Origin: Candidatus Heimdallarchaeota archaeon
Lineage (GTDB): Archaea; Asgardarchaeota; Heimdallarchaeia; Heimdallarchaeales; Heimdallarchaeaceae
Assembly: GCA_019057815.1 (NCBI GenBank)
Contig: JAHLWR010000023.1
Location: 1 to 54,527 of the forward strand
DNA length: 54,527 nucleotides
Reading direction: 5' to 3'
Numbering within the stretch: the stretch's first letter is position 1; each line of letters starts with the position of its first letter. Below the pieces are notes generated by a model, which saw nothing but the letters and a program-made list of their open reading frames with translations, was not told the DNA's origin and searched no databases. Below are positions 1 through 54,527 of the stretch, piece after piece. The translations under genes and the position numbers were made by a program.

Positions 1-720
1 TGAGGGAGGTGCTTGAAAGTGAACAATTAACCCCTCTGCGTCTATTTTAGTTTTTCCCTCTTTTGTGCACTCCGCATCCTGTACATCTGTCCAGAAAACG
101 AAGAGATGATCGCTACCAGATCCTCCACTAACTCCTGTTTCATGCTCCTTTCTTCCTTCTTCGCTTCCGCATTCGTCACAATTTCTGTACCAAAACACTG
201 GAAAAACTGCTCAAGGTATGCAAAACCGAAACGTGTCAACCTATCCCTGTACGTTATTTCTAGTTTACTGATACCTCCCCGCATTATCTTCGTCATCACC
301 TGTACAAGACCTTTTCTCCTACTATTCAGCCCACTGCCAATATCTTTATGAGTAGATACAAGATGTAGTCCCTGCATTTTACAATAGTGTTCAAGAGTCT
401 CTTCCTGTCTGCTGAGGTCATCTTTCTGGTCATGTGAAGATACCCTGGCATAGCTTACTACTCTGGAACACTTTTGTTGTGTTTCTCTCCGTTTTCTCCC
501 CAGAAGCACTCTCCGTATCTCTGCTAACGCGAACCTCCTATGTCCTCCCTGTGTTCTGAACGCTCTTATGCTCCCTCTCTTCTCCCACCTCCGTACTGTT
601 GTCACACATACTCCCATCAGTGCCGCTGTTATAGATATTGGGTATAAGACTTGCATATTTGGACTTTGTACCAGTTTTCCCTGTAAAACTTTTTTGTATG
701 TCTAGATTTTATTACGTTAA
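1..720 (-). mobile_element. IS607-family element, partial (continues past window start; boundary approximate)
   Basis: tnpA present; a possible downstream gene starts at TTG 26 with GAGGGG SD (MFTFKHLP...), where tnpB would be expected. Confidence 0.55.
42..656 (-). CDS. tnpA: IS607-family transposase TnpA (MerR-like HTH + serine recombinase)
   Basis: N-terminal 'AALMGVCVTTVRRWEKRG..RTQGGHRRF' HTH; catalytic 'YARVSSHDQKDDL' and 'DRLTRFGF' motifs typical of IS607 TnpA. Confidence 0.93.
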   Translation of the reverse strand: MQVLYPISITAALMGVCVTTVRRWEKRGSIRAFRTQGGHRRFALAEIRRVLLGRKRRETQQKCSRVVSYARVSSHDQKDDLSRQEETLEHYCKMQGLHLVSTHKDIGSGLNSRRKGLVQVMTKIMRGGISKLEITYRDRLTRFGFAYLEQFFQCFGTEIVTNAEAKKEERSMKQELVEDLVAIISSFSGQMYRMRSAQKREKLK

Positions 721-743
721 ATCAGTTTGAAGGGAATAGTTGG

Positions 744-1022
744 TCACCCCCTACCTGAAATTCTCATTTCATCTATTTCAATTCCTGACCTTTGTATGGC
801 CTTCCTTATCTTTTTTCTCCAAGGAATATCTTTTCTTTTTTCTACTGCTCTTTGGATTATTTCTCTAGCTTTGGGATCTTGTTCATCAGGTCCTGTACTT
901 AGTTTCCATTCTAATAGTTCTATTGCTTGTTCAACAATATTCCCTTGAGTTGTGTCTAATTCAGCAGCTAGTTTTTTGATTTTTTTTCTCAATTCATCAT
1001 CAATAGTTACAGAGGTTGTCAT
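744..1022 (-). CDS. Ribbon-helix-helix (CopG-like) protein, probable antitoxin
   Basis: 'MTTSVTIDDELRKKIKKLAAELDTTQGNIVEQAIELL' fits the RHH beta-helix-helix pattern; small size; inverted repeat ATACATT/AATGTAT upstream. Confidence 0.65.
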   Translation of the reverse strand: MTTSVTIDDELRKKIKKLAAELDTTQGNIVEQAIELLEWKLSTGPDEQDPKAREIIQRAVEKRKDIPWRKKIRKAIQRSGIEIDEMRISGRG

Positions 1023-1181
1023 ACAATCAAGTACACATACATTAATACATTAATAAATGTATACGTGAAAAACAACTTTAGGGAAGTTTTGAATTTTATT
1101 TACAACAATCTTGGATTAAAACAAATAGCGCTAAAGCATATGAATTTATATAGAATAGCAGATATAGAATCTTGATATAAA

Positions 1182-1565
1182 TTGAGTCATGAAGAAATAA
1201 AAAAATTTCGACAAAAAGCAAATGGTTTTCTAGATACAGCTGTATATAACTACAATCAAGGAAGAAATGATATAGCAGCTTTTTGTATTGAACAATCAGT
1301 ACAACTTTTTATAAAAACAAAGCTATTAGAAACTGTAGGAGAATTCCCTAGGACTCACAACATTGTCTTATTACTAAAAGAGCTAGGAGCAGTATTCAAA
1401 AAAGGTAAAATAGAAAAATTCATTCAACAACATATTGGAATTCTTACTAAATTATCTGATGTTTATATCACTTCCAGATACTATACTCGTGATTTTTTCA
1501 AAGAAGAGTTAGATGAGCTTTTAGTCTTTACAGAGAAAATAAAAGAGATGCTAGAGTATGATTAG
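1182..1565 (+). CDS. HEPN domain protein (toxin of HEPN-MNT pair)
   Basis: 'AAFCIEQSVQLFIK...FPRTHNIVLL...YITSRY' pattern of archaeal HEPN proteins; overlaps MNT gene. Confidence 0.85.
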   Translation: MSHEEIKKFRQKANGFLDTAVYNYNQGRNDIAAFCIEQSVQLFIKTKLLETVGEFPRTHNIVLLLKELGAVFKKGKIEKFIQQHIGILTKLSDVYITSRYYTRDFFKEELDELLVFTEKIKEMLEYD

Positions 1566-1887
1566 CGACTATTTCAAGGAAGTAAGAAAGCTGTCCAGAA
1601 TGAAGAAACAATTTTTCAAAAACTATCTTTCTTATGCTAGAAAAATTAAGGAAAAAACTGAGGGAGAAGTGATAATATTCGGTTCAATAGTAGAAGAAAA
1701 GGAAACAATGGTTTCTGATATTGACATGTTAGTAGTTCTAGAAACTCTTAATTTGAAAAAAAGGGAAGAAATAATGCGTAAGATAAATAGCATATTAGGT
1801 TATTATCATCCGTTTGAGATTCATCTAGTAGATAAGGAAGGCAAAAAATGGTATATGAGATTCATTAAAAATTTTGTAATTGTATGA
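1558..1887 (+). CDS. Minimal nucleotidyltransferase (MNT) antitoxin
   Basis: 'IFGSIV....VSDIDMLVV' = GS-x-DxD motif; 'PFEIHLV'; coupled to HEPN. Confidence 0.87.
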   Translation: MISDYFKEVRKLSRMKKQFFKNYLSYARKIKEKTEGEVIIFGSIVEEKETMVSDIDMLVVLETLNLKKREEIMRKINSILGYYHPFEIHLVDKEGKKWYMRFIKNFVIV

Positions 1888-2008
1888 AAACGTTATTTCT
1901 TCTATGTAAAAATATTCGAACAAGGGAATTTGAAGAGAGAGACATTAGAACACTAATAGCTACTAACTATAACACAGATATCTTTTGGAAAAAGAGAAAG
2001 AATAGTAG

Positions 2009-3232
2009 TTACTTGATCCTCTTATCTTTTTTTCGAGAGATAATCATTGTGAGTATCAAGGGAACTACTGCTATTAGTAGAGTAAATGTGAAAAATACTT
2101 GAGTTTCAACTGTAGAATATTCAGCAGGTTCATCAAGAGGGTAAAGATCGACCGAATCAGCAGAACCATCAATAGAATAAGAACCAGTTCCTGACCAATC
2201 AGACCAATAGTTGCCCTCTTTTGTTGCAGAGTCATACCAGAAGTTGTTAGCTTCATCATCTCTTGCTTGAGAAGTTCCTCCTATATTATTGTCTATAAGG
2301 TTATTATGGTGAATACTGTTGTTGTCAGCATAAAAACCTAGACAGATTCCATATTCTTCATTTTCTTGTAGATGATTGTAAGTAATGTCACAAAACTCAG
2401 AATAGGAAATATAGATACCGTTGTAATTAGTGTTGCTGCATATGTTGTTGATGACAGTAGAACTATCAGAAGTACAAAGGGAGATGCCTCTCCAGTTATT
2501 GTTTTCGCACATGTTGTTTGCCGCAGTAGAACCGTCAGAAGAAGAAAGTCTAATGCCTACATTGTTATTGTTGCACGTGTTGTTTGCAACAGTAGAACTG
2601 TCAGAATCCTCAATCAAGATGCCGTACTTGGCATTATTGTTGCACGTGTTGTTTGCAACAGTCGTACTTACAGAATCCTCAATCAAGATACCCCAGAGGT
2701 TATTGCTGCACGTGTTATTGATAACAGTAGAATAATCAGAATCCCGAAGCTCAATGCCACAGACGTTATTGTTGTTGCACGTGTTGTTTGCAATAGTAGA
2801 GTTATAAGAAGAGCAAAGTCCGATGCCGTGGGAGTTGTTATTGCATGTGTTGTTAATGACAGTAGCTGAACCATCAGCTATATAACCGATATAAATGCCA
2901 ACATCTGCTGCGTCAACATAACAGTTACGAATAATGAAATGTCTCGTGGTCCATCTAATATGAATACCACAATTATCTTTTGTTGTAATGTTGTACCCTT
3001 CAATAAGATAAGGATCTTCTTCCGTGCCGGAACCAGGAAAAACCTCAAGATCGTAGTTAACAGTAATGAATATAGAATCATGTGGGGTAAGGGAGGAGTA
3101 AAATACTTGTTTGTAAGAATCAGTTGTAGAATATACACTCACAATAGAGTATATACTTATTCCAATAATTAAAATAGAAACACATAAAAATCTTCTAGAT
3201 GCTACTCTAGATAGTTTTAAGTTCTTTTGCAT
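2009..3232 (-). CDS. Right-handed parallel beta-helix (NosD/CASH-like) surface protein with C-terminal TM anchor
   Basis: Signal peptide, GSGTEEDPYLIEG cap, STVANNTCNNN repeats, GNYWSDW..D.YPL end cap, TM + basic tail. Confidence 0.88.
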   Translation of the reverse strand: MQKNLKLSRVASRRFLCVSILIIGISIYSIVSVYSTTDSYKQVFYSSLTPHDSIFITVNYDLEVFPGSGTEEDPYLIEGYNITTKDNCGIHIRWTTRHFIIRNCYVDAADVGIYIGYIADGSATVINNTCNNNSHGIGLCSSYNSTIANNTCNNNNVCGIELRDSDYSTVINNTCSNNLWGILIEDSVSTTVANNTCNNNAKYGILIEDSDSSTVANNTCNNNNVGIRLSSSDGSTAANNMCENNNWRGISLCTSDSSTVINNICSNTNYNGIYISYSEFCDITYNHLQENEEYGICLGFYADNNSIHHNNLIDNNIGGTSQARDDEANNFWYDSATKEGNYWSDWSGTGSYSIDGSADSVDLYPLDEPAEYSTVETQVFFTFTLLIAVVPLILTMIISRKKDKRIK

Positions 3233-3432
3233 AGTTTAACCTACAAAAATGTCAATTTAATATCTAGAATTTTTAACACTTATATATCTTATCGACTTGA
3301 TTTAAGTAGTAAGTAAAAAAGAAACGAAACCTCTAACTTTAAGAATAATTAGGAGACTATTAAGACTTAAATATTAAAGACTCAGACCAAGTTGTGCATG
3401 TTTAATCTGTTGAGAGATAAAAGTATTTTCGT

Positions 3433-3924
3433 TTATTGCATTTTTCTAGTTATAACTTTTTTATCAATAATGTGTAAGTCTATTGAGAACTCCTTTTCAA
3501 TCTTTTTTTGTATCTCCTTGGTTAATTCCCTTTCTTTCATAAAATATACAGGTAAAGAAAATAATGCACTAACAGCCATTGAATAACAGTCAGCGAGAGC
3601 AATTGGTATTTTACACTTAATATGCGCAGCTAGCTCTTCTGAAGCAGGTAATCGCAAAATGATTAAGTTTTCTGTAAGATCATCAATATATTTCTTTGCA
3701 ATTTTCCATCCATACTTTCTGCATAATATATACAGGAGTTCGGTAAGTGTTAAGGATGTGATATATACAGCTTGATATTCCTTTGATTCCAAAATGTTAC
3801 TTTTCAGAAAAGAAAGTAACTTCAAATCATTTTCATCTTCAGGATCAAGAGACATATATTCTACTAGAATACTTGTATCGACTACAATACCGTTGATTTG
3901 GGTATTTCTAGAGCTGTTATTCAT
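3433..3924 (-). CDS. vapC: PIN-domain toxin (VapC)
   Basis: 'VVDTSILVEY', 'LTELLY', 'LADC' acidic PIN residues; overlaps upstream small gene. Confidence 0.85.
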   Translation of the reverse strand: MNNSSRNTQINGIVVDTSILVEYMSLDPEDENDLKLLSFLKSNILESKEYQAVYITSLTLTELLYILCRKYGWKIAKKYIDDLTENLIILRLPASEELAAHIKCKIPIALADCYSMAVSALFSLPVYFMKERELTKEIQKKIEKEFSIDLHIIDKKVITRKMQ

Positions 3925-4156
3925 TTGCTAGTGATTCCTTTCTCAATTCTTCATAGATTTTTCTTCCATCCTCCCCCAAAAGACCTTGAAATTGATCAAA
4001 GGATCTTTTACCGATTTTATCTAGTTGACAAGAACGTATGAGGAAATCAATTACATCATCGTAAGAAAGAGAACGACCATACAACAATTCAAGGCGGTTT
4101 TTGGCTGTAAACAAAGCTTTTTTTGTTGGTTCTTTTATTTGAATAGTAGTTGACAT
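3917..4156 (-). CDS. vapB: Antitoxin (VapB-like)
   Basis: 'MSTTIQIKEPTKKAL....SYDDVIDFLI' archaeal antitoxin pattern; directly upstream of and overlapping the PIN gene. Confidence 0.75.
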   Translation of the reverse strand: MSTTIQIKEPTKKALFTAKNRLELLYGRSLSYDDVIDFLIRSCQLDKIGKRSFDQFQGLLGEDGRKIYEELRKESLANE

Positions 4157-4229
4157 ATATATACACTATATTTATTATAGTCGTTATAACATATATATAT
4201 TTTGGAAAAAAAGAAAGAATAGTAGTTAC

Positions 4230-5912
4230 TTAAGCTGTTTTTAGTCTTTTTCGAGAGAATAATTTTAGGAGTAGCAAAGGAACTATTACTATTAGTAGAG
4301 AAAATGTGAAAAACATTTTAGTTTCAGATGTAGAAAATTTAACAGGTTCATCAAGAGGGTAAAGATCGACAGAATTAGATAGTCCATCTATAGGATAACT
4401 TCCTTCTCCTATATAATCTGACCAGTAATTACCTTCAGAAGTTTCAGTATCATACCAGAAATTATTAGTACAATCATCATATGCTTGTGAAGTTCCTCCT
4501 AGATTATTGTCTACAAAGTTATTATGATGAACAAGAGTATTATCAGAATCGTATCTTAAGTATAATCCATAACCTCCATTTTCTTGTAGAAGATTGTAAA
4601 TAACAATACAACTACTAGAAAAGTGAAGCAAGATGCCATTGTCGTTATTGCTGCACGTGTTGTTAGCAACAGTCGAACTACTAGAATCTGAAAGATAGAT
4701 GCCTACCCAGCGGTTGTTGCTGCACATGTTGTTAATGACAGCAGAACTCCCTGAAGACCAAAGATAGATGCCCAGTTCGTTATTATTGTTGCACGTGTTG
4801 TTTGCAACAGTCGAACTATCAGAATAGCCAAGCACGATACCTTCCCTGTTATTGTTGTTGCATGTGTTGTTGGTAACAGTAGAACAATTAGAAACCTCAA
4901 GATAGATGCCCCAGTAGTTATTGCTGCACGTGTTGTTGGCAATAGTCGAATTAACAGAAGAGTAAAGAGAGATACCTCCGTTGTTATTGCAGCACATGTT
5001 GTTAATAATAACTGAATGTGTACAGGAGTAAAGACATAGACCAGTTGCAGCGCTATTTAATATTTGGTCACGTACTGTAACATTAGTACAATTGACTAAT
5101 ATCAATTGACCGTAAACTGGTTCAGAAATTATCGTAGAGTCAAGGTTAGTGTAAAAACCAAGTTTCTTACCATTCACCCAATTATTCTCGATTGTATATG
5201 ATATGTAAGCATCGAGGGTATTTTCTATTATCTCTAAACCACAGTTAGCAAAAGTGTTGTTGGCAACAGTCGAACTATCAGAATAAGAAAAAAAGATGTC
5301 GTCACCGCTATTGTTACACGTGTTGTTAATGACATTCGCACTCCCAGAATTGTCAAGCTTGATGCCATGGAAGTGACTTTTGCTACACGTGTTGTTAATG
5401 ACATTCGCACTCCCAGAAGACTGAAAATAGATACCATGTCTATTTTTGCTACACGTGTTGTTTGCCACTGTCGAATTATTAGAATAGTAAAGATAGATGC
5501 CTTTGTTGCCATTGTTGCTACACGTGTTGTTAATGACACTTGCTGTTCCATCAGCTACATTATCGATGTAAATTCCATTCCATACAGCGTCAACATAGCA
5601 GTTACGAACAATAAAATATCTAGTTGTACTATTAATATAAATACCATTGTCATCAGTTGTTGTAATAATACTATATCCCTCAATAACATAAGGTTCCTCA
5701 AAAGTACCTGAACCGGGAAATACCTCAAAACCACTATCAGAAGTAATAGATATTGGATCATGGGGGGTCAACGAGGAGTAAGAGAGTGGATCATAAGAGA
5801 CAGTTGTAGCATTTAATCTCATACTAGAGAATATACTTAGTCCTATAATTAAAATTGAAACACATACAAATCTTCTTATTGAAACTTTAGATTGTTTTAA
5901 TTGCTTTTTCAT
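4230..5912 (-). CDS. Beta-helix (NosD-like) surface protein, TM-anchored
   Basis: Same architecture as 2009..3232 plus an ENNWVNGKKLG/YGQLILVNC insert. Confidence 0.88.
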   Translation of the reverse strand: MKKQLKQSKVSIRRFVCVSILIIGLSIFSSMRLNATTVSYDPLSYSSLTPHDPISITSDSGFEVFPGSGTFEEPYVIEGYSIITTTDDNGIYINSTTRYFIVRNCYVDAVWNGIYIDNVADGTASVINNTCSNNGNKGIYLYYSNNSTVANNTCSKNRHGIYFQSSGSANVINNTCSKSHFHGIKLDNSGSANVINNTCNNSGDDIFFSYSDSSTVANNTFANCGLEIIENTLDAYISYTIENNWVNGKKLGFYTNLDSTIISEPVYGQLILVNCTNVTVRDQILNSAATGLCLYSCTHSVIINNMCCNNNGGISLYSSVNSTIANNTCSNNYWGIYLEVSNCSTVTNNTCNNNNREGIVLGYSDSSTVANNTCNNNNELGIYLWSSGSSAVINNMCSNNRWVGIYLSDSSSSTVANNTCSNNDNGILLHFSSSCIVIYNLLQENGGYGLYLRYDSDNTLVHHNNFVDNNLGGTSQAYDDCTNNFWYDTETSEGNYWSDYIGEGSYPIDGLSNSVDLYPLDEPVKFSTSETKMFFTFSLLIVIVPLLLLKLFSRKRLKTA

Positions 5913-5950
5913 AATTTCACCTAAAAAAATGATATATGCTCAAGAAATAT

Positions 5951-5984
5951 GCTTTAGGAATTTTAAATCTTTCGTCGGGGAAAA
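5951..5984 (-). promoter_or_regulatory. Conserved BRE/TATA promoter of beta-helix paralogues
   Basis: Minus strand CCCGACGAAAGATTTAAAATTCCTAAAGC; near-identical copies at ~9863-9896, 41058-41091, 43131-43165 and a degenerate copy at ~48602-48632, each about 40 nt upstream of a beta-helix start codon. Confidence 0.7.
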
Positions 5985-6095
5985 GACAATCTTTTATCTT
6001 AATTTGCTAAAATTCTCAAATTTGTTATGTTGAATCCCAGTATAAAATCAGGTTAATAATGTTGAAAGACAAGGAAAGAAAAAGGAAGAAGAGAA

Positions 6096-7685
6096 TTATT
6101 TTCTTCTTTTATTTAAAACTATCACTGAGATGAATGAAAGTATACTAATTAAGCTTATGAGAGAGCTTATCTTACCTAATTCAGGTATGACTATTACTGA
6201 GCCTAATGGATATAAATCGAAAGCTCCAGCCGGTCCATCGATAGCATAAGTTCCTGTTCCAGGCCAATTATCCCAATAGTTTCCTTCCTCAAGGGTTTCA
6301 TTGTACCAGAAATTATTTGTTCCCCAATCGCTTCCGTAACTTGACCCACTACTGCAGTTGATGAAATTGTTATGATAAATCACATTATGTTGTGATTCAT
6401 CTATTATCACACCATACCAAACTATATCTTGGAAAAGATTATCAGTGATAGTGAAGTTATTAGAATTCTCTGCTATTCTAATTCCATAATATAAACCGTT
6501 CTGGATATAGTTCCAACTGATATAGCTGAAATTAGATCTCAAACCAGATATACTCAGAGCCATATTTAAGAAAGAATTATTGTATATGTGAATGTTCTCA
6601 CAATTAGAAAAAACAACACCAACAATACTACTATCGAAGAAACACCGACGAATTGTAATATCGTCACAAAATTCTAATTGAACATTAGTATAGATTTCTT
6701 GAGCTAAGTTATCTTGAGAAACAATTTGAACATTTGTGCAATTAACCAGTATGATTTGAGGTCGTTGAGAAGATATTTCCAAATCTACCAAATTTTCTCC
6801 ATAGTAGATATCAACACCATCAATTTTGTTATTCGACTGAATATCTAAAGTTAGAAAGTCTTCTACATTATCATCTATTACACCAAGATCACAAGCATGG
6901 AATTCATTTCCTTCTACTAGAGCATAGTTAGAGTCAGCGATCCCAACACCGCGATAGGTATTATCTGAGCAATTATTATATCCTATATAAGCATCAGTGC
7001 AATTGTCAACAAAAATACCGTTAGTAATACCTCTATCACAAATATTATACTGTATGGTTACATCCCATGAATTCTCAGCTAAGATTCCTGAATCATAGGT
7101 AGAATCGTAAATTTCGTTGAAGAATAGGTCAGCACTGTAACTGTCAACTACATAAATACCTTTACCACAAGTGTAAATACGATTGTTATAAACCAGTGTG
7201 TGACTAGCATTGTTAAGATATATACCAGATGATGGAGATACATTAACTATACAATCCATTACGGTTGCGCTTTCAGTATTTGTAATTCCTATACCATACC
7301 ATCCACTAATAAGTGTACAATTCCTGATTTTGGCTGTACCTGGTGCAACGTTATCTATTAATATGTCATACAGATTTGCTCCAATTGTACAGTTAACAAT
7401 CATAAAATATTTAGTAGTACCGCTAATAGAAATACCTAACTGCGCAAGTGTATCGATATTAAGATCTTGAAACATGTAAGGATCGATTTCAGTACCAGTC
7501 CCTGCAGATGATTCCCATTCAAGATCAACGTCATCTAGAATTATAATTGGATCATCCAAATGATAACTGGGGAAACTAATAGTATCATCAGGTTTTGAGA
7601 GAACGTAATTATTATTTGGGAGTAAAGAGGGAACCATTATCAATAAAGAACACAGAGTTAAGAATGAGATTATACTTCTATTCAA
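6096..7685 (-). CDS. Divergent beta-helix surface protein with PEF-CTERM-like anchor (IPEL)
   Basis: GTGTEIDPY cap, PbH1-type repeats, GNYWDNW, VIVIPEL + TM + KRRK. Confidence 0.85.
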   Translation of the reverse strand: MNRSIISFLTLCSLLIMVPSLLPNNNYVLSKPDDTISFPSYHLDDPIIILDDVDLEWESSAGTGTEIDPYMFQDLNIDTLAQLGISISGTTKYFMIVNCTIGANLYDILIDNVAPGTAKIRNCTLISGWYGIGITNTESATVMDCIVNVSPSSGIYLNNASHTLVYNNRIYTCGKGIYVVDSYSADLFFNEIYDSTYDSGILAENSWDVTIQYNICDRGITNGIFVDNCTDAYIGYNNCSDNTYRGVGIADSNYALVEGNEFHACDLGVIDDNVEDFLTLDIQSNNKIDGVDIYYGENLVDLEISSQRPQIILVNCTNVQIVSQDNLAQEIYTNVQLEFCDDITIRRCFFDSSIVGVVFSNCENIHIYNNSFLNMALSISGLRSNFSYISWNYIQNGLYYGIRIAENSNNFTITDNLFQDIVWYGVIIDESQHNVIYHNNFINCSSGSSYGSDWGTNNFWYNETLEEGNYWDNWPGTGTYAIDGPAGAFDLYPLGSVIVIPELGKISSLISLISILSFISVIVLNKRRK

Positions 7686-7858
7686 TTTAAATCACCTAGT
7701 CATACGATTGACTATTGTTTCTTATAAATGTATATGGTGAGCATTACAAAAAGCTCAATCAAAAGAATTTAGTAAAAAATCTTTTTAATGCTTGTCTTCA
7801 TGCCATAAATTCGGATTAAAAATACTTAAAGAAAAGGAAGAAAAAAAGAAGGAAGAAA

Positions 7859-9824
7859 TTATTTCTTTCTTCGCTGTAGTGCTACTAGACCAAAGCCTAA
7901 GAATAGACAAGTTATCGCAGGGAGTAGAAGCGAGATCATTTGAAACTCTGGTATAACAATAGAAACAGTAAATGAGTAATATAAACCAGAGTTGTCATTG
8001 ATGGCTAAATTGTAGTTAATAGAGTTATCTACAGCACTAATATAGTATTCAATTGTGTCACTAACTGCAAAAGGACCAATAGTTACGCTGTAAAGATCAC
8101 CACCTATAAGCGTCATGTCTATTGTTTGCCATGCTCCTCCGTTGACTCTATAATGTAAAGTAATAGACTGTAATCCAGAATCATCGGTGACAGTAGCATT
8201 AACTGTAACAGTTTCAAGCTCTGTCGGTGAAGAAGGTGAATGAACAACACCAATGATACTTGGACCACTAGTGTCAGAAGAACCTACAAATATGTCATAG
8301 TATTGTCCGCTATTATCCTCTGTGGCTTCATTCTTTAAGATATAGTTATCAATTGCAGTGAAGTAATATTCAATAGTATCACTAATCGAAAAAGGGTCAA
8401 GAATTGCAGAATAAATATCATCGTTTACAAGAGTCATACTAATATTTTGCCATATTCCTCCATTAACTCTGTAATGGAGTGTAACATTGTAAATACCAGA
8501 AGTATCTGTAATAGTAGCATTAACTGTAATTGTATCAATCTCTGTGGGTGAAGAGGGAGAGTGTGCTATGTTTTCAATTGTAGGACTAGTAAAATCAGAA
8601 GAACCTACAAATATGTCATAGTATTGTCCGTTATTATCCTCTATGGCTTCGTTAAAGTTGATAGAATCATCTACAGCACTAATATAGTATTCAATAGTGT
8701 CACTAACCGCAAAAGGACCAGTAATTGCAGAATAAATATTATCGGTTAAAAATGTCATACTAATGGTAAGCCAACTTCCTCCATTGACTCTGTAATGGAG
8801 TGTAACACTTTGAACACCAGATGCATCAGTGACAGTAGCATTGATAGTAATAATATCTAGTTCTGTTGGTGTAGAGGGAGAGTGGATAATATCAGTAATA
8901 ACAGGAGGACCAAGGTATAAAGTAGGTTCATCAAGCGGATAGAGATCTTCTGAACCCGCAGAACCAGCAACAGTATAAGATCCTGTTCCTGACCAATCTG
9001 ACCAATAGTTACCTTCAAGTGTTTCAGTATCATACCAATAGTTGTTAGTACCTCTATCACACGCTTGGGAAGTTCCTAATAGATAGTTTTCTACAAAAGT
9101 ATTATGGTGAATAAGATTATTATCAGAACCGAATCCTAAGTATACTCCATAGGCTCCATTCTCTTGTAGAAGATTGTAAGTAACGACACAAGAATCAGTA
9201 TCGTGAGGATAGATGCCATAGAGGTTATTGTTGCACGTGTTATTTCCCACTGTCGAACTTCCGGAAGAGTAAAGATATACGCCATAGTTGTTATTGTTGC
9301 ACGTGTTGTTTACAACAGTTGAACTACCAGAATACATCAGATCGATACCATCGTTGTTATTGTCGTTGCACGTGTTGTTTCCCACTGTCGAACTTCCAGA
9401 ATTGTAAAGATATATGCCTCTGTCGTTATTGTTGCACGTGTTGTTAATGATAGTAGTTGTTCCATCTGATACTCCATCGATATAAATACCATTATCATCT
9501 GCTTCAATATAGCAGTTACGAACAATGAACTATTTGGTTGTACCTGAGATAGAAATACCTTCATCACTTGTTGTTGTGATATTGTAACCATCAATAAGGT
9601 AAGGATCCTCTGCTGTTCCAGAACCGGGAAAAACGGCAAAACCCACTGTCAGAAGTAATGGATATAGGGTCATGAGGGATAAGAGAGGAGTAAGAGGGTG
9701 AGTCATATGAGACAGTTGTAGAACTTACTCTCACACTAGAGAACATACTTATTCCAATAATTAAAATTGAAACACATAAAAATCTTCTAATTGAAACTTT
9801 AGATTGTTTTGAGCGCTTTTTCAT
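7859..9824 (-). pseudogene. Disrupted beta-helix + 3x Ig-like surface protein gene with PEF-CTERM-like anchor
   Basis: ORFs 9591..9824 and 7859..9385 join into one paralogue if one extra base at 9638-9644 is removed (cf. DSGFAVFPGSG in 41212 gene) and TAG at 9530-9532 is read as the TAT of TTKYF. Confidence 0.8.
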
Positions 9825-9983
9825 TATTTCACCTAAAATATTATAGATTCGAATAATACTATGCTTTATGAAATTTAAATCTTTCGTCGGGAAAAAGGAA
9901 CCCTAAAAAATGGCAACTTCAAAGTGATTAAAACTTCAATAATATTATTTCTCAGATTCGTATTAAATAAAAGGTGATTTTAG

Positions 9984-11480
9984 TTAAGCTTGTCTAACTA
10001 TATCACCTAATACGTCTTCAGGGTTGTATTTCCACTCTTGAAAGACTGTCTCGTATTTGTCCATAGGTATAGACCATCTTTTGCTATACATCTGATTAAC
10101 AACGAAAATCTTGAGAATATTCTCACTGAAGTCTTCCTCTAATATGTCAATCGCTTCTAGAACTAGGTTTGGTGGAACCCTTAGAACAAAATAATATCCA
10201 GACTTATTATCTGTAAGAAATTGTTCGCTGTAAACTTCAGGAAGGATAGAAAATTTATTGTGATATTCTAGTTGTTTATCATCTGAATTTCGCAAAAAAA
10301 GAACTATATTCGTAAGACTGAAGATATAGGAAGGATTGATTTTATGTGAATAGATATTGCTGTCTTCGAGGTTCTTTATGTGGTTTTTGACTGTCCTTTC
10401 AGAGTATTTGAGGTTATTAGCAATCTGTTTAATTGTCAGATGATTATTATAGAGAATATGATTCAATATTTCTATACCTTCCTTATTTAGATTGATTTTA
10501 TAATCAAGATCATTCGTCTGTGACTGTTGGACAAAAAAAGCTTGTTTGTCTCTAATTTGATTATAAAAACTGAAATGCATCCTGATATCATAAGACTCTA
10601 AATTCCATTCTTTTGATTGTATGTCATAAATTGAATAATTAAAAGACTTCAATCTAGTAGCATTCTTAAACCTTAAAATGAGCGAATCAGCTATCTGAAA
10701 ATCACTTTCGAGATTTTGAACCAATCGATGAAGGTCTCTAGAAACTTCAGGGATAGCAGGAGCAACATATTGGATGAGCAATTTATTGTTGCCTAAATAA
10801 CTCTGGAAAATAGAATGGAGAAAAGGACTGTTAGGTATTTCTTTTAAAATAGCTTCGGACAATGATTTAGAAGATTCAAGGTAGACGCCATATACAGCAA
10901 GATTTAAGCGGGGATAGTTAAGAGAAATTCCTTGAAAGACAATTCCCTTTTCCATTAATCTCCTCTTGTATTTTGATAAGTTTGAGGAATCAATTTCCAA
11001 GTGTTTTAGAAGATTATTGGATTTCAAAGATTGACATTTAAGTGCAGCTAGAAATAAACTAAACTCACGTTTAGATAAAGTAGGTAAAATTTTCGAACAA
11101 TAGTCAAAGAAAATAGAGAAAAAAGTGTTCCAATCAAGAGAATTGGTATCTAATCTATTAAGTTCTAGAAGCTTGTAAGCCAGTTTATTGAAATTATTAT
11201 CAGCAATTAAGGGAATGTAAGAGTAGGGTACTCTATATTGTAAATTCCTGTAAACTCGATTTGTACTTCGTTTTTCCCAAAACTCATTCCATGTAAATTC
11301 GAGAGATTTAATATGTGAAAAATTAGCATATGTTAGAAAACATGCTAGGTCCCAAGCTGGGGAATAAGGTTTGATCTCATACTTAGTTATCAGATTATCA
11401 AAAAAAGGTGATTCCTTTTTGAGTATATTATAAGCTTCTTCGATTATTTCCAACTCAGAAGGTGTAAGTTTTGAAGGCAT
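9984..11480 (-). CDS. Large tandem winged-HTH (Lrp/AsnC-like architecture) transcriptional regulator
   Basis: Two HTH segments: 'LSKREFSLFLAAL..LLKHLEIDSSNLSKYKRRLMEKGIV' and 'LNKEGIEILNHI..TIKQIANNLKYSERTVKNHIKNLE'. Confidence 0.65.
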   Translation of the reverse strand: MPSKLTPSELEIIEEAYNILKKESPFFDNLITKYEIKPYSPAWDLACFLTYANFSHIKSLEFTWNEFWEKRSTNRVYRNLQYRVPYSYIPLIADNNFNKLAYKLLELNRLDTNSLDWNTFFSIFFDYCSKILPTLSKREFSLFLAALKCQSLKSNNLLKHLEIDSSNLSKYKRRLMEKGIVFQGISLNYPRLNLAVYGVYLESSKSLSEAILKEIPNSPFLHSIFQSYLGNNKLLIQYVAPAIPEVSRDLHRLVQNLESDFQIADSLILRFKNATRLKSFNYSIYDIQSKEWNLESYDIRMHFSFYNQIRDKQAFFVQQSQTNDLDYKINLNKEGIEILNHILYNNHLTIKQIANNLKYSERTVKNHIKNLEDSNIYSHKINPSYIFSLTNIVLFLRNSDDKQLEYHNKFSILPEVYSEQFLTDNKSGYYFVLRVPPNLVLEAIDILEEDFSENILKIFVVNQMYSKRWSIPMDKYETVFQEWKYNPEDVLGDIVRQA

Positions 11481-11575
11481 TTATATTGAATCTGAAACAA
11501 ATAATTTAAGTTTTAGCATAAGTATTTGCATGTAGAAGTAGTAAAATTTGAGTTATCCTTTCTTTCACCATTAAA

Positions 11576-11600
11576 GGTAAATGAACATGATTTTTTTACC
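11576..11600 (+). promoter_or_regulatory. 25-bp palindromic operator RGTAA-N15-TTACC (copy 1)
   Basis: GGTAAATGAACATGATTTTTTTACC; same span and ends at 20957-20981 and 25287-25311. Confidence 0.6.
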
Positions 11601-11652
11601 ATTATGAAGCAAAATGAGCAGTTTTATTAAAATTCGAATGATGATAAAAACA

Positions 11653-12378
11653 ATGCTTCAGCTTATAGAATGCACATTAAAACCGGAAGATGATGAGATA
11701 CTAAGCAAAATAGAAAAAGATATGCTAACAACTGATGAGTACTTTATACATAGTAGAGAATTAATGAGTTCATTGCAACGACAATCGGCTAGAACAAAAA
11801 TAAGAACGAATAGACTATCAGAAAATGAGATCAAAAGATTGAATTTCTACTGTTATCCAGCTTACACTCTAGAAAAACCATTGTACCTATCACATAAATA
11901 TGATATAATAACAACTTTGTGTAATCTAAGAGATGAAATTAAAGAAGGAGAAAGCTATATAACAAGAATAACAGAGAATCAAAAAATTCTACAAGATTCT
12001 GTTATTTTTAGATTCTATGTCTTATGTAAAGAAGAAGGAATCTGTCTGCCAGAAAATCTATACTTAGATGAGAAACAGACGTTTTGCTCCCTAAAGATAA
12101 AAGAAATTATCATAGATGAAGTAGTTCTAGAACCAGAATATGCAATAAAGTATAACGTTCCTGTGGTATTAGGTGATTATGACAATGGAAGAAGTATAGA
12201 AAAGGGTAAAGTACATTTCATGAAACCATCTCCTATTGTAACAGAAGTAGTTGGTAAGTTACCATACATTAGAGGAAAAGAAGAGAATACAAAAAGAAGT
12301 GTAAAGATACCTCTACCAGAACATTTCATAGATTGTTGGAAAATCACGAGAGAAGAGGAAAGTAATATTAAAAACTGA
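11653..12378 (+). CDS. Orphan, divergent type I-D Cas5 (Csc1)-like RAMP protein
   Basis: Colinear by-eye resemblance to Csc1: LIECTL/IHSRELMSSL/YCYPA/FRFYV/LPENLYL/MKPSPIV/VKIP versus recalled YRCQL/IHNYALCYAL/YVTPA/FEFFI/LPKWIRLG/MPPVSLI/VKIP; ATG 11653 fits TATA ~11622-11631 (ORF track start is 11614). Confidence 0.6.
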   Translation: MLQLIECTLKPEDDEILSKIEKDMLTTDEYFIHSRELMSSLQRQSARTKIRTNRLSENEIKRLNFYCYPAYTLEKPLYLSHKYDIITTLCNLRDEIKEGESYITRITENQKILQDSVIFRFYVLCKEEGICLPENLYLDEKQTFCSLKIKEIIIDEVVLEPEYAIKYNVPVVLGDYDNGRSIEKGKVHFMKPSPIVTEVVGKLPYIRGKEENTKRSVKIPLPEHFIDCWKITREEESNIKN

Positions 12379-12529
12379 TTCAAATTGTTCGAGCTCTAAG
12401 GGAAATGTTGGTAATAAGCAAGGATTGAAACAAGTAGATGATGGATTTAGAAATAGTTATTTTACAAGAAGATTGGTAATAAAGGTAAAAACTATTGGAA
12501 TTGTACCTTAAAAGAAATTTATTTAGTTC

Positions 12530-12575
12530 AGAAAATGTCTTGACTGAAAGGAGTAAGTCAACCTTCAACTAATGA
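12530..12575 (+). pseudogene. Decayed remnant of a cas4 3' end
   Basis: AGAAAATGTCTTGACTG...GTCAACCTTCAACTAATGAATTTGC mirrors the cas4 end AGAAAATGTGTTGACTG...GTCAACCAAGCAACTATTAATTTGC (~29195-29253). Confidence 0.55.
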
Positions 12576-12673
12576 ATTTGCATATCTTTATAAAGGATTT
12601 TCAAATCGAAGATATGCAACAAAAGAGAAAATAAGATCGAGTCTAATAGAGAAAAACACGAGAAATAGGCTCG
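12575..12673 (+). promoter_or_regulatory. CRISPR leader 1
   Basis: Near-identical to 29247-29346; TTTATAAA TATA box inside an 11-bp inverted repeat. Confidence 0.88.
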
Positions 12674-14147
12674 GTTGCAAATCGTATCTCAAATACTAGA
12701 GAATTGAAATACTCACCGTGTATTCTTTCATATATCCTTTTCCAGTTTGAGTTGCAAATCGTATCTCAAATACTAGAGAATTGAAATACGTAGGAGGTAA
12801 AAATTATCAGACGTCTGATAATTGAGTTGCAAATCGTATCTCAAATACTAGAGAATTGAAATCGTTGATCCATTTCGGATTTATGACCTTCTATCATGGC
12901 AGGTTGCAAATCGTATCTCAAATACTAGAGAATTGAAATATCTTGAGCAAAGAAAGCCCCTATATCCAAACTAAAAGTTGCAAATCGTATCTCAAATACT
13001 AGAGAATTGAAATTCTTAAGAGTTCTAAAGGGCAAATGATAACTATGGATAGTTGCAAATCGTATCTCAAATACTAGAGAATTGAAATCAAATAGACTGG
13101 GCACAAGTAAGGAAAGAAGCAGATAAAAGTTGCAAATCGTATCTCAAATACTAGAGAATTGAAATGAAGTAAGCGAAGAGAGTTACGGCGCGGTAGCGAA
13201 AGTAAGTTGCAAATCGTATCTCAAATACTAGAGAATTGAAATTTAATATAAAGTTTCTTGCCCCCTTTAGTTGTTGGTAAGGTTGCAAATCGTATCTCAA
13301 ATACTAGAGAATTGAAATTAAGGGCGCAAGCGTTCTGCTCTGGTGAGAACCTCACTACGTTGCAAATCGTATCTCAAATACTAGAGAATTGAAATATTAG
13401 AGCGCTAAACTCTGGATTACCCGATAATTCTTGTTGCAAATCGTATCTCAAATACTAGAGAATTGAAATAGCAAGTGTTTCTGTATCTCCTTCCTCAAAG
13501 TCCCAAGCGTTGCAAATCGTATCTCAAATACTAGAGAATTGAAATCTTACGAAAAGCGTAATAATACCTTACGACCAGATTTATGTTGCAAATCGTATCT
13601 CAAATACTAGAGAATTGAAATTAAGTTTAGCCCTAAAACGTGAATAATAAGTCTTGATTTTGTTGCAAATCGTATCTCAAATACTAGAGAATTGAAATCT
13701 TTAAAAGATCTGTCAAACCAACAGTGAGTATATTAGTTGCAAATCGTATCTCAAATACTAGAGAATTGAAATATCGTTGAAGCACTTGTAGCCAAAAAGA
13801 AAGAACTTTTGTTGCAAATCGTATCTCAAATACTAGAGAATTGAAATACAATGGACTCATGTTGGATTGGATAAGGTGGGGGTGTGTTGCAAATCGTATC
13901 TCAAATACTAGAGAATTGAAATATACGAAAAAAGTCCAGTTGCTGAACCTGCAGCATTGTTGCAAATCGTATCTCAAATACTAGAGAATTGAAATTCGTA
14001 GGAGGAAAAACAGATGAGCACCAAAAAGAAGAAGTTGCAAATCGTATCTCAAATACTAGAGAATTGAATTTTTCTGGGGGGGGAAATCTGTAATGCTTGG
14101 GGCTGTGAAAGTTGCAAATCGTATCTCAAATACTAGAGAATTGAAAT
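12674..14147 (+). CRISPR. CRISPR array 1: 20 repeats GTTGCAAATCGTATCTCAAATACTAGAGAATTGAAAT, 19 spacers
   Basis: Counted directly; spacers ~36-40 nt; orientation from leader and ATTGAAAT 3' end. Confidence 0.98.
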
Positions 14148-14263
14148 ATATTGTGAGAAAATAAGTGAAATTAGAAGAAAAATAGGTGCATAAAATTCTA
14201 GGAATTTTTATCGATAATTCCTATTCTCTAAAGGTTTACTACACAATTTTCTTGTAAAAACTG

Positions 14264-14297
14264 AAAGTATCTTCCATTAATAGAAGATGCTTTTTTT
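14264..14297 (+). terminator. Hairpin + T7 tract, probable array-1 terminator
   Basis: AAAGTATCTTC-cattaata-GAAGATGCTTT running into a T7 tract. Confidence 0.5.
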
Positions 14298-14405
14298 CTA
14301 GTAAAAAGGCTTGAAATCATAACATTTCTCATATTTAGTAATTTTCAATGTAGAAGATATCCCCAATTCATCTTCTGTTTAATGTTTAACTGGAGGTGAA
14401 AAAAA

Positions 14406-14459
14406 GTGTCAGGACCCCCAGTTTGGCCACCAAATGATCCAGAACCATGGCCACCTTAA
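14406..14459 (+). CDS. Micro-ORF MSGPPVWPPNDPEPWPP (17 aa), candidate CreT-like or ribosome-stalling peptide
   Basis: GGAGGTGA SD at 14392-14399, 6-nt spacing, GTG start, TAA stop inside inverted repeat CCTTAAA/TTTAAGG; GC-rich island in AT-rich intergenic DNA. Confidence 0.55.
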   Translation: MSGPPVWPPNDPEPWPP

Positions 14460-14490
14460 AATTTAAGGCTAAAACATTGAAGCAATTGCA

Positions 14491-17124
14491 TCATTCTCTT
14501 TTTATTTTTTTTGATTTTTTGATTTGGCAAATATTCAAACCACCATTATCTTGATAAATCCACTCTTCTCCTTCTAAAAATATCCCCCAAACTCTATCAA
14601 AACCTCTATCTTTTAGAACTTGTAGACGATTCTTATTGTTTAGTGCTCTTTGCAATTGTTTCAATAAAGTTGTTGAAATCGCAATTGACTGTTCTCTAAA
14701 TTGACGAATAAATTGAAGGTTTTTCCCTGTGTCTAATTCTCTATAGAAGTTTAGGAAGTCTTTTTTAGATTTAAAAATTAACATAGTTTCCTTTACAGAC
14801 TCCTCAATTAATTGAAAAACGTTTTCAAGGCTTTCAATTCTAGTTGCTTTAAGTTCCTCTATTCCCTTTGATGTATCTTTTTTCTTTCCTATTAAAGAGA
14901 GTTCATTGAAATAATCTTGAATTATGCTTCCTAAATCTTTTTCATCAAATTGACTTGATTTCTCGAAAATCTTTTTTGTTTGTTCTATAAGTACTGGATC
15001 ATATATCATTCTGTGATAGGTTACATGCTCTGATTCTGGAATAGTTAATTCCCTAACATAAACAATACCTTTCTTTATATTATGTCTGTTACATCTCCCA
15101 GCTACCTGAATGATTGAATCTAGAGGTGCTAAATCTCTAAAAACATAATCAAAGGATGCATCTACTCCAGCTTCAATGACTTGAGTGCAAACTAAAATTA
15201 TTTTATGCTCTTTTTCTGTTATTTCTTTGATTATTTTCTTTCTATCTTTATAGCTAACAATTGAAGAGAGGAAAAGAATGGTCCTATCGTCAACTGTATC
15301 GATTAAATAATCAAAAAGCTGTCTTGCGCTTTCTTTTGTATTCAAAACAAACATAATTGAGCTGTCAGGATGGTCTTTAACATAAACTTCAGCTTCTGCT
15401 GCAAAATTGTTTAATGTAATCTTGTCTTTTAAGAAATTGATTTCATATCTATTAATACTCTGAGATGAATTATCTGTGTTTATCTCATAGCACTTGCTAA
15501 TCCACTTATTCCAATCGTAAGGAAAGGTTATTGCTTTTGGATATGTTGCACTACCAATTATAACATAACAACTATGAAAAATTGCAAGATGATGTATCAA
15601 TGTTGATATTAATTGCCAGTATTTAACAGGAATTCCTTGTATTTCATCAAAAATTATTATTGAATTTGTTAAACGATGAAATCTGAGATAATGTCTTTTC
15701 TTCCCGCCAAGAATTGAATTCCAGAATGAAACAAAAGTTGTAACAATAACATTAGATTTCCACAGAAATATAAAATCCCTACTTCTCTTGAAGTTTAATT
15801 CCTCACCTTCTTCCTCAAGATAATAACTAAATTCCGCTTCTGCTAAGTGATGGTGGATTGTAAGTAAATCTGTTTGTTTGTGTTTATATTCTTCCTGTAT
15901 TTCCATAGATTTTTCACACAATAATATCTTTGAAAGCTCATCTCCTACTTGATCTGTAATTGAAATGAATGGAAGAGAATAGATAATTCTGGGAATTATT
16001 CCTGTTTTGTTCTCGATTTCTTCTCGGAGTTTCATAGCTATATTCAAATAAGCTAAAGTTTTACCAGAACCTGTGGGATAAGAAATTGTAATGATTTTTT
16101 CATCACTGATATTTTGGTCAAGTAATTCTGTCTCCTCCCATAGTTCTTGTTTTATCTTAAGCAAAGGGTCAGTTTCGTTACAAGTTATTGGTTTGTGTTC
16201 TTGTTCTCTATATTTTCTGACAATATTACCACTAATATGAAATTTCTTCTCGTCAAAAAGAAAATCATGGTTATGAGTATCCGCTATATGTGATTTGGCA
16301 TCCCATTCATCACTATCACACAGAATTGAGTAGTAATTAAGAATTAAAGAAAAGAGTCGTAGGTCTGTGTTTTTCTTCTCCCATAAATCTTCAATATCAA
16401 ATAAAATAAATTCTAATTCATCAATGTCTGATAATTCGTTGAAAACCGTAAATGCTTTTTTGAAAGAATTAGAAAGAACTCGTCTCTTACTGAATAATGA
16501 TTTAAAGTAACAAAGTATTAAATCAGGATATTTGCAGTTAGAGGGGTCAAAATCAGAGAAATCTGAAAAATCAATATTTTCAAAGTTAGGATAATTGACA
16601 TAATAATCTTGTATTTTAGTGATTATGTTTTTAAACACTGAGCGTGTAAAACCCATACCCTTTTCTTTGATCATTGTACTATCTAAACAGTTAACTAGTA
16701 CACCCCTATTATGATGATTAAGAATACTAAATACTATAGCCAATAAATGTAAATCAAAGATATTTGAGTTTCTTTCATCTCTTTTATATACCTCTTCTAG
16801 ATAGCAAGATACGAACAACCAAGCAAAAACAGCACCTATCTGAGTATGATAGCTATGTGAGGTCTGCTCATGAATATTTAAGGATGGATTAACTTTACTC
16901 TGGAAAAAAGGATTTATCTTTCCAATATCGTGGGATATGGCTAGAATTAACATTAAATCTTCTTGAATTTGAGAATCAAACGAGAATAACGAAGATGAAA
17001 GTAAACTCTTCTTTTGCGTGTTTTTCTGTAACTCAATCCAGATATTTTCTATATGTCTAACCAAACTCTGGTTTGGCCTTGCATATAAAAAGAACGAAGG
17101 TTTGCTTATTGTTTTTTGATTCAA
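14491..17124 (-). CDS. cas3: CRISPR-associated helicase/HD nuclease Cas3
   Basis: HDIGK HD motif, PTGSGKT, FDEIQ, SAT, TQVIEAGVD, QVAGRCNR. Confidence 0.96.
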   Translation of the reverse strand: MNQKTISKPSFFLYARPNQSLVRHIENIWIELQKNTQKKSLLSSSLFSFDSQIQEDLMLILAISHDIGKINPFFQSKVNPSLNIHEQTSHSYHTQIGAVFAWLFVSCYLEEVYKRDERNSNIFDLHLLAIVFSILNHHNRGVLVNCLDSTMIKEKGMGFTRSVFKNIITKIQDYYVNYPNFENIDFSDFSDFDPSNCKYPDLILCYFKSLFSKRRVLSNSFKKAFTVFNELSDIDELEFILFDIEDLWEKKNTDLRLFSLILNYYSILCDSDEWDAKSHIADTHNHDFLFDEKKFHISGNIVRKYREQEHKPITCNETDPLLKIKQELWEETELLDQNISDEKIITISYPTGSGKTLAYLNIAMKLREEIENKTGIIPRIIYSLPFISITDQVGDELSKILLCEKSMEIQEEYKHKQTDLLTIHHHLAEAEFSYYLEEEGEELNFKRSRDFIFLWKSNVIVTTFVSFWNSILGGKKRHYLRFHRLTNSIIIFDEIQGIPVKYWQLISTLIHHLAIFHSCYVIIGSATYPKAITFPYDWNKWISKCYEINTDNSSQSINRYEINFLKDKITLNNFAAEAEVYVKDHPDSSIMFVLNTKESARQLFDYLIDTVDDRTILFLSSIVSYKDRKKIIKEITEKEHKIILVCTQVIEAGVDASFDYVFRDLAPLDSIIQVAGRCNRHNIKKGIVYVRELTIPESEHVTYHRMIYDPVLIEQTKKIFEKSSQFDEKDLGSIIQDYFNELSLIGKKKDTSKGIEELKATRIESLENVFQLIEESVKETMLIFKSKKDFLNFYRELDTGKNLQFIRQFREQSIAISTTLLKQLQRALNNKNRLQVLKDRGFDRVWGIFLEGEEWIYQDNGGLNICQIKKSKKIKRE

Positions 17125-17136
17125 TGAATTCCCTCA

Positions 17137-17922
17137 TTATAGAAAAACAATATTTTCTTCTTTGTCATTTATTTGGTATTTGAAAACTCGATTGTTTTTG
17201 AAAGATAATTTAATTCCATCTTCTATATCAGTTTCCTTGAATATTATGTTGACTGTCTTTTCTAAAGAAATTAGTGAATTCTCATATTTTAGAGTGTGAG
17301 GGATGTTATAAATAATTGTAAAACCAAAAATATCTGTATCGATGTCGTCTCCTACAGCTTCTGTACTTATGATTGAGTGAACTTCATGAATACCTGAATC
17401 TTGTCTTATACTTTTGTAATTTCCAATAAAATGGATTTCTGCTAACATATTTGCATGTCCTAAATATGGTGGATAACAGTATTTGTTGTTAGTCAATCGT
17501 TCTTCGAGATCTTCCATTATCTGTAAGTCTTTACAATAAAAATACACCCGAAATTTAACATTTCTCAAGATGTTTAGAAATATTTGAGCGTTGAATCCTC
17601 TAGAGTCCGAGGTTTTAACTCCAAGAGGATCCCCTGGCATTATTATTCTTAATCTATTAGGAAGACTCAAGGTAGTCTTAGTTTGGAGATAGTTAACAAG
17701 CATCTTAGATCTCCAAATAGGATTAAGAATTCTAATAGAAACCATTGAGTTTTTATAATCTTCATTTGACCAATATTCATTTCGTTCAAGCCCAAGAACA
17801 GCTCCTGTAAGTCCTAGAATGACTGTTCTAGAGGGGAAAGGGTAGCTTATGTTTTCACGGGTTGTATCATAAGCTCTGAAATGTGCAAAGTTACCGGACA
17901 CATCAAAAACTATGGTTTCCAT
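17137..17922 (-). CDS. cas5: Type I-B Cas5
   Basis: 'FDVSGNFAHFR..SYPFPSRTVILGLTGAVLG', 'PYLG'. Confidence 0.93.
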   Translation of the reverse strand: METIVFDVSGNFAHFRAYDTTRENISYPFPSRTVILGLTGAVLGLERNEYWSNEDYKNSMVSIRILNPIWRSKMLVNYLQTKTTLSLPNRLRIIMPGDPLGVKTSDSRGFNAQIFLNILRNVKFRVYFYCKDLQIMEDLEERLTNNKYCYPPYLGHANMLAEIHFIGNYKSIRQDSGIHEVHSIISTEAVGDDIDTDIFGFTIIYNIPHTLKYENSLISLEKTVNIIFKETDIEDGIKLSFKNNRVFKYQINDKEENIVFL

Positions 17923-17933
17923 GAGATCACTCT

Positions 17934-18869
17934 TTATAGATCTTTTACCCTAAAACCATTTTCTTCTAACACAGTTTTCATGCTGTTATATTCTTTATCA
18001 CTGTATAGTAGGACAAGATCATTGGTCTCTTTAAGTTCTATTAACTCAATTTGGTCTTGATATAGTTTTAGAGTGTTAATGAACTCATCAATGCAGAGAT
18101 TGGCTTCTTCAGGTCCATTGATGTCTTCTTCTTTAGACAGTTTAAGTTTGTTTTCTAATCCGCCAATTTGGAACTCCTTTTCCTTTGAGACTACTGATAG
18201 AAGTAATCGTGGATTATGGTTAAACTTGGATCTTGTGTTTATTTGTTTTGTACCAAACCACATAGCATTATACAGATGTGTTAAATCTTCCTCACTAAAC
18301 AAAGTTTTTTCGCTATTGTATTCACAAGCGATTCCATGAAAGAGTATCATAGAATAATCTACGTAATGAAATTGTCCCATAGATCCAGCTCCTTGTTCAC
18401 CAGTTGAGGATAAAACAGTGGTTATGCCCATGGTGTTCAGCTCAGGTTTGTTTAGCGACTTGCCAATTCCAAATTGCGTTGGACCAGTGATAGAAACATT
18501 TGCTTTTGGAAGAGTTATAGCTGCACCAAAGGTTCGAACATCTATATATCTTTCAGGTGCCAATCGAATTAATTCATCTCTAGTGAGTTTTTTTGTTTCT
18601 GTAATTCCAAATTCTTTAGATACAATGTCTCTCATGCTCATAACAGTTTGCTGGTCGTCTTTGAATTGTTGTCTAATTAAGACTCTCAGATTATCATCTT
18701 TTTGTGATATCCAAAAATCTCTAATCGTTCTTTTCAATCTAAGATCAGTGACAAGATTATAACCTTGTTCATCCATTCGAGGTCTGTTACCATCATCTGG
18801 ATCACCATTAGGATTTGATCGAGTCACATCATAGATAAACAATATTTCTCTTCTATTCTGTAATAACAT
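17934..18869 (-). CDS. cas7: Type I-B Cas7 (Csh2 family)
   Basis: 'SNPNGDPDDGNRPRMD', 'DLRLKRTIRD', 'DVRTFGA', 'TGPTQFG'; ATG 18869 follows AGGTGA SD. Confidence 0.95.
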   Translation of the reverse strand: MLLQNRREILFIYDVTRSNPNGDPDDGNRPRMDEQGYNLVTDLRLKRTIRDFWISQKDDNLRVLIRQQFKDDQQTVMSMRDIVSKEFGITETKKLTRDELIRLAPERYIDVRTFGAAITLPKANVSITGPTQFGIGKSLNKPELNTMGITTVLSSTGEQGAGSMGQFHYVDYSMILFHGIACEYNSEKTLFSEEDLTHLYNAMWFGTKQINTRSKFNHNPRLLLSVVSKEKEFQIGGLENKLKLSKEEDINGPEEANLCIDEFINTLKLYQDQIELIELKETNDLVLLYSDKEYNSMKTVLEENGFRVKDL

Positions 18870-19311
18870 TTTTTTCACCTTCTATACTTTTCTTATCAAT
18901 TTTAACAAAATATGAAAATCCCATCATAAAAGCAAGCGACAATTCATCATAAGTACTTTCCCAATTGTCCTTGCTTATTAGTTCACTAATCTGGTTCCTA
19001 AGAAATGCTCCAGTTTGCTTTGTCTCCTTATTCTTTGATATTAGTCTTTTAACTACCGAATTGCATTTATCTAGGATTTTCAGTAGTTGCTCTCTATTTA
19101 ATCTCTGAGTGTACATAGGAAGTTTTGTATATAGACTAGTTGTTCGGAGAACTGTTTTTTCTTTTGATGCTAAGTAACCGTAGTATCTCCCAATTAAGAA
19201 AGATATTTTTCGATCATCTTTGTCAAAAAATTCTCTTTGAAGATATTCAGCTTCTTTGCTCTCTCTTTTCTTTTTATTTAAATCCTCTATATTCTTTTCA
19301 TTTATGACCAT
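18853..19311 (-). CDS. Cas11-like small subunit (equivalent to the C-terminal domain of Cas8b), separately encoded
   Basis: Alpha-helical; 'SFLIGRY' and terminal 'LAFMMGF' resemble the Cas8b/TM1802 C-terminus; lies between cas8 and cas7. Confidence 0.7.
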   Translation of the reverse strand: MVINEKNIEDLNKKKRESKEAEYLQREFFDKDDRKISFLIGRYYGYLASKEKTVLRTTSLYTKLPMYTQRLNREQLLKILDKCNSVVKRLISKNKETKQTGAFLRNQISELISKDNWESTYDELSLAFMMGFSYFVKIDKKSIEGEKNVITE

Positions 19312-19315
19312 TTTT

Positions 19316-20866
19316 TCACCTTAAAATATCTGCTATAAATAGAAGTTGATGAGTAAAATGAAAGATTTGCATATCTCTATTAAAGAGGAATCTTTCTTTC
19401 CATACATCTTTATAGTTAGAAGTGATAATCTTTCTGAATCTTGGATTAAGAACGTTATTAGCTTGTTTATAAAAATCTCTTTTAGATATTGTTCGACTGT
19501 TAAATAGAGACTGAATTATCTTTCTGCCTAATTTTTCGCCAAAAGTAGAAACTAAGAATCCAAATTCGAATTTAATAGTTTTGTTGAAAAAGTTATCAAC
19601 CTCCTCAATCCAGTCAACAATTTGTTTAATCCTGTATTTACTGCCATAGATAATATCTTCAATGAATTTCTTTTTATTGCCAGAAACTTGTTTCTCTACA
19701 AAATAAAAATCCATGATAGCCATATCACTTTCTTTAGCGCATTGTAAGATGTTAAGTAAATCTACATCTTGGCTAGATGCTAAAATCCCCCGGTCTTCAT
19801 TAAATTTAATATTATTCTTTCTTTGTTTGATTTGTTTGATAAGTGATTGTTTTTGTTGTTTACTTATATCTGATAATTTAGAAGATAATTCTTCTATTTT
19901 AAGTCTAAGCGTTGTCTGCTTTGTTTCATAATGATTCTTTCTGAATAATTCCAATTTTTGTACAAACATCATAATTTTCTCGGAGGATTCTACAAGAGGG
20001 ATAATGCTGTGATGAACCGTTTTAATGTCTCTAGAGCTTTTCCTTTCTTTATAAGCTTCAAATTTTAAAACTGTATCCATTATATTATAACCATTTCTAA
20101 AGAAATTTTCACAATCTTCACAGATCATAGCTTGATATGATTTAGAAAAACCCAATTGGAAGCTTACTTGATCGATTGAAAAAAGATTAAAGAATTTGCA
20201 CTTATCCATAGATATTAGATTGTCTTTTTTAATTCCACATGCAAGACAAACCAAAGCTTCACTCTTTTTAGAGCTTTTTTTACTCAAATTTTCGAGACTT
20301 AGATATATTTCTCTGAACTTGTCTATTTCTCCCGGATATAAGAGTCCATTCTCTTTTCTAAATATAAATAGTAGGAATCTAGGAGCATCTTTTGAAATGA
20401 TTTTTTCTCCTTTTTTGTTTGTTTCTAAGTGATTTTCCTTGATATAATCATATATCCTTTTTTCTAATTGCTCTCTATTGTTAAGCAACCAATTATTAAA
20501 TCTGAAGGGTAGACTATTCTGTTCTAGAATAATGTCATCTGGTAGAATTATTTTGTCAAAATTAACTAAATCTGAAGGACTGAAATCATCGAAATTTTTA
20601 TTTGTACCTTTTTGCTGTTTAATACTACAAAAAGGAGAATAATTCCTACTTGATCCAGTGCTTAATCCTGGAAGATATTTATCAATCATCGATTCTTGGT
20701 AATCCGATAGGTTCAAAGCTCCTATCTCAGAAGCATCCAAGTCTATAACAACATCTAGAAGTTTTTTCGTTCTAATATTCTTCTTTTGTTCATCTAATAG
20801 GATAGAAAGTTCATCTTTATCACCTATCATAGCTTTTCCGATTTTTGTTAATGAACTTACTATCAT
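19316..20866 (-). CDS. cas8b: Type I-B large subunit Cas8b (lacking the C-terminal Cas11 part)
   Basis: First gene of effector operon; CLAC...FSIDQVSF...ICEDC Zn finger typical of Cas8b/TM1802. Confidence 0.8.
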   Translation of the reverse strand: MIVSSLTKIGKAMIGDKDELSILLDEQKKNIRTKKLLDVVIDLDASEIGALNLSDYQESMIDKYLPGLSTGSSRNYSPFCSIKQQKGTNKNFDDFSPSDLVNFDKIILPDDIILEQNSLPFRFNNWLLNNREQLEKRIYDYIKENHLETNKKGEKIISKDAPRFLLFIFRKENGLLYPGEIDKFREIYLSLENLSKKSSKKSEALVCLACGIKKDNLISMDKCKFFNLFSIDQVSFQLGFSKSYQAMICEDCENFFRNGYNIMDTVLKFEAYKERKSSRDIKTVHHSIIPLVESSEKIMMFVQKLELFRKNHYETKQTTLRLKIEELSSKLSDISKQQKQSLIKQIKQRKNNIKFNEDRGILASSQDVDLLNILQCAKESDMAIMDFYFVEKQVSGNKKKFIEDIIYGSKYRIKQIVDWIEEVDNFFNKTIKFEFGFLVSTFGEKLGRKIIQSLFNSRTISKRDFYKQANNVLNPRFRKIITSNYKDVWKERFLFNRDMQIFHFTHQLLFIADILR

Positions 20867-20956
20867 TGAATACCTCTTCTACTTGATATGACTTCTAATG
20901 AAATCAAGTGAAAGAAACTAAGTAAATATAAATACTATTGGCATTTATAGCAAATT

Positions 20957-20981
20957 GGTAAAAAAAAGAACTATAATTACC
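20957..20981 (-). promoter_or_regulatory. 25-bp palindromic operator (copy 2) upstream of cas8b
   Basis: Sense strand GGTAATTATAGTTCTTTTTTTTACC, ~24 nt before TTTATATT. Confidence 0.6.
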
Positions 20982-20987
20982 TTTTTT

Positions 20988-22436
20988 TCATTTATTAAAA
21001 ATAACGGATTTAACATAACTGTTATCCAAATTCAAAGCATACATTTTTTTTGTTTGGGTTTCTTTTACATAAATAAGAAGAATAAGATCCTTATCTGCAA
21101 GGGCTGAAAGAATGTCAGGTAAAGGTTTTCTTAATTCACTTATAGTAATTTTCACATTATAATGATTATACCCTTCCCAACTGAATAAGTTATCACGAAT
21201 GTGATTAGCTGTTATTGCTGCAAAGTAATTCTGGTTTCTGATGAATTTTTCATCTAAGCGCTGTTTTTGTAGTTCATCAAAAAAAACACTAAGTAAGTAG
21301 TTGAACATGAGCTCTTCCCTTTTATTGGAAAAAGGGTAAACTTTGTCAAATCTTTTCTGAGAGAATCTTTTTCTTAGAGAACTAACAAAAATATTACTCT
21401 TTGAAAGCAAAAGTAGTAGTTCATAGGAATCCCAGGAATCAATCACATCAAAAACCATATTTTCTAATTCACGGAAGCTCTTAGTGTAATTGTATATCCC
21501 AGAAATAGTGGAAAATAGCTTTCTTTGATAGTTTTTAGGTAGATAAAACGATCTAAAATCTTCAGAAGAGTAAAGTAAAGGATCCAATACTGAGAAAATA
21601 AATTCAACTAATTCAATTTTCTGAAGAGGGGAGAGTTTTGAGACAACACCTGCTTTTATTAAATATTTCATTCTAGAAAGCAAAGTTAAAAGAACAAAAC
21701 TATATAATATAGCGGTTTTAACTCTCTGTCGTAACTTATAGGGTGGTTTTTCATTTCCATAAATGATTAAGAATTGGTTTTTGTTTAGAATATGAAGCCA
21801 CCCACATTCAAATCTTGGTGTATCAAAAATATCCACATTAATTCCTAATTCATTATAGGTATCAATAGTTGTTTCAATGACAGTAAAGATATCTGAGAAC
21901 TCAAGTGAGGGTTTATCATGAGTAAAAACTGAATCCATAATAGGAATTTTAAACTTACGAGTTAGAGAATGGAAAGATTCTCGAATACAACGAATTTGTT
22001 TTTCAAAATCAAGTTGAATTTGTTTAGATTTAAGTGACATAGTTAGTTTCAACTCAGAAATTAGACACGGGTAGAGTCGTGAGGATAAAAAACAATTAGG
22101 ATGCTTATACTGGAGATTTTTAATTTTCCACTTTTTAATTCTGGTTGTAAAAGGGAGCAAAGGTCGAAGAGGATGATTATCATAAACAGGAATTCTGATA
22201 TTTCTAATGTAAAAGTATGAATCGTTTCCATGAGGACAAAGATATGGACCTAATCCCCTAATGTAAGGTAAAGAGATATCAGTTGGTTTATCTTTAAAAT
22301 CAAAAAAAAGTTGTTGAGCATTTCCAGTATTAGATTTAAGAAAATCAAAAGAAACTCGAATATTAGAATCCCATAAAATTTCAGTAAAAGGAAGAAATCT
22401 GTATATATGGATTAGAATATCCTCCAAAATTATCAC
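20988..22436 (-). CDS. Hypothetical protein with probable C-terminal winged HTH
   Basis: 482-aa ORF; tail 'TANHIRDNL..ISELRKPLPDILSALADKDLILL..KKMYALN' is wHTH-like; real start may be TTG 22427 after AGGTGA. Confidence 0.6.
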   Translation of the reverse strand: MIILEDILIHIYRFLPFTEILWDSNIRVSFDFLKSNTGNAQQLFFDFKDKPTDISLPYIRGLGPYLCPHGNDSYFYIRNIRIPVYDNHPLRPLLPFTTRIKKWKIKNLQYKHPNCFLSSRLYPCLISELKLTMSLKSKQIQLDFEKQIRCIRESFHSLTRKFKIPIMDSVFTHDKPSLEFSDIFTVIETTIDTYNELGINVDIFDTPRFECGWLHILNKNQFLIIYGNEKPPYKLRQRVKTAILYSFVLLTLLSRMKYLIKAGVVSKLSPLQKIELVEFIFSVLDPLLYSSEDFRSFYLPKNYQRKLFSTISGIYNYTKSFRELENMVFDVIDSWDSYELLLLLSKSNIFVSSLRKRFSQKRFDKVYPFSNKREELMFNYLLSVFFDELQKQRLDEKFIRNQNYFAAITANHIRDNLFSWEGYNHYNVKITISELRKPLPDILSALADKDLILLIYVKETQTKKMYALNLDNSYVKSVIFNK

Positions 22437-22576
22437 CTAGCATGAAAGATTAGAATACAAGGTAGATAAATATTATGACATTTAAAGATTTTCAGTAAAA
22501 GTAATGACTAGCTTGATTATTCTGATTTAAATATAAAAAAATAAACAAGTTGAATTAATAGGTTGAGAGAAGAAAA

Positions 22577-22672
22577 TTGCATATCTTTATAAAGGATTTT
22601 CAAATCGAAGATATGCAACAAAAGCGAAAATAAAAACGCACCTAATTAAGGAATACTAGAGAAAATGGCTCG
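22577..22672 (+). promoter_or_regulatory. CRISPR leader 2
   Basis: First ~48 nt identical to leaders 1 and 3, repeat-proximal half diverged, ends GGCTCG. Confidence 0.85.
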
Positions 22673-25068
22673 GTTGCATATTGAATCTCACTTACTAGAG
22701 AATTGAAATTCTAAACTTGTATCCATGCGATGTGCCGAAGACTTACAAGTTGCATATTGAATCTCACTTACTAGAGAATTGAAATTCTCTTGCATTCTTC
22801 TTTAATCCTTTTAGCTCCTTCGAGGTTGCATATTGAATCTCACTTACTAGAGAATTGAAATTGTTTCATTAGAACGCTTATAAGACCACCCGCATCCAGT
22901 TGCATATTGAATCTCACTTACTAGAGAATTGAAATTTAAAACAATTTCACTTGTAATTTTGCCTAAGTCTGCGGTTGCATATTGAATCTCACTTACTAGA
23001 GAATTGAAATTTTTTGCTTCAGGAACAATTAAGCAAAGTGCGGGAGCTTGGTTGCATATTGAATCTCACTTACTAGAGAATTGAAATATTTCTTCTATCT
23101 CCTCAACTAAGTGAGTATATAGTTCAGTTGCATATTGAATCTCACTTACTAGAGAATTGAAATTGTTTAGCTGCATCTAACATCAATCGTTTATCACAGA
23201 TTGTTGCATATTGAATCTCACTTACTAGAGAATTGAAATTTAAAGGTTTTAAATAACATTAAAACTCTTTTAAAGATTGTTGCATATTGAATCTCACTTA
23301 CTAGAGAATTGAAATCACAAGTCTTCCCATAGATACTATTAAGGATTATTTTGAGTTGCATATTGAATCTCACTTACTAGAGAATTGAAATTATACGCCA
23401 CAAAAGTTCAAGAAGCAATCTCTAACCAAAGGTTGCATATTGAATCTCACTTACTAGAGAATTGAAATGCTGTTGATGACCTCATCACTGGCGTTAATAT
23501 CAAATCAGTTGCATATTGAATCTCACTTACTAGAGAATTGAAATTTATTCTAATATCTCTGTTAACCATCCCTCGAAGTTTTGAAAGTTGCATATTGAAT
23601 CTCACTTACTAGAGAATTGAAATTGAGCTTTTTGACAGGTCTGTATCCAACAACAAAAACAGTTGCATATTGAATCTCACTTACTAGAGAATTGAAATCT
23701 AGCAGTGAAAACATTTGTGAATCCCCCTGCATTATCGTTGCATATTGAATCTCACTTACTAGAGAATTGAAATCCTCCTTGTTTGTCTTTTAAGATTTTT
23801 TCACCTCAAAAGTTGCATATTGAATCTCACTTACTAGAGAATTGAAATATAAATAAAACAAGTAAGACTATTGGAATAAACACCAAAAGTTGCATATTGA
23901 ATCTCACTTACTAGAGAATTGAAATTAAATCTACTATAGATAGCTCTGAAATAGTCATGTTAGAGTTGCATATTGAATCTCACTTACTAGAGAATTGAAA
24001 TACAAACGAAAGAACATCTAAAACATTTGTTCCATCAGTGTTGCATATTGAATCTCACTTACTAGAGAATTGAAATCTTATAAATCTAATTTGTATCTTC
24101 ATTTTTCCACATCCTAAGTTGCATATTGAATCTCACTTACTAGAGAATTGAAATAAACTGTTCAAATTAGCCATTTTAGGCACTAAATGAGGGAAGTTGC
24201 ATATTGAATCTCACTTACTAGAGAATTGAAATTTTGAGTTTAAGTAACCCTTAAAGACTTTTGAATAAAAGGTTGCATATTGAATCTCACTTACTAGAGA
24301 ATTGAAATAAACCGCGTAGTTGATTTTGACCATTTATGTATAAATCGGTTGCATATTGAATCTCACTTACTAGAGAATTGAAATTCTGTGGGTGGAATCA
24401 CTGGTGGTTCTTCCTCTGCCTCAAGTTGCATATTGAATCTCACTTACTAGAGAATTGAAATCTTATCATTTCTGAATGTTCATAAAGATTAAATTCAACA
24501 TGTTGCATATTGAATCTCACTTACTAGAGAATTGAAATCTTATCATTTCTGAATGTTCATAAAGATTAAATTCAACATGTTGCATATTGAATCTCACTTA
24601 CTAGAGAATTGAAATCAGGCTAGAATAGATTGTTTGATTAGGTTTATCTAGTTGTTGCATATTGAATCTCACTTACTAGAGAATTGAAATACAAAGTAGA
24701 GTAATGACAGTTACAAGCGAAAGTAAAATAGGTTGCATATTGAATCTCACTTACTAGAGAATTGAAATACTTTAAAAATTGGTCGGCATCGTTTTTGGTC
24801 AAACTTCGTTGCATATTGAATCTCACTTACTAGAGAATTGAAATTCTTGTTTAGTCTCCTTTTGTAAAAGTTCAATTGTTATTGTTGCATATTGAATCTC
24901 ACTTACTAGAGAATTGAAATTTTACCGATTAAGGTAAGGCATCCAGAGGAAGCAGATGTTGCATATTGAATCTCACTTACTAGAGAATTGAAATTTATTT
25001 TCCCTTCCTTCATTAATCTCACAGTATTATAGTTGCATATTGAATCTCACTTACTAGAGAATTGAAAT
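22673..25068 (+). CRISPR. CRISPR array 2: 32 repeats GTTGCATATTGAATCTCACTTACTAGAGAATTGAAAT, 31 spacers (one tandem duplicate)
   Basis: Counted directly; spacers 24462-24501 and 24539-24578 are identical. Confidence 0.98.
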
Positions 25069-25286
25069 CATCTGTTTATGAATCTAATCAAATCTGTATA
25101 TTTATATGGAATTTGTTCAAACAGAAACTAATAAATGTAGATTATGTAATTGTATCTAGGAACATCCGCGTCTGTTTCTGGATGTTAAGGGAACTTTTAA
25201 ATTCCCTTTTCCCTTCAATTTACTATTACCAGCTCCTGTTTTAATCTTTATATAGAATTATTATTTGTCTCTTTTTATTTCAATAT

Positions 25287-25311
25287 AGTAAAAATCAATC
25301 TTATTTTTACC
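25287..25311 (+). promoter_or_regulatory. 25-bp palindromic operator (copy 3) upstream of cas6
   Basis: AGTAAAAATCAATCTTATTTTTACC, ~23 nt before TTTTATTT. Confidence 0.6.
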
Positions 25312-25374
25312 ATTTTATTGCATATAGCTAATACTTTTATTTTGATTTTTGGTAATATTGACAAGTGTAGATTG

Positions 25375-26271
25375 ATGATTGATAAACAAGTAGAACAAAC
25401 TTTTCCAGAATGTTCAAGTGTAATTGAGAACATTAGTCTATTAGGTGGAGAGCTTAAGCTAAAGTTTTTAGTTCTTCAAGATACGATTTTTCCAGCATTT
25501 ACAGGTTCTATTGTTCGAGCATCTTTTCTTCATTTTTTATCTGAAAAAGATCCTCTTCTAGCTGACATTCTCCATAAGGATACTGAAGTTCGTCCTTATG
25601 CTATTTCACAAATAAAAGCAGTAAAACCTAATAAAAGCCGTACAAATCGTAATGAAATACTACTTCGTTCAGGGGAATTTTTCTCTTTTTCTCTACGTTT
25701 CTTAGATTCAGAATTTCTTGACAAAACGGTGAAAATATTCGTTAACGAACCGAAGCCTTCATTTTATCTTTTGAACCAAGATTTTCCTGTAATTTCATTT
25801 GAGTATACAAAACCCTCTTTTGACATAAGTCAACAGGATTTTATGGTTAAAATTTTTTTTAACACTCCTACATATTTCTCATCACTTCGAACTGCTCATC
25901 CTATGCTTTTTCCTGAACCAAAATATTTCTTTATGACTATTGCAAAGAATTGGAATAAATTCAACAGCAAATATGGTCAGATTCCCTTGGATCTTCTAAA
26001 GAAATGGATAGAAGAGAATGTCGTCATTAATGATTACAAATTGCAAACTAAAAGAGTATATATTGGAAAAAGGAATCCTATTCTTGGTTTTAAAGGGTGG
26101 GTTGTATATAGATTTTTGATGCAGGATAATATTTTTGGTTGGATTGGGATATTGTGTGAATACGCTAAACTTTGCAACGTTGGTGGTAATAGAACTGCTG
26201 GTATGGGTGATATTGGATTAAAATGGATTAAAGAGAAAAAAGATGTACTTAGAAAAGAAAGAAAAGACTGA
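25375..26271 (+). CDS. cas6: CRISPR endoribonuclease Cas6
   Basis: 'LADILH..VRPYAIS', 'FNTPTYF', 'GFKGWV', G-rich loop 'NVGGNRTAGMG'; start placed at ATG 25375 from promoter position (ORF track start 25318). Confidence 0.93.
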   Translation: MIDKQVEQTFPECSSVIENISLLGGELKLKFLVLQDTIFPAFTGSIVRASFLHFLSEKDPLLADILHKDTEVRPYAISQIKAVKPNKSRTNRNEILLRSGEFFSFSLRFLDSEFLDKTVKIFVNEPKPSFYLLNQDFPVISFEYTKPSFDISQQDFMVKIFFNTPTYFSSLRTAHPMLFPEPKYFFMTIAKNWNKFNSKYGQIPLDLLKKWIEENVVINDYKLQTKRVYIGKRNPILGFKGWVVYRFLMQDNIFGWIGILCEYAKLCNVGGNRTAGMGDIGLKWIKEKKDVLRKERKD

Positions 26272-26326
26272 GTACCAAAATAAATGAAATACGTTATGTA
26301 GAATTTAGAATGATGAGCGATAAAGG

Positions 26327-27271
26327 ATGGTTAAAAGTGAGAAAAAAGAGAAAAATAATCAAATAACGAGATTTTCAACAGAATTCTCGACCTTATTTGA
26401 TGATGAAAGCAATGAGGATTTTTCATTTTTACCTGTAGTGTCTTCGTATTCAATTCTTCCAATTGATTCTGATTGTTTTGTAAGTTACATAATTATTAAA
26501 GAAAACCAAGAAGTGATGACACGTTGTTTACTTGATGGATTGTTGTATCTCACTTTTGGAGAGAAAAGATGTTTGAAATGCGGGGCGCTAAACCTTCAGA
26601 AAGATGAAAGATATTGTAAATACTGTGATGATGATGAAGACAAAGCTTATCTTAAATGCTTATTTCATTCACCTTTGAAAGTCTATGGTAACAAATGCTT
26701 TGCTGATCATCCTTTATGCAGTTATGCTGACAATATCTACAGGTGTTTTGATAGATATTATTTGTATATTGGAAGAATAGGGGAACAAATCAAAACTGGA
26801 ATTAGTAGATATAGAAATAGACCACTGAAATTCAAGAGGTTGGTAGAACAGGGATTAAATGAAGCATGGATCATCTATCCTTTTGAATCGCTCTCTGAAG
26901 TAACAAGTTTTGAAAGACTGCTTATAGATGAATATGGGATAGAAGAAAGGATAACTTTTGCAGAAAAGGTAGATAATCTAATCTATCCTTCAACAATTTC
27001 CTTAGCTAGCTTTTTCACTGAAAATCAATTTAAAGAGCTTTTTCCAGATAAAAAAATTATTAAGAAAGAATATTATAGGGAGGGATTTTTCAATGATTAT
27101 CTATCGTCAAGTTTTGAAATAGTTTTGAAGCAAGAAATTGATGAAATACAAGGAAATGTTGTTTTTTCTCAAGGAAATATAGGCGTTGTTAAACAAAAAT
27201 ACCAACTAACTTTTTTCGACATCAGTAAACTTATTGGAAAAACCGTTAAAACCGAGGGAGACTTGTGGTAA
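26327..27271 (+). CDS. DUF2797-like protein (Zn-binding Cys pairs + GIY-YIG-like motif)
   Basis: CLKC..CKYC; 'YYLYIG..IKTGISR..RLVEQG' resembles the recalled DUF2797 'YVYLA..KVGITR..RWIDQG'; overlaps cas1 start. Confidence 0.65.
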   Translation: MVKSEKKEKNNQITRFSTEFSTLFDDESNEDFSFLPVVSSYSILPIDSDCFVSYIIIKENQEVMTRCLLDGLLYLTFGEKRCLKCGALNLQKDERYCKYCDDDEDKAYLKCLFHSPLKVYGNKCFADHPLCSYADNIYRCFDRYYLYIGRIGEQIKTGISRYRNRPLKFKRLVEQGLNEAWIIYPFESLSEVTSFERLLIDEYGIEERITFAEKVDNLIYPSTISLASFFTENQFKELFPDKKIIKKEYYREGFFNDYLSSSFEIVLKQEIDEIQGNVVFSQGNIGVVKQKYQLTFFDISKLIGKTVKTEGDLW

Positions 27272-28293
27272 TAGTAGTTTTAAATAAACATGGAACAAAA
27301 ATAGGTAAAAGTCATGAATTATTCAAATTTGGTATTCCAGGAAAGAGCTATTATACAGATGAACTGATACCAGCTGAGCAGATAGAGGAGATCATAGTTG
27401 AATGTAATTCTTCGTTAACTAGCGGAGCAATAAATTTAGCTGCTAAATATGCTATACCAATTCTTTTTGTCAAAGGTAAAGATATAGTGTCATGTATTCA
27501 TCCATTAACTGGGCATGGGACGGTAAGAATAAGAAGAGAGCAGATATTAGCATACCATGATGAGAGAGGGGTAATATTTTCTACTTCAATAATTGAAGCA
27601 GCAAGCAATAATAAAGTTAGATTATTGAAACAAATGAAAAGAACAAGGGATTTAGAAGAAAACATAGAAAGAGAAATAGCAGGAGAGATAGAGGGTATAG
27701 AGAGTATTATCAAAGAACTTAGAAAAAGTGTTAGGATTATTGAACAACATAGGAATTATCTCTTCGCAAAAGAAGCAGAGATAACAAAAAAATACTACAT
27801 TTGTATAGGAAAGCTTCTAAAACCAACAATACTTTTCGAAGGGAGAACAAGACGACCACCAAAAGACGCTGTTAATGCAATGTTAAGTTATGGATATGCT
27901 ATTTTAACAGCGCAAATGTTGAAAGCAACAATAATTGCAGGATTAGAACCGCATGCAGGATTCTTGCATACAGATAGAGCAGGAAAAGTGTCATTTGTTC
28001 TAGACATTATAGAGATATTCAGACAACCTGTAGTAGATAGGCTTGTTTTCAACCTTTTGAGTAAGAAAAAAATAAAAGAAGAGGACTTCAACAAAAGTGA
28101 AAAAGATTGTTTAATGAAGGAAGATACAAAGAAAAAGTATCTAGATGAACTTTTTCAAAGATTCAGAGAAAAGAATGTTGAATATAAAAGTAAGATAACC
28201 TCTTTTAGAAGAGTGTTCATAGAAGAAGCGAGAAAAGCAGGAAAGTTTTTTGTGCAAAAAGGAAAATACCAACCTTTTGTGTATAAGTATTAG
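27265..28293 (+). CDS. cas1: CRISPR integrase Cas1
   Basis: 'EAEITKKYY', 'RTRRPPKDAVNAMLSYGY', 'GFLH', 'DIIEIFRQPVVD'. Confidence 0.97.
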   Translation: MVIVVLNKHGTKIGKSHELFKFGIPGKSYYTDELIPAEQIEEIIVECNSSLTSGAINLAAKYAIPILFVKGKDIVSCIHPLTGHGTVRIRREQILAYHDERGVIFSTSIIEAASNNKVRLLKQMKRTRDLEENIEREIAGEIEGIESIIKELRKSVRIIEQHRNYLFAKEAEITKKYYICIGKLLKPTILFEGRTRRPPKDAVNAMLSYGYAILTAQMLKATIIAGLEPHAGFLHTDRAGKVSFVLDIIEIFRQPVVDRLVFNLLSKKKIKEEDFNKSEKDCLMKEDTKKKYLDELFQRFREKNVEYKSKITSFRRVFIEEARKAGKFFVQKGKYQPFVYKY

Positions 28294-28298
28294 AAGGA

Positions 28299-28697
28299 AT
28301 GAAAATGGAAAGTATAATTTGTTATGATATAGTAGAAGATAAGAAAAGGGCAGAGGTGGCTAAAATATGTCAAAACAAAGGATTTTCAAGGATACAATAT
28401 TCAGTCTATTTTGGAGATATAACAAGAAATGTGCTAGAAAGTACAATGTTAGAGATAGGAGATATTCTAAAAGGGTATGAAGGGAATGTGGTAGCAATAG
28501 AAATATGTGAAAAATGTGCTAAAAAGAAAAAAATCATCCAGATGAAAAAAGAAGAGAATAAACAAAAAGATGAAGATAAAGGAGAAAAAGAAAATGGAAA
28601 GGAACTGAAAAAAAAGAAAAAAAAGAAGAAGAAAAGAAATGTTATAGACAAAGAAAGGATGGATGAGATAGCAAAAAAGGGAGTGATAATGCTGTGA
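28299..28697 (+). CDS. cas2: Cas2 with Lys-rich C-terminal extension
   Basis: 'ICYDIVEDKKR..RIQYSVYFG', CEKC, then a ~50-aa charged tail with K9. Confidence 0.93.
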   Translation: MKMESIICYDIVEDKKRAEVAKICQNKGFSRIQYSVYFGDITRNVLESTMLEIGDILKGYEGNVVAIEICEKCAKKKKIIQMKKEENKQKDEDKGEKENGKELKKKKKKKKKRNVIDKERMDEIAKKGVIML

Positions 28698-29248
28698 CTA
28701 AGCCAATAATTTACTTTGAAATGATAAGGCAGCATTTTTACTGTAAAAGGATAAATTATTGGAGATATTGTATGAGATACATGGGATACCAAAGTTACAA
28801 AATGGAAAAAGGAGCAGAATATCATAAAAAAAGAGAAAAAAGAAATCAGAGTTATGATCAACAAATTTGGGTAGAAAATGAAAACTTAAGTCTAGCTGGA
28901 TATGTAGATTACATGAGAAAAAAACAAAAGGAAGAATGGATAATAGGGGACTTCAAACAGAAGAAACCTTATCAACAAAAAATCCCTGAACACTATAAAA
29001 TGCAACTGGTAGCAGAAGTAATGGCAATGGACATAGGAGAAAGAGTAAGAGAAGAAGTAGAAATACAAATAAAAAATGGAAAAGTCATAAAAGAGAAAAT
29101 AAGAGAAGAAGAAAAGCGAAAAGTATTGGAAGCAATAAAAGAAATACAACTAATCATAGAAACAGAATTATTACCAGAGGAAACAGAACAAGAAAGAAAA
29201 TGTGTTGACTGTGAATATAGGAATATATGTCAACCAAGCAACTATTAA
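28694..29248 (+). CDS. cas4: Cas4 nuclease
   Basis: YCKR, GYVD, DFK, QL, CVDCEYRNIC Fe-S ligands. Confidence 0.9.
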   Translation: MTKPIIYFEMIRQHFYCKRINYWRYCMRYMGYQSYKMEKGAEYHKKREKRNQSYDQQIWVENENLSLAGYVDYMRKKQKEEWIIGDFKQKKPYQQKIPEHYKMQLVAEVMAMDIGERVREEVEIQIKNGKVIKEKIREEEKRKVLEAIKEIQLIIETELLPEETEQERKCVDCEYRNICQPSNY

Positions 29249-29346
29249 TTTGCATATCTTTATAAAGGATTTTCAAATCGAAGATATGCAACAAAAGAGA
29301 AAATAAGATCGAGTCTAATAGAGAAAAACACGAGAAATTGGCTCGG
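29247..29346 (+). promoter_or_regulatory. CRISPR leader 3
   Basis: Near-identical to leader 1; begins at the cas4 stop codon. Confidence 0.88.
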
Positions 29347-31790
29347 GTTGCAAATAGTATCTCAACTACTAGAGAATTGAAATTTTCCCTTAAGTCTTTT
29401 GCCATTTTGTAAAATCTTAATGGTTGCAAATAGTATCTCAACTACTAGAGAATTGAAATAGATAAAAACCGGCAACATCATTAACATAATCAGAACTGGT
29501 TGCAAATAGTATCTCAACTACTAGAGAATTGAAATTCGTTCTGATAGCTCATTATATCTTCTTTTTTGTATTTGGTTGCAAATAGTATCTCAACTACTAG
29601 AGAATTGAAATAACCCGCAGTAGGCAAATAATAGGTGTGTAAAAGTATTAGTTGCAAATAGTATCTCAACTACTAGAGAATTGAAATAACAACGAGAGGA
29701 GCAGGAGGTTCTGTAAAATCGGGAGGGTTGCAAATAGTATCTCAACTACTAGAGAATTGAAATCTTTAACGGGTCTTGACCATTCCCCTGAAAATCCCGA
29801 TTGGTTGCAAATAGTATCTCAACTACTAGAGAATTGAAATAAACAAATATCTATCATTTCTATTGTTTTATCAGCAGTAGTTGCAAATAGTATCTCAACT
29901 ACTAGAGAATTGAAATTTAGGTAAGGATACGTATTGCGTGTCGTTCGCATTCTTGGGTTGCAAATAGTATCTCAACTACTAGAGAATTGAAATTTTGTTT
30001 GTAAGATATCATCAATAATTATTTTCTTATCTGTTGCAAATAGTATCTCAACTACTAGAGAATTGAAATTCACAACAAGGTACGCAATTGATGATCCTGA
30101 TAAAAAGTTGCAAATAGTATCTCAACTACTAGAGAATTGAAATCTACACCGACTACAGAGTTTAGATCTATGTTGTTGTTGCGTTGCAAATAGTATCTCA
30201 ACTACTAGAGAATTGAAATTTGTATAGCATGATACATCTGATAACCGTCATAGATTGAGTTGCAAATAGTATCTCAACTACTAGAGAATTGAAATTAACC
30301 TCTTTGAAAATCTATAGCAGTTTGACCTCTGATAAGTTGCAAATAGTATCTCAACTACTAGAGAATTGAAATTATTTTTAACTGTTAATCTCTTAACTAA
30401 CAAGTTTTGTAGTTGCAAATAGTATCTCAACTACTAGAGAATTGAAATCATATTAGCCTAACAACACCGTTATTTCTTCTGATGTGCCAGTTGCAAATAG
30501 TATCTCAACTACTAGAGAATTGAAATATCTGAAAGTAATTAACGCCGTCCAATGAGCCGTAGAGTGTTGCAAATAGTATCTCAACTACTAGAGAATTGAA
30601 ATTTGCTATAAAATAAAGTCATGTAAATAATACATCAGAAAGTTGCAAATAGTATCTCAACTACTAGAGAATTGAAATTGAAACTTTGGCTTATCGCTTA
30701 CCTTCAAGAACTGAATTGTTGCAAATAGTATCTCAACTACTAGAGAATTGAAATTGAACAACTTTTACGTGATACTGATAATTTTAGATAGTTGCAAATA
30801 GTATCTCAACTACTAGAGAATTGAAATATATTACCACTTTGATGGCGCAAACGTTGATAGGTTCAGTTGCAAATAGTATCTCAACTACTAGAGAATTGAA
30901 ATAACTCCTTTTTTAGCTCTCATGGCTTTGAGATTCGCAAGTTGCAAATAGTATCTCAACTACTAGAGAATTGAAATCAAGATAGCTTAAATGATAAGAA
31001 ATTAGTTTCCCATTGTGGTTGCAAATAGTATCTCAACTACTAGAGAATTGAAATATTACCACCATTAATTCGCCAGATGAGGTAGCCATTTGTAAGTTGC
31101 AAATCGTATCTCAACTACTAGAGAATTGAAATTATGCAGTAGCTGGAGTTTATGCTAAACAAGAAACTGACAGTTGCAAATAGTATCTCAACTACTAGAG
31201 AATTGAAATACACACACTTACCTAAACTTTTCAGTTGAGGCAATGTATGTTGCAAATCGTATCTCAACTACTAGAGAATTGAAATATTGTAGTTGCACTC
31301 ACTCCTGACAGTTTTTCAGAAGGTTGCAAATAGTATCTCAACTACTAGAGAATTGAAATGATGCCTTGGCATGTCAGCATCACAAAGAGCGTAGAGCCGT
31401 TGCAAATCGTATCTCAACTACTAGAGAATTGAAATTAATCTTTGAAGCAGAAGAATGTGACGAGTGTGGATATCGTTGCAAATAGTATCTCAACTACTAG
31501 AGAATTGAAATATAACGATGTTTAGACGTTCTAAACTTGATATCTTCAAGTTGCAAATCGTATCTCAACTACTAGAGAATTGAAATTAAGCCTAAATCAA
31601 AAGCGTTGGGAAATTTCAAATTAAGTTGCAAATCGTATCTCAACTACTAGAGAATTGAAATCACAGAATAAGTGCTAAGACCACCACTAGTAACACCAGA
31701 GTTGCAAATCGTATCTCAACTACTAGAGAATTGAAATAATTGGAAGTCCTCCTTCGGGGGTTCCCTTAACAAAGGTTGCAAATAGTATCT
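29347..31790 (+). CRISPR. CRISPR array 3: 32 repeats GTTGCAAATAGTATCTCAACTACTAGAGAATTGAAAT plus truncated terminal repeat, 32 spacers
   Basis: Counted directly; position-10 A>C variant in repeats at 31096, 31249, 31399, 31550, 31625, 31701; last repeat cut at 31790. Confidence 0.97.
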
Positions 31791-31815
31791 TAATGTGATC
31801 TACTTTTGGAGAATA

Positions 31816-32177
31816 CTAATTCTCTTTACAGAAGATTTGTTTCGTTAAAATTGAAATGTTATTTCCTTTAGGAATAATAAAATTAAGAAAATGATCTAAA
31901 TCTATATTTTTTGGTAAAGAGAAACTTTCATAATCCCAGAATATTGCAACTCTACGATGACTTGGGCCTGTTTCAATATTTTCTGTACTTTGTTTAAGCG
32001 AACTGAAAAAGTCAATAGTGGATTCTATAGCATCTGTAAAACTCTCTTCAAGTATATTTTTTACATTGTTAAAAAATTGTTGTCTTTTTTGTCTTCTTTG
32101 TTCTTTCAACAAAGATTTTCTTGTTGCTGTTTCACTATTTTTTTCTGTTCAACTGGGGAAAGTTTTTTTCTAGACAC
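31816..32177 (-). pseudogene. Truncated NYN (LabA/DUF88, PIN-like) domain gene
   Basis: 'RRVAIFWDYESFSLP' resembles the NYN N-terminal motif; extends to GTG 32177 if one T is added at 32111-32113; remainder lost at the array 3 end. Confidence 0.6.
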
Positions 32178-32375
32178 TTAAGCATCACTTTGTACTTGTT
32201 AAGATTAGATTAATCGCAAATACTCTCCATTTTAGATATAAAAGCTTTCTGTGCTTATTAGCTATTATGATATATCATTCATTAAACAATTTTAATCTGG
32301 ATTATATATATAAAAGATTAGATTTAAAAAATCTGGTGTAAATAGTACATCGTTGAGAAAAATGATTTAGTTACC

Positions 32376-32722
32376 CCTTTCGGAAGAATTTGAAGAAAAT
32401 TGTATATGATGATTTCTCAACTTTATAAAGGAAAAATGATGATGTTAATTTAATTTTGGCTTAATTCGATTATTATAAGAAAGGAAAAAAAAGAAAGAAT
32501 AGTTGTTAATTAATCTATTTTTCGTCTTTTTCGAGAGAATGATTTTATGAGTAGTAAAGGAACTACTAATATTAGAAGAGTAAATGTGAAATATATTTGA
32601 GTTTCATCTGTAGTAGATTCAACAGGTTCATCAAGAGGGTAAAAATCGATTGAACTTGCAGAACCATCAATAGAATAAGAACCTATCCCTGACCAATCGG
32701 ACCAATAGTTACCTTCAAGTGT
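32376..32722 (+). repeat. ~350-bp imperfect direct repeat of ~36531-36873
   Basis: Shared TGTATATGATGATTTCTCAACTTTATAA...TTAATTCGAT...TTAATCTATTTTTCGTCTTTT...TTACCTTCAAGTGT. Confidence 0.85.
32510..32722 (-). pseudogene. 3' fragment (end cap + TM anchor) of a beta-helix gene
   Basis: TLEGNYWSDWSG...DETQIYFTFTLLI...RRKID nearly matches the end of 36661..38004; no upstream part. Confidence 0.8.
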
Positions 32723-33034
32723 AACCCATATCTGTTGAGTTAACACTTATTAAAACCAAAGAAAAGAATTTACTTACTTCTTTATGATCGAAGTTATTCT
32801 TTTTTTGAATTAAGTAACACAATAAAAGGATTTTTAATTAATGCCTTCACCAATCGTACTCTGTAAGAGAATAAAGGATTAATAAAACAAATGTTCACTA
32901 AATTCTTCAGAAGGTCTTACCCTTTTATGAAGTGATTTTATAATTTTCGTGTTTTTTCCTATTGCTGAAGAATCTTCTACAATGCTTAAATAAGTAGTTG
33001 AGTAAGCACTATTATTGAAAAAGGGGATATTTTT

Positions 33035-36000
33035 ATGTTTAAATCTAGTAAAAGTTGGTTTATTTTGTTTGTATTTCTATCATCTTCGATATTTATTGTT
33101 TCAGGAGAAACGGTAAGTACAGTTGCCGAAATACCAGTAGTGAATGAACAGTTTAGTATTGAATCTTCTGTTGAATATGGATCGAATTATTTGATGAATA
33201 GTAAGGTCTACATCGCGTGGGATACGACATCAGCATACGGTCATGCATCAAATCCTGCAGGTGTGATTACCGATTGGAGAGCAGATGATAATGAAAACTT
33301 CGATCCAACTGATGATGAGAATAGAATCAGAGGTGATCTTACAGGAATACAATCAGGTTTTCAAGTTCTTGTTGAAGATAGTGGTTCTTTGTATCAGTTT
33401 CAACGTGAACTGACTGATACAAGTGGTGTAACCATTAATACTTATGAGGAAAATTCTGAAGTTTTTGCGGAGATTGTCTGTGATTGGTCTAATCATAATT
33501 TGATGGTCACAATTACCTATAAATTAGTCGAGAACGATCCAAATGTTTATGTCACTCTTGATTATGAGGTCTCAGGGAGTACTACAATAGATAAAATTAG
33601 TTATGGACTAGCAATGATTAGTAGTATATGGAGTACTTCTGATCCAAAGGAAATGGCTTGGTTTGATTATTATAGGGTTGCAGGACAAGTAGAAGGTGCA
33701 ATTGGCTCTCTACCTAGTAATACTGATAATCGTATTGATGCAGATCTATCAGTTCCATTATATGGCGCTCTCCGCTCAAGTTCCAATGACTGGATTCAAG
33801 GATTAGTTCCAATACAAATTGATGATGTCACTGGACTACAATTGCGTTTAATGACTAAATGGGCTCATGAGCGAAATATTTATGCTTTTCTCCATTCAGG
33901 TAATGATCTCACTATTGGAACTTTTACTAATTCATTTGCATGGTTTGCTGAAACTGGTTCAAGCTATCAATCTATTGAATCACTAGCTACACAGCTACAG
34001 ACATACGAAACTTCAGTTCCTTGGTCAGATAACTTTAATGATGGTAATTACGACGATTGGACAGTCACAAGAGGGGGATATTCTGCAAGTAATTACTATC
34101 TAGAAGGAACTGTTTCTTCATTTAATTGGATACATACTTCTTCTAATATAGCTTATGGACAATGGTCATTTAAAGGGAACTATTTTGGTTCTGATAGTCT
34201 TTCGATAATATTCGTATGCGATCAACTCAATTCAGGAGATTATTATAATGGTGAAAAAGGATATCAGTTAAATATCTACAATGATCAATTTAGACTTAGA
34301 AGAATAGATACAGGTGGCTCAGAAACACTACTAGCAAGCAAAACTGTTTCAGATTTCACTGGTTGGCATGATATTGTTATAACTCGAGACTCTGAAAATA
34401 ATTTCAAGGTTTTTCTGAATGGCGAACTACAACTAGAAGCACAAGATTCAACATATACTACTTCAACTTATATGATGCTACCGTTTTATAATAAACAAGC
34501 TATTGATGACATTATTGTTTCAAATGAGGTTATTTTCGACCCTGAAGAGCCAACTGACCCTGAAGAGCCAACTGACCCTGAAGAGCCAACTGACCCTGAA
34601 GGAATAGAAAATATAGAAATTGTATCATTGAAAACAAGTGCAGAAATATCTTTTACAACTAATACAGACACTAAGTGTAGAATACTATGGGGAAGCTCAA
34701 CTGCTAGTTTATATAATTCATTGGAAGAAACAAGTTTTTCTATGAGTCATTCGTTCACAATAACTGATCTACAAACAGAAAAACAATATTTCTTCAAAGT
34801 TGAATGTGAAAATACAGCAGGGGAAATATATGTAGATGATAATTTGAAGCAGTACTATAAAATAGAAACAGTTTACGAGATTCCAGTTTATTCAAAGATA
34901 GAAAAGAATGTTGGTTTCGAGAAGAGAATTGATGAATATCTATCTGTATCTGTTTTAGGATTGAGTTTGAATATGGGATTACATACAGGTATTAGTGTAC
35001 CTATGTTTTATGGTTTAGAAACACCTAAATATTTGACACCAGGTGAAACAGTAACGTCAACATCGTATATACGTCCTGGTGATGGTTATTTTGGTTTATC
35101 TGCTTATGGGGAATTATCAGCTCTTGGATATGTTTTTGAACCATTTGAAGGGATAGACTTCTGGGAGTACTTTCAGACACCATATGGTGAAACAAGTTTT
35201 ACACTAGATAAAACTGTAGTATTGACAAGCTACGATTTTGAAGAAAGTTTTTCAAAGACATATATTCATTTGTCAGCTAGTGCACATTTCAAAATAACTT
35301 TATATGCAGATATAATTCCAAATGTGGATTTAACAATTTCAGGTCCAATTTCATCTGGAACTAAGAATGAAAATAAGAATTTGGGAATAAATGATTATTC
35401 TGTTTCTGCTACAGATACAATTATTAGTTCAGCTGATGACAGTTCTCGCCTTAATTCTGTTTCAGAAGCTAAGATAACAATTGATAATGTGTATTTAGTC
35501 CTTGAACTATTGGAAATAATAATAACTGGTTCTGTGTCAGTTTTAGGCTTTTCAACAGAATACGAAGAAGTTTTCAAGATACTAGACTATACAGGGGGAA
35601 TATTGGATCCGATAGTTATTCCTGCTTTTGACATATTTCCATTTACAATAGATTTAGATCCCATTCAAACCGAATCAGAAATAGATTTAGAAGCACCAGT
35701 TATTGGTGAGATTGAAATAATCAAACCAACAGAAGAAAATTCCTTCTATTATTTCAAAGCAAATCCTACAGATGACAAAGGGATTTTTGAGGTAATAGTT
35801 ACTTATTACTTAGAGGATGGTGCTTTTGAAACAATAGAATTGAGTAGGCAAAGTGATGGAAGCTATTCAGGTTCAGTTTCAGAATCAGTTTTGGAAGAAA
35901 GAGAAGTAGTTTCAGTTTCAGTTACAGTAACTGATATAGCTGGAAAACAAGTGACATCAGAGACTTATACAATAGAATCTGAAAAAAGTCCAGGTTTTAT

Positions 36001-36070
36001 CTTAACAACAGTTATTTTGTCAATGATTCTTGTTTCATTGTTTATCAGACGAAAGAAGGTTTTCTCTTAA
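33035..36070 (+). CDS. Large secreted surface protein (LamG/ConA-like + FN3-like + Ig-like) with PGF-CTERM-like anchor
   Basis: Signal peptide; 'WSDNFNDG..WHDIVITRD..KVFLNG..AIDDIIV'; 'HSFTITDL..YFFKV'; KSPGF + TM + RRKK. Confidence 0.8.
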   Translation: MFKSSKSWFILFVFLSSSIFIVSGETVSTVAEIPVVNEQFSIESSVEYGSNYLMNSKVYIAWDTTSAYGHASNPAGVITDWRADDNENFDPTDDENRIRGDLTGIQSGFQVLVEDSGSLYQFQRELTDTSGVTINTYEENSEVFAEIVCDWSNHNLMVTITYKLVENDPNVYVTLDYEVSGSTTIDKISYGLAMISSIWSTSDPKEMAWFDYYRVAGQVEGAIGSLPSNTDNRIDADLSVPLYGALRSSSNDWIQGLVPIQIDDVTGLQLRLMTKWAHERNIYAFLHSGNDLTIGTFTNSFAWFAETGSSYQSIESLATQLQTYETSVPWSDNFNDGNYDDWTVTRGGYSASNYYLEGTVSSFNWIHTSSNIAYGQWSFKGNYFGSDSLSIIFVCDQLNSGDYYNGEKGYQLNIYNDQFRLRRIDTGGSETLLASKTVSDFTGWHDIVITRDSENNFKVFLNGELQLEAQDSTYTTSTYMMLPFYNKQAIDDIIVSNEVIFDPEEPTDPEEPTDPEEPTDPEGIENIEIVSLKTSAEISFTTNTDTKCRILWGSSTASLYNSLEETSFSMSHSFTITDLQTEKQYFFKVECENTAGEIYVDDNLKQYYKIETVYEIPVYSKIEKNVGFEKRIDEYLSVSVLGLSLNMGLHTGISVPMFYGLETPKYLTPGETVTSTSYIRPGDGYFGLSAYGELSALGYVFEPFEGIDFWEYFQTPYGETSFTLDKTVVLTSYDFEESFSKTYIHLSASAHFKITLYADIIPNVDLTISGPISSGTKNENKNLGINDYSVSATDTIISSADDSSRLNSVSEAKITIDNVYLVLELLEIIITGSVSVLGFSTEYEEVFKILDYTGGILDPIVIPAFDIFPFTIDLDPIQTESEIDLEAPVIGEIEIIKPTEENSFYYFKANPTDDKGIFEVIVTYYLEDGAFETIELSRQSDGSYSGSVSESVLEEREVVSVSVTVTDIAGKQVTSETYTIESEKSPGFILTTVILSMILVSLFIRRKKVFS
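34538..34601 (+). repeat. Intragenic 18-bp tandem repeat GACCCTGAAGAGCCAACT x3.5 (DPEEPT linker)
   Basis: Perfect copies read directly. Confidence 0.95.
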
Positions 36071-36255
36071 CGTTTTTTTCTTTTTTCTCTCTTATTTTAT
36101 TCTTTTCACTATTATCGTATTGTAATAGTAAAAAGCAATTTGATGTGCAAAAAAAGAGTGATAATACTGCCTTTATTGAAGAAAAATTAATTACCTGTGG
36201 TATAGCACGAATTACGAGGGAAATATATGATATTGAAGGAAAAGAAAAAAGACAA

Positions 36256-36444
36256 GATGCATAGCGAATCTCAGCTACTAGAGAATTGAAATATAATCCA
36301 TGAAAGCATCGCTGAAATAGGGATTTTCAGGTTGCATACAGAATCTCACTAACTAGAGAATTGAAATGTATTATTAAGTTTAGCAGTATTATCTATCCAA
36401 TAACCTGGTTGCATATTGAATCTCAGCTACTAGAGAATTGAAAA
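36256..36444 (+). CRISPR. Leaderless degenerate mini-array: 3 repeats (36256, 36331, 36408), 2 spacers (38 and 40 nt)
   Basis: 37-nt repeats most like array 2, each different, all keeping TCTC/GAGA stem and ATTGAAA. Confidence 0.9.
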
Positions 36445-36660
36445 GCTCATCGAGGATATGTTCTTTAAAAGAAATACATGATTTAAATGATAATGCAAAT
36501 AGCAAATCATTTAAAAAAAATCTGGTTGTCCCTTTCAGAGAAATTAAGAAATCTGTATATGATGATTTCTCAACTTTATAATGGAAAAATGATGATTTTA
36601 ATTTAATTTTGACTTAATTCGATTTTTGTAAGAAAGAAAAAAAGAAGGAATAGTTGCTAC

Positions 36661-38004
36661 TTAATCTATTTTTCGTCTTTTTTTAGAGAATAATTTTATG
36701 AGTAGCAAAGGAACTAATACTATTAGTAGAGTAAATGTGAAATATATTTGAGTTTCATCTGTAGAACATTCAACAGGTTCATCAAGAGGGTAAAGATCGA
36801 TTGAACTTGCATAACCAGCAATAGAATAATTACCTGTACCTGACCAATCTGACCAATAATTACCTTCAAGTGTTTCAGTATCATACCAAAAGTTGTCAGA
36901 ACAATAATCAAAAGCTTGGGAAGTTCCTCCTAGATTATTGTCTACAAAGGTATTATGGTGAATAAGATTACTATCAGAACTAAGAAGTAAGTATACTCCA
37001 TAGACTTCATTTTCTTGTAGAAGATTGTAAGTAACGACACAAAAATCAGAAGACCAAAGATAGATGCCTCCCCAGTAGTTATTGCTACACGTGTTGTTTA
37101 CAACCGTCGCACTACCAGAAGAGGAAAGCAAGATGCCAAAGTTGCTGTTATTGCTACATGTGTTGTTAATAATAATTGAATATGTACAGGAGTACTGAAA
37201 TAGACCAGTTGTAGCGCTATTTAATATTTGATCACGTACTGTCACACTATTACAATTAACTAATATTAATTGACCATAGACAGGCTCAGAAATAATAGTG
37301 GAGTCAAGGTTAGTGCAAAAACCTAGTTTTTTCCCATTCACCCAATTATTCTCAACAGCATACGATAGGTAAGCATTAATGGTACCGTCGTTTATATGTA
37401 AACCACAATTAGTAAAAGAGTTGTTGACAACAGTAGAACTACCAGAATATTGAAGATAGATTCCTCTGTAGTAATTGTTGCTACATGTGTTGTTTGCAAC
37501 CGTAGAACTACCGGAAGACAAAAGCATGATGCCATCGCTATTATTGCTGCATGTGTTGTTTGCAACCGTGGAACTACCAGAAGAGGAAAGCGAGATACCT
37601 CCGTAGTTATTATTGCATGTGTTGTTGATTACAGTTGCTGTACCATCAGCTACATTCTTGATATGAATGCCATAATGGCTTGTGTCAACATAGCAGTTAC
37701 GAACAATGAAATATTTCGTTGTATCATCGATAAAAATACCATCTATACTCGTTGTTGTGATCTTGTAACCATCAATAAGATAAGGGTCTTCCGCTGTTCC
37801 TGTTCCAGGAAAAATCTCAAGTTCACTATCAGAAGTAATGGATATAGGATCATGGGGGGTCAAAGAGACGTAAGAGGGTGGGTTGGAAGAGATAGTTGTA
37901 GAACTTACACTCAGACTAGAGAATAAACTTAGTCCAAAAATTAAAATTGAAACAAATAAAACTCTTCTAATTGATACTCTAGATAGTTTTGATCGATTTT
38001 CCAT
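36661..38004 (-). CDS. Beta-helix (NosD-like) surface protein, TM-anchored
   Basis: Paralogue architecture as above. Confidence 0.88.
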   Translation of the reverse strand: MENRSKLSRVSIRRVLFVSILIFGLSLFSSLSVSSTTISSNPPSYVSLTPHDPISITSDSELEIFPGTGTAEDPYLIDGYKITTTSIDGIFIDDTTKYFIVRNCYVDTSHYGIHIKNVADGTATVINNTCNNNYGGISLSSSGSSTVANNTCSNNSDGIMLLSSGSSTVANNTCSNNYYRGIYLQYSGSSTVVNNSFTNCGLHINDGTINAYLSYAVENNWVNGKKLGFCTNLDSTIISEPVYGQLILVNCNSVTVRDQILNSATTGLFQYSCTYSIIINNTCSNNSNFGILLSSSGSATVVNNTCSNNYWGGIYLWSSDFCVVTYNLLQENEVYGVYLLLSSDSNLIHHNTFVDNNLGGTSQAFDYCSDNFWYDTETLEGNYWSDWSGTGNYSIAGYASSIDLYPLDEPVECSTDETQIYFTFTLLIVLVPLLLIKLFSKKRRKID

Positions 38005-38149
38005 AGTTAACCTACAAAGATGTCAATTTAATATACTAGCATGTTTTGACACTTATATATCTTATGAAGTGAAAAGTAATTTTATTTCTCTCAATTTAAT
38101 AAATAAAGTCGAAGTTTCAAAACTACAAAATTGTGAAAAGAAAGCAGAG

Positions 38150-38186
38150 GTTGAATGCTGAATCTAAGTTACTAGAGAATTGAAAT
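38150..38186 (+). repeat. Solitary CRISPR repeat 1
   Basis: GTTGAATGCTGAATCTAAGTTACTAGAGAATTGAAAT. Confidence 0.85.
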
Positions 38187-38300
38187 AAGTTGCGAAATTA
38201 TAATAGCCTTGGTACTGAAACTTATTAGATATTTGATAAATATTACACGCTTTATTAAATAGTATCAAAATTTATATATTCACATAACAATAATTGGTTT

Positions 38301-38860
38301 ATGAGTTATGTTCTAGCCCCCATTGAACAAAAGACAGCTCTTCAGATAATCGATTTGTTAATGACGTATTCGGACGAAATAAGATTTAATACAATCTTTA
38401 AATCCGTTAATGGGGGACTAGTAGCAAATTACAATGCTATTGACAACTTAAAGAGTATTGACTTAGTTAAGGATCGACAGAAGTTCGAATATGGTCCCTG
38501 GAACGTTTCCTTGAAGGAACATGGAAATTAGTAGGATACAGAATAGGTTTTATTAAAGCAGAGCTCCCACATCAAGATTTAACACTACTTGAACAGAAAA
38601 CAGCTTTACAGATACTATTCTATCTTATTAATTATGGAGGAACTCTTCGTTTCAGAGCTCTCCATAGATCTATCTTTGGTGGAAATTCTGCGATTAATAC
38701 GGCTATAAAAAACTTGTGTGATGCTGATATTTTAGAGGACCGTATAGAACAAAAGAAAAGACATAGATGTTTATCTTTAAAGGAAACAGGATTCAAAATA
38801 GCAGATAGAGCTTTGGAAATAAAAGAACTACTATCATATTCACAAGGAATATTGCTCTAA
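38301..38860 (+). pseudogene. Tandem winged-HTH regulator, frameshifted (or assembly error) at ~38525-38527
   Basis: Adding one A joins 38301..38531 to the open frame 38531..38860; both halves contain EQKTALQI..RF..GG..AI.NL..SLKE.G. Confidence 0.75.
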
Positions 38861-39006
38861 TGTCTTAACTTTTCCATCAAAACCTTTCTTATTAGTTTCT
38901 CATTGTATTTCTCAAACATATTACTAAACGCTATTATTTGGATTTAACCAAGTAAGGTCGAATTTGAGATCATAAAGATAGAAGAGAGAAAAGTTATCTT
39001 CTAATT

Positions 39007-39225
39007 CTAGACTTTTTCAAGAACTCTTTCTATTAGAGGTATAAAGGCTTTATCTTTAGTATTGGAAATTTCTCTATGCAGAGATTTGACCATTATTCTC
39101 AATATTCCGACATCTATCACTTTTTCGAGTTCTTGGTAGAAATAGTCTAGTGAGAAATCGACTAAAACTTCTTTTTCTTTGCAATCTAAGTCTTCTTTCC
39201 CAATAACTCTCTGCATACTTTTCAC
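39007..39225 (-). CDS. Small hypothetical protein
   Basis: 72-aa ORF with protein-like composition; no motif recognised. Confidence 0.35.
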   Translation of the reverse strand: MKSMQRVIGKEDLDCKEKEVLVDFSLDYFYQELEKVIDVGILRIMVKSLHREISNTKDKAFIPLIERVLEKV

Positions 39226-39397
39226 AAATTATAGTTTTTTAATTATTGGGTTAAGAATAAAAGACAGGTAGTAGACTTTAGGTTTCATTCACTTATATAT
39301 TTATTGTCCGATTATAAAGGGTGTAAAAAAGAGGAAGGGTTGAATGTTTGGTTCTTGTTATTACTTCGCTTTTATGCTGCTTCTGACAGCTGTTCCA

Positions 39398-49297: not shown

Positions 49298-50643
49298 ATA
49301 GCAGAAATCCCCTAACTTTAGGTGGGGGAGGAATGCGATAGAAAAATCACTTTAGCATATACTCGTATTTTTATAGTGAAAAAAGTACTAAGGAAATAAG
49401 GAAATGGACTGATGCTAACCTACAAAGTGCAACTGTACCCGAATAAACAGCAACAAACAACACTTGTTGAACAGTTGGACATTTGTAGAAAACTCTATAA
49501 TAGGTTACTAGAAGAGTGTAAGAAAGCGCGAGAGAAGGGAGAAAAACTCACACAAATCAAAACTCAATCGTTTATAGTTTGGCTAAAAAATACTTCTATG
49601 CCCGAACTGAAAGGAGTACATTCTAAAGTTTTACAGATGGTCAATTACACTTTGTGGACAAATATCAAGAGTCTAGCACAATTAAAAAAGAATGGGCATA
49701 AAATCGGTCACTTACGTTTTAAAGGAAAAGGATGGTATAAGACTATCAACTATAACCAGAGCGGGTTCAAGATAGACGAAAACAAAAACAAACTAACATT
49801 TTCTAAGATAGGAACTATCAATTGTAGAGGATTTAACAATCGTATACGTACAAACAAAGTCAAGGGCATAATACTCAAACGCACTCAAACAGGTAGATGG
49901 TTCGCTAATATACAAATAGAGAACACTCCAATAGCTCTTCCTAAAACCAACAAAAGCGTAGGGATAGATGTAGGGATAAAAGCCTACGTAGTGGATTCTG
50001 ATGGACGAGAGATAGAGAATCCTAAAAACATAGAAAGACAATTAAAGAAACTTAAAAATAAGCACAAATCTCTTAGTCGTAAAAAGCAAGGTTCAAAGAA
50101 TTGGTTAAAAGCCAAATATCAGTTGGCTAAACTCTACACTAAAGCTGTTGACCAGCGTAAAGACTTCTTACATAAAGTCTCAAACTTTTATGTAGATAAT
50201 TATGATATTATCTGTGTGGAAAACTTGAATATTAAAGGACTCACACAGAAAGGTAATAAGAAACACAAGCGGTCACGCACACTCCATCGTAACATTCTCG
50301 ACGCTTCATGGGGAATATTCTTCAACTATTTATCTTATAAAGCTGTAAACGCTGATAAAGAACTAGTTAAAGTTCCACCAAGAGGTACTACTCAAGAATG
50401 TTCCAGATGTGGAGAGATAGTTCCTAAGACATTAAATGATAGGACACACTCTTGTCCTTATTGCGACTTAGAGATAGACCGCGACTATAACGCTTCAATA
50501 AACATTTTGAAGAGGGGTAAGGGATATGCCTCTTTACTTGTGGAGAACAGACCTCTAATCACTATCACTGCTTCTGCTTTCGTTAGTGGTCAAGTCTTTT
50601 CAATGAATCAAGAAACGCCTACCTTTAGGAAGGAGTAGTTCAT
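49298..50643 (+). mobile_element. IS200/IS605-family tnpB-only (IS1341-like) element
   Basis: Left-end hairpin CCCCTAACTTTAGGTGGGG; right-end hairpin CCTACCTTTAGGAAGG then AGTAGTTCA; no Y1 tnpA in window. Confidence 0.85.
49412..50638 (+). CDS. tnpB: RNA-guided endonuclease TnpB
   Basis: YKVQLYP HTH; RuvC GIDVG, VENL, DRDYNAS; CSRC..CPYC Zn ribbon; catalytic D-E-D intact. Confidence 0.96.
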   Translation: MLTYKVQLYPNKQQQTTLVEQLDICRKLYNRLLEECKKAREKGEKLTQIKTQSFIVWLKNTSMPELKGVHSKVLQMVNYTLWTNIKSLAQLKKNGHKIGHLRFKGKGWYKTINYNQSGFKIDENKNKLTFSKIGTINCRGFNNRIRTNKVKGIILKRTQTGRWFANIQIENTPIALPKTNKSVGIDVGIKAYVVDSDGREIENPKNIERQLKKLKNKHKSLSRKKQGSKNWLKAKYQLAKLYTKAVDQRKDFLHKVSNFYVDNYDIICVENLNIKGLTQKGNKKHKRSRTLHRNILDASWGIFFNYLSYKAVNADKELVKVPPRGTTQECSRCGEIVPKTLNDRTHSCPYCDLEIDRDYNASINILKRGKGYASLLVENRPLITITASAFVSGQVFSMNQETPTFRKE

Positions 50644-50663
50644 ACTGTACCATTTGAGATGTC
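50490..50663 (+). ncRNA. Probable TnpB omegaRNA (scaffold overlapping tnpB 3' end; guide read from the flank)
   Basis: Inferred from established IS200/IS605 organisation; boundaries approximate. Confidence 0.45.
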
Positions 50664-51644
50664 GGAGTAATCTCCAACTTTGAGTGAATGGGCTCTTAAT
50701 CCCTTGACTCGACTGTTAGTTCCTATGACAGAATCAGAGATAAAACAACGGTCAAGTTTAGATTTTTCTAATACAACAGAATTTTTAATTTCACAATTAT
50801 GAATATTCACACCTTCTTCAATCATAGCGTAAGGACCAATAGTAGAAGAATCGATAGTACAATTTTTAGAGATATATACAGGAGGAATAATAGTTGAATT
50901 GATCAGTTCTCCTTCAACAGTGTGAGTATGATCATTCAAATAAAGTTTATTCACTGCTAGAAGGTCTTCAGGGTAACCAATATCCAAACGCCAACCATCT
51001 ATCTTAGCAGCTGTTACTCTGTAATTATTATCTATCAATGCTTGTAAAGCGTCAGAAAGCTCGTATTCCCCCCTAGCAGAAGGTTTTAAACCTGAAATCA
51101 CGTTAAAAATAACTGGAGATAAAACATAAAAGCCTGTAATAACATTGTTACTTTTAGGGTTAGTAGGCTTTTCTACAACAGATAAAACTGTATCTCCGTC
51201 AATCTCAACTACACCATATCTATGTGGGTTAGGGTTATCCTCTATATGTAAAGTTGCCGAAGAATTGGAAGAGAAATGATGATCTATAACTTTTTTCAAA
51301 TCAGCACCAAAAAGATTATCTCCCAGTTGTAGAACAAAATCTTCTACCATCTTTCCTTCAACTAAACTAATAGCGGCAGCAATACCTCTAGCATGGTTCT
51401 CATGCTGAATAGTATATGAAATGTCCATGCCAAATTCTTGACCATTATGAAAATAGTCCATGATAGCTTTACGTTGGTAACCGACAACAATAGTAACATC
51501 AGTAATATCTAAAACATCTCTCATATACTCAAGAGAATGAAGCAAAATAGGCTTACCAGCTACAGGTAAGAGATGCTTAGGTCGAAAACTAGTAAAAGGT
51601 AAAAGACGACTACCAAACCCCGCTGCAAGAATAACCCCCTTCAT
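50640..51644 (-). CDS. Sugar-1-phosphate nucleotidyltransferase (glucose-1-phosphate thymidylyltransferase-like, with C-terminal LbH)
   Basis: 'GVILAAGFGSRLLP..PKHLLPVAGKP', 'VEKP', 'PSARGEYELSDA'. Confidence 0.92.
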   Translation of the reverse strand: MKGVILAAGFGSRLLPFTSFRPKHLLPVAGKPILLHSLEYMRDVLDITDVTIVVGYQRKAIMDYFHNGQEFGMDISYTIQHENHARGIAAAISLVEGKMVEDFVLQLGDNLFGADLKKVIDHHFSSNSSATLHIEDNPNPHRYGVVEIDGDTVLSVVEKPTNPKSNNVITGFYVLSPVIFNVISGLKPSARGEYELSDALQALIDNNYRVTAAKIDGWRLDIGYPEDLLAVNKLYLNDHTHTVEGELINSTIIPPVYISKNCTIDSSTIGPYAMIEEGVNIHNCEIKNSVVLEKSKLDRCFISDSVIGTNSRVKGLRAHSLKVGDYSDISNGTV

Positions 51645-51847
51645 AATCTCACTTCTTCTTATCGTTATTTTGAAATTCTATATTAATTATAAATCTACTT
51701 ACACATGTTAAATGGTTTTAAAAGGATTGTGCTCCAACTTTTTCGAGTTCATGTTAGAATGATTGAAAATTCGTATATAATAAAGAGTTCTTTAAAAGTC
51801 CAAACAAAAGGATCAAAAACAAACTATCTAACTTCAGACTGATTGCA

Positions 51848-52140
51848 ATGAGTCAAAAGCAAGTGAACACGTAGAATTGGGAGAAAATGTAACAATTGGT
51901 GAATATTAATTGCTTGGAGTTGTTCCAAAAGTTGACAAATACTTCCCTTAAATGTTGGAAACAATAGAACAAGAAGATCACATGAAGTAACATATACAAA
52001 TGCAACTATTGGAAATAATGTGAGTATTGGGTCTCATAGTGTGCTTGAATGAGATGTAATATAAGAAAGATAATGTGAGAATTCATTCAAATGTTTTATA
52101 CCCGAAAATACACAAATTGAAGAAAAGCTTGGGTAGGTAT
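51848..52140 (+). pseudogene. Decayed hexapeptide-repeat sugar N-acetyltransferase
   Basis: Broken frames read VELGENVTIGEY / ATIGNNVSIGSHSVLE / DNVRIHSNV / IPENTQIEEK with several stops and frameshifts. Confidence 0.7.
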
Positions 52141-52302
52141 AGGATATTAGGGAAGAAATCATCTTAGATCTCTTCTGAAACTAAGAGAAAAAGACAATAC
52201 AGTGAAATGCTTTTTTTCAAAAAAAAGATAGAAAAAGGAGAAACATTACTCTCTCAATGATGTTACATAAAGTTTAAGTATTTGAACTAGTATATATTAC
52301 TA

Positions 52303-54527
52303 ATGAACTCAAATAGAAAAATGTTTATTCTATTAATAGTGTTTTTAGCAACACCTACAATATATGTTTTAACAGAAGGAAAAGTGACAACAGTCTCTTA
52401 TTCTTCCGAAATTAATTCTTTACCGATAATTATTAAGAGCGATACTGATTTTCTGGGATATGGTTTCGACGGCATAGGAACAATTTTTGATCCTTTCATT
52501 ATAGAGGGGTATAATTTTACTACAGACAATGACACAGGTATACTTATCGAAAATACATCTAAATATGTAATAATCAGAAATAACAACATATCTGCAAAAG
52601 AAATAGGAATAAAAATAGAGAATGTAGTTTTTGGTACAGTTGAAATATCAGATAATTCTTTTTATGCCAATTCTAAAGGAATTGACATGGTTTCATCTTC
52701 TGGTAATCTGGTTTTGGGAAATAACATCACAACTGATTATGTAGGGATAAGACTGGCTTCTTCATCAGAAACTAATCTTATAAACAATCGTATGTATAAA
52801 TGTGGGTTGGCAACGGGTTTAACAACTATTGCAGAATATCAATCACTAAACATTCTTAATAATACTGTGAATGATAAACAATTACTATTCTTAAATAGTA
52901 TAAATCATGTTACAATTAATGCTTCAGAATATGGTCAAATATTGGGTGTATATTGCGAGTATTTGACTATAAAAAACCAAATCATATCTGATTCAAATAA
53001 TGGAATTAAATTAGTACATTGTTATCATGCCAATATAATAAATAATACATTCAAAAATAACATAAATGGTATAATATTAGCTTCACCTTACTATTCTACA
53101 ATTGCAAATAATACGTGTATTGAGAATTCAAATGTAGGTATATATACTGTATGGGCTTCCGGTTTTTCTTTAGAATATAATCGCTGTTTAAATAACAAGA
53201 TTGGAATCCAAGTTAGTAATTCTCCTAGTGTCCATGTATATAACAATTTGTGCTCAAATAACTCTGTTGGAATCGAATTACATAATTCCAGACAAGTGAT
53301 CATGCAAGACAATCTTTTGAAAGATAATTCACAATATGGGATAAAAATAGATTCTTCATCGGATAACTGTGACATCTTTAATAATATTTTCAATAATTCG
53401 AATGAATCTATAATCTCACAAGCATTTGATGACGGTGTTAATAATTATTGGTATGATACTGTAGCTTTGGAAGGTAACTATTGGTCGGATTGGTCAGGAA
53501 CAGGATCTTATGCCATTGATGGTGCTGCTAACAGTGTTGATCCCTATCCAATGTTTGTAGATTTGGAAGATAAAATTCCACCGGTTATTAATTACATAGA
53601 GTATCTAGACAATCCAATGGAAGGAGAATTAATTACAATTAACGGTTCAGTAACAGATAATACAGTAGTGAAAAGTGTAATTATTTATTACAGAGTAGAT
53701 GAAGGACAATGGATGACTATTGAAGCAGATGTTAACGGAGATTGGTTTGAAGCGTTTATTGGACCCTTTGAAGCAGGAGAAACTGTTCAGTTTTACATAT
53801 GGGCTAGCGATACTTCAGGAAATAATGTGAGTTCAGATATCTACACTATAATAATACAATCTATAGGTGATAATATTGCACCAACAATAAGTGTTCCTGC
53901 TATTGGAGCTGTAGAGGGGCAAGATGTAATAATAGAGGTTACTGTTTTTGATACATCAGGAGTTGACACTGTACTATTCAACTATCAAGTTAATAGTGGA
54001 ACATGGATTCAGATTACAACAACATCGACAGTAAATGACACATATAGTGTTAACCTTGGATCATTTTTAGAGGGAGACTACATCAACTTCTATGTCTGGG
54101 CAAATGACAGTTATGGAAATGAAGGATTCTCTGAAATTATAAGTTTCACAATTCTGGAGAACACCACAATCGAGAATCAACCCCCAACAGTTCCTGTGAT
54201 ATTCGATCTTGGAACTATTAATTTAACAAGTTTCAATCTTGAGTGGTATCCAAGCAACGATACTGATGGAGAAGTAAAAAATTATGAGATTGAACTATCA
54301 TACGAAGATCCACTATTCCAAAATCCAGTTGAATATACAGAAACAGAAACTTCCCTATATATCTCATCTTTGCAACAGGGAACATATTATATAAGAATTC
54401 GAGCAGTAGACTACCAAGAGCTTGCTTCAGAATGGTCGGAAACAGCTATATTAACGGTTGATTTTGATGAAACGACTGAAACGACTGAAACGACTGAAAC
54501 GACTGAAACGACTGAAACGACTGAAAC
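52303..54527 (+). CDS. Beta-helix + Ig-like + FN3 surface protein, 3' partial (absent from ORF track)
   Basis: ATG 52303 MNSNRKMFILL...; GIGTIFDPFIIEG, GNYWSDW; frame consistent to window end; C-terminal part nearly identical to 43381..46236. Confidence 0.88.
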   Translation, partial: MNSNRKMFILLIVFLATPTIYVLTEGKVTTVSYSSEINSLPIIIKSDTDFLGYGFDGIGTIFDPFIIEGYNFTTDNDTGILIENTSKYVIIRNNNISAKEIGIKIENVVFGTVEISDNSFYANSKGIDMVSSSGNLVLGNNITTDYVGIRLASSSETNLINNRMYKCGLATGLTTIAEYQSLNILNNTVNDKQLLFLNSINHVTINASEYGQILGVYCEYLTIKNQIISDSNNGIKLVHCYHANIINNTFKNNINGIILASPYYSTIANNTCIENSNVGIYTVWASGFSLEYNRCLNNKIGIQVSNSPSVHVYNNLCSNNSVGIELHNSRQVIMQDNLLKDNSQYGIKIDSSSDNCDIFNNIFNNSNESIISQAFDDGVNNYWYDTVALEGNYWSDWSGTGSYAIDGAANSVDPYPMFVDLEDKIPPVINYIEYLDNPMEGELITINGSVTDNTVVKSVIIYYRVDEGQWMTIEADVNGDWFEAFIGPFEAGETVQFYIWASDTSGNNVSSDIYTIIIQSIGDNIAPTISVPAIGAVEGQDVIIEVTVFDTSGVDTVLFNYQVNSGTWIQITTTSTVNDTYSVNLGSFLEGDYINFYVWANDSYGNEGFSEIISFTILENTTIENQPPTVPVIFDLGTINLTSFNLEWYPSNDTDGEVKNYEIELSYEDPLFQNPVEYTETETSLYISSLQQGTYYIRIRAVDYQELASEWSETAILTVDFDETTETTETTETTETTETTE
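54469..54527 (+). repeat. 9-bp tandem repeat GAAACGACT x6.5+ (ETT linker)
   Basis: Perfect copies to window end. Confidence 0.95.

What the first reader, a model, noticed from the sequence alone, without database searches (positions are those of the whole stretch)
11653..12378. Orphan type I-D-like Cas5 (Csc1) retained beside a type I-B system
The ORF follows the Csc1 motif order along its length, but the G-rich 'RLGK' loop reads 'YLDE'. No cas10d or csc2 is present in the window. It is intact, has its own promoter carrying the cas-operon operator, and is divergent from a large wHTH regulator, while the DNA after it is decayed cas debris. Inference: an exapted solo Cas5 that could bind the 8-nt crRNA handle, act as an alternative Cascade subunit, sort crRNAs between repeat variants, or inhibit the system.
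Basis: partly seen in the sequence, partly recalled or inferred. Interest (0 to 1): 0.7.

Follow-up and report, generated by a model that had tools for sequence, protein, structure and literature searches.

The report
Orphan, fast-evolved Cas5d relic in Heimdallarchaeon
A Heimdall (Asgard) archaeon with a type I-B CRISPR system has kept one intact but heavily rewritten gene from a lost type I-D system; selection still preserves it and it appears wired to the same control site as the working cas genes, so it probably has a new, untested job.

Summary
The ORF at 11653-12378 (+, 241 aa) is a real, full-length homolog of type I-D Cas5/Csc1. It matches no Cas5 model directly. It does hit a bona fide Heimdallarchaeal Csc1 at E=2e-33 (35% identity). 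Profile-profile comparison gives 99.8% probability, and the AlphaFold model's best structural match is Cas5d (7SBA chain H, Z=16.1).

It is an orphan: no Csc2, Cas10d or Cas3' was found in the 95%-complete genome. The related Heimdall I-D locus L015 reads B, A | putative cas10d-csc2-csc1-cas3'-cas6-X. The window keeps homologs of A, B, csc1, cas6 and X, but its effector genes are type I-B.

The orphan sits on a roughly five-fold longer branch than its sister Csc1s. It has changed 35 of 67 family-conserved positions, including RxGKK to YLDEK. Even so, it is intact in four lineages of one genus, with dN/dS of 0.16-0.28, like its neighbour.

A palindromic box, GTAA-N15-TTACCAWT, lies upstream of a TATA-like box at this gene, at cas8b and at cas6.

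"Cas debris" downstream is only partly right. There is a ~45-nt cas4 remnant, then a leader and a live 20-repeat array.

The function is untested. My best guess is a repurposed accessory or modulatory subunit.

The parts
11653..12378 (+). Orphan Csc1/Cas5d-derived gene (241 aa)
   Evidence: phmmer E=2e-33 to the bona fide Csc1 P0004. hhalign 99.8% against a Csc1 profile. Cas5d is the top structural match. dN/dS 0.16-0.28.
12061..12075 (+). YLDEK, in place of the RxGKK loop that is invariant in six Csc1 proteins
   Evidence: Alignments; column tally.
11576..11603 (+). Palindromic box GGTAAA-N13-TTTACC followed by ATT (candidate operator)
   Evidence: 3 of 11 genome-wide matches lie at cas promoters. 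The box is conserved in four orthologous promoters.
11621..11632 (+). TATA-like box TTTTATTAAAAT, centred about 26 nt before the ATG (a leaderless mRNA is inferred)
   Evidence: Sequence. Conserved in the orthologs. The position rule for archaeal promoters is general knowledge, so this is inference.
9984..11480 (-). Divergent 498-aa wHTH protein 'A'
   Evidence: HTH_24 match at residues 337-376. 38.5% identical to the gene that is divergent from the putative cas10d in the Heimdall I-D locus L015.
12530..12572 (+). Remnant of a cas4 3' end
   Evidence: blastn: window 12530-12700 against 29195-29373, 89% over 180 nt.
12573..12673 (+). CRISPR leader 1 (conserved about 100 nt, shared with the leaders of arrays 2 and 3)
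12674..14147 (+). CRISPR array 1: 20 repeats of 37 nt ending in ATTGAAAT
14491..20866 (-). Type I-B effector genes: cas3, cas5b (17137-17922), cas7b, a Cas11-like ORF split off cas8b, and cas8b
   Evidence: NCBIfam, Pfam and PADLOC matches.
20954..20981 (-). Second copy of the box, upstream of cas8b
20988..22436 (-). 482-aa protein 'B', first gene of the I-B operon
   Evidence: 26% identical (E=1e-39) to the partner of A in L015. Same position in G007.
25287..25314 (+). Third copy of the box, upstream of cas6
25375..29248 (+). cas6, unknown X (26327-27271), cas1, cas2 and cas4
   Evidence: NCBIfam matches. cas6 and X are 44% identical to their L015 counterparts.

Best explanation
The gene is the only surviving piece of a type I-D effector module in a modular CRISPR locus of a Heimdallarchaeal genus.

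Shown:
- It descends from the Heimdall Csc1 (Cas5d) clade.
- Its I-D partners (Cas10d, Csc2, Cas3') were not found in this genome, and a complete type I-B effector with its own Cas5b sits in the same locus.
- After separating from ordinary Csc1s it changed very fast. About half of the family-conserved positions changed, and the protein went from basic to acidic relative to its nearest relatives.
- It now evolves under purifying selection, as an intact gene paired with the wHTH gene A.
- Its promoter carries the same palindromic box, at the same distance from a TATA-like box, as the cas8b and cas6 promoters.

Inferred:
- It is expressed together with the resident cas genes.
- It no longer works as the canonical crRNA-capping Cas5 of a I-D Cascade.
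- It acts as a repurposed accessory or modulatory RAMP subunit of the resident crRNA/type I-B machinery. The most likely route is protein contacts or weakened handle binding, that is, a host-encoded decoy or adaptor Cas5.

Odds: I give the identity and relic part about 0.9, 'functional gene' about 0.8, and the decoy/adaptor mechanism itself about 0.3.
For: Homology: phmmer E=1.9e-33 to P0004 in a search of 1.8 billion proteins. P0004, P0005, P0006 and P0008 score above the TIGR03159 cut-off. BLASTP gives 1e-29 to the Csc1 of L015. hhalign gives 99.8% over 224 columns. The family profile hits Cas5d 7SBA_H at 2e-13.

Fold: Foldseek E=1e-8 and VIA Z=16.1 to Cas5d, with the next best at about Z=10.

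Context of true relatives: csc2 lies immediately upstream in L008, L010, L012, L013, L015 and L017.

Shared locus parts with L015: A 38.5%, B 26%, cas6 44%, X 44%.

Orphan status.

Tree: the gene nests with the Heimdall Csc1s P0004 and P0010 (support 83/91). Its stem is 2.17 substitutions per site, against 0.34-0.51 for the sisters.

Change: 35 of 67 conserved columns differ; pI is 5.6-6.2 against 9.4-9.7 for the nearest relatives.

Selection: dN/dS 0.16-0.28, differences skewed to third codon positions, Fisher p=2e-8. The neighbour A has 0.19-0.39.

Synteny: the A|gene pair is conserved in G001, L005 and L006, although the downstream DNA differs in L006.

Operator.

Precedent: the Cas5 homolog AcrIB3 joins type I-B Cascade as a faulty subunit (bioRxiv 10.1101/2023.06.24.545427, read).
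Against: No direct Cas5, Pfam or NCBIfam hit exists for the protein itself.

The confident structure model depends on an alignment that includes true Csc1s. With the four close orthologs alone the model fails, at pLDDT 31.

The acidic shift is not decisive, because some bona fide Csc1s are also acidic (P0006 and P0009, pI 4.75).

The operator motif was defined after looking at the promoters, and its binding protein is unknown.

Only four closely related lineages are available, so purifying selection is measured over a short time span.

Nothing shows which molecule the protein binds.
Confidence: 0.7

Rival explanations
1. It is a still-canonical Cas5. It binds the 8-nt 5' handle ATTGAAAT and replaces or alternates with Cas5b in type I-B Cascade, as an alternative subunit.
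For: The Cas5d fold core and the C-terminal motifs (MxPSPI, PYI, IPxPxHF) are retained. All arrays keep the same handle. The gene appears co-regulated with cas8b and cas6 through the shared box.
Against: The invariant RxGKK, DFxFFVSxEFN and IHNY motifs are changed, and the charge is reversed relative to the nearest relatives. The locus has an intact Cas5b scoring above its model cut-off. Cas8b is unrelated to Cas10d, which is the natural large-subunit partner of Cas5d (general knowledge).
Confidence: 0.15
2. It is a functionless relic that has simply not yet been broken.
For: All partners are gone. Half of the conserved positions have changed. The gene is restricted to one genus. G001 holds a second, truncated copy.
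Against: The ORF is intact in four lineages. dN/dS of 0.16-0.28 equals that of the neighbouring gene. Differences cluster at third codon positions. The promoter, box and start codon are conserved.
Confidence: 0.12
3. It works in trans with a type I-D system encoded elsewhere in the genome.
For: The assembly is 95% complete in 48 contigs, so about 5% is unseen.
Against: There are no Csc1, Csc2 or Csc3 model hits. tblastn with four Cas10d-like queries (three of them incomplete at a contig end), a 605-aa unassigned protein from the same position in L010, five Csc2s and one Cas3' from Heimdall and other I-D loci also finds nothing. The A2 profile finds no Csc1 in 59 related genomes either.
Confidence: 0.03

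Closest known systems
Type I-D Cas5d/Csc1 (TIGR03159, PF26241; structure 7SBA/7SBB chain H)
   Same: Full-length homology, the same predicted RAMP fold, similar length, and a position next to a CRISPR array whose repeats end in ATTGAAAT. In I-D Cascade, Cas5d recognises the 8-nt 5' handle beside Cas10d (PMC9123187).
   Different: It scores below every Csc1 model. It lacks the invariant RxGKK, DFxFF and HNY motifs. No csc2, cas10d or cas3' accompanies it. It has its own promoter and a very long branch, and it is acidic where its nearest relatives are basic.
AcrIB3, a Cas5 homolog of Listeria prophages that joins type I-B Cascade as a faulty subunit (bioRxiv 10.1101/2023.06.24.545427)
   Same: A stand-alone, diverged Cas5 homolog that coexists with a type I-B system which has its own Cas5.
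   Different: AcrIB3 derives from Cas5b and lies in anti-defence loci of mobile elements. This gene derives from Cas5d. It lies in the host's own CRISPR locus in conserved synteny and appears co-regulated with the cas operons. No inhibitory activity is shown.
Heimdallarchaeal type I-D loci (L015, L016, L017; Csc1 P0011 is named Cas5/Csc1 of Heimdallarchaeaceae by NCBI)
   Same: They share the wHTH gene A divergent from the effector operon, plus gene B, cas6 and gene X. The orphan nests within their Csc1 clade.
   Different: Those loci carry the full run of putative cas10d-csc2-csc1-cas3'. The window has type I-B effector genes and keeps only csc1.

Membership tests
Type I-D Cas5/Csc1 (TIGR03159 / PF26241) | Scores above the curated model cut-off (41.4 bits) | tested here: not met
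   No hit even at E<=10 for the protein or its three close orthologs. No whole-genome hit either.
Type I-D Cas5/Csc1 (TIGR03159 / PF26241) | Full-length sequence homology to family members | tested here: met
   E=1.9e-33 to P0004, which scores 61 bits on TIGR03159. BLASTP 1e-29. hhalign 99.8%.
Type I-D Cas5/Csc1 (TIGR03159 / PF26241) | Cas5d-type RAMP fold | tested here: met
   Model pLDDT 76. Foldseek 1.4e-8 and VIA Z=16.1 over 200 aligned residues (rmsd 5.7) to 7SBA_H. Caveat: the alignment used for the model contains true Csc1s, and the model built from the target clade alone failed.
Type I-D Cas5/Csc1 (TIGR03159 / PF26241) | Family-invariant motifs (DFxFFVSxEFN, IHNY, YNSI, RxGKK) | tested here: not met
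   35 of 67 conserved columns have changed, including all of these motifs in part.
Type I-D Cas5/Csc1 (TIGR03159 / PF26241) | Encoded in an operon with csc2 (cas7d) and cas10d | tested here: not met
   The upstream neighbour is a divergent wHTH gene. No csc2 or cas10d was found in the genome.
Type I-D Cas5/Csc1 (TIGR03159 / PF26241) | Binds the 8-nt crRNA 5' handle within Cascade | not testable with these tools
   This needs biochemistry.
Type I-B Cas5b (TIGR02592) | Model match | tested here: not met
   The orphan gives no hit. The locus's real Cas5b is 17137-17922, at 122 bits against a cut-off of 97.
Cas-derived anti-CRISPRs (AcrIB3 type) | Encoded on a virus, plasmid or anti-defence island | tested here: not met
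   Conserved chromosomal synteny with A in four lineages. GC and GC3 match the neighbouring genes.
Cas-derived anti-CRISPRs (AcrIB3 type) | Inhibits interference by joining Cascade | not testable with these tools
   This needs pull-down and interference assays.

The most novel reading that the evidence does not exclude
This is a host-encoded Cas5-derived modulator. On this reading the archaeon domesticated the last subunit of a lost type I-D system as a built-in brake or adaptor for its type I-B Cascade. For example, it could build Cas8b-less or non-degrading complexes that serve the CRISPR-derived guide cassettes another agent reported in front of surface-protein genes in this window. It would be switched on together with the cas operons through the shared operator.
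Probability: 0.15. Interest if true: 0.75.

Novelty: new variant of a known kind. Interest (0 to 1): 0.5.

Why it matters
Effector modules of class 1 CRISPR systems are known to be swapped around a conserved adaptation and processing core. What happens to the leftover subunits is rarely documented. Here a single Cas5d survived the loss of all its partners. It went through a burst of change and then settled under purifying selection, with a promoter that looks wired into the resident cas regulon. That is the signature of domestication, not decay.

If it modulates type I-B Cascade, it would be a cellular counterpart of the phage Cas5-derived anti-CRISPR AcrIB3. It would also give a handle on CRISPR regulation in Asgard archaea, where nothing has been tested experimentally. 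If it does nothing, it is simply a well-dated example of module replacement.

Tried and rejected
- Direct family scans of the protein (Pfam, NCBIfam, PADLOC) gave nothing except a sub-threshold DUF7403 hit.
- The word-indexed protein search found only two close orthologs. The exhaustive search was needed to reach Csc1.
- ESM Atlas look-alikes were uninformative, with scores of 0.82.
- Complex prediction of the orphan with the window's Cas7b gave no verdict, score 0.00. That is no evidence either way.
- AlphaFold with only the four close orthologs failed, at pLDDT 31.
- tblastx and tblastn of 12379-12529 against all Cas proteins of the window and of L015 gave only chance-level matches, so that stretch cannot be called cas debris.
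- The search for related loci with the alignment had no usable conserved block. With the single protein it returned only the G001 ortholog, which named the organism.
- The idea that A and B are dedicated cas regulators is weakened. In G012 and G017 the A-B pair has no recognisable cas genes within about 10 kb.
- The idea that the window's cas6 is specifically I-D-derived was dropped. The same cas6-A-X-cas1-cas2-cas4 core serves I-B plus III-A in G007.
- Sorting crRNAs by repeat variant is rejected as unlikely, because the handle is identical in all arrays.

Full report
**What is there**

The window holds a large CRISPR locus of an AT-rich archaeon; the genome is 32.8% GC. The sister genome that carries the 93%-identical ortholog is titled 'Candidatus Heimdallarchaeota archaeon'. 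The gene order is as follows.
- wHTH gene A, 9984-11480 (-).
- The ORF in question, 11653-12378 (+).
- A ~45-nt cas4 3' remnant, a ~100-nt leader and array 1 with 20 repeats.
- On the minus strand: cas3, cas5b, cas7b, a Cas11-like ORF split off cas8b, cas8b, and an unknown 482-aa gene B.
- A leader and array 2 with 32 repeats.
- cas6, an unknown gene X, cas1, cas2 and cas4.
- A leader and array 3 with 32 repeats.

The effector genes are type I-B by NCBIfam (Cas5b 122 bits, Cas7/Csh2 200 bits) and by PADLOC (Cas8b).

**Identity of the ORF**

The protein matches no Cas5 model in Pfam, NCBIfam or PADLOC. The word-indexed search found only two close orthologs. The exhaustive phmmer search of 1.8 billion representatives found P0004 (35% identity, E=1.9e-33) and weaker hits P0005 to P0008. 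All align from M14, which is window 11653.

P0004, P0005, P0006 and P0008 score above the TIGR03159 (Cas5/Csc1) cut-off. In each locus I examined, the homolog (P0004, P0006-P0008, P0010, P0011) lies immediately after csc2, and in L012, L013, L015 and L017 the order is large upstream gene, csc2, csc1, cas3'. A profile of the orphan clade alone aligns with a profile of six bona fide Csc1s over 224 columns at 99.8% probability, E=2.5e-28. The joint profile hits Cas5d of the Synechocystis I-D Cascade (7SBA_H) at 2.3e-13.

An AlphaFold model built on the 12-sequence alignment has pLDDT 76 and pTM 0.75. Its best matches are Cas5d, at Foldseek 1.4e-8 and VIA Z=16.1 over 200 residues. The next best are other Cas5 and RAMP proteins at about Z=10. 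There is a caveat. With only the four near-identical orthologs the prediction fails (pLDDT 31). The fold evidence is therefore not independent of the sequence homology.

**How it differs from Csc1**

Of 67 columns conserved in at least 5 of 6 true Csc1s, 35 are changed in the orphan clade.
- DFxFFVSxEFN has become DDEILSKIEKD.
- IHNY has become IHSR.
- YNSI has become YDII.

The pI fell from 9.4-9.7 in the nearest relatives to 5.6-6.2. Other true Csc1s are also acidic, so charge alone proves nothing.

In a maximum-likelihood tree the orphan clade nests with the Heimdall Csc1s P0004 and P0010 (support 83/91). Its stem is 2.17 substitutions per site, against 0.34-0.51 for the sisters.

**Orphan status and origin**

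The 95%-complete genome gave no hit to the Csc1, Csc2 or Csc3 models. The Csc3 model also rang in none of the 14 control genomes, so it is a weak test. For that reason I ran tblastn with four Cas10d-like queries (three of them incomplete at a contig end), a 605-aa unassigned protein from the same position in L010, five Csc2s and one Cas3' taken from the I-D loci found here. Nothing matched. The family profile found no Csc1 in 59 related genomes.

The Heimdall I-D locus L015 reads B(-), A(-) | putative cas10d, csc2, csc1, cas3', cas6, X. The putative cas10d is 902 aa, has no family hit and is named from its position. The window has homologs of several of these.
- A: 38.5% identity, E=7e-112.
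- B: 26% identity.
- csc1: 27.7% identity.
- cas6: 44% identity.
- X: 44% identity.

The complete genome G007 has the same core (cas6, A, X, cas1, cas2, cas4, array). There it comes with B-I-B and type III-A effector modules and no csc1. These loci are therefore modular. In the window's genus a I-D module beside A was lost except for csc1.

The promoter in front of the putative cas10d in L015 has TTTTACCAT followed about 21 nt later by a TATA box. This resembles the orphan's promoter. It is suggestive, not conclusive, of an in-place deletion of cas10d-csc2.

The cas4 remnant before leader 1 is 89% identical at the DNA level to the present cas4-leader 3 junction. It is therefore more likely a recent duplication or conversion than ancient I-D debris.

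**Is it still a gene?**

The ORF is intact in four lineages: G000, G001, L005 and L006/L007. Pairwise dN/dS is 0.16-0.28, with differences concentrated at third codon positions. For G000 against L006 the counts are 31.5 of 144 synonymous sites and 31.5 of 579 non-synonymous sites, Fisher p=2e-8. The neighbour A shows 0.19-0.39.

In L006 the DNA downstream of the gene is unrelated, yet the A|gene pair and its promoter are conserved. GC and GC3 equal those of the neighbouring cas genes. G001 also holds a truncated second copy, consisting of the last ~30 codons plus downstream DNA, directly behind an array trailer.

**Regulation**

I noticed TTTTTACCATT upstream of this gene and of cas6, with a one-mismatch copy upstream of cas8b. 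I tested that description.

GTAA-N15-17-TTACCAWT occurs 11 times in the genome. Three of these lie in sense orientation 17-20 nt upstream of TATA-like boxes of the three transcription units. The site and the TATA-like box are conserved in all four orthologous promoters. The TATA-like box at 11621-11632 fits a leaderless mRNA starting at the 11653 ATG; this is inference. The motif was chosen after inspecting the promoters, and its binding protein is unknown. It is absent from the G007 locus.

**Mechanism**

Established knowledge is that Cas5d caps the 8-nt crRNA 5' handle next to Cas10d (PMC9123187 and PMC10212523). All arrays here share the handle ATTGAAAT. A handle binder could therefore not sort crRNAs by array.

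Several facts bear on function. The natural large-subunit partner is gone. The locus has its own Cas5b. The basic invariant loop is replaced by acidic residues. Yet the gene is conserved and apparently co-regulated. From these I infer a repurposed accessory or modulatory subunit, and not a canonical Cas5 (about 0.3 for the decoy/adaptor mechanism). The precedent is AcrIB3, a phage Cas5 homolog that joins type I-B Cascade and disables it. Here, though, the gene is chromosomal and syntenic. A complex prediction with Cas7b returned no verdict.

**Verdict**

The result is a new, derived, orphan variant of a known family. Its evolutionary story is clear and its function is untested. Interest is moderate.

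Noticed in passing
window 14407-14460 (+); L015 about 3870-3920: A 17-codon Pro/Trp micro-ORF (...WPPNDPEPWPP) with an upstream GGAGGTGA. It is conserved, with synonymous changes, in the intergenic region between A and the putative cas10d of the Heimdall I-D locus L015. An earlier agent already followed it up as part of a module with A and B.
   Followed up: partly
window 9984-11480 (-) and 20988-22436 (-); L034 10713-13669; L035 8826-11767: The wHTH protein A and the unknown protein B form a tandem pair in L015, G012 and G017. In G012 and G017 there are no recognisable cas genes nearby. In the window the two are separated, and B heads the type I-B operon, as it does in G007.
   Followed up: partly
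L004 (G001 contig C146) 1500-1694: A CRISPR array trailer is followed directly by a truncated copy of the last ~30 codons of the csc1-like gene plus its downstream DNA, 79% identical over 197 nt. This points to array-mediated rearrangement of a second copy.
   Followed up: partly
window 26327-27271 (+): The unknown 314-aa gene X lies between cas6 and cas1 and has no family hit. It is conserved in the same position in L015 (44%) and in G007 (53% to the L015 copy). It looks like a lineage-specific adaptation-module gene.
   Followed up: partly
window 18853-19311 (-); G007 locus (L050 12075-12491): The Cas11-like ORF split off the cas8b 3' end is also a separate ORF in the complete genome G007, at 66% identity. 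The split is therefore conserved and not a sequencing error.
   Followed up: partly
G000 contigs C7:6886 (-), C1:4915 (-), C33:68588 (+): Further matches to the operator pattern lie upstream of small proteins that look like wHTH proteins by eye (117 aa and 176 aa). One of these could be the regulator that binds the cas box.
   Followed up: no
L010 7375-10669: P0007 is a very divergent Csc1-like protein (14.7 bits on TIGR03159). It also reads YLQED where Csc1 has RxGKK. It sits after a short Csc2 (237 aa) beside a type III-B module, so it may be a second degenerate I-D variant.
   Followed up: no
window 36256-36444, 38175, 43266, 48743: A three-repeat mini-array at 36256-36444 and, at 38175, 43266 and 48743, single matches to the 12-nt repeat end, which keeps the ATTGAAAT handle (two with one mismatch), lie among surface-protein (beta-helix/NosD-like) genes. 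Another agent has studied these.
   Followed up: no

Follow-up and report, generated by a model that had tools for sequence, protein, structure and literature searches.

In Rgg/SHP and ComR/ComS cassettes, a tiny peptide and a large regulator are encoded by divergent genes that flank a palindrome. Other short peptides are regulatory leader or arrest peptides rich in proline, such as MgtL/MgtP, TnaC, and the AZIN1 uCC (P-P-W motif). The Lrp/AsnC and NirDL/AhbAB families have amino acids or tetrapyrroles as their known ligands.

Among CRISPR-Cas loci, the haloarchaeal type I-B CreT is of the tRNA-sequestering type (PMC8501985). The type I-F CreT of Pseudomonas aeruginosa is of the 'proline-codon' type: with a Shine-Dalgarno (SD) sequence, a mini-ORF ending in P-P-stop and a hairpin, it arrests translation both in vivo and in vitro (preprint 10.64898/2026.06.02.729485). 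The strongest EF-P/eIF5A-dependent stall tripeptides include the P-P motifs of the micro-ORF family described below, and Pro before a stop codon slows termination (PMC5499558).

Here we analyse a 17-codon micro-ORF from Candidatus Heimdallarchaeota archaeon, located in a stretch of 54,527 nt (hereafter the window). The original prediction had proposed it as a CreT-like toxin of the surrounding CRISPR-Cas locus or, alternatively, as a signalling peptide. [quoted passage not shown]

Results

The micro-ORF and its relatives

The signals of the micro-ORF were re-read from the window. The Shine-Dalgarno GGAGGTGA (14392-14399, + strand) is followed by seven A and a GTG start codon at 14406, placing it 7 nt 5' of the start codon. 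The micro-gene itself (14406-14459, + strand) has 17 codons and a TAA stop, and encodes an acidic Pro/Trp peptide with the core P-P-N-D-P-E-P-W-P-P. Pro occupies codons 4, 5, 8, 9, 12, 14, 16, and 17 (8 of the 17 sense codons), giving rise to two W-P-P motifs, a P-P-N, and a P-P followed by TAA at 14457-14459 (last codons CCA CCT TAA). With a Pro-codon share of 3.0% in the long ORFs of the window, the probability of at least 8 Pro in 16 codons is approximately 7.5e-9; the G+C content is 54% for the micro-ORF vs 32.7% for the window. These Pro codons are common ones: six of the eight are CCA, which represents 36% of the Pro codons in the window's long ORFs, and the single CCC does not stand beside another rare codon. 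The peptide is net acidic, carries neither a signal sequence nor a hydrophobic stretch, and is encoded only once in the source genome. The perfect SD, the GTG, the 17 codons with their 8 Pro, and all four proline motifs had been described in the original prediction and are present in the window, as is the inverted repeat CCTTAAA/TTTAAGG around the stop codon (14454-14468, + strand), which is also predicted to fold into a small hairpin. The original prediction is supported in that the micro-ORF is a real small gene, complete in itself, with strong signals for translation and a hairpin at its 3' end.

Homologous micro-ORFs of 14-24 codons are found at 23 loci in 21 Asgard genomes from two classes. 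The sister genome contributes two loci, and the others come from a further 14 genomes of this family and from 5 that belong to another Asgard class. A search for relatives of the peptide had been suggested with the original prediction; it did reveal conservation, albeit mostly away from CRISPR-Cas. All family members have GGAGGTG or GAGGTGA 7-10 nt 5' of the start and share a core, D-P-x-P-hydrophobic-P, that is usually preceded by P-P-[D/N/G]. The aromatic and acidic residues of the peptide are conserved across classes, while its C-terminal end varies: the stop comes right after P-P, after one to eight more residues, or one residue earlier (leaving a single Pro), i.e.: P-P-stop is not conserved. 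In relatives, P-P is found in the contexts P-P-D, P-P-G, P-P-Q, P-P-W, and P-P-P.

The pattern of change points to the peptide as the object of selection. In the F-W-P-P subgroup, the variable columns are distributed 1/0/6 over the three codon positions, and Pro codons swap among CCA, CCC, CCT, and CCG while the residues hold. Variation is mostly synonymous, third-position drift, and selection acts on the peptide. At the second locus of the sister genome, only 5 of the 54 nt of the ORF are changed, whereas the flanks are 76% identical. Amino-acid conservation in many genomes is the decisive evidence that the micro-ORF is not a chance frame. At the level of sequence comparison, these data show a family of conserved protein-coding micro-genes under purifying selection on the peptide.

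Two partner proteins

The micro-genes are associated with two large proteins, named here A and C. Protein A (498 aa; 9984-11480, - strand) consists of an N-terminal helical domain and two Lrp/AsnC-like units, each with a winged HTH and a RAM-like domain. In its model (pLDDT 75), the secondary-structure elements come in the order expected of a winged HTH with a RAM-type alpha/beta domain after it. The best structural match is NirDL (4ch7, E 5e-8), and many Lrp/FFRP regulators are also matched with a probability of 1.0, each spanning one unit; sequence-level matches to Lrp/AsnC are weak, and no TPR match appears among the structure matches. Protein C (482 aa; 20988-22436, - strand) is modelled (pLDDT 78) as an alpha/beta domain, a helical domain, and a C-terminal winged helix, with a Z of about 8 for the winged helix and no clear fold match for the remainder. 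Foldseek on the C model returned nothing at E≤0.001 (weak matches to ORC, CorA, and MarR stem from the winged helix at the C-terminus), a wide VIA-align search matched residues 366-482 only, and the protein atlas had no usable match for the fold. A PDB sequence search with the profiles of A and C gave nothing significant, and close homologues of C found by word-based search were only two.

At the family level, the micro-ORF lies 180-245 nt from the start of A, and divergent from it, in 15 of the 23 A copies with a readable 5' flank, the other 8 copies having no micro-ORF. In the other class, five of six A copies have it in this arrangement. Conversely, peptide patterns are absent from all 11 family genomes that lack A. 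The C-A operon adjoins the micro-ORF in at least seven genomes, and in the source genome A, C, and the micro-ORF each occur exactly once, within a span of 12.5 kb. Where one genome (G022) has paralogous copies of A, their peptides differ. A Zn-ribbon protein, B, goes with the module in genus g3; a single query did not find it in the source genome. Among the genes beside the module there is no conserved transporter, peptidase or known maturase, and our literature searches found no description of such an A/C/micropeptide module. Judging from its distribution across genomes, the micropeptide family is the third component of a conserved, undescribed Asgard module with A and C, and the ORF at 14406-14459 is very probably both a genuine conserved coding gene and a member of this module.

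The control region of the micro-gene

Upstream of the micro-gene we find a palindrome, or hairpin, with the core ATCTTC-N8-GAAGAT (14269-14288) followed by a T-run (14263-14300, + strand), which is a candidate operator. It is terminator-like and unique in the window, and had been taken for the terminator of CRISPR array 1. The palindrome may additionally end array-1 transcripts, yet it is primarily part of the micro-gene's control region, because a homologous palindrome is found at the same distance in relatives with no upstream array. In other genera, a lineage-specific palindrome precedes the start of the micro-ORF (-137 to -142 nt); its outer arms GTATC/GATAC are kept, and its inner arms change symmetrically between lineages. 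The palindrome of the source genome (ATCTTC/GAAGAT) is unlike the GGTAAA/TTTACC palindromes found there at the promoters of A and the cas genes. GGTAAA/TTTACC palindromes are located at 11576-11600, 20957-20981, and 25287-25311. The BRE/TATA-like block AAAAAGGCTTGAAAT of the original prediction is present at 14303-14317 (+ strand), as an A-rich block ending in CTTGAAAT; alignment across genera shows this putative promoter to be partly conserved (AAG-C-TGAAA).

Closer to the gene, some 30 nt 5' of the SD, a second inverted repeat, AGAAGAT-N11-ATCTTCT (14352-14376, + strand), could be either a 5'-UTR hairpin or a second operator. Its arms recur at the same position in subclade 2 of genus g3, where the loop carries a CCTCC anti-SD. 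The hairpin at the stop codon is missing from the second copy in the sister genome and is thus not essential to the family. A T-rich run (14494-14525, + strand) that overlaps the last cas3 codons on the opposite strand is the likely archaeal terminator of the micro-gene, and a T-run is found 3' of the micro-ORF in all lineages. Folding energies of the window's 5' UTR and ORF were not significantly better than those of shuffles (z -1.4 and -0.15), and hence we do not claim a structured RNA for the window copy. An Rfam scan of 12000-16000 with E up to 10 gave only two chance-level matches, elsewhere in the array. A reading as tRNA fragment or att site was dropped, the window having no tRNA or tmRNA.

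Relation to the CRISPR-Cas locus

In the window, A and the micro-gene are 2.9 kb apart through inserted DNA (11614-14147, + strand), comprising a 254-aa ORF (11614-12378) and CRISPR array 1 (12674-14147, 20 repeats), which ends 259 nt 5' of the micro-ORF start. On the other side, between the micro-gene and C, lies a type I-B effector cassette (cas8b, a small-subunit ORF, cas7, cas5, and cas3; 14491-20866, - strand). Its 877-aa ORF at 14491-17124 (- strand) is Cas3, with HD, DEAD, and Cas3 C-terminal domains, and the micro-ORF does converge on it as predicted. Since type I-B DNA separates the trio in this genome, the place of the micro-gene 'inside the CRISPR locus' is secondary. Most relatives have their trios away from any CRISPR locus, and in at least 10 family loci the available flanks (up to 9-10 kb) are free of cas genes and arrays. 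At the second locus of the sister genome the effector cassette is deleted, leaving a decayed 3' remnant of cas3 beside an intact micro-ORF. We also considered a C-terminus common to cas3 and the C of the sister genome, and rejected it: BLASTP found none, and tblastn showed the DNA similarity there to be the decayed cas3 remnant, which sits between C and the micro-ORF. Type I-B loci harbour the module in two genera, the other genus having a different type I-B locus. Its overall distribution is patchy, multi-copy, and partly pseudogenised.

The anatomy of CreT is present: the SD is strong, the start codon efficient, and the ORF very short, with a stem-loop (14454-14468), although it has 17 codons vs 4-6 in the described CreT RNAs. 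We compared the window's 89 guides (spacers and post-repeat sequences) to 14148-14530 on both strands, leaving position 6 free, and no seed match rose above shuffled controls: the best guide reached 10/11 in the seed and 21/40 overall, while shuffles reach 11/11 and 22. The same interval contains no repeat-like sequence with up to 8 mismatches, and the micro-ORF does not contain the paired rare codons of the haloarchaeal CreT type. The original prediction had reported no convincing CreA-like guide, and both searches agree with it within the window.

Discussion

In our view, the micro-gene is best explained as part of an intracellular peptide-plus-regulator circuit in the A/C module, a reading to which we give a probability of about one half. 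In this module, A and C are encoded in one operon and the micro-gene in its own divergent unit, arranged as palindrome (~140 nt upstream, lineage-specific), putative promoter, 5'-UTR hairpin, perfect SD, ORF, 3' hairpin(s), and T-run, where the 5'-UTR hairpin can pair with the SD in several lineages. A, possibly together with C, would bind the palindromes and gate transcription of the micro-gene, and the released peptide would serve as a small intracellular ligand or modulator of its cognate partner protein(s). Here, the trio has been pulled apart by type I-B CRISPR-Cas DNA. The signalling peptide offered as an alternative in the original prediction comes close to this reading.

That the peptide works in trans as a ligand has, in our estimate, slightly less than even odds. 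The universally conserved core has alternating prolines (P-x-P-x-P) and no P-P pair, the C-terminal end is variable, and the different peptides at paralogous A copies of G022 are the pattern expected of specific ligand-receptor pairs. For the circuit as a whole speak the palindrome at a fixed distance, with its symmetrical changes between lineages, and the models, in which A contains two units folded like ligand-binding Lrp/AsnC regulators and C ends in a winged helix. Against the circuit, RAM domains of Lrp/AsnC proteins are known to bind amino acids and other small molecules and are not known to bind peptides; the palindrome of the micro-gene differs from those at A's own and the cas promoters; and eight A copies have no micro-ORF. 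In addition, every family member has at least one P-P in a stall-prone context, and a strong SD with stabilising hairpins is a hallmark of the translation-arresting CreT RNAs.

These last points favour an alternative in which translating the micro-ORF is itself the function: the SD would load ribosomes onto EF-P/aIF5A-dependent motifs, where they stall. The outcome could be to sequester translation capacity, as a growth-arrest 'toxin' silenced by A and C (an analogue of CreTA with protein instead of CreA/Cascade), or else to report aIF5A or proline status. The window copy has G-P-P, P-P-N, W-P-P, and P-P-stop, palindromes and predicted SD-sequestering hairpins suggest tight control in several lineages, and a patchy, multi-copy, partly pseudogenised module near CRISPR-Cas in two genera would suit an accessory or addiction element. 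The proline-codon CreT of P. aeruginosa keeps this alternative a serious one. We nonetheless hold arrest to be less likely than the circuit. The universal element is D-P-x-P-hydrophobic-P rather than P-P; where P-P falls and how far it is from the stop vary, one subgroup having its sole P-P at the end and two members lacking it in the core; a generic P-P staller has no need of conserved aromatic and acidic residues; and toxicity of the micro-gene is a proposal by analogy. Addiction of the host to its type I-B system through a true CreTA, a Cascade-repressed RNA toxin, is far less credible still. The position, with array 1 on one side and cas3 on the other, the strong SD, efficient start and 3' hairpin, the P-P-stop that fits the proline-codon type, and the embedding of the module in a different type I-B locus of another genus would all agree with it. 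Yet no seed complementarity above shuffles and no repeat-like sequence is found in 14148-14530, the Pro codons are common, 17 codons are kept as protein where known CreT RNAs have mini-ORFs of 4-6 codons, at least 10 family loci are free of cas genes and arrays in their available flanks, and the micro-ORF of the sister genome is intact beside a decayed cas3. The central claim of the original prediction did not survive this: with a family mostly outside CRISPR-Cas, A and C as partners, common Pro codons, amino acids under selection and no guide, the micro-gene is almost certainly not a CreTA member.

A modified and/or exported peptide, sensed by A or C in the manner of RRNPP or Rgg/SHP systems, or a RiPP-type precursor serving as substrate of a module enzyme, would account for the likeness to Rgg/SHP and ComR/ComS cassettes and for the best structural match of A, NirDL, an enzyme made of Lrp-like units. 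We regard it as improbable: the peptide is net acidic and lacks both a signal sequence and a hydrophobic stretch, the module has no conserved neighbour that is a transporter, a peptidase or a known maturase, and A has no TPR-type peptide-binding domain. Control of a downstream gene in cis by a leader peptide or attenuator, as with TnaC, MgtL or trpL, is very improbable. Short ORF, hairpins, and T-run are an attenuator layout too; in one genus the micro-ORF lies 214 nt 5' of cas6-cas8b-cas7-cas5-cas3, and in other genera it is upstream of a 102-aa Zn-ribbon gene. However, the downstream gene varies (Zn-ribbon, surface-protein, aminotransferase or cas6), and the source genus has no co-directional gene at all, with cas3 or C converging on an ORF that is still under purifying selection. 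The original prediction had already excluded a leader on account of the converging cas3, and the differences in downstream genes between lineages bear it out.

Genes of 14-24 codons are invisible to standard annotation, and here they form a micropeptide family conserved across Asgard classes together with two predicted DNA-binding partner proteins. Among known organisms, Asgard archaea are most closely related to eukaryotes. Should the peptide be a ligand of its partner, archaea would have their first dedicated peptide-plus-regulator circuit, based on an Lrp-type fold that is not known to read peptides. If stalling at proline is its function, the 'proline-codon toxin' principle would extend to archaea, with a protein repressor replacing Cascade. 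The presence of the module in type I-B loci of two genera suggests that its function may bear on the regulation or retention of those loci. One could go further and picture the trio as an ancient intracellular Asgard peptide-receptor switch, or protein-repressed proline-stalling guard, recruited to type I-B loci in this lineage and at least one other genus, coupling cas expression or retention to the peptide; we consider this scenario rather doubtful. If true, it would place a guard made of proteins and a peptide alongside the CreTA guards, which are RNA-based, and would be the first micropeptide-regulator circuit of a dedicated kind to be described in archaea.

Compared to known systems, the micro-gene resembles CreT in its predicted small, self-contained transcript, strong SD, efficient start, very short ORF, and 3' hairpin (PMC8501985; preprint 10.64898/2026.06.02.729485), and the window copy also in ending with P-P-stop and sitting in a type I-B locus. 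It differs from CreT in having no CreA or seed match, in its 17 protein-conserved codons and their common usage, in its constant partner, a pair of DNA-binding proteins instead of Cascade, and in that most members lie outside CRISPR loci. With MgtL, TnaC, and AZIN1 it shares a richness in Pro, Asp, and Trp, a conserved C-terminal and variable N-terminal part, and a translation that should depend on EF-P/aIF5A; unlike them, it is not followed by a conserved gene in the same direction, and in the source genome it is followed by no co-directional gene whatever. Protein A, like the Lrp/AsnC and NirDL/AhbAB proteins, is built of winged-HTH plus RAM-like units, but fuses two of them in one chain of ~495 aa and adds a 130-aa helical N-terminal domain; none of these proteins is known to be paired with a micropeptide gene of its own. 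From the RRNPP systems of Bacillota and their phages (Rgg/SHP, ComR/ComS, PlcR/PapR, AimR/AimP), the module differs in that A is a double Lrp/AsnC unit with an N-terminal domain of its own and not HTH plus TPR, the acidic peptide has no export signal and is linked to neither an Opp-type importer nor a processing protease, C is always encoded alongside as a second protein, the host is an archaeon, and the peptide-receptor pairing is putative. With the same systems it has in common a tiny peptide gene (about 15-25 codons) that adjoins, and often diverges from, a large regulator gene, a palindrome in the joint control region, and paralogous regulators with their own peptide variants.

The micro-ORF and its conservation

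Reading of the window confirmed the sequence observation of the original prediction as a whole. The proline- and tryptophan-rich micro-ORF (14406-14459, plus strand) follows a Shine-Dalgarno (SD) sequence, GGAGGTGA (14392-14399), then seven A and a GTG start at 14406. Its 17 sense codons include eight for proline, with two W-P-P motifs, a P-P-N and a terminal P-P-TAA (TAA at 14457-14459). The stop codon lies within an inverted repeat (14454-14468), a T-rich run is found 3' of the micro-ORF (~14494-14525), and an A-rich block ending CTTGAAAT is present at 14303-14317. This composition is far from chance: given 3.0% proline, the probability of at least eight prolines in 16 codons is ~7.5e-9, and G+C is 54% in the micro-ORF versus 32.7% in the window. 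The micro-ORF is single copy in its genome, and Rfam and tRNA scans gave no match in its region.

When relatives were searched at the DNA level, the sister genome proved to contain the region twice: a syntenic copy is 94% identical, and a second locus has flanks of only 76% identity around an ORF with 5 changes in 54 nt. A short DNA match led to another genus, in which the micro-ORF has many nucleotide changes and an unchanged peptide pattern. Degenerate-pattern searches covered the family, the order and a 185,579-species collection, where archaeal matches were all Candidatus Heimdallarchaeota MAGs and the rest G+C-rich bacterial genomes. Together with micro-ORFs found 5' of genes homologous to the neighbouring regulator (protein A), this gave 23 loci in 21 genomes, five of them from a different Asgard class. 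Every copy has GGAGGTG or GAGGTGA 7-10 nt 5' of an ATG or GTG, and all have one or more hairpins and/or a T-run on the 3' side. A core, D-P-x-P-hydrophobic-P, is common to all, in most cases with P-P-[D/N/G] in front of it; the peptides differ in their N-terminal part and in the precise C-terminus. Variation falls mostly at third codon positions (1/0/6 variable columns at positions 1/2/3 in the F-W-P-P subgroup, where proline codons shift among all four synonyms). Such a pattern indicates purifying selection on the amino-acid sequence, and the micro-ORF is conserved as a protein-coding gene.

Two regulator-like partner proteins

All-against-all comparison of neighbouring ORFs revealed one constant neighbourhood, an operon of A (~490-500 aa) and then C (~480-510 aa), divergent from the micro-ORF. 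The micro-ORF lies 180-245 nt from the start of A in 15 of 23 family copies (those with a readable 5' flank). In the other Asgard class, 5 of 6 copies of A have one, and the ORF after A has the size of C and resembles it weakly. The peptide patterns were found in none of the 11 family genomes without A, a descriptive figure only, as these genomes are related and incomplete.

The model of A (9984-11480, minus strand; pLDDT 75) comprises an N-terminal helical domain and two Lrp/AsnC-like units, each a winged helix-turn-helix (HTH) plus a RAM-like domain. Among solved structures it is matched best by NirDL, a fused Lrp-like enzyme (E 5e-8), and by many Lrp/FFRP regulators that bind amino acids; at the sequence level it matches only weakly to HTH domains, including Csa3/CasR-type winged helices. 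C (20988-22436, minus strand; pLDDT 78) is modelled as an alpha/beta domain, a helical domain and a C-terminal winged helix, the last being the only part with structure matches (Z ~8). In one genus a Zn-ribbon protein (~102-108 aa) goes with the module; a search with one query did not find it in the window's genome.

The module behaves like accessory, duplicating DNA. Three tandem A paralogues occur in one genome (G002:C37:347-5042; loci L053, L068, L069), none with a proline-rich micro-ORF upstream, and genomes G004 and G012 carry second, pseudogenised copies of A.

The module in and out of CRISPR loci

The window's locus is of type I-B with three CRISPR arrays. Array 1 (12674-14147, plus strand, 20 repeats) lies upstream of the micro-ORF, and the 877-aa ORF that converges on it (14491-17124, minus strand) is indeed Cas3. 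The minus strand encodes cas8b, a separate small-subunit ORF, cas7, cas5 and cas3; the plus strand encodes cas6, an unknown 314-aa ORF, cas1, cas2 and cas4. cas8b is split (18853-20866) into a 516-aa ORF and a 152-aa ORF, which matches the C-terminal, small-subunit part of Cas8b/Csh1. The 314-aa ORF (26327-27271), a Zn-ribbon protein between cas6 and cas1 that overlaps the cas1 start, has no Pfam, NCBIfam or PADLOC family. Among beta-helix surface-protein genes, degenerate repeats occur outside the three arrays, all on the plus strand: a three-repeat mini-array (36256-36444; 3-5 mismatches) and two solo repeats (38150-38186 and 43241-43277; 5-6 mismatches), whose post-repeat sequences do not match the micro-ORF region.

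The window's genus has A (minus), a 254-aa ORF (plus), array 1 and the micro-ORF (plus), followed on the minus strand by cas3 to cas8b and C. Relative to the order C-A/micro-ORF, which looks ancestral, two blocks have been inserted: the 254-aa ORF with array 1, between A and a palindrome upstream of the micro-ORF, and the effector cassette, between the micro-ORF and C. The 254-aa ORF (11614-12378), divergent from A, has a sub-threshold DUF7403 as its sole domain match and keeps its position at the sister's second locus, which reads A, 254-aa ORF, array, micro-ORF, C. There, only a decayed cas3 3' remnant (residues 801-873, 58% identity, in-frame stop; L010:1332-1553 on contig C243 of G001, the sister genome) separates C from the intact micro-ORF, so the effector cassette was evidently deleted while the micro-ORF was retained. 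A complete genome of another genus has array, C, A, micro-ORF and cas6-cas8b-cas7-cas5-cas3-cas4-cas1-cas2, another I-B variant, with repeats unlike the window's. The module of genus g3 adjoins surface-protein or metabolic genes, with no cas gene within up to 9-10 kb. Association with CRISPR is thus recurrent and not obligatory.

Control region of the micro-ORF

In four genera, locus alignment and an inverted-repeat scan identified a palindrome whose distance from the micro-ORF start is fixed (-137 to -142 nt). The lineages have the outer arms, GTATC/GATAC, in common, and the inner arms differ symmetrically between them: ATCTTC-N8-GAAGAT in the window (14269-14288), TCGGGTAAA...TACCCGA in g3 and others again in genera g2 and g4. 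In g3 it sits in a divergent promoter region and, because no co-directional gene lies upstream, is not simply a terminator. It is most economically read as an operator that would co-evolve with its binding protein. GGTAAA...TTTACC palindromes also occur in the promoters of A (11576-11600), cas8b (20957-20981) and cas6 (25287-25311). The GGTAAA half-site is common to these and to the g3 micro-ORF palindrome and is missing from the window's ATCTTC/GAAGAT palindrome; in the window's genome A may have been recruited to regulate cas genes.

A second inverted repeat, AGAAGAT-N11-ATCTTCT (14352-14376), lies ~30 nt 5' of the SD and is seen again in g3 subclade 2, with a CCTCC anti-SD in the loop; two further lineages instead pair the SD with another segment upstream of it. 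Masking of the SD by an upstream hairpin is suggestive only, because the window copy is not predicted to fold with significantly lower free energy than shuffles. Separately, a structured region of ~110 nt follows the micro-ORF in g3 (L046:3227-3340, homologous stretches in L047-L050, and L018:9923-10040). It is almost invariant within a subclade, folds with z = -3.0, shows a compensatory change in its outer helix between subclades (GTTCCT/AGGAAC versus TCTCT/AGAGA), and may represent an independent RNA element; the window's genus lacks it.

Regulatory peptide, stalling and CreTA

Full-text literature searches returned no description of such a module, and the micro-ORF genuinely belongs to an Asgard micropeptide/regulator module not described before. 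We favour a peptide that, inside the cell, would modulate its partner protein or proteins in trans, because prolines alternate in the invariant core and form no P-P pair there, P-P varies in position and in distance to the stop, and paralogous copies of A within one genome carry distinct peptides. To our knowledge, peptide ligands of Lrp-type proteins have no precedent. A product acting as an exported signal, or matured as a RiPP, is at odds with the fact that no export or maturation gene is linked. The micro-ORF is also unlikely to be a leader or attenuator, since relatives do not conserve the gene downstream and the window lacks one there.

The favoured trans-acting peptide has a serious rival, namely that translation of the micro-ORF works by ribosome stalling, and this bears on the CreT-like toxin of the original prediction. 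Judged by the defining features of CreTA (PMC8501985; preprint 10.64898/2026.06.02.729485), the SD, start codon and hairpin of a CreT are present. However, the micro-ORF exceeds known CreT mini-ORFs three- to fourfold in length, is conserved as a protein, uses common proline codons and belongs to a family not tied to Cascade. The suspected lack of a CreA-like guide in the window was borne out: no repeat-like sequence lies between array 1 and cas3, and seed matching of the window's spacers and post-repeat sequences to this region gave nothing better than shuffled controls. Membership of CreTA is rejected on these grounds, while the CreT reading stays partly alive as a mechanism. An SD, P-P-stop and hairpin are sufficient for translation arrest in P. 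aeruginosa (preprint 10.64898/2026.06.02.729485), and the window copy, too, ends in P-P-stop with a hairpin. All of the family's P-P contexts (P-P-D, P-P-N, P-P-G, P-P-Q, P-P-W, G-P-P and P-P-P) rank with the strongest stalling tripeptides known (PMC5499558).
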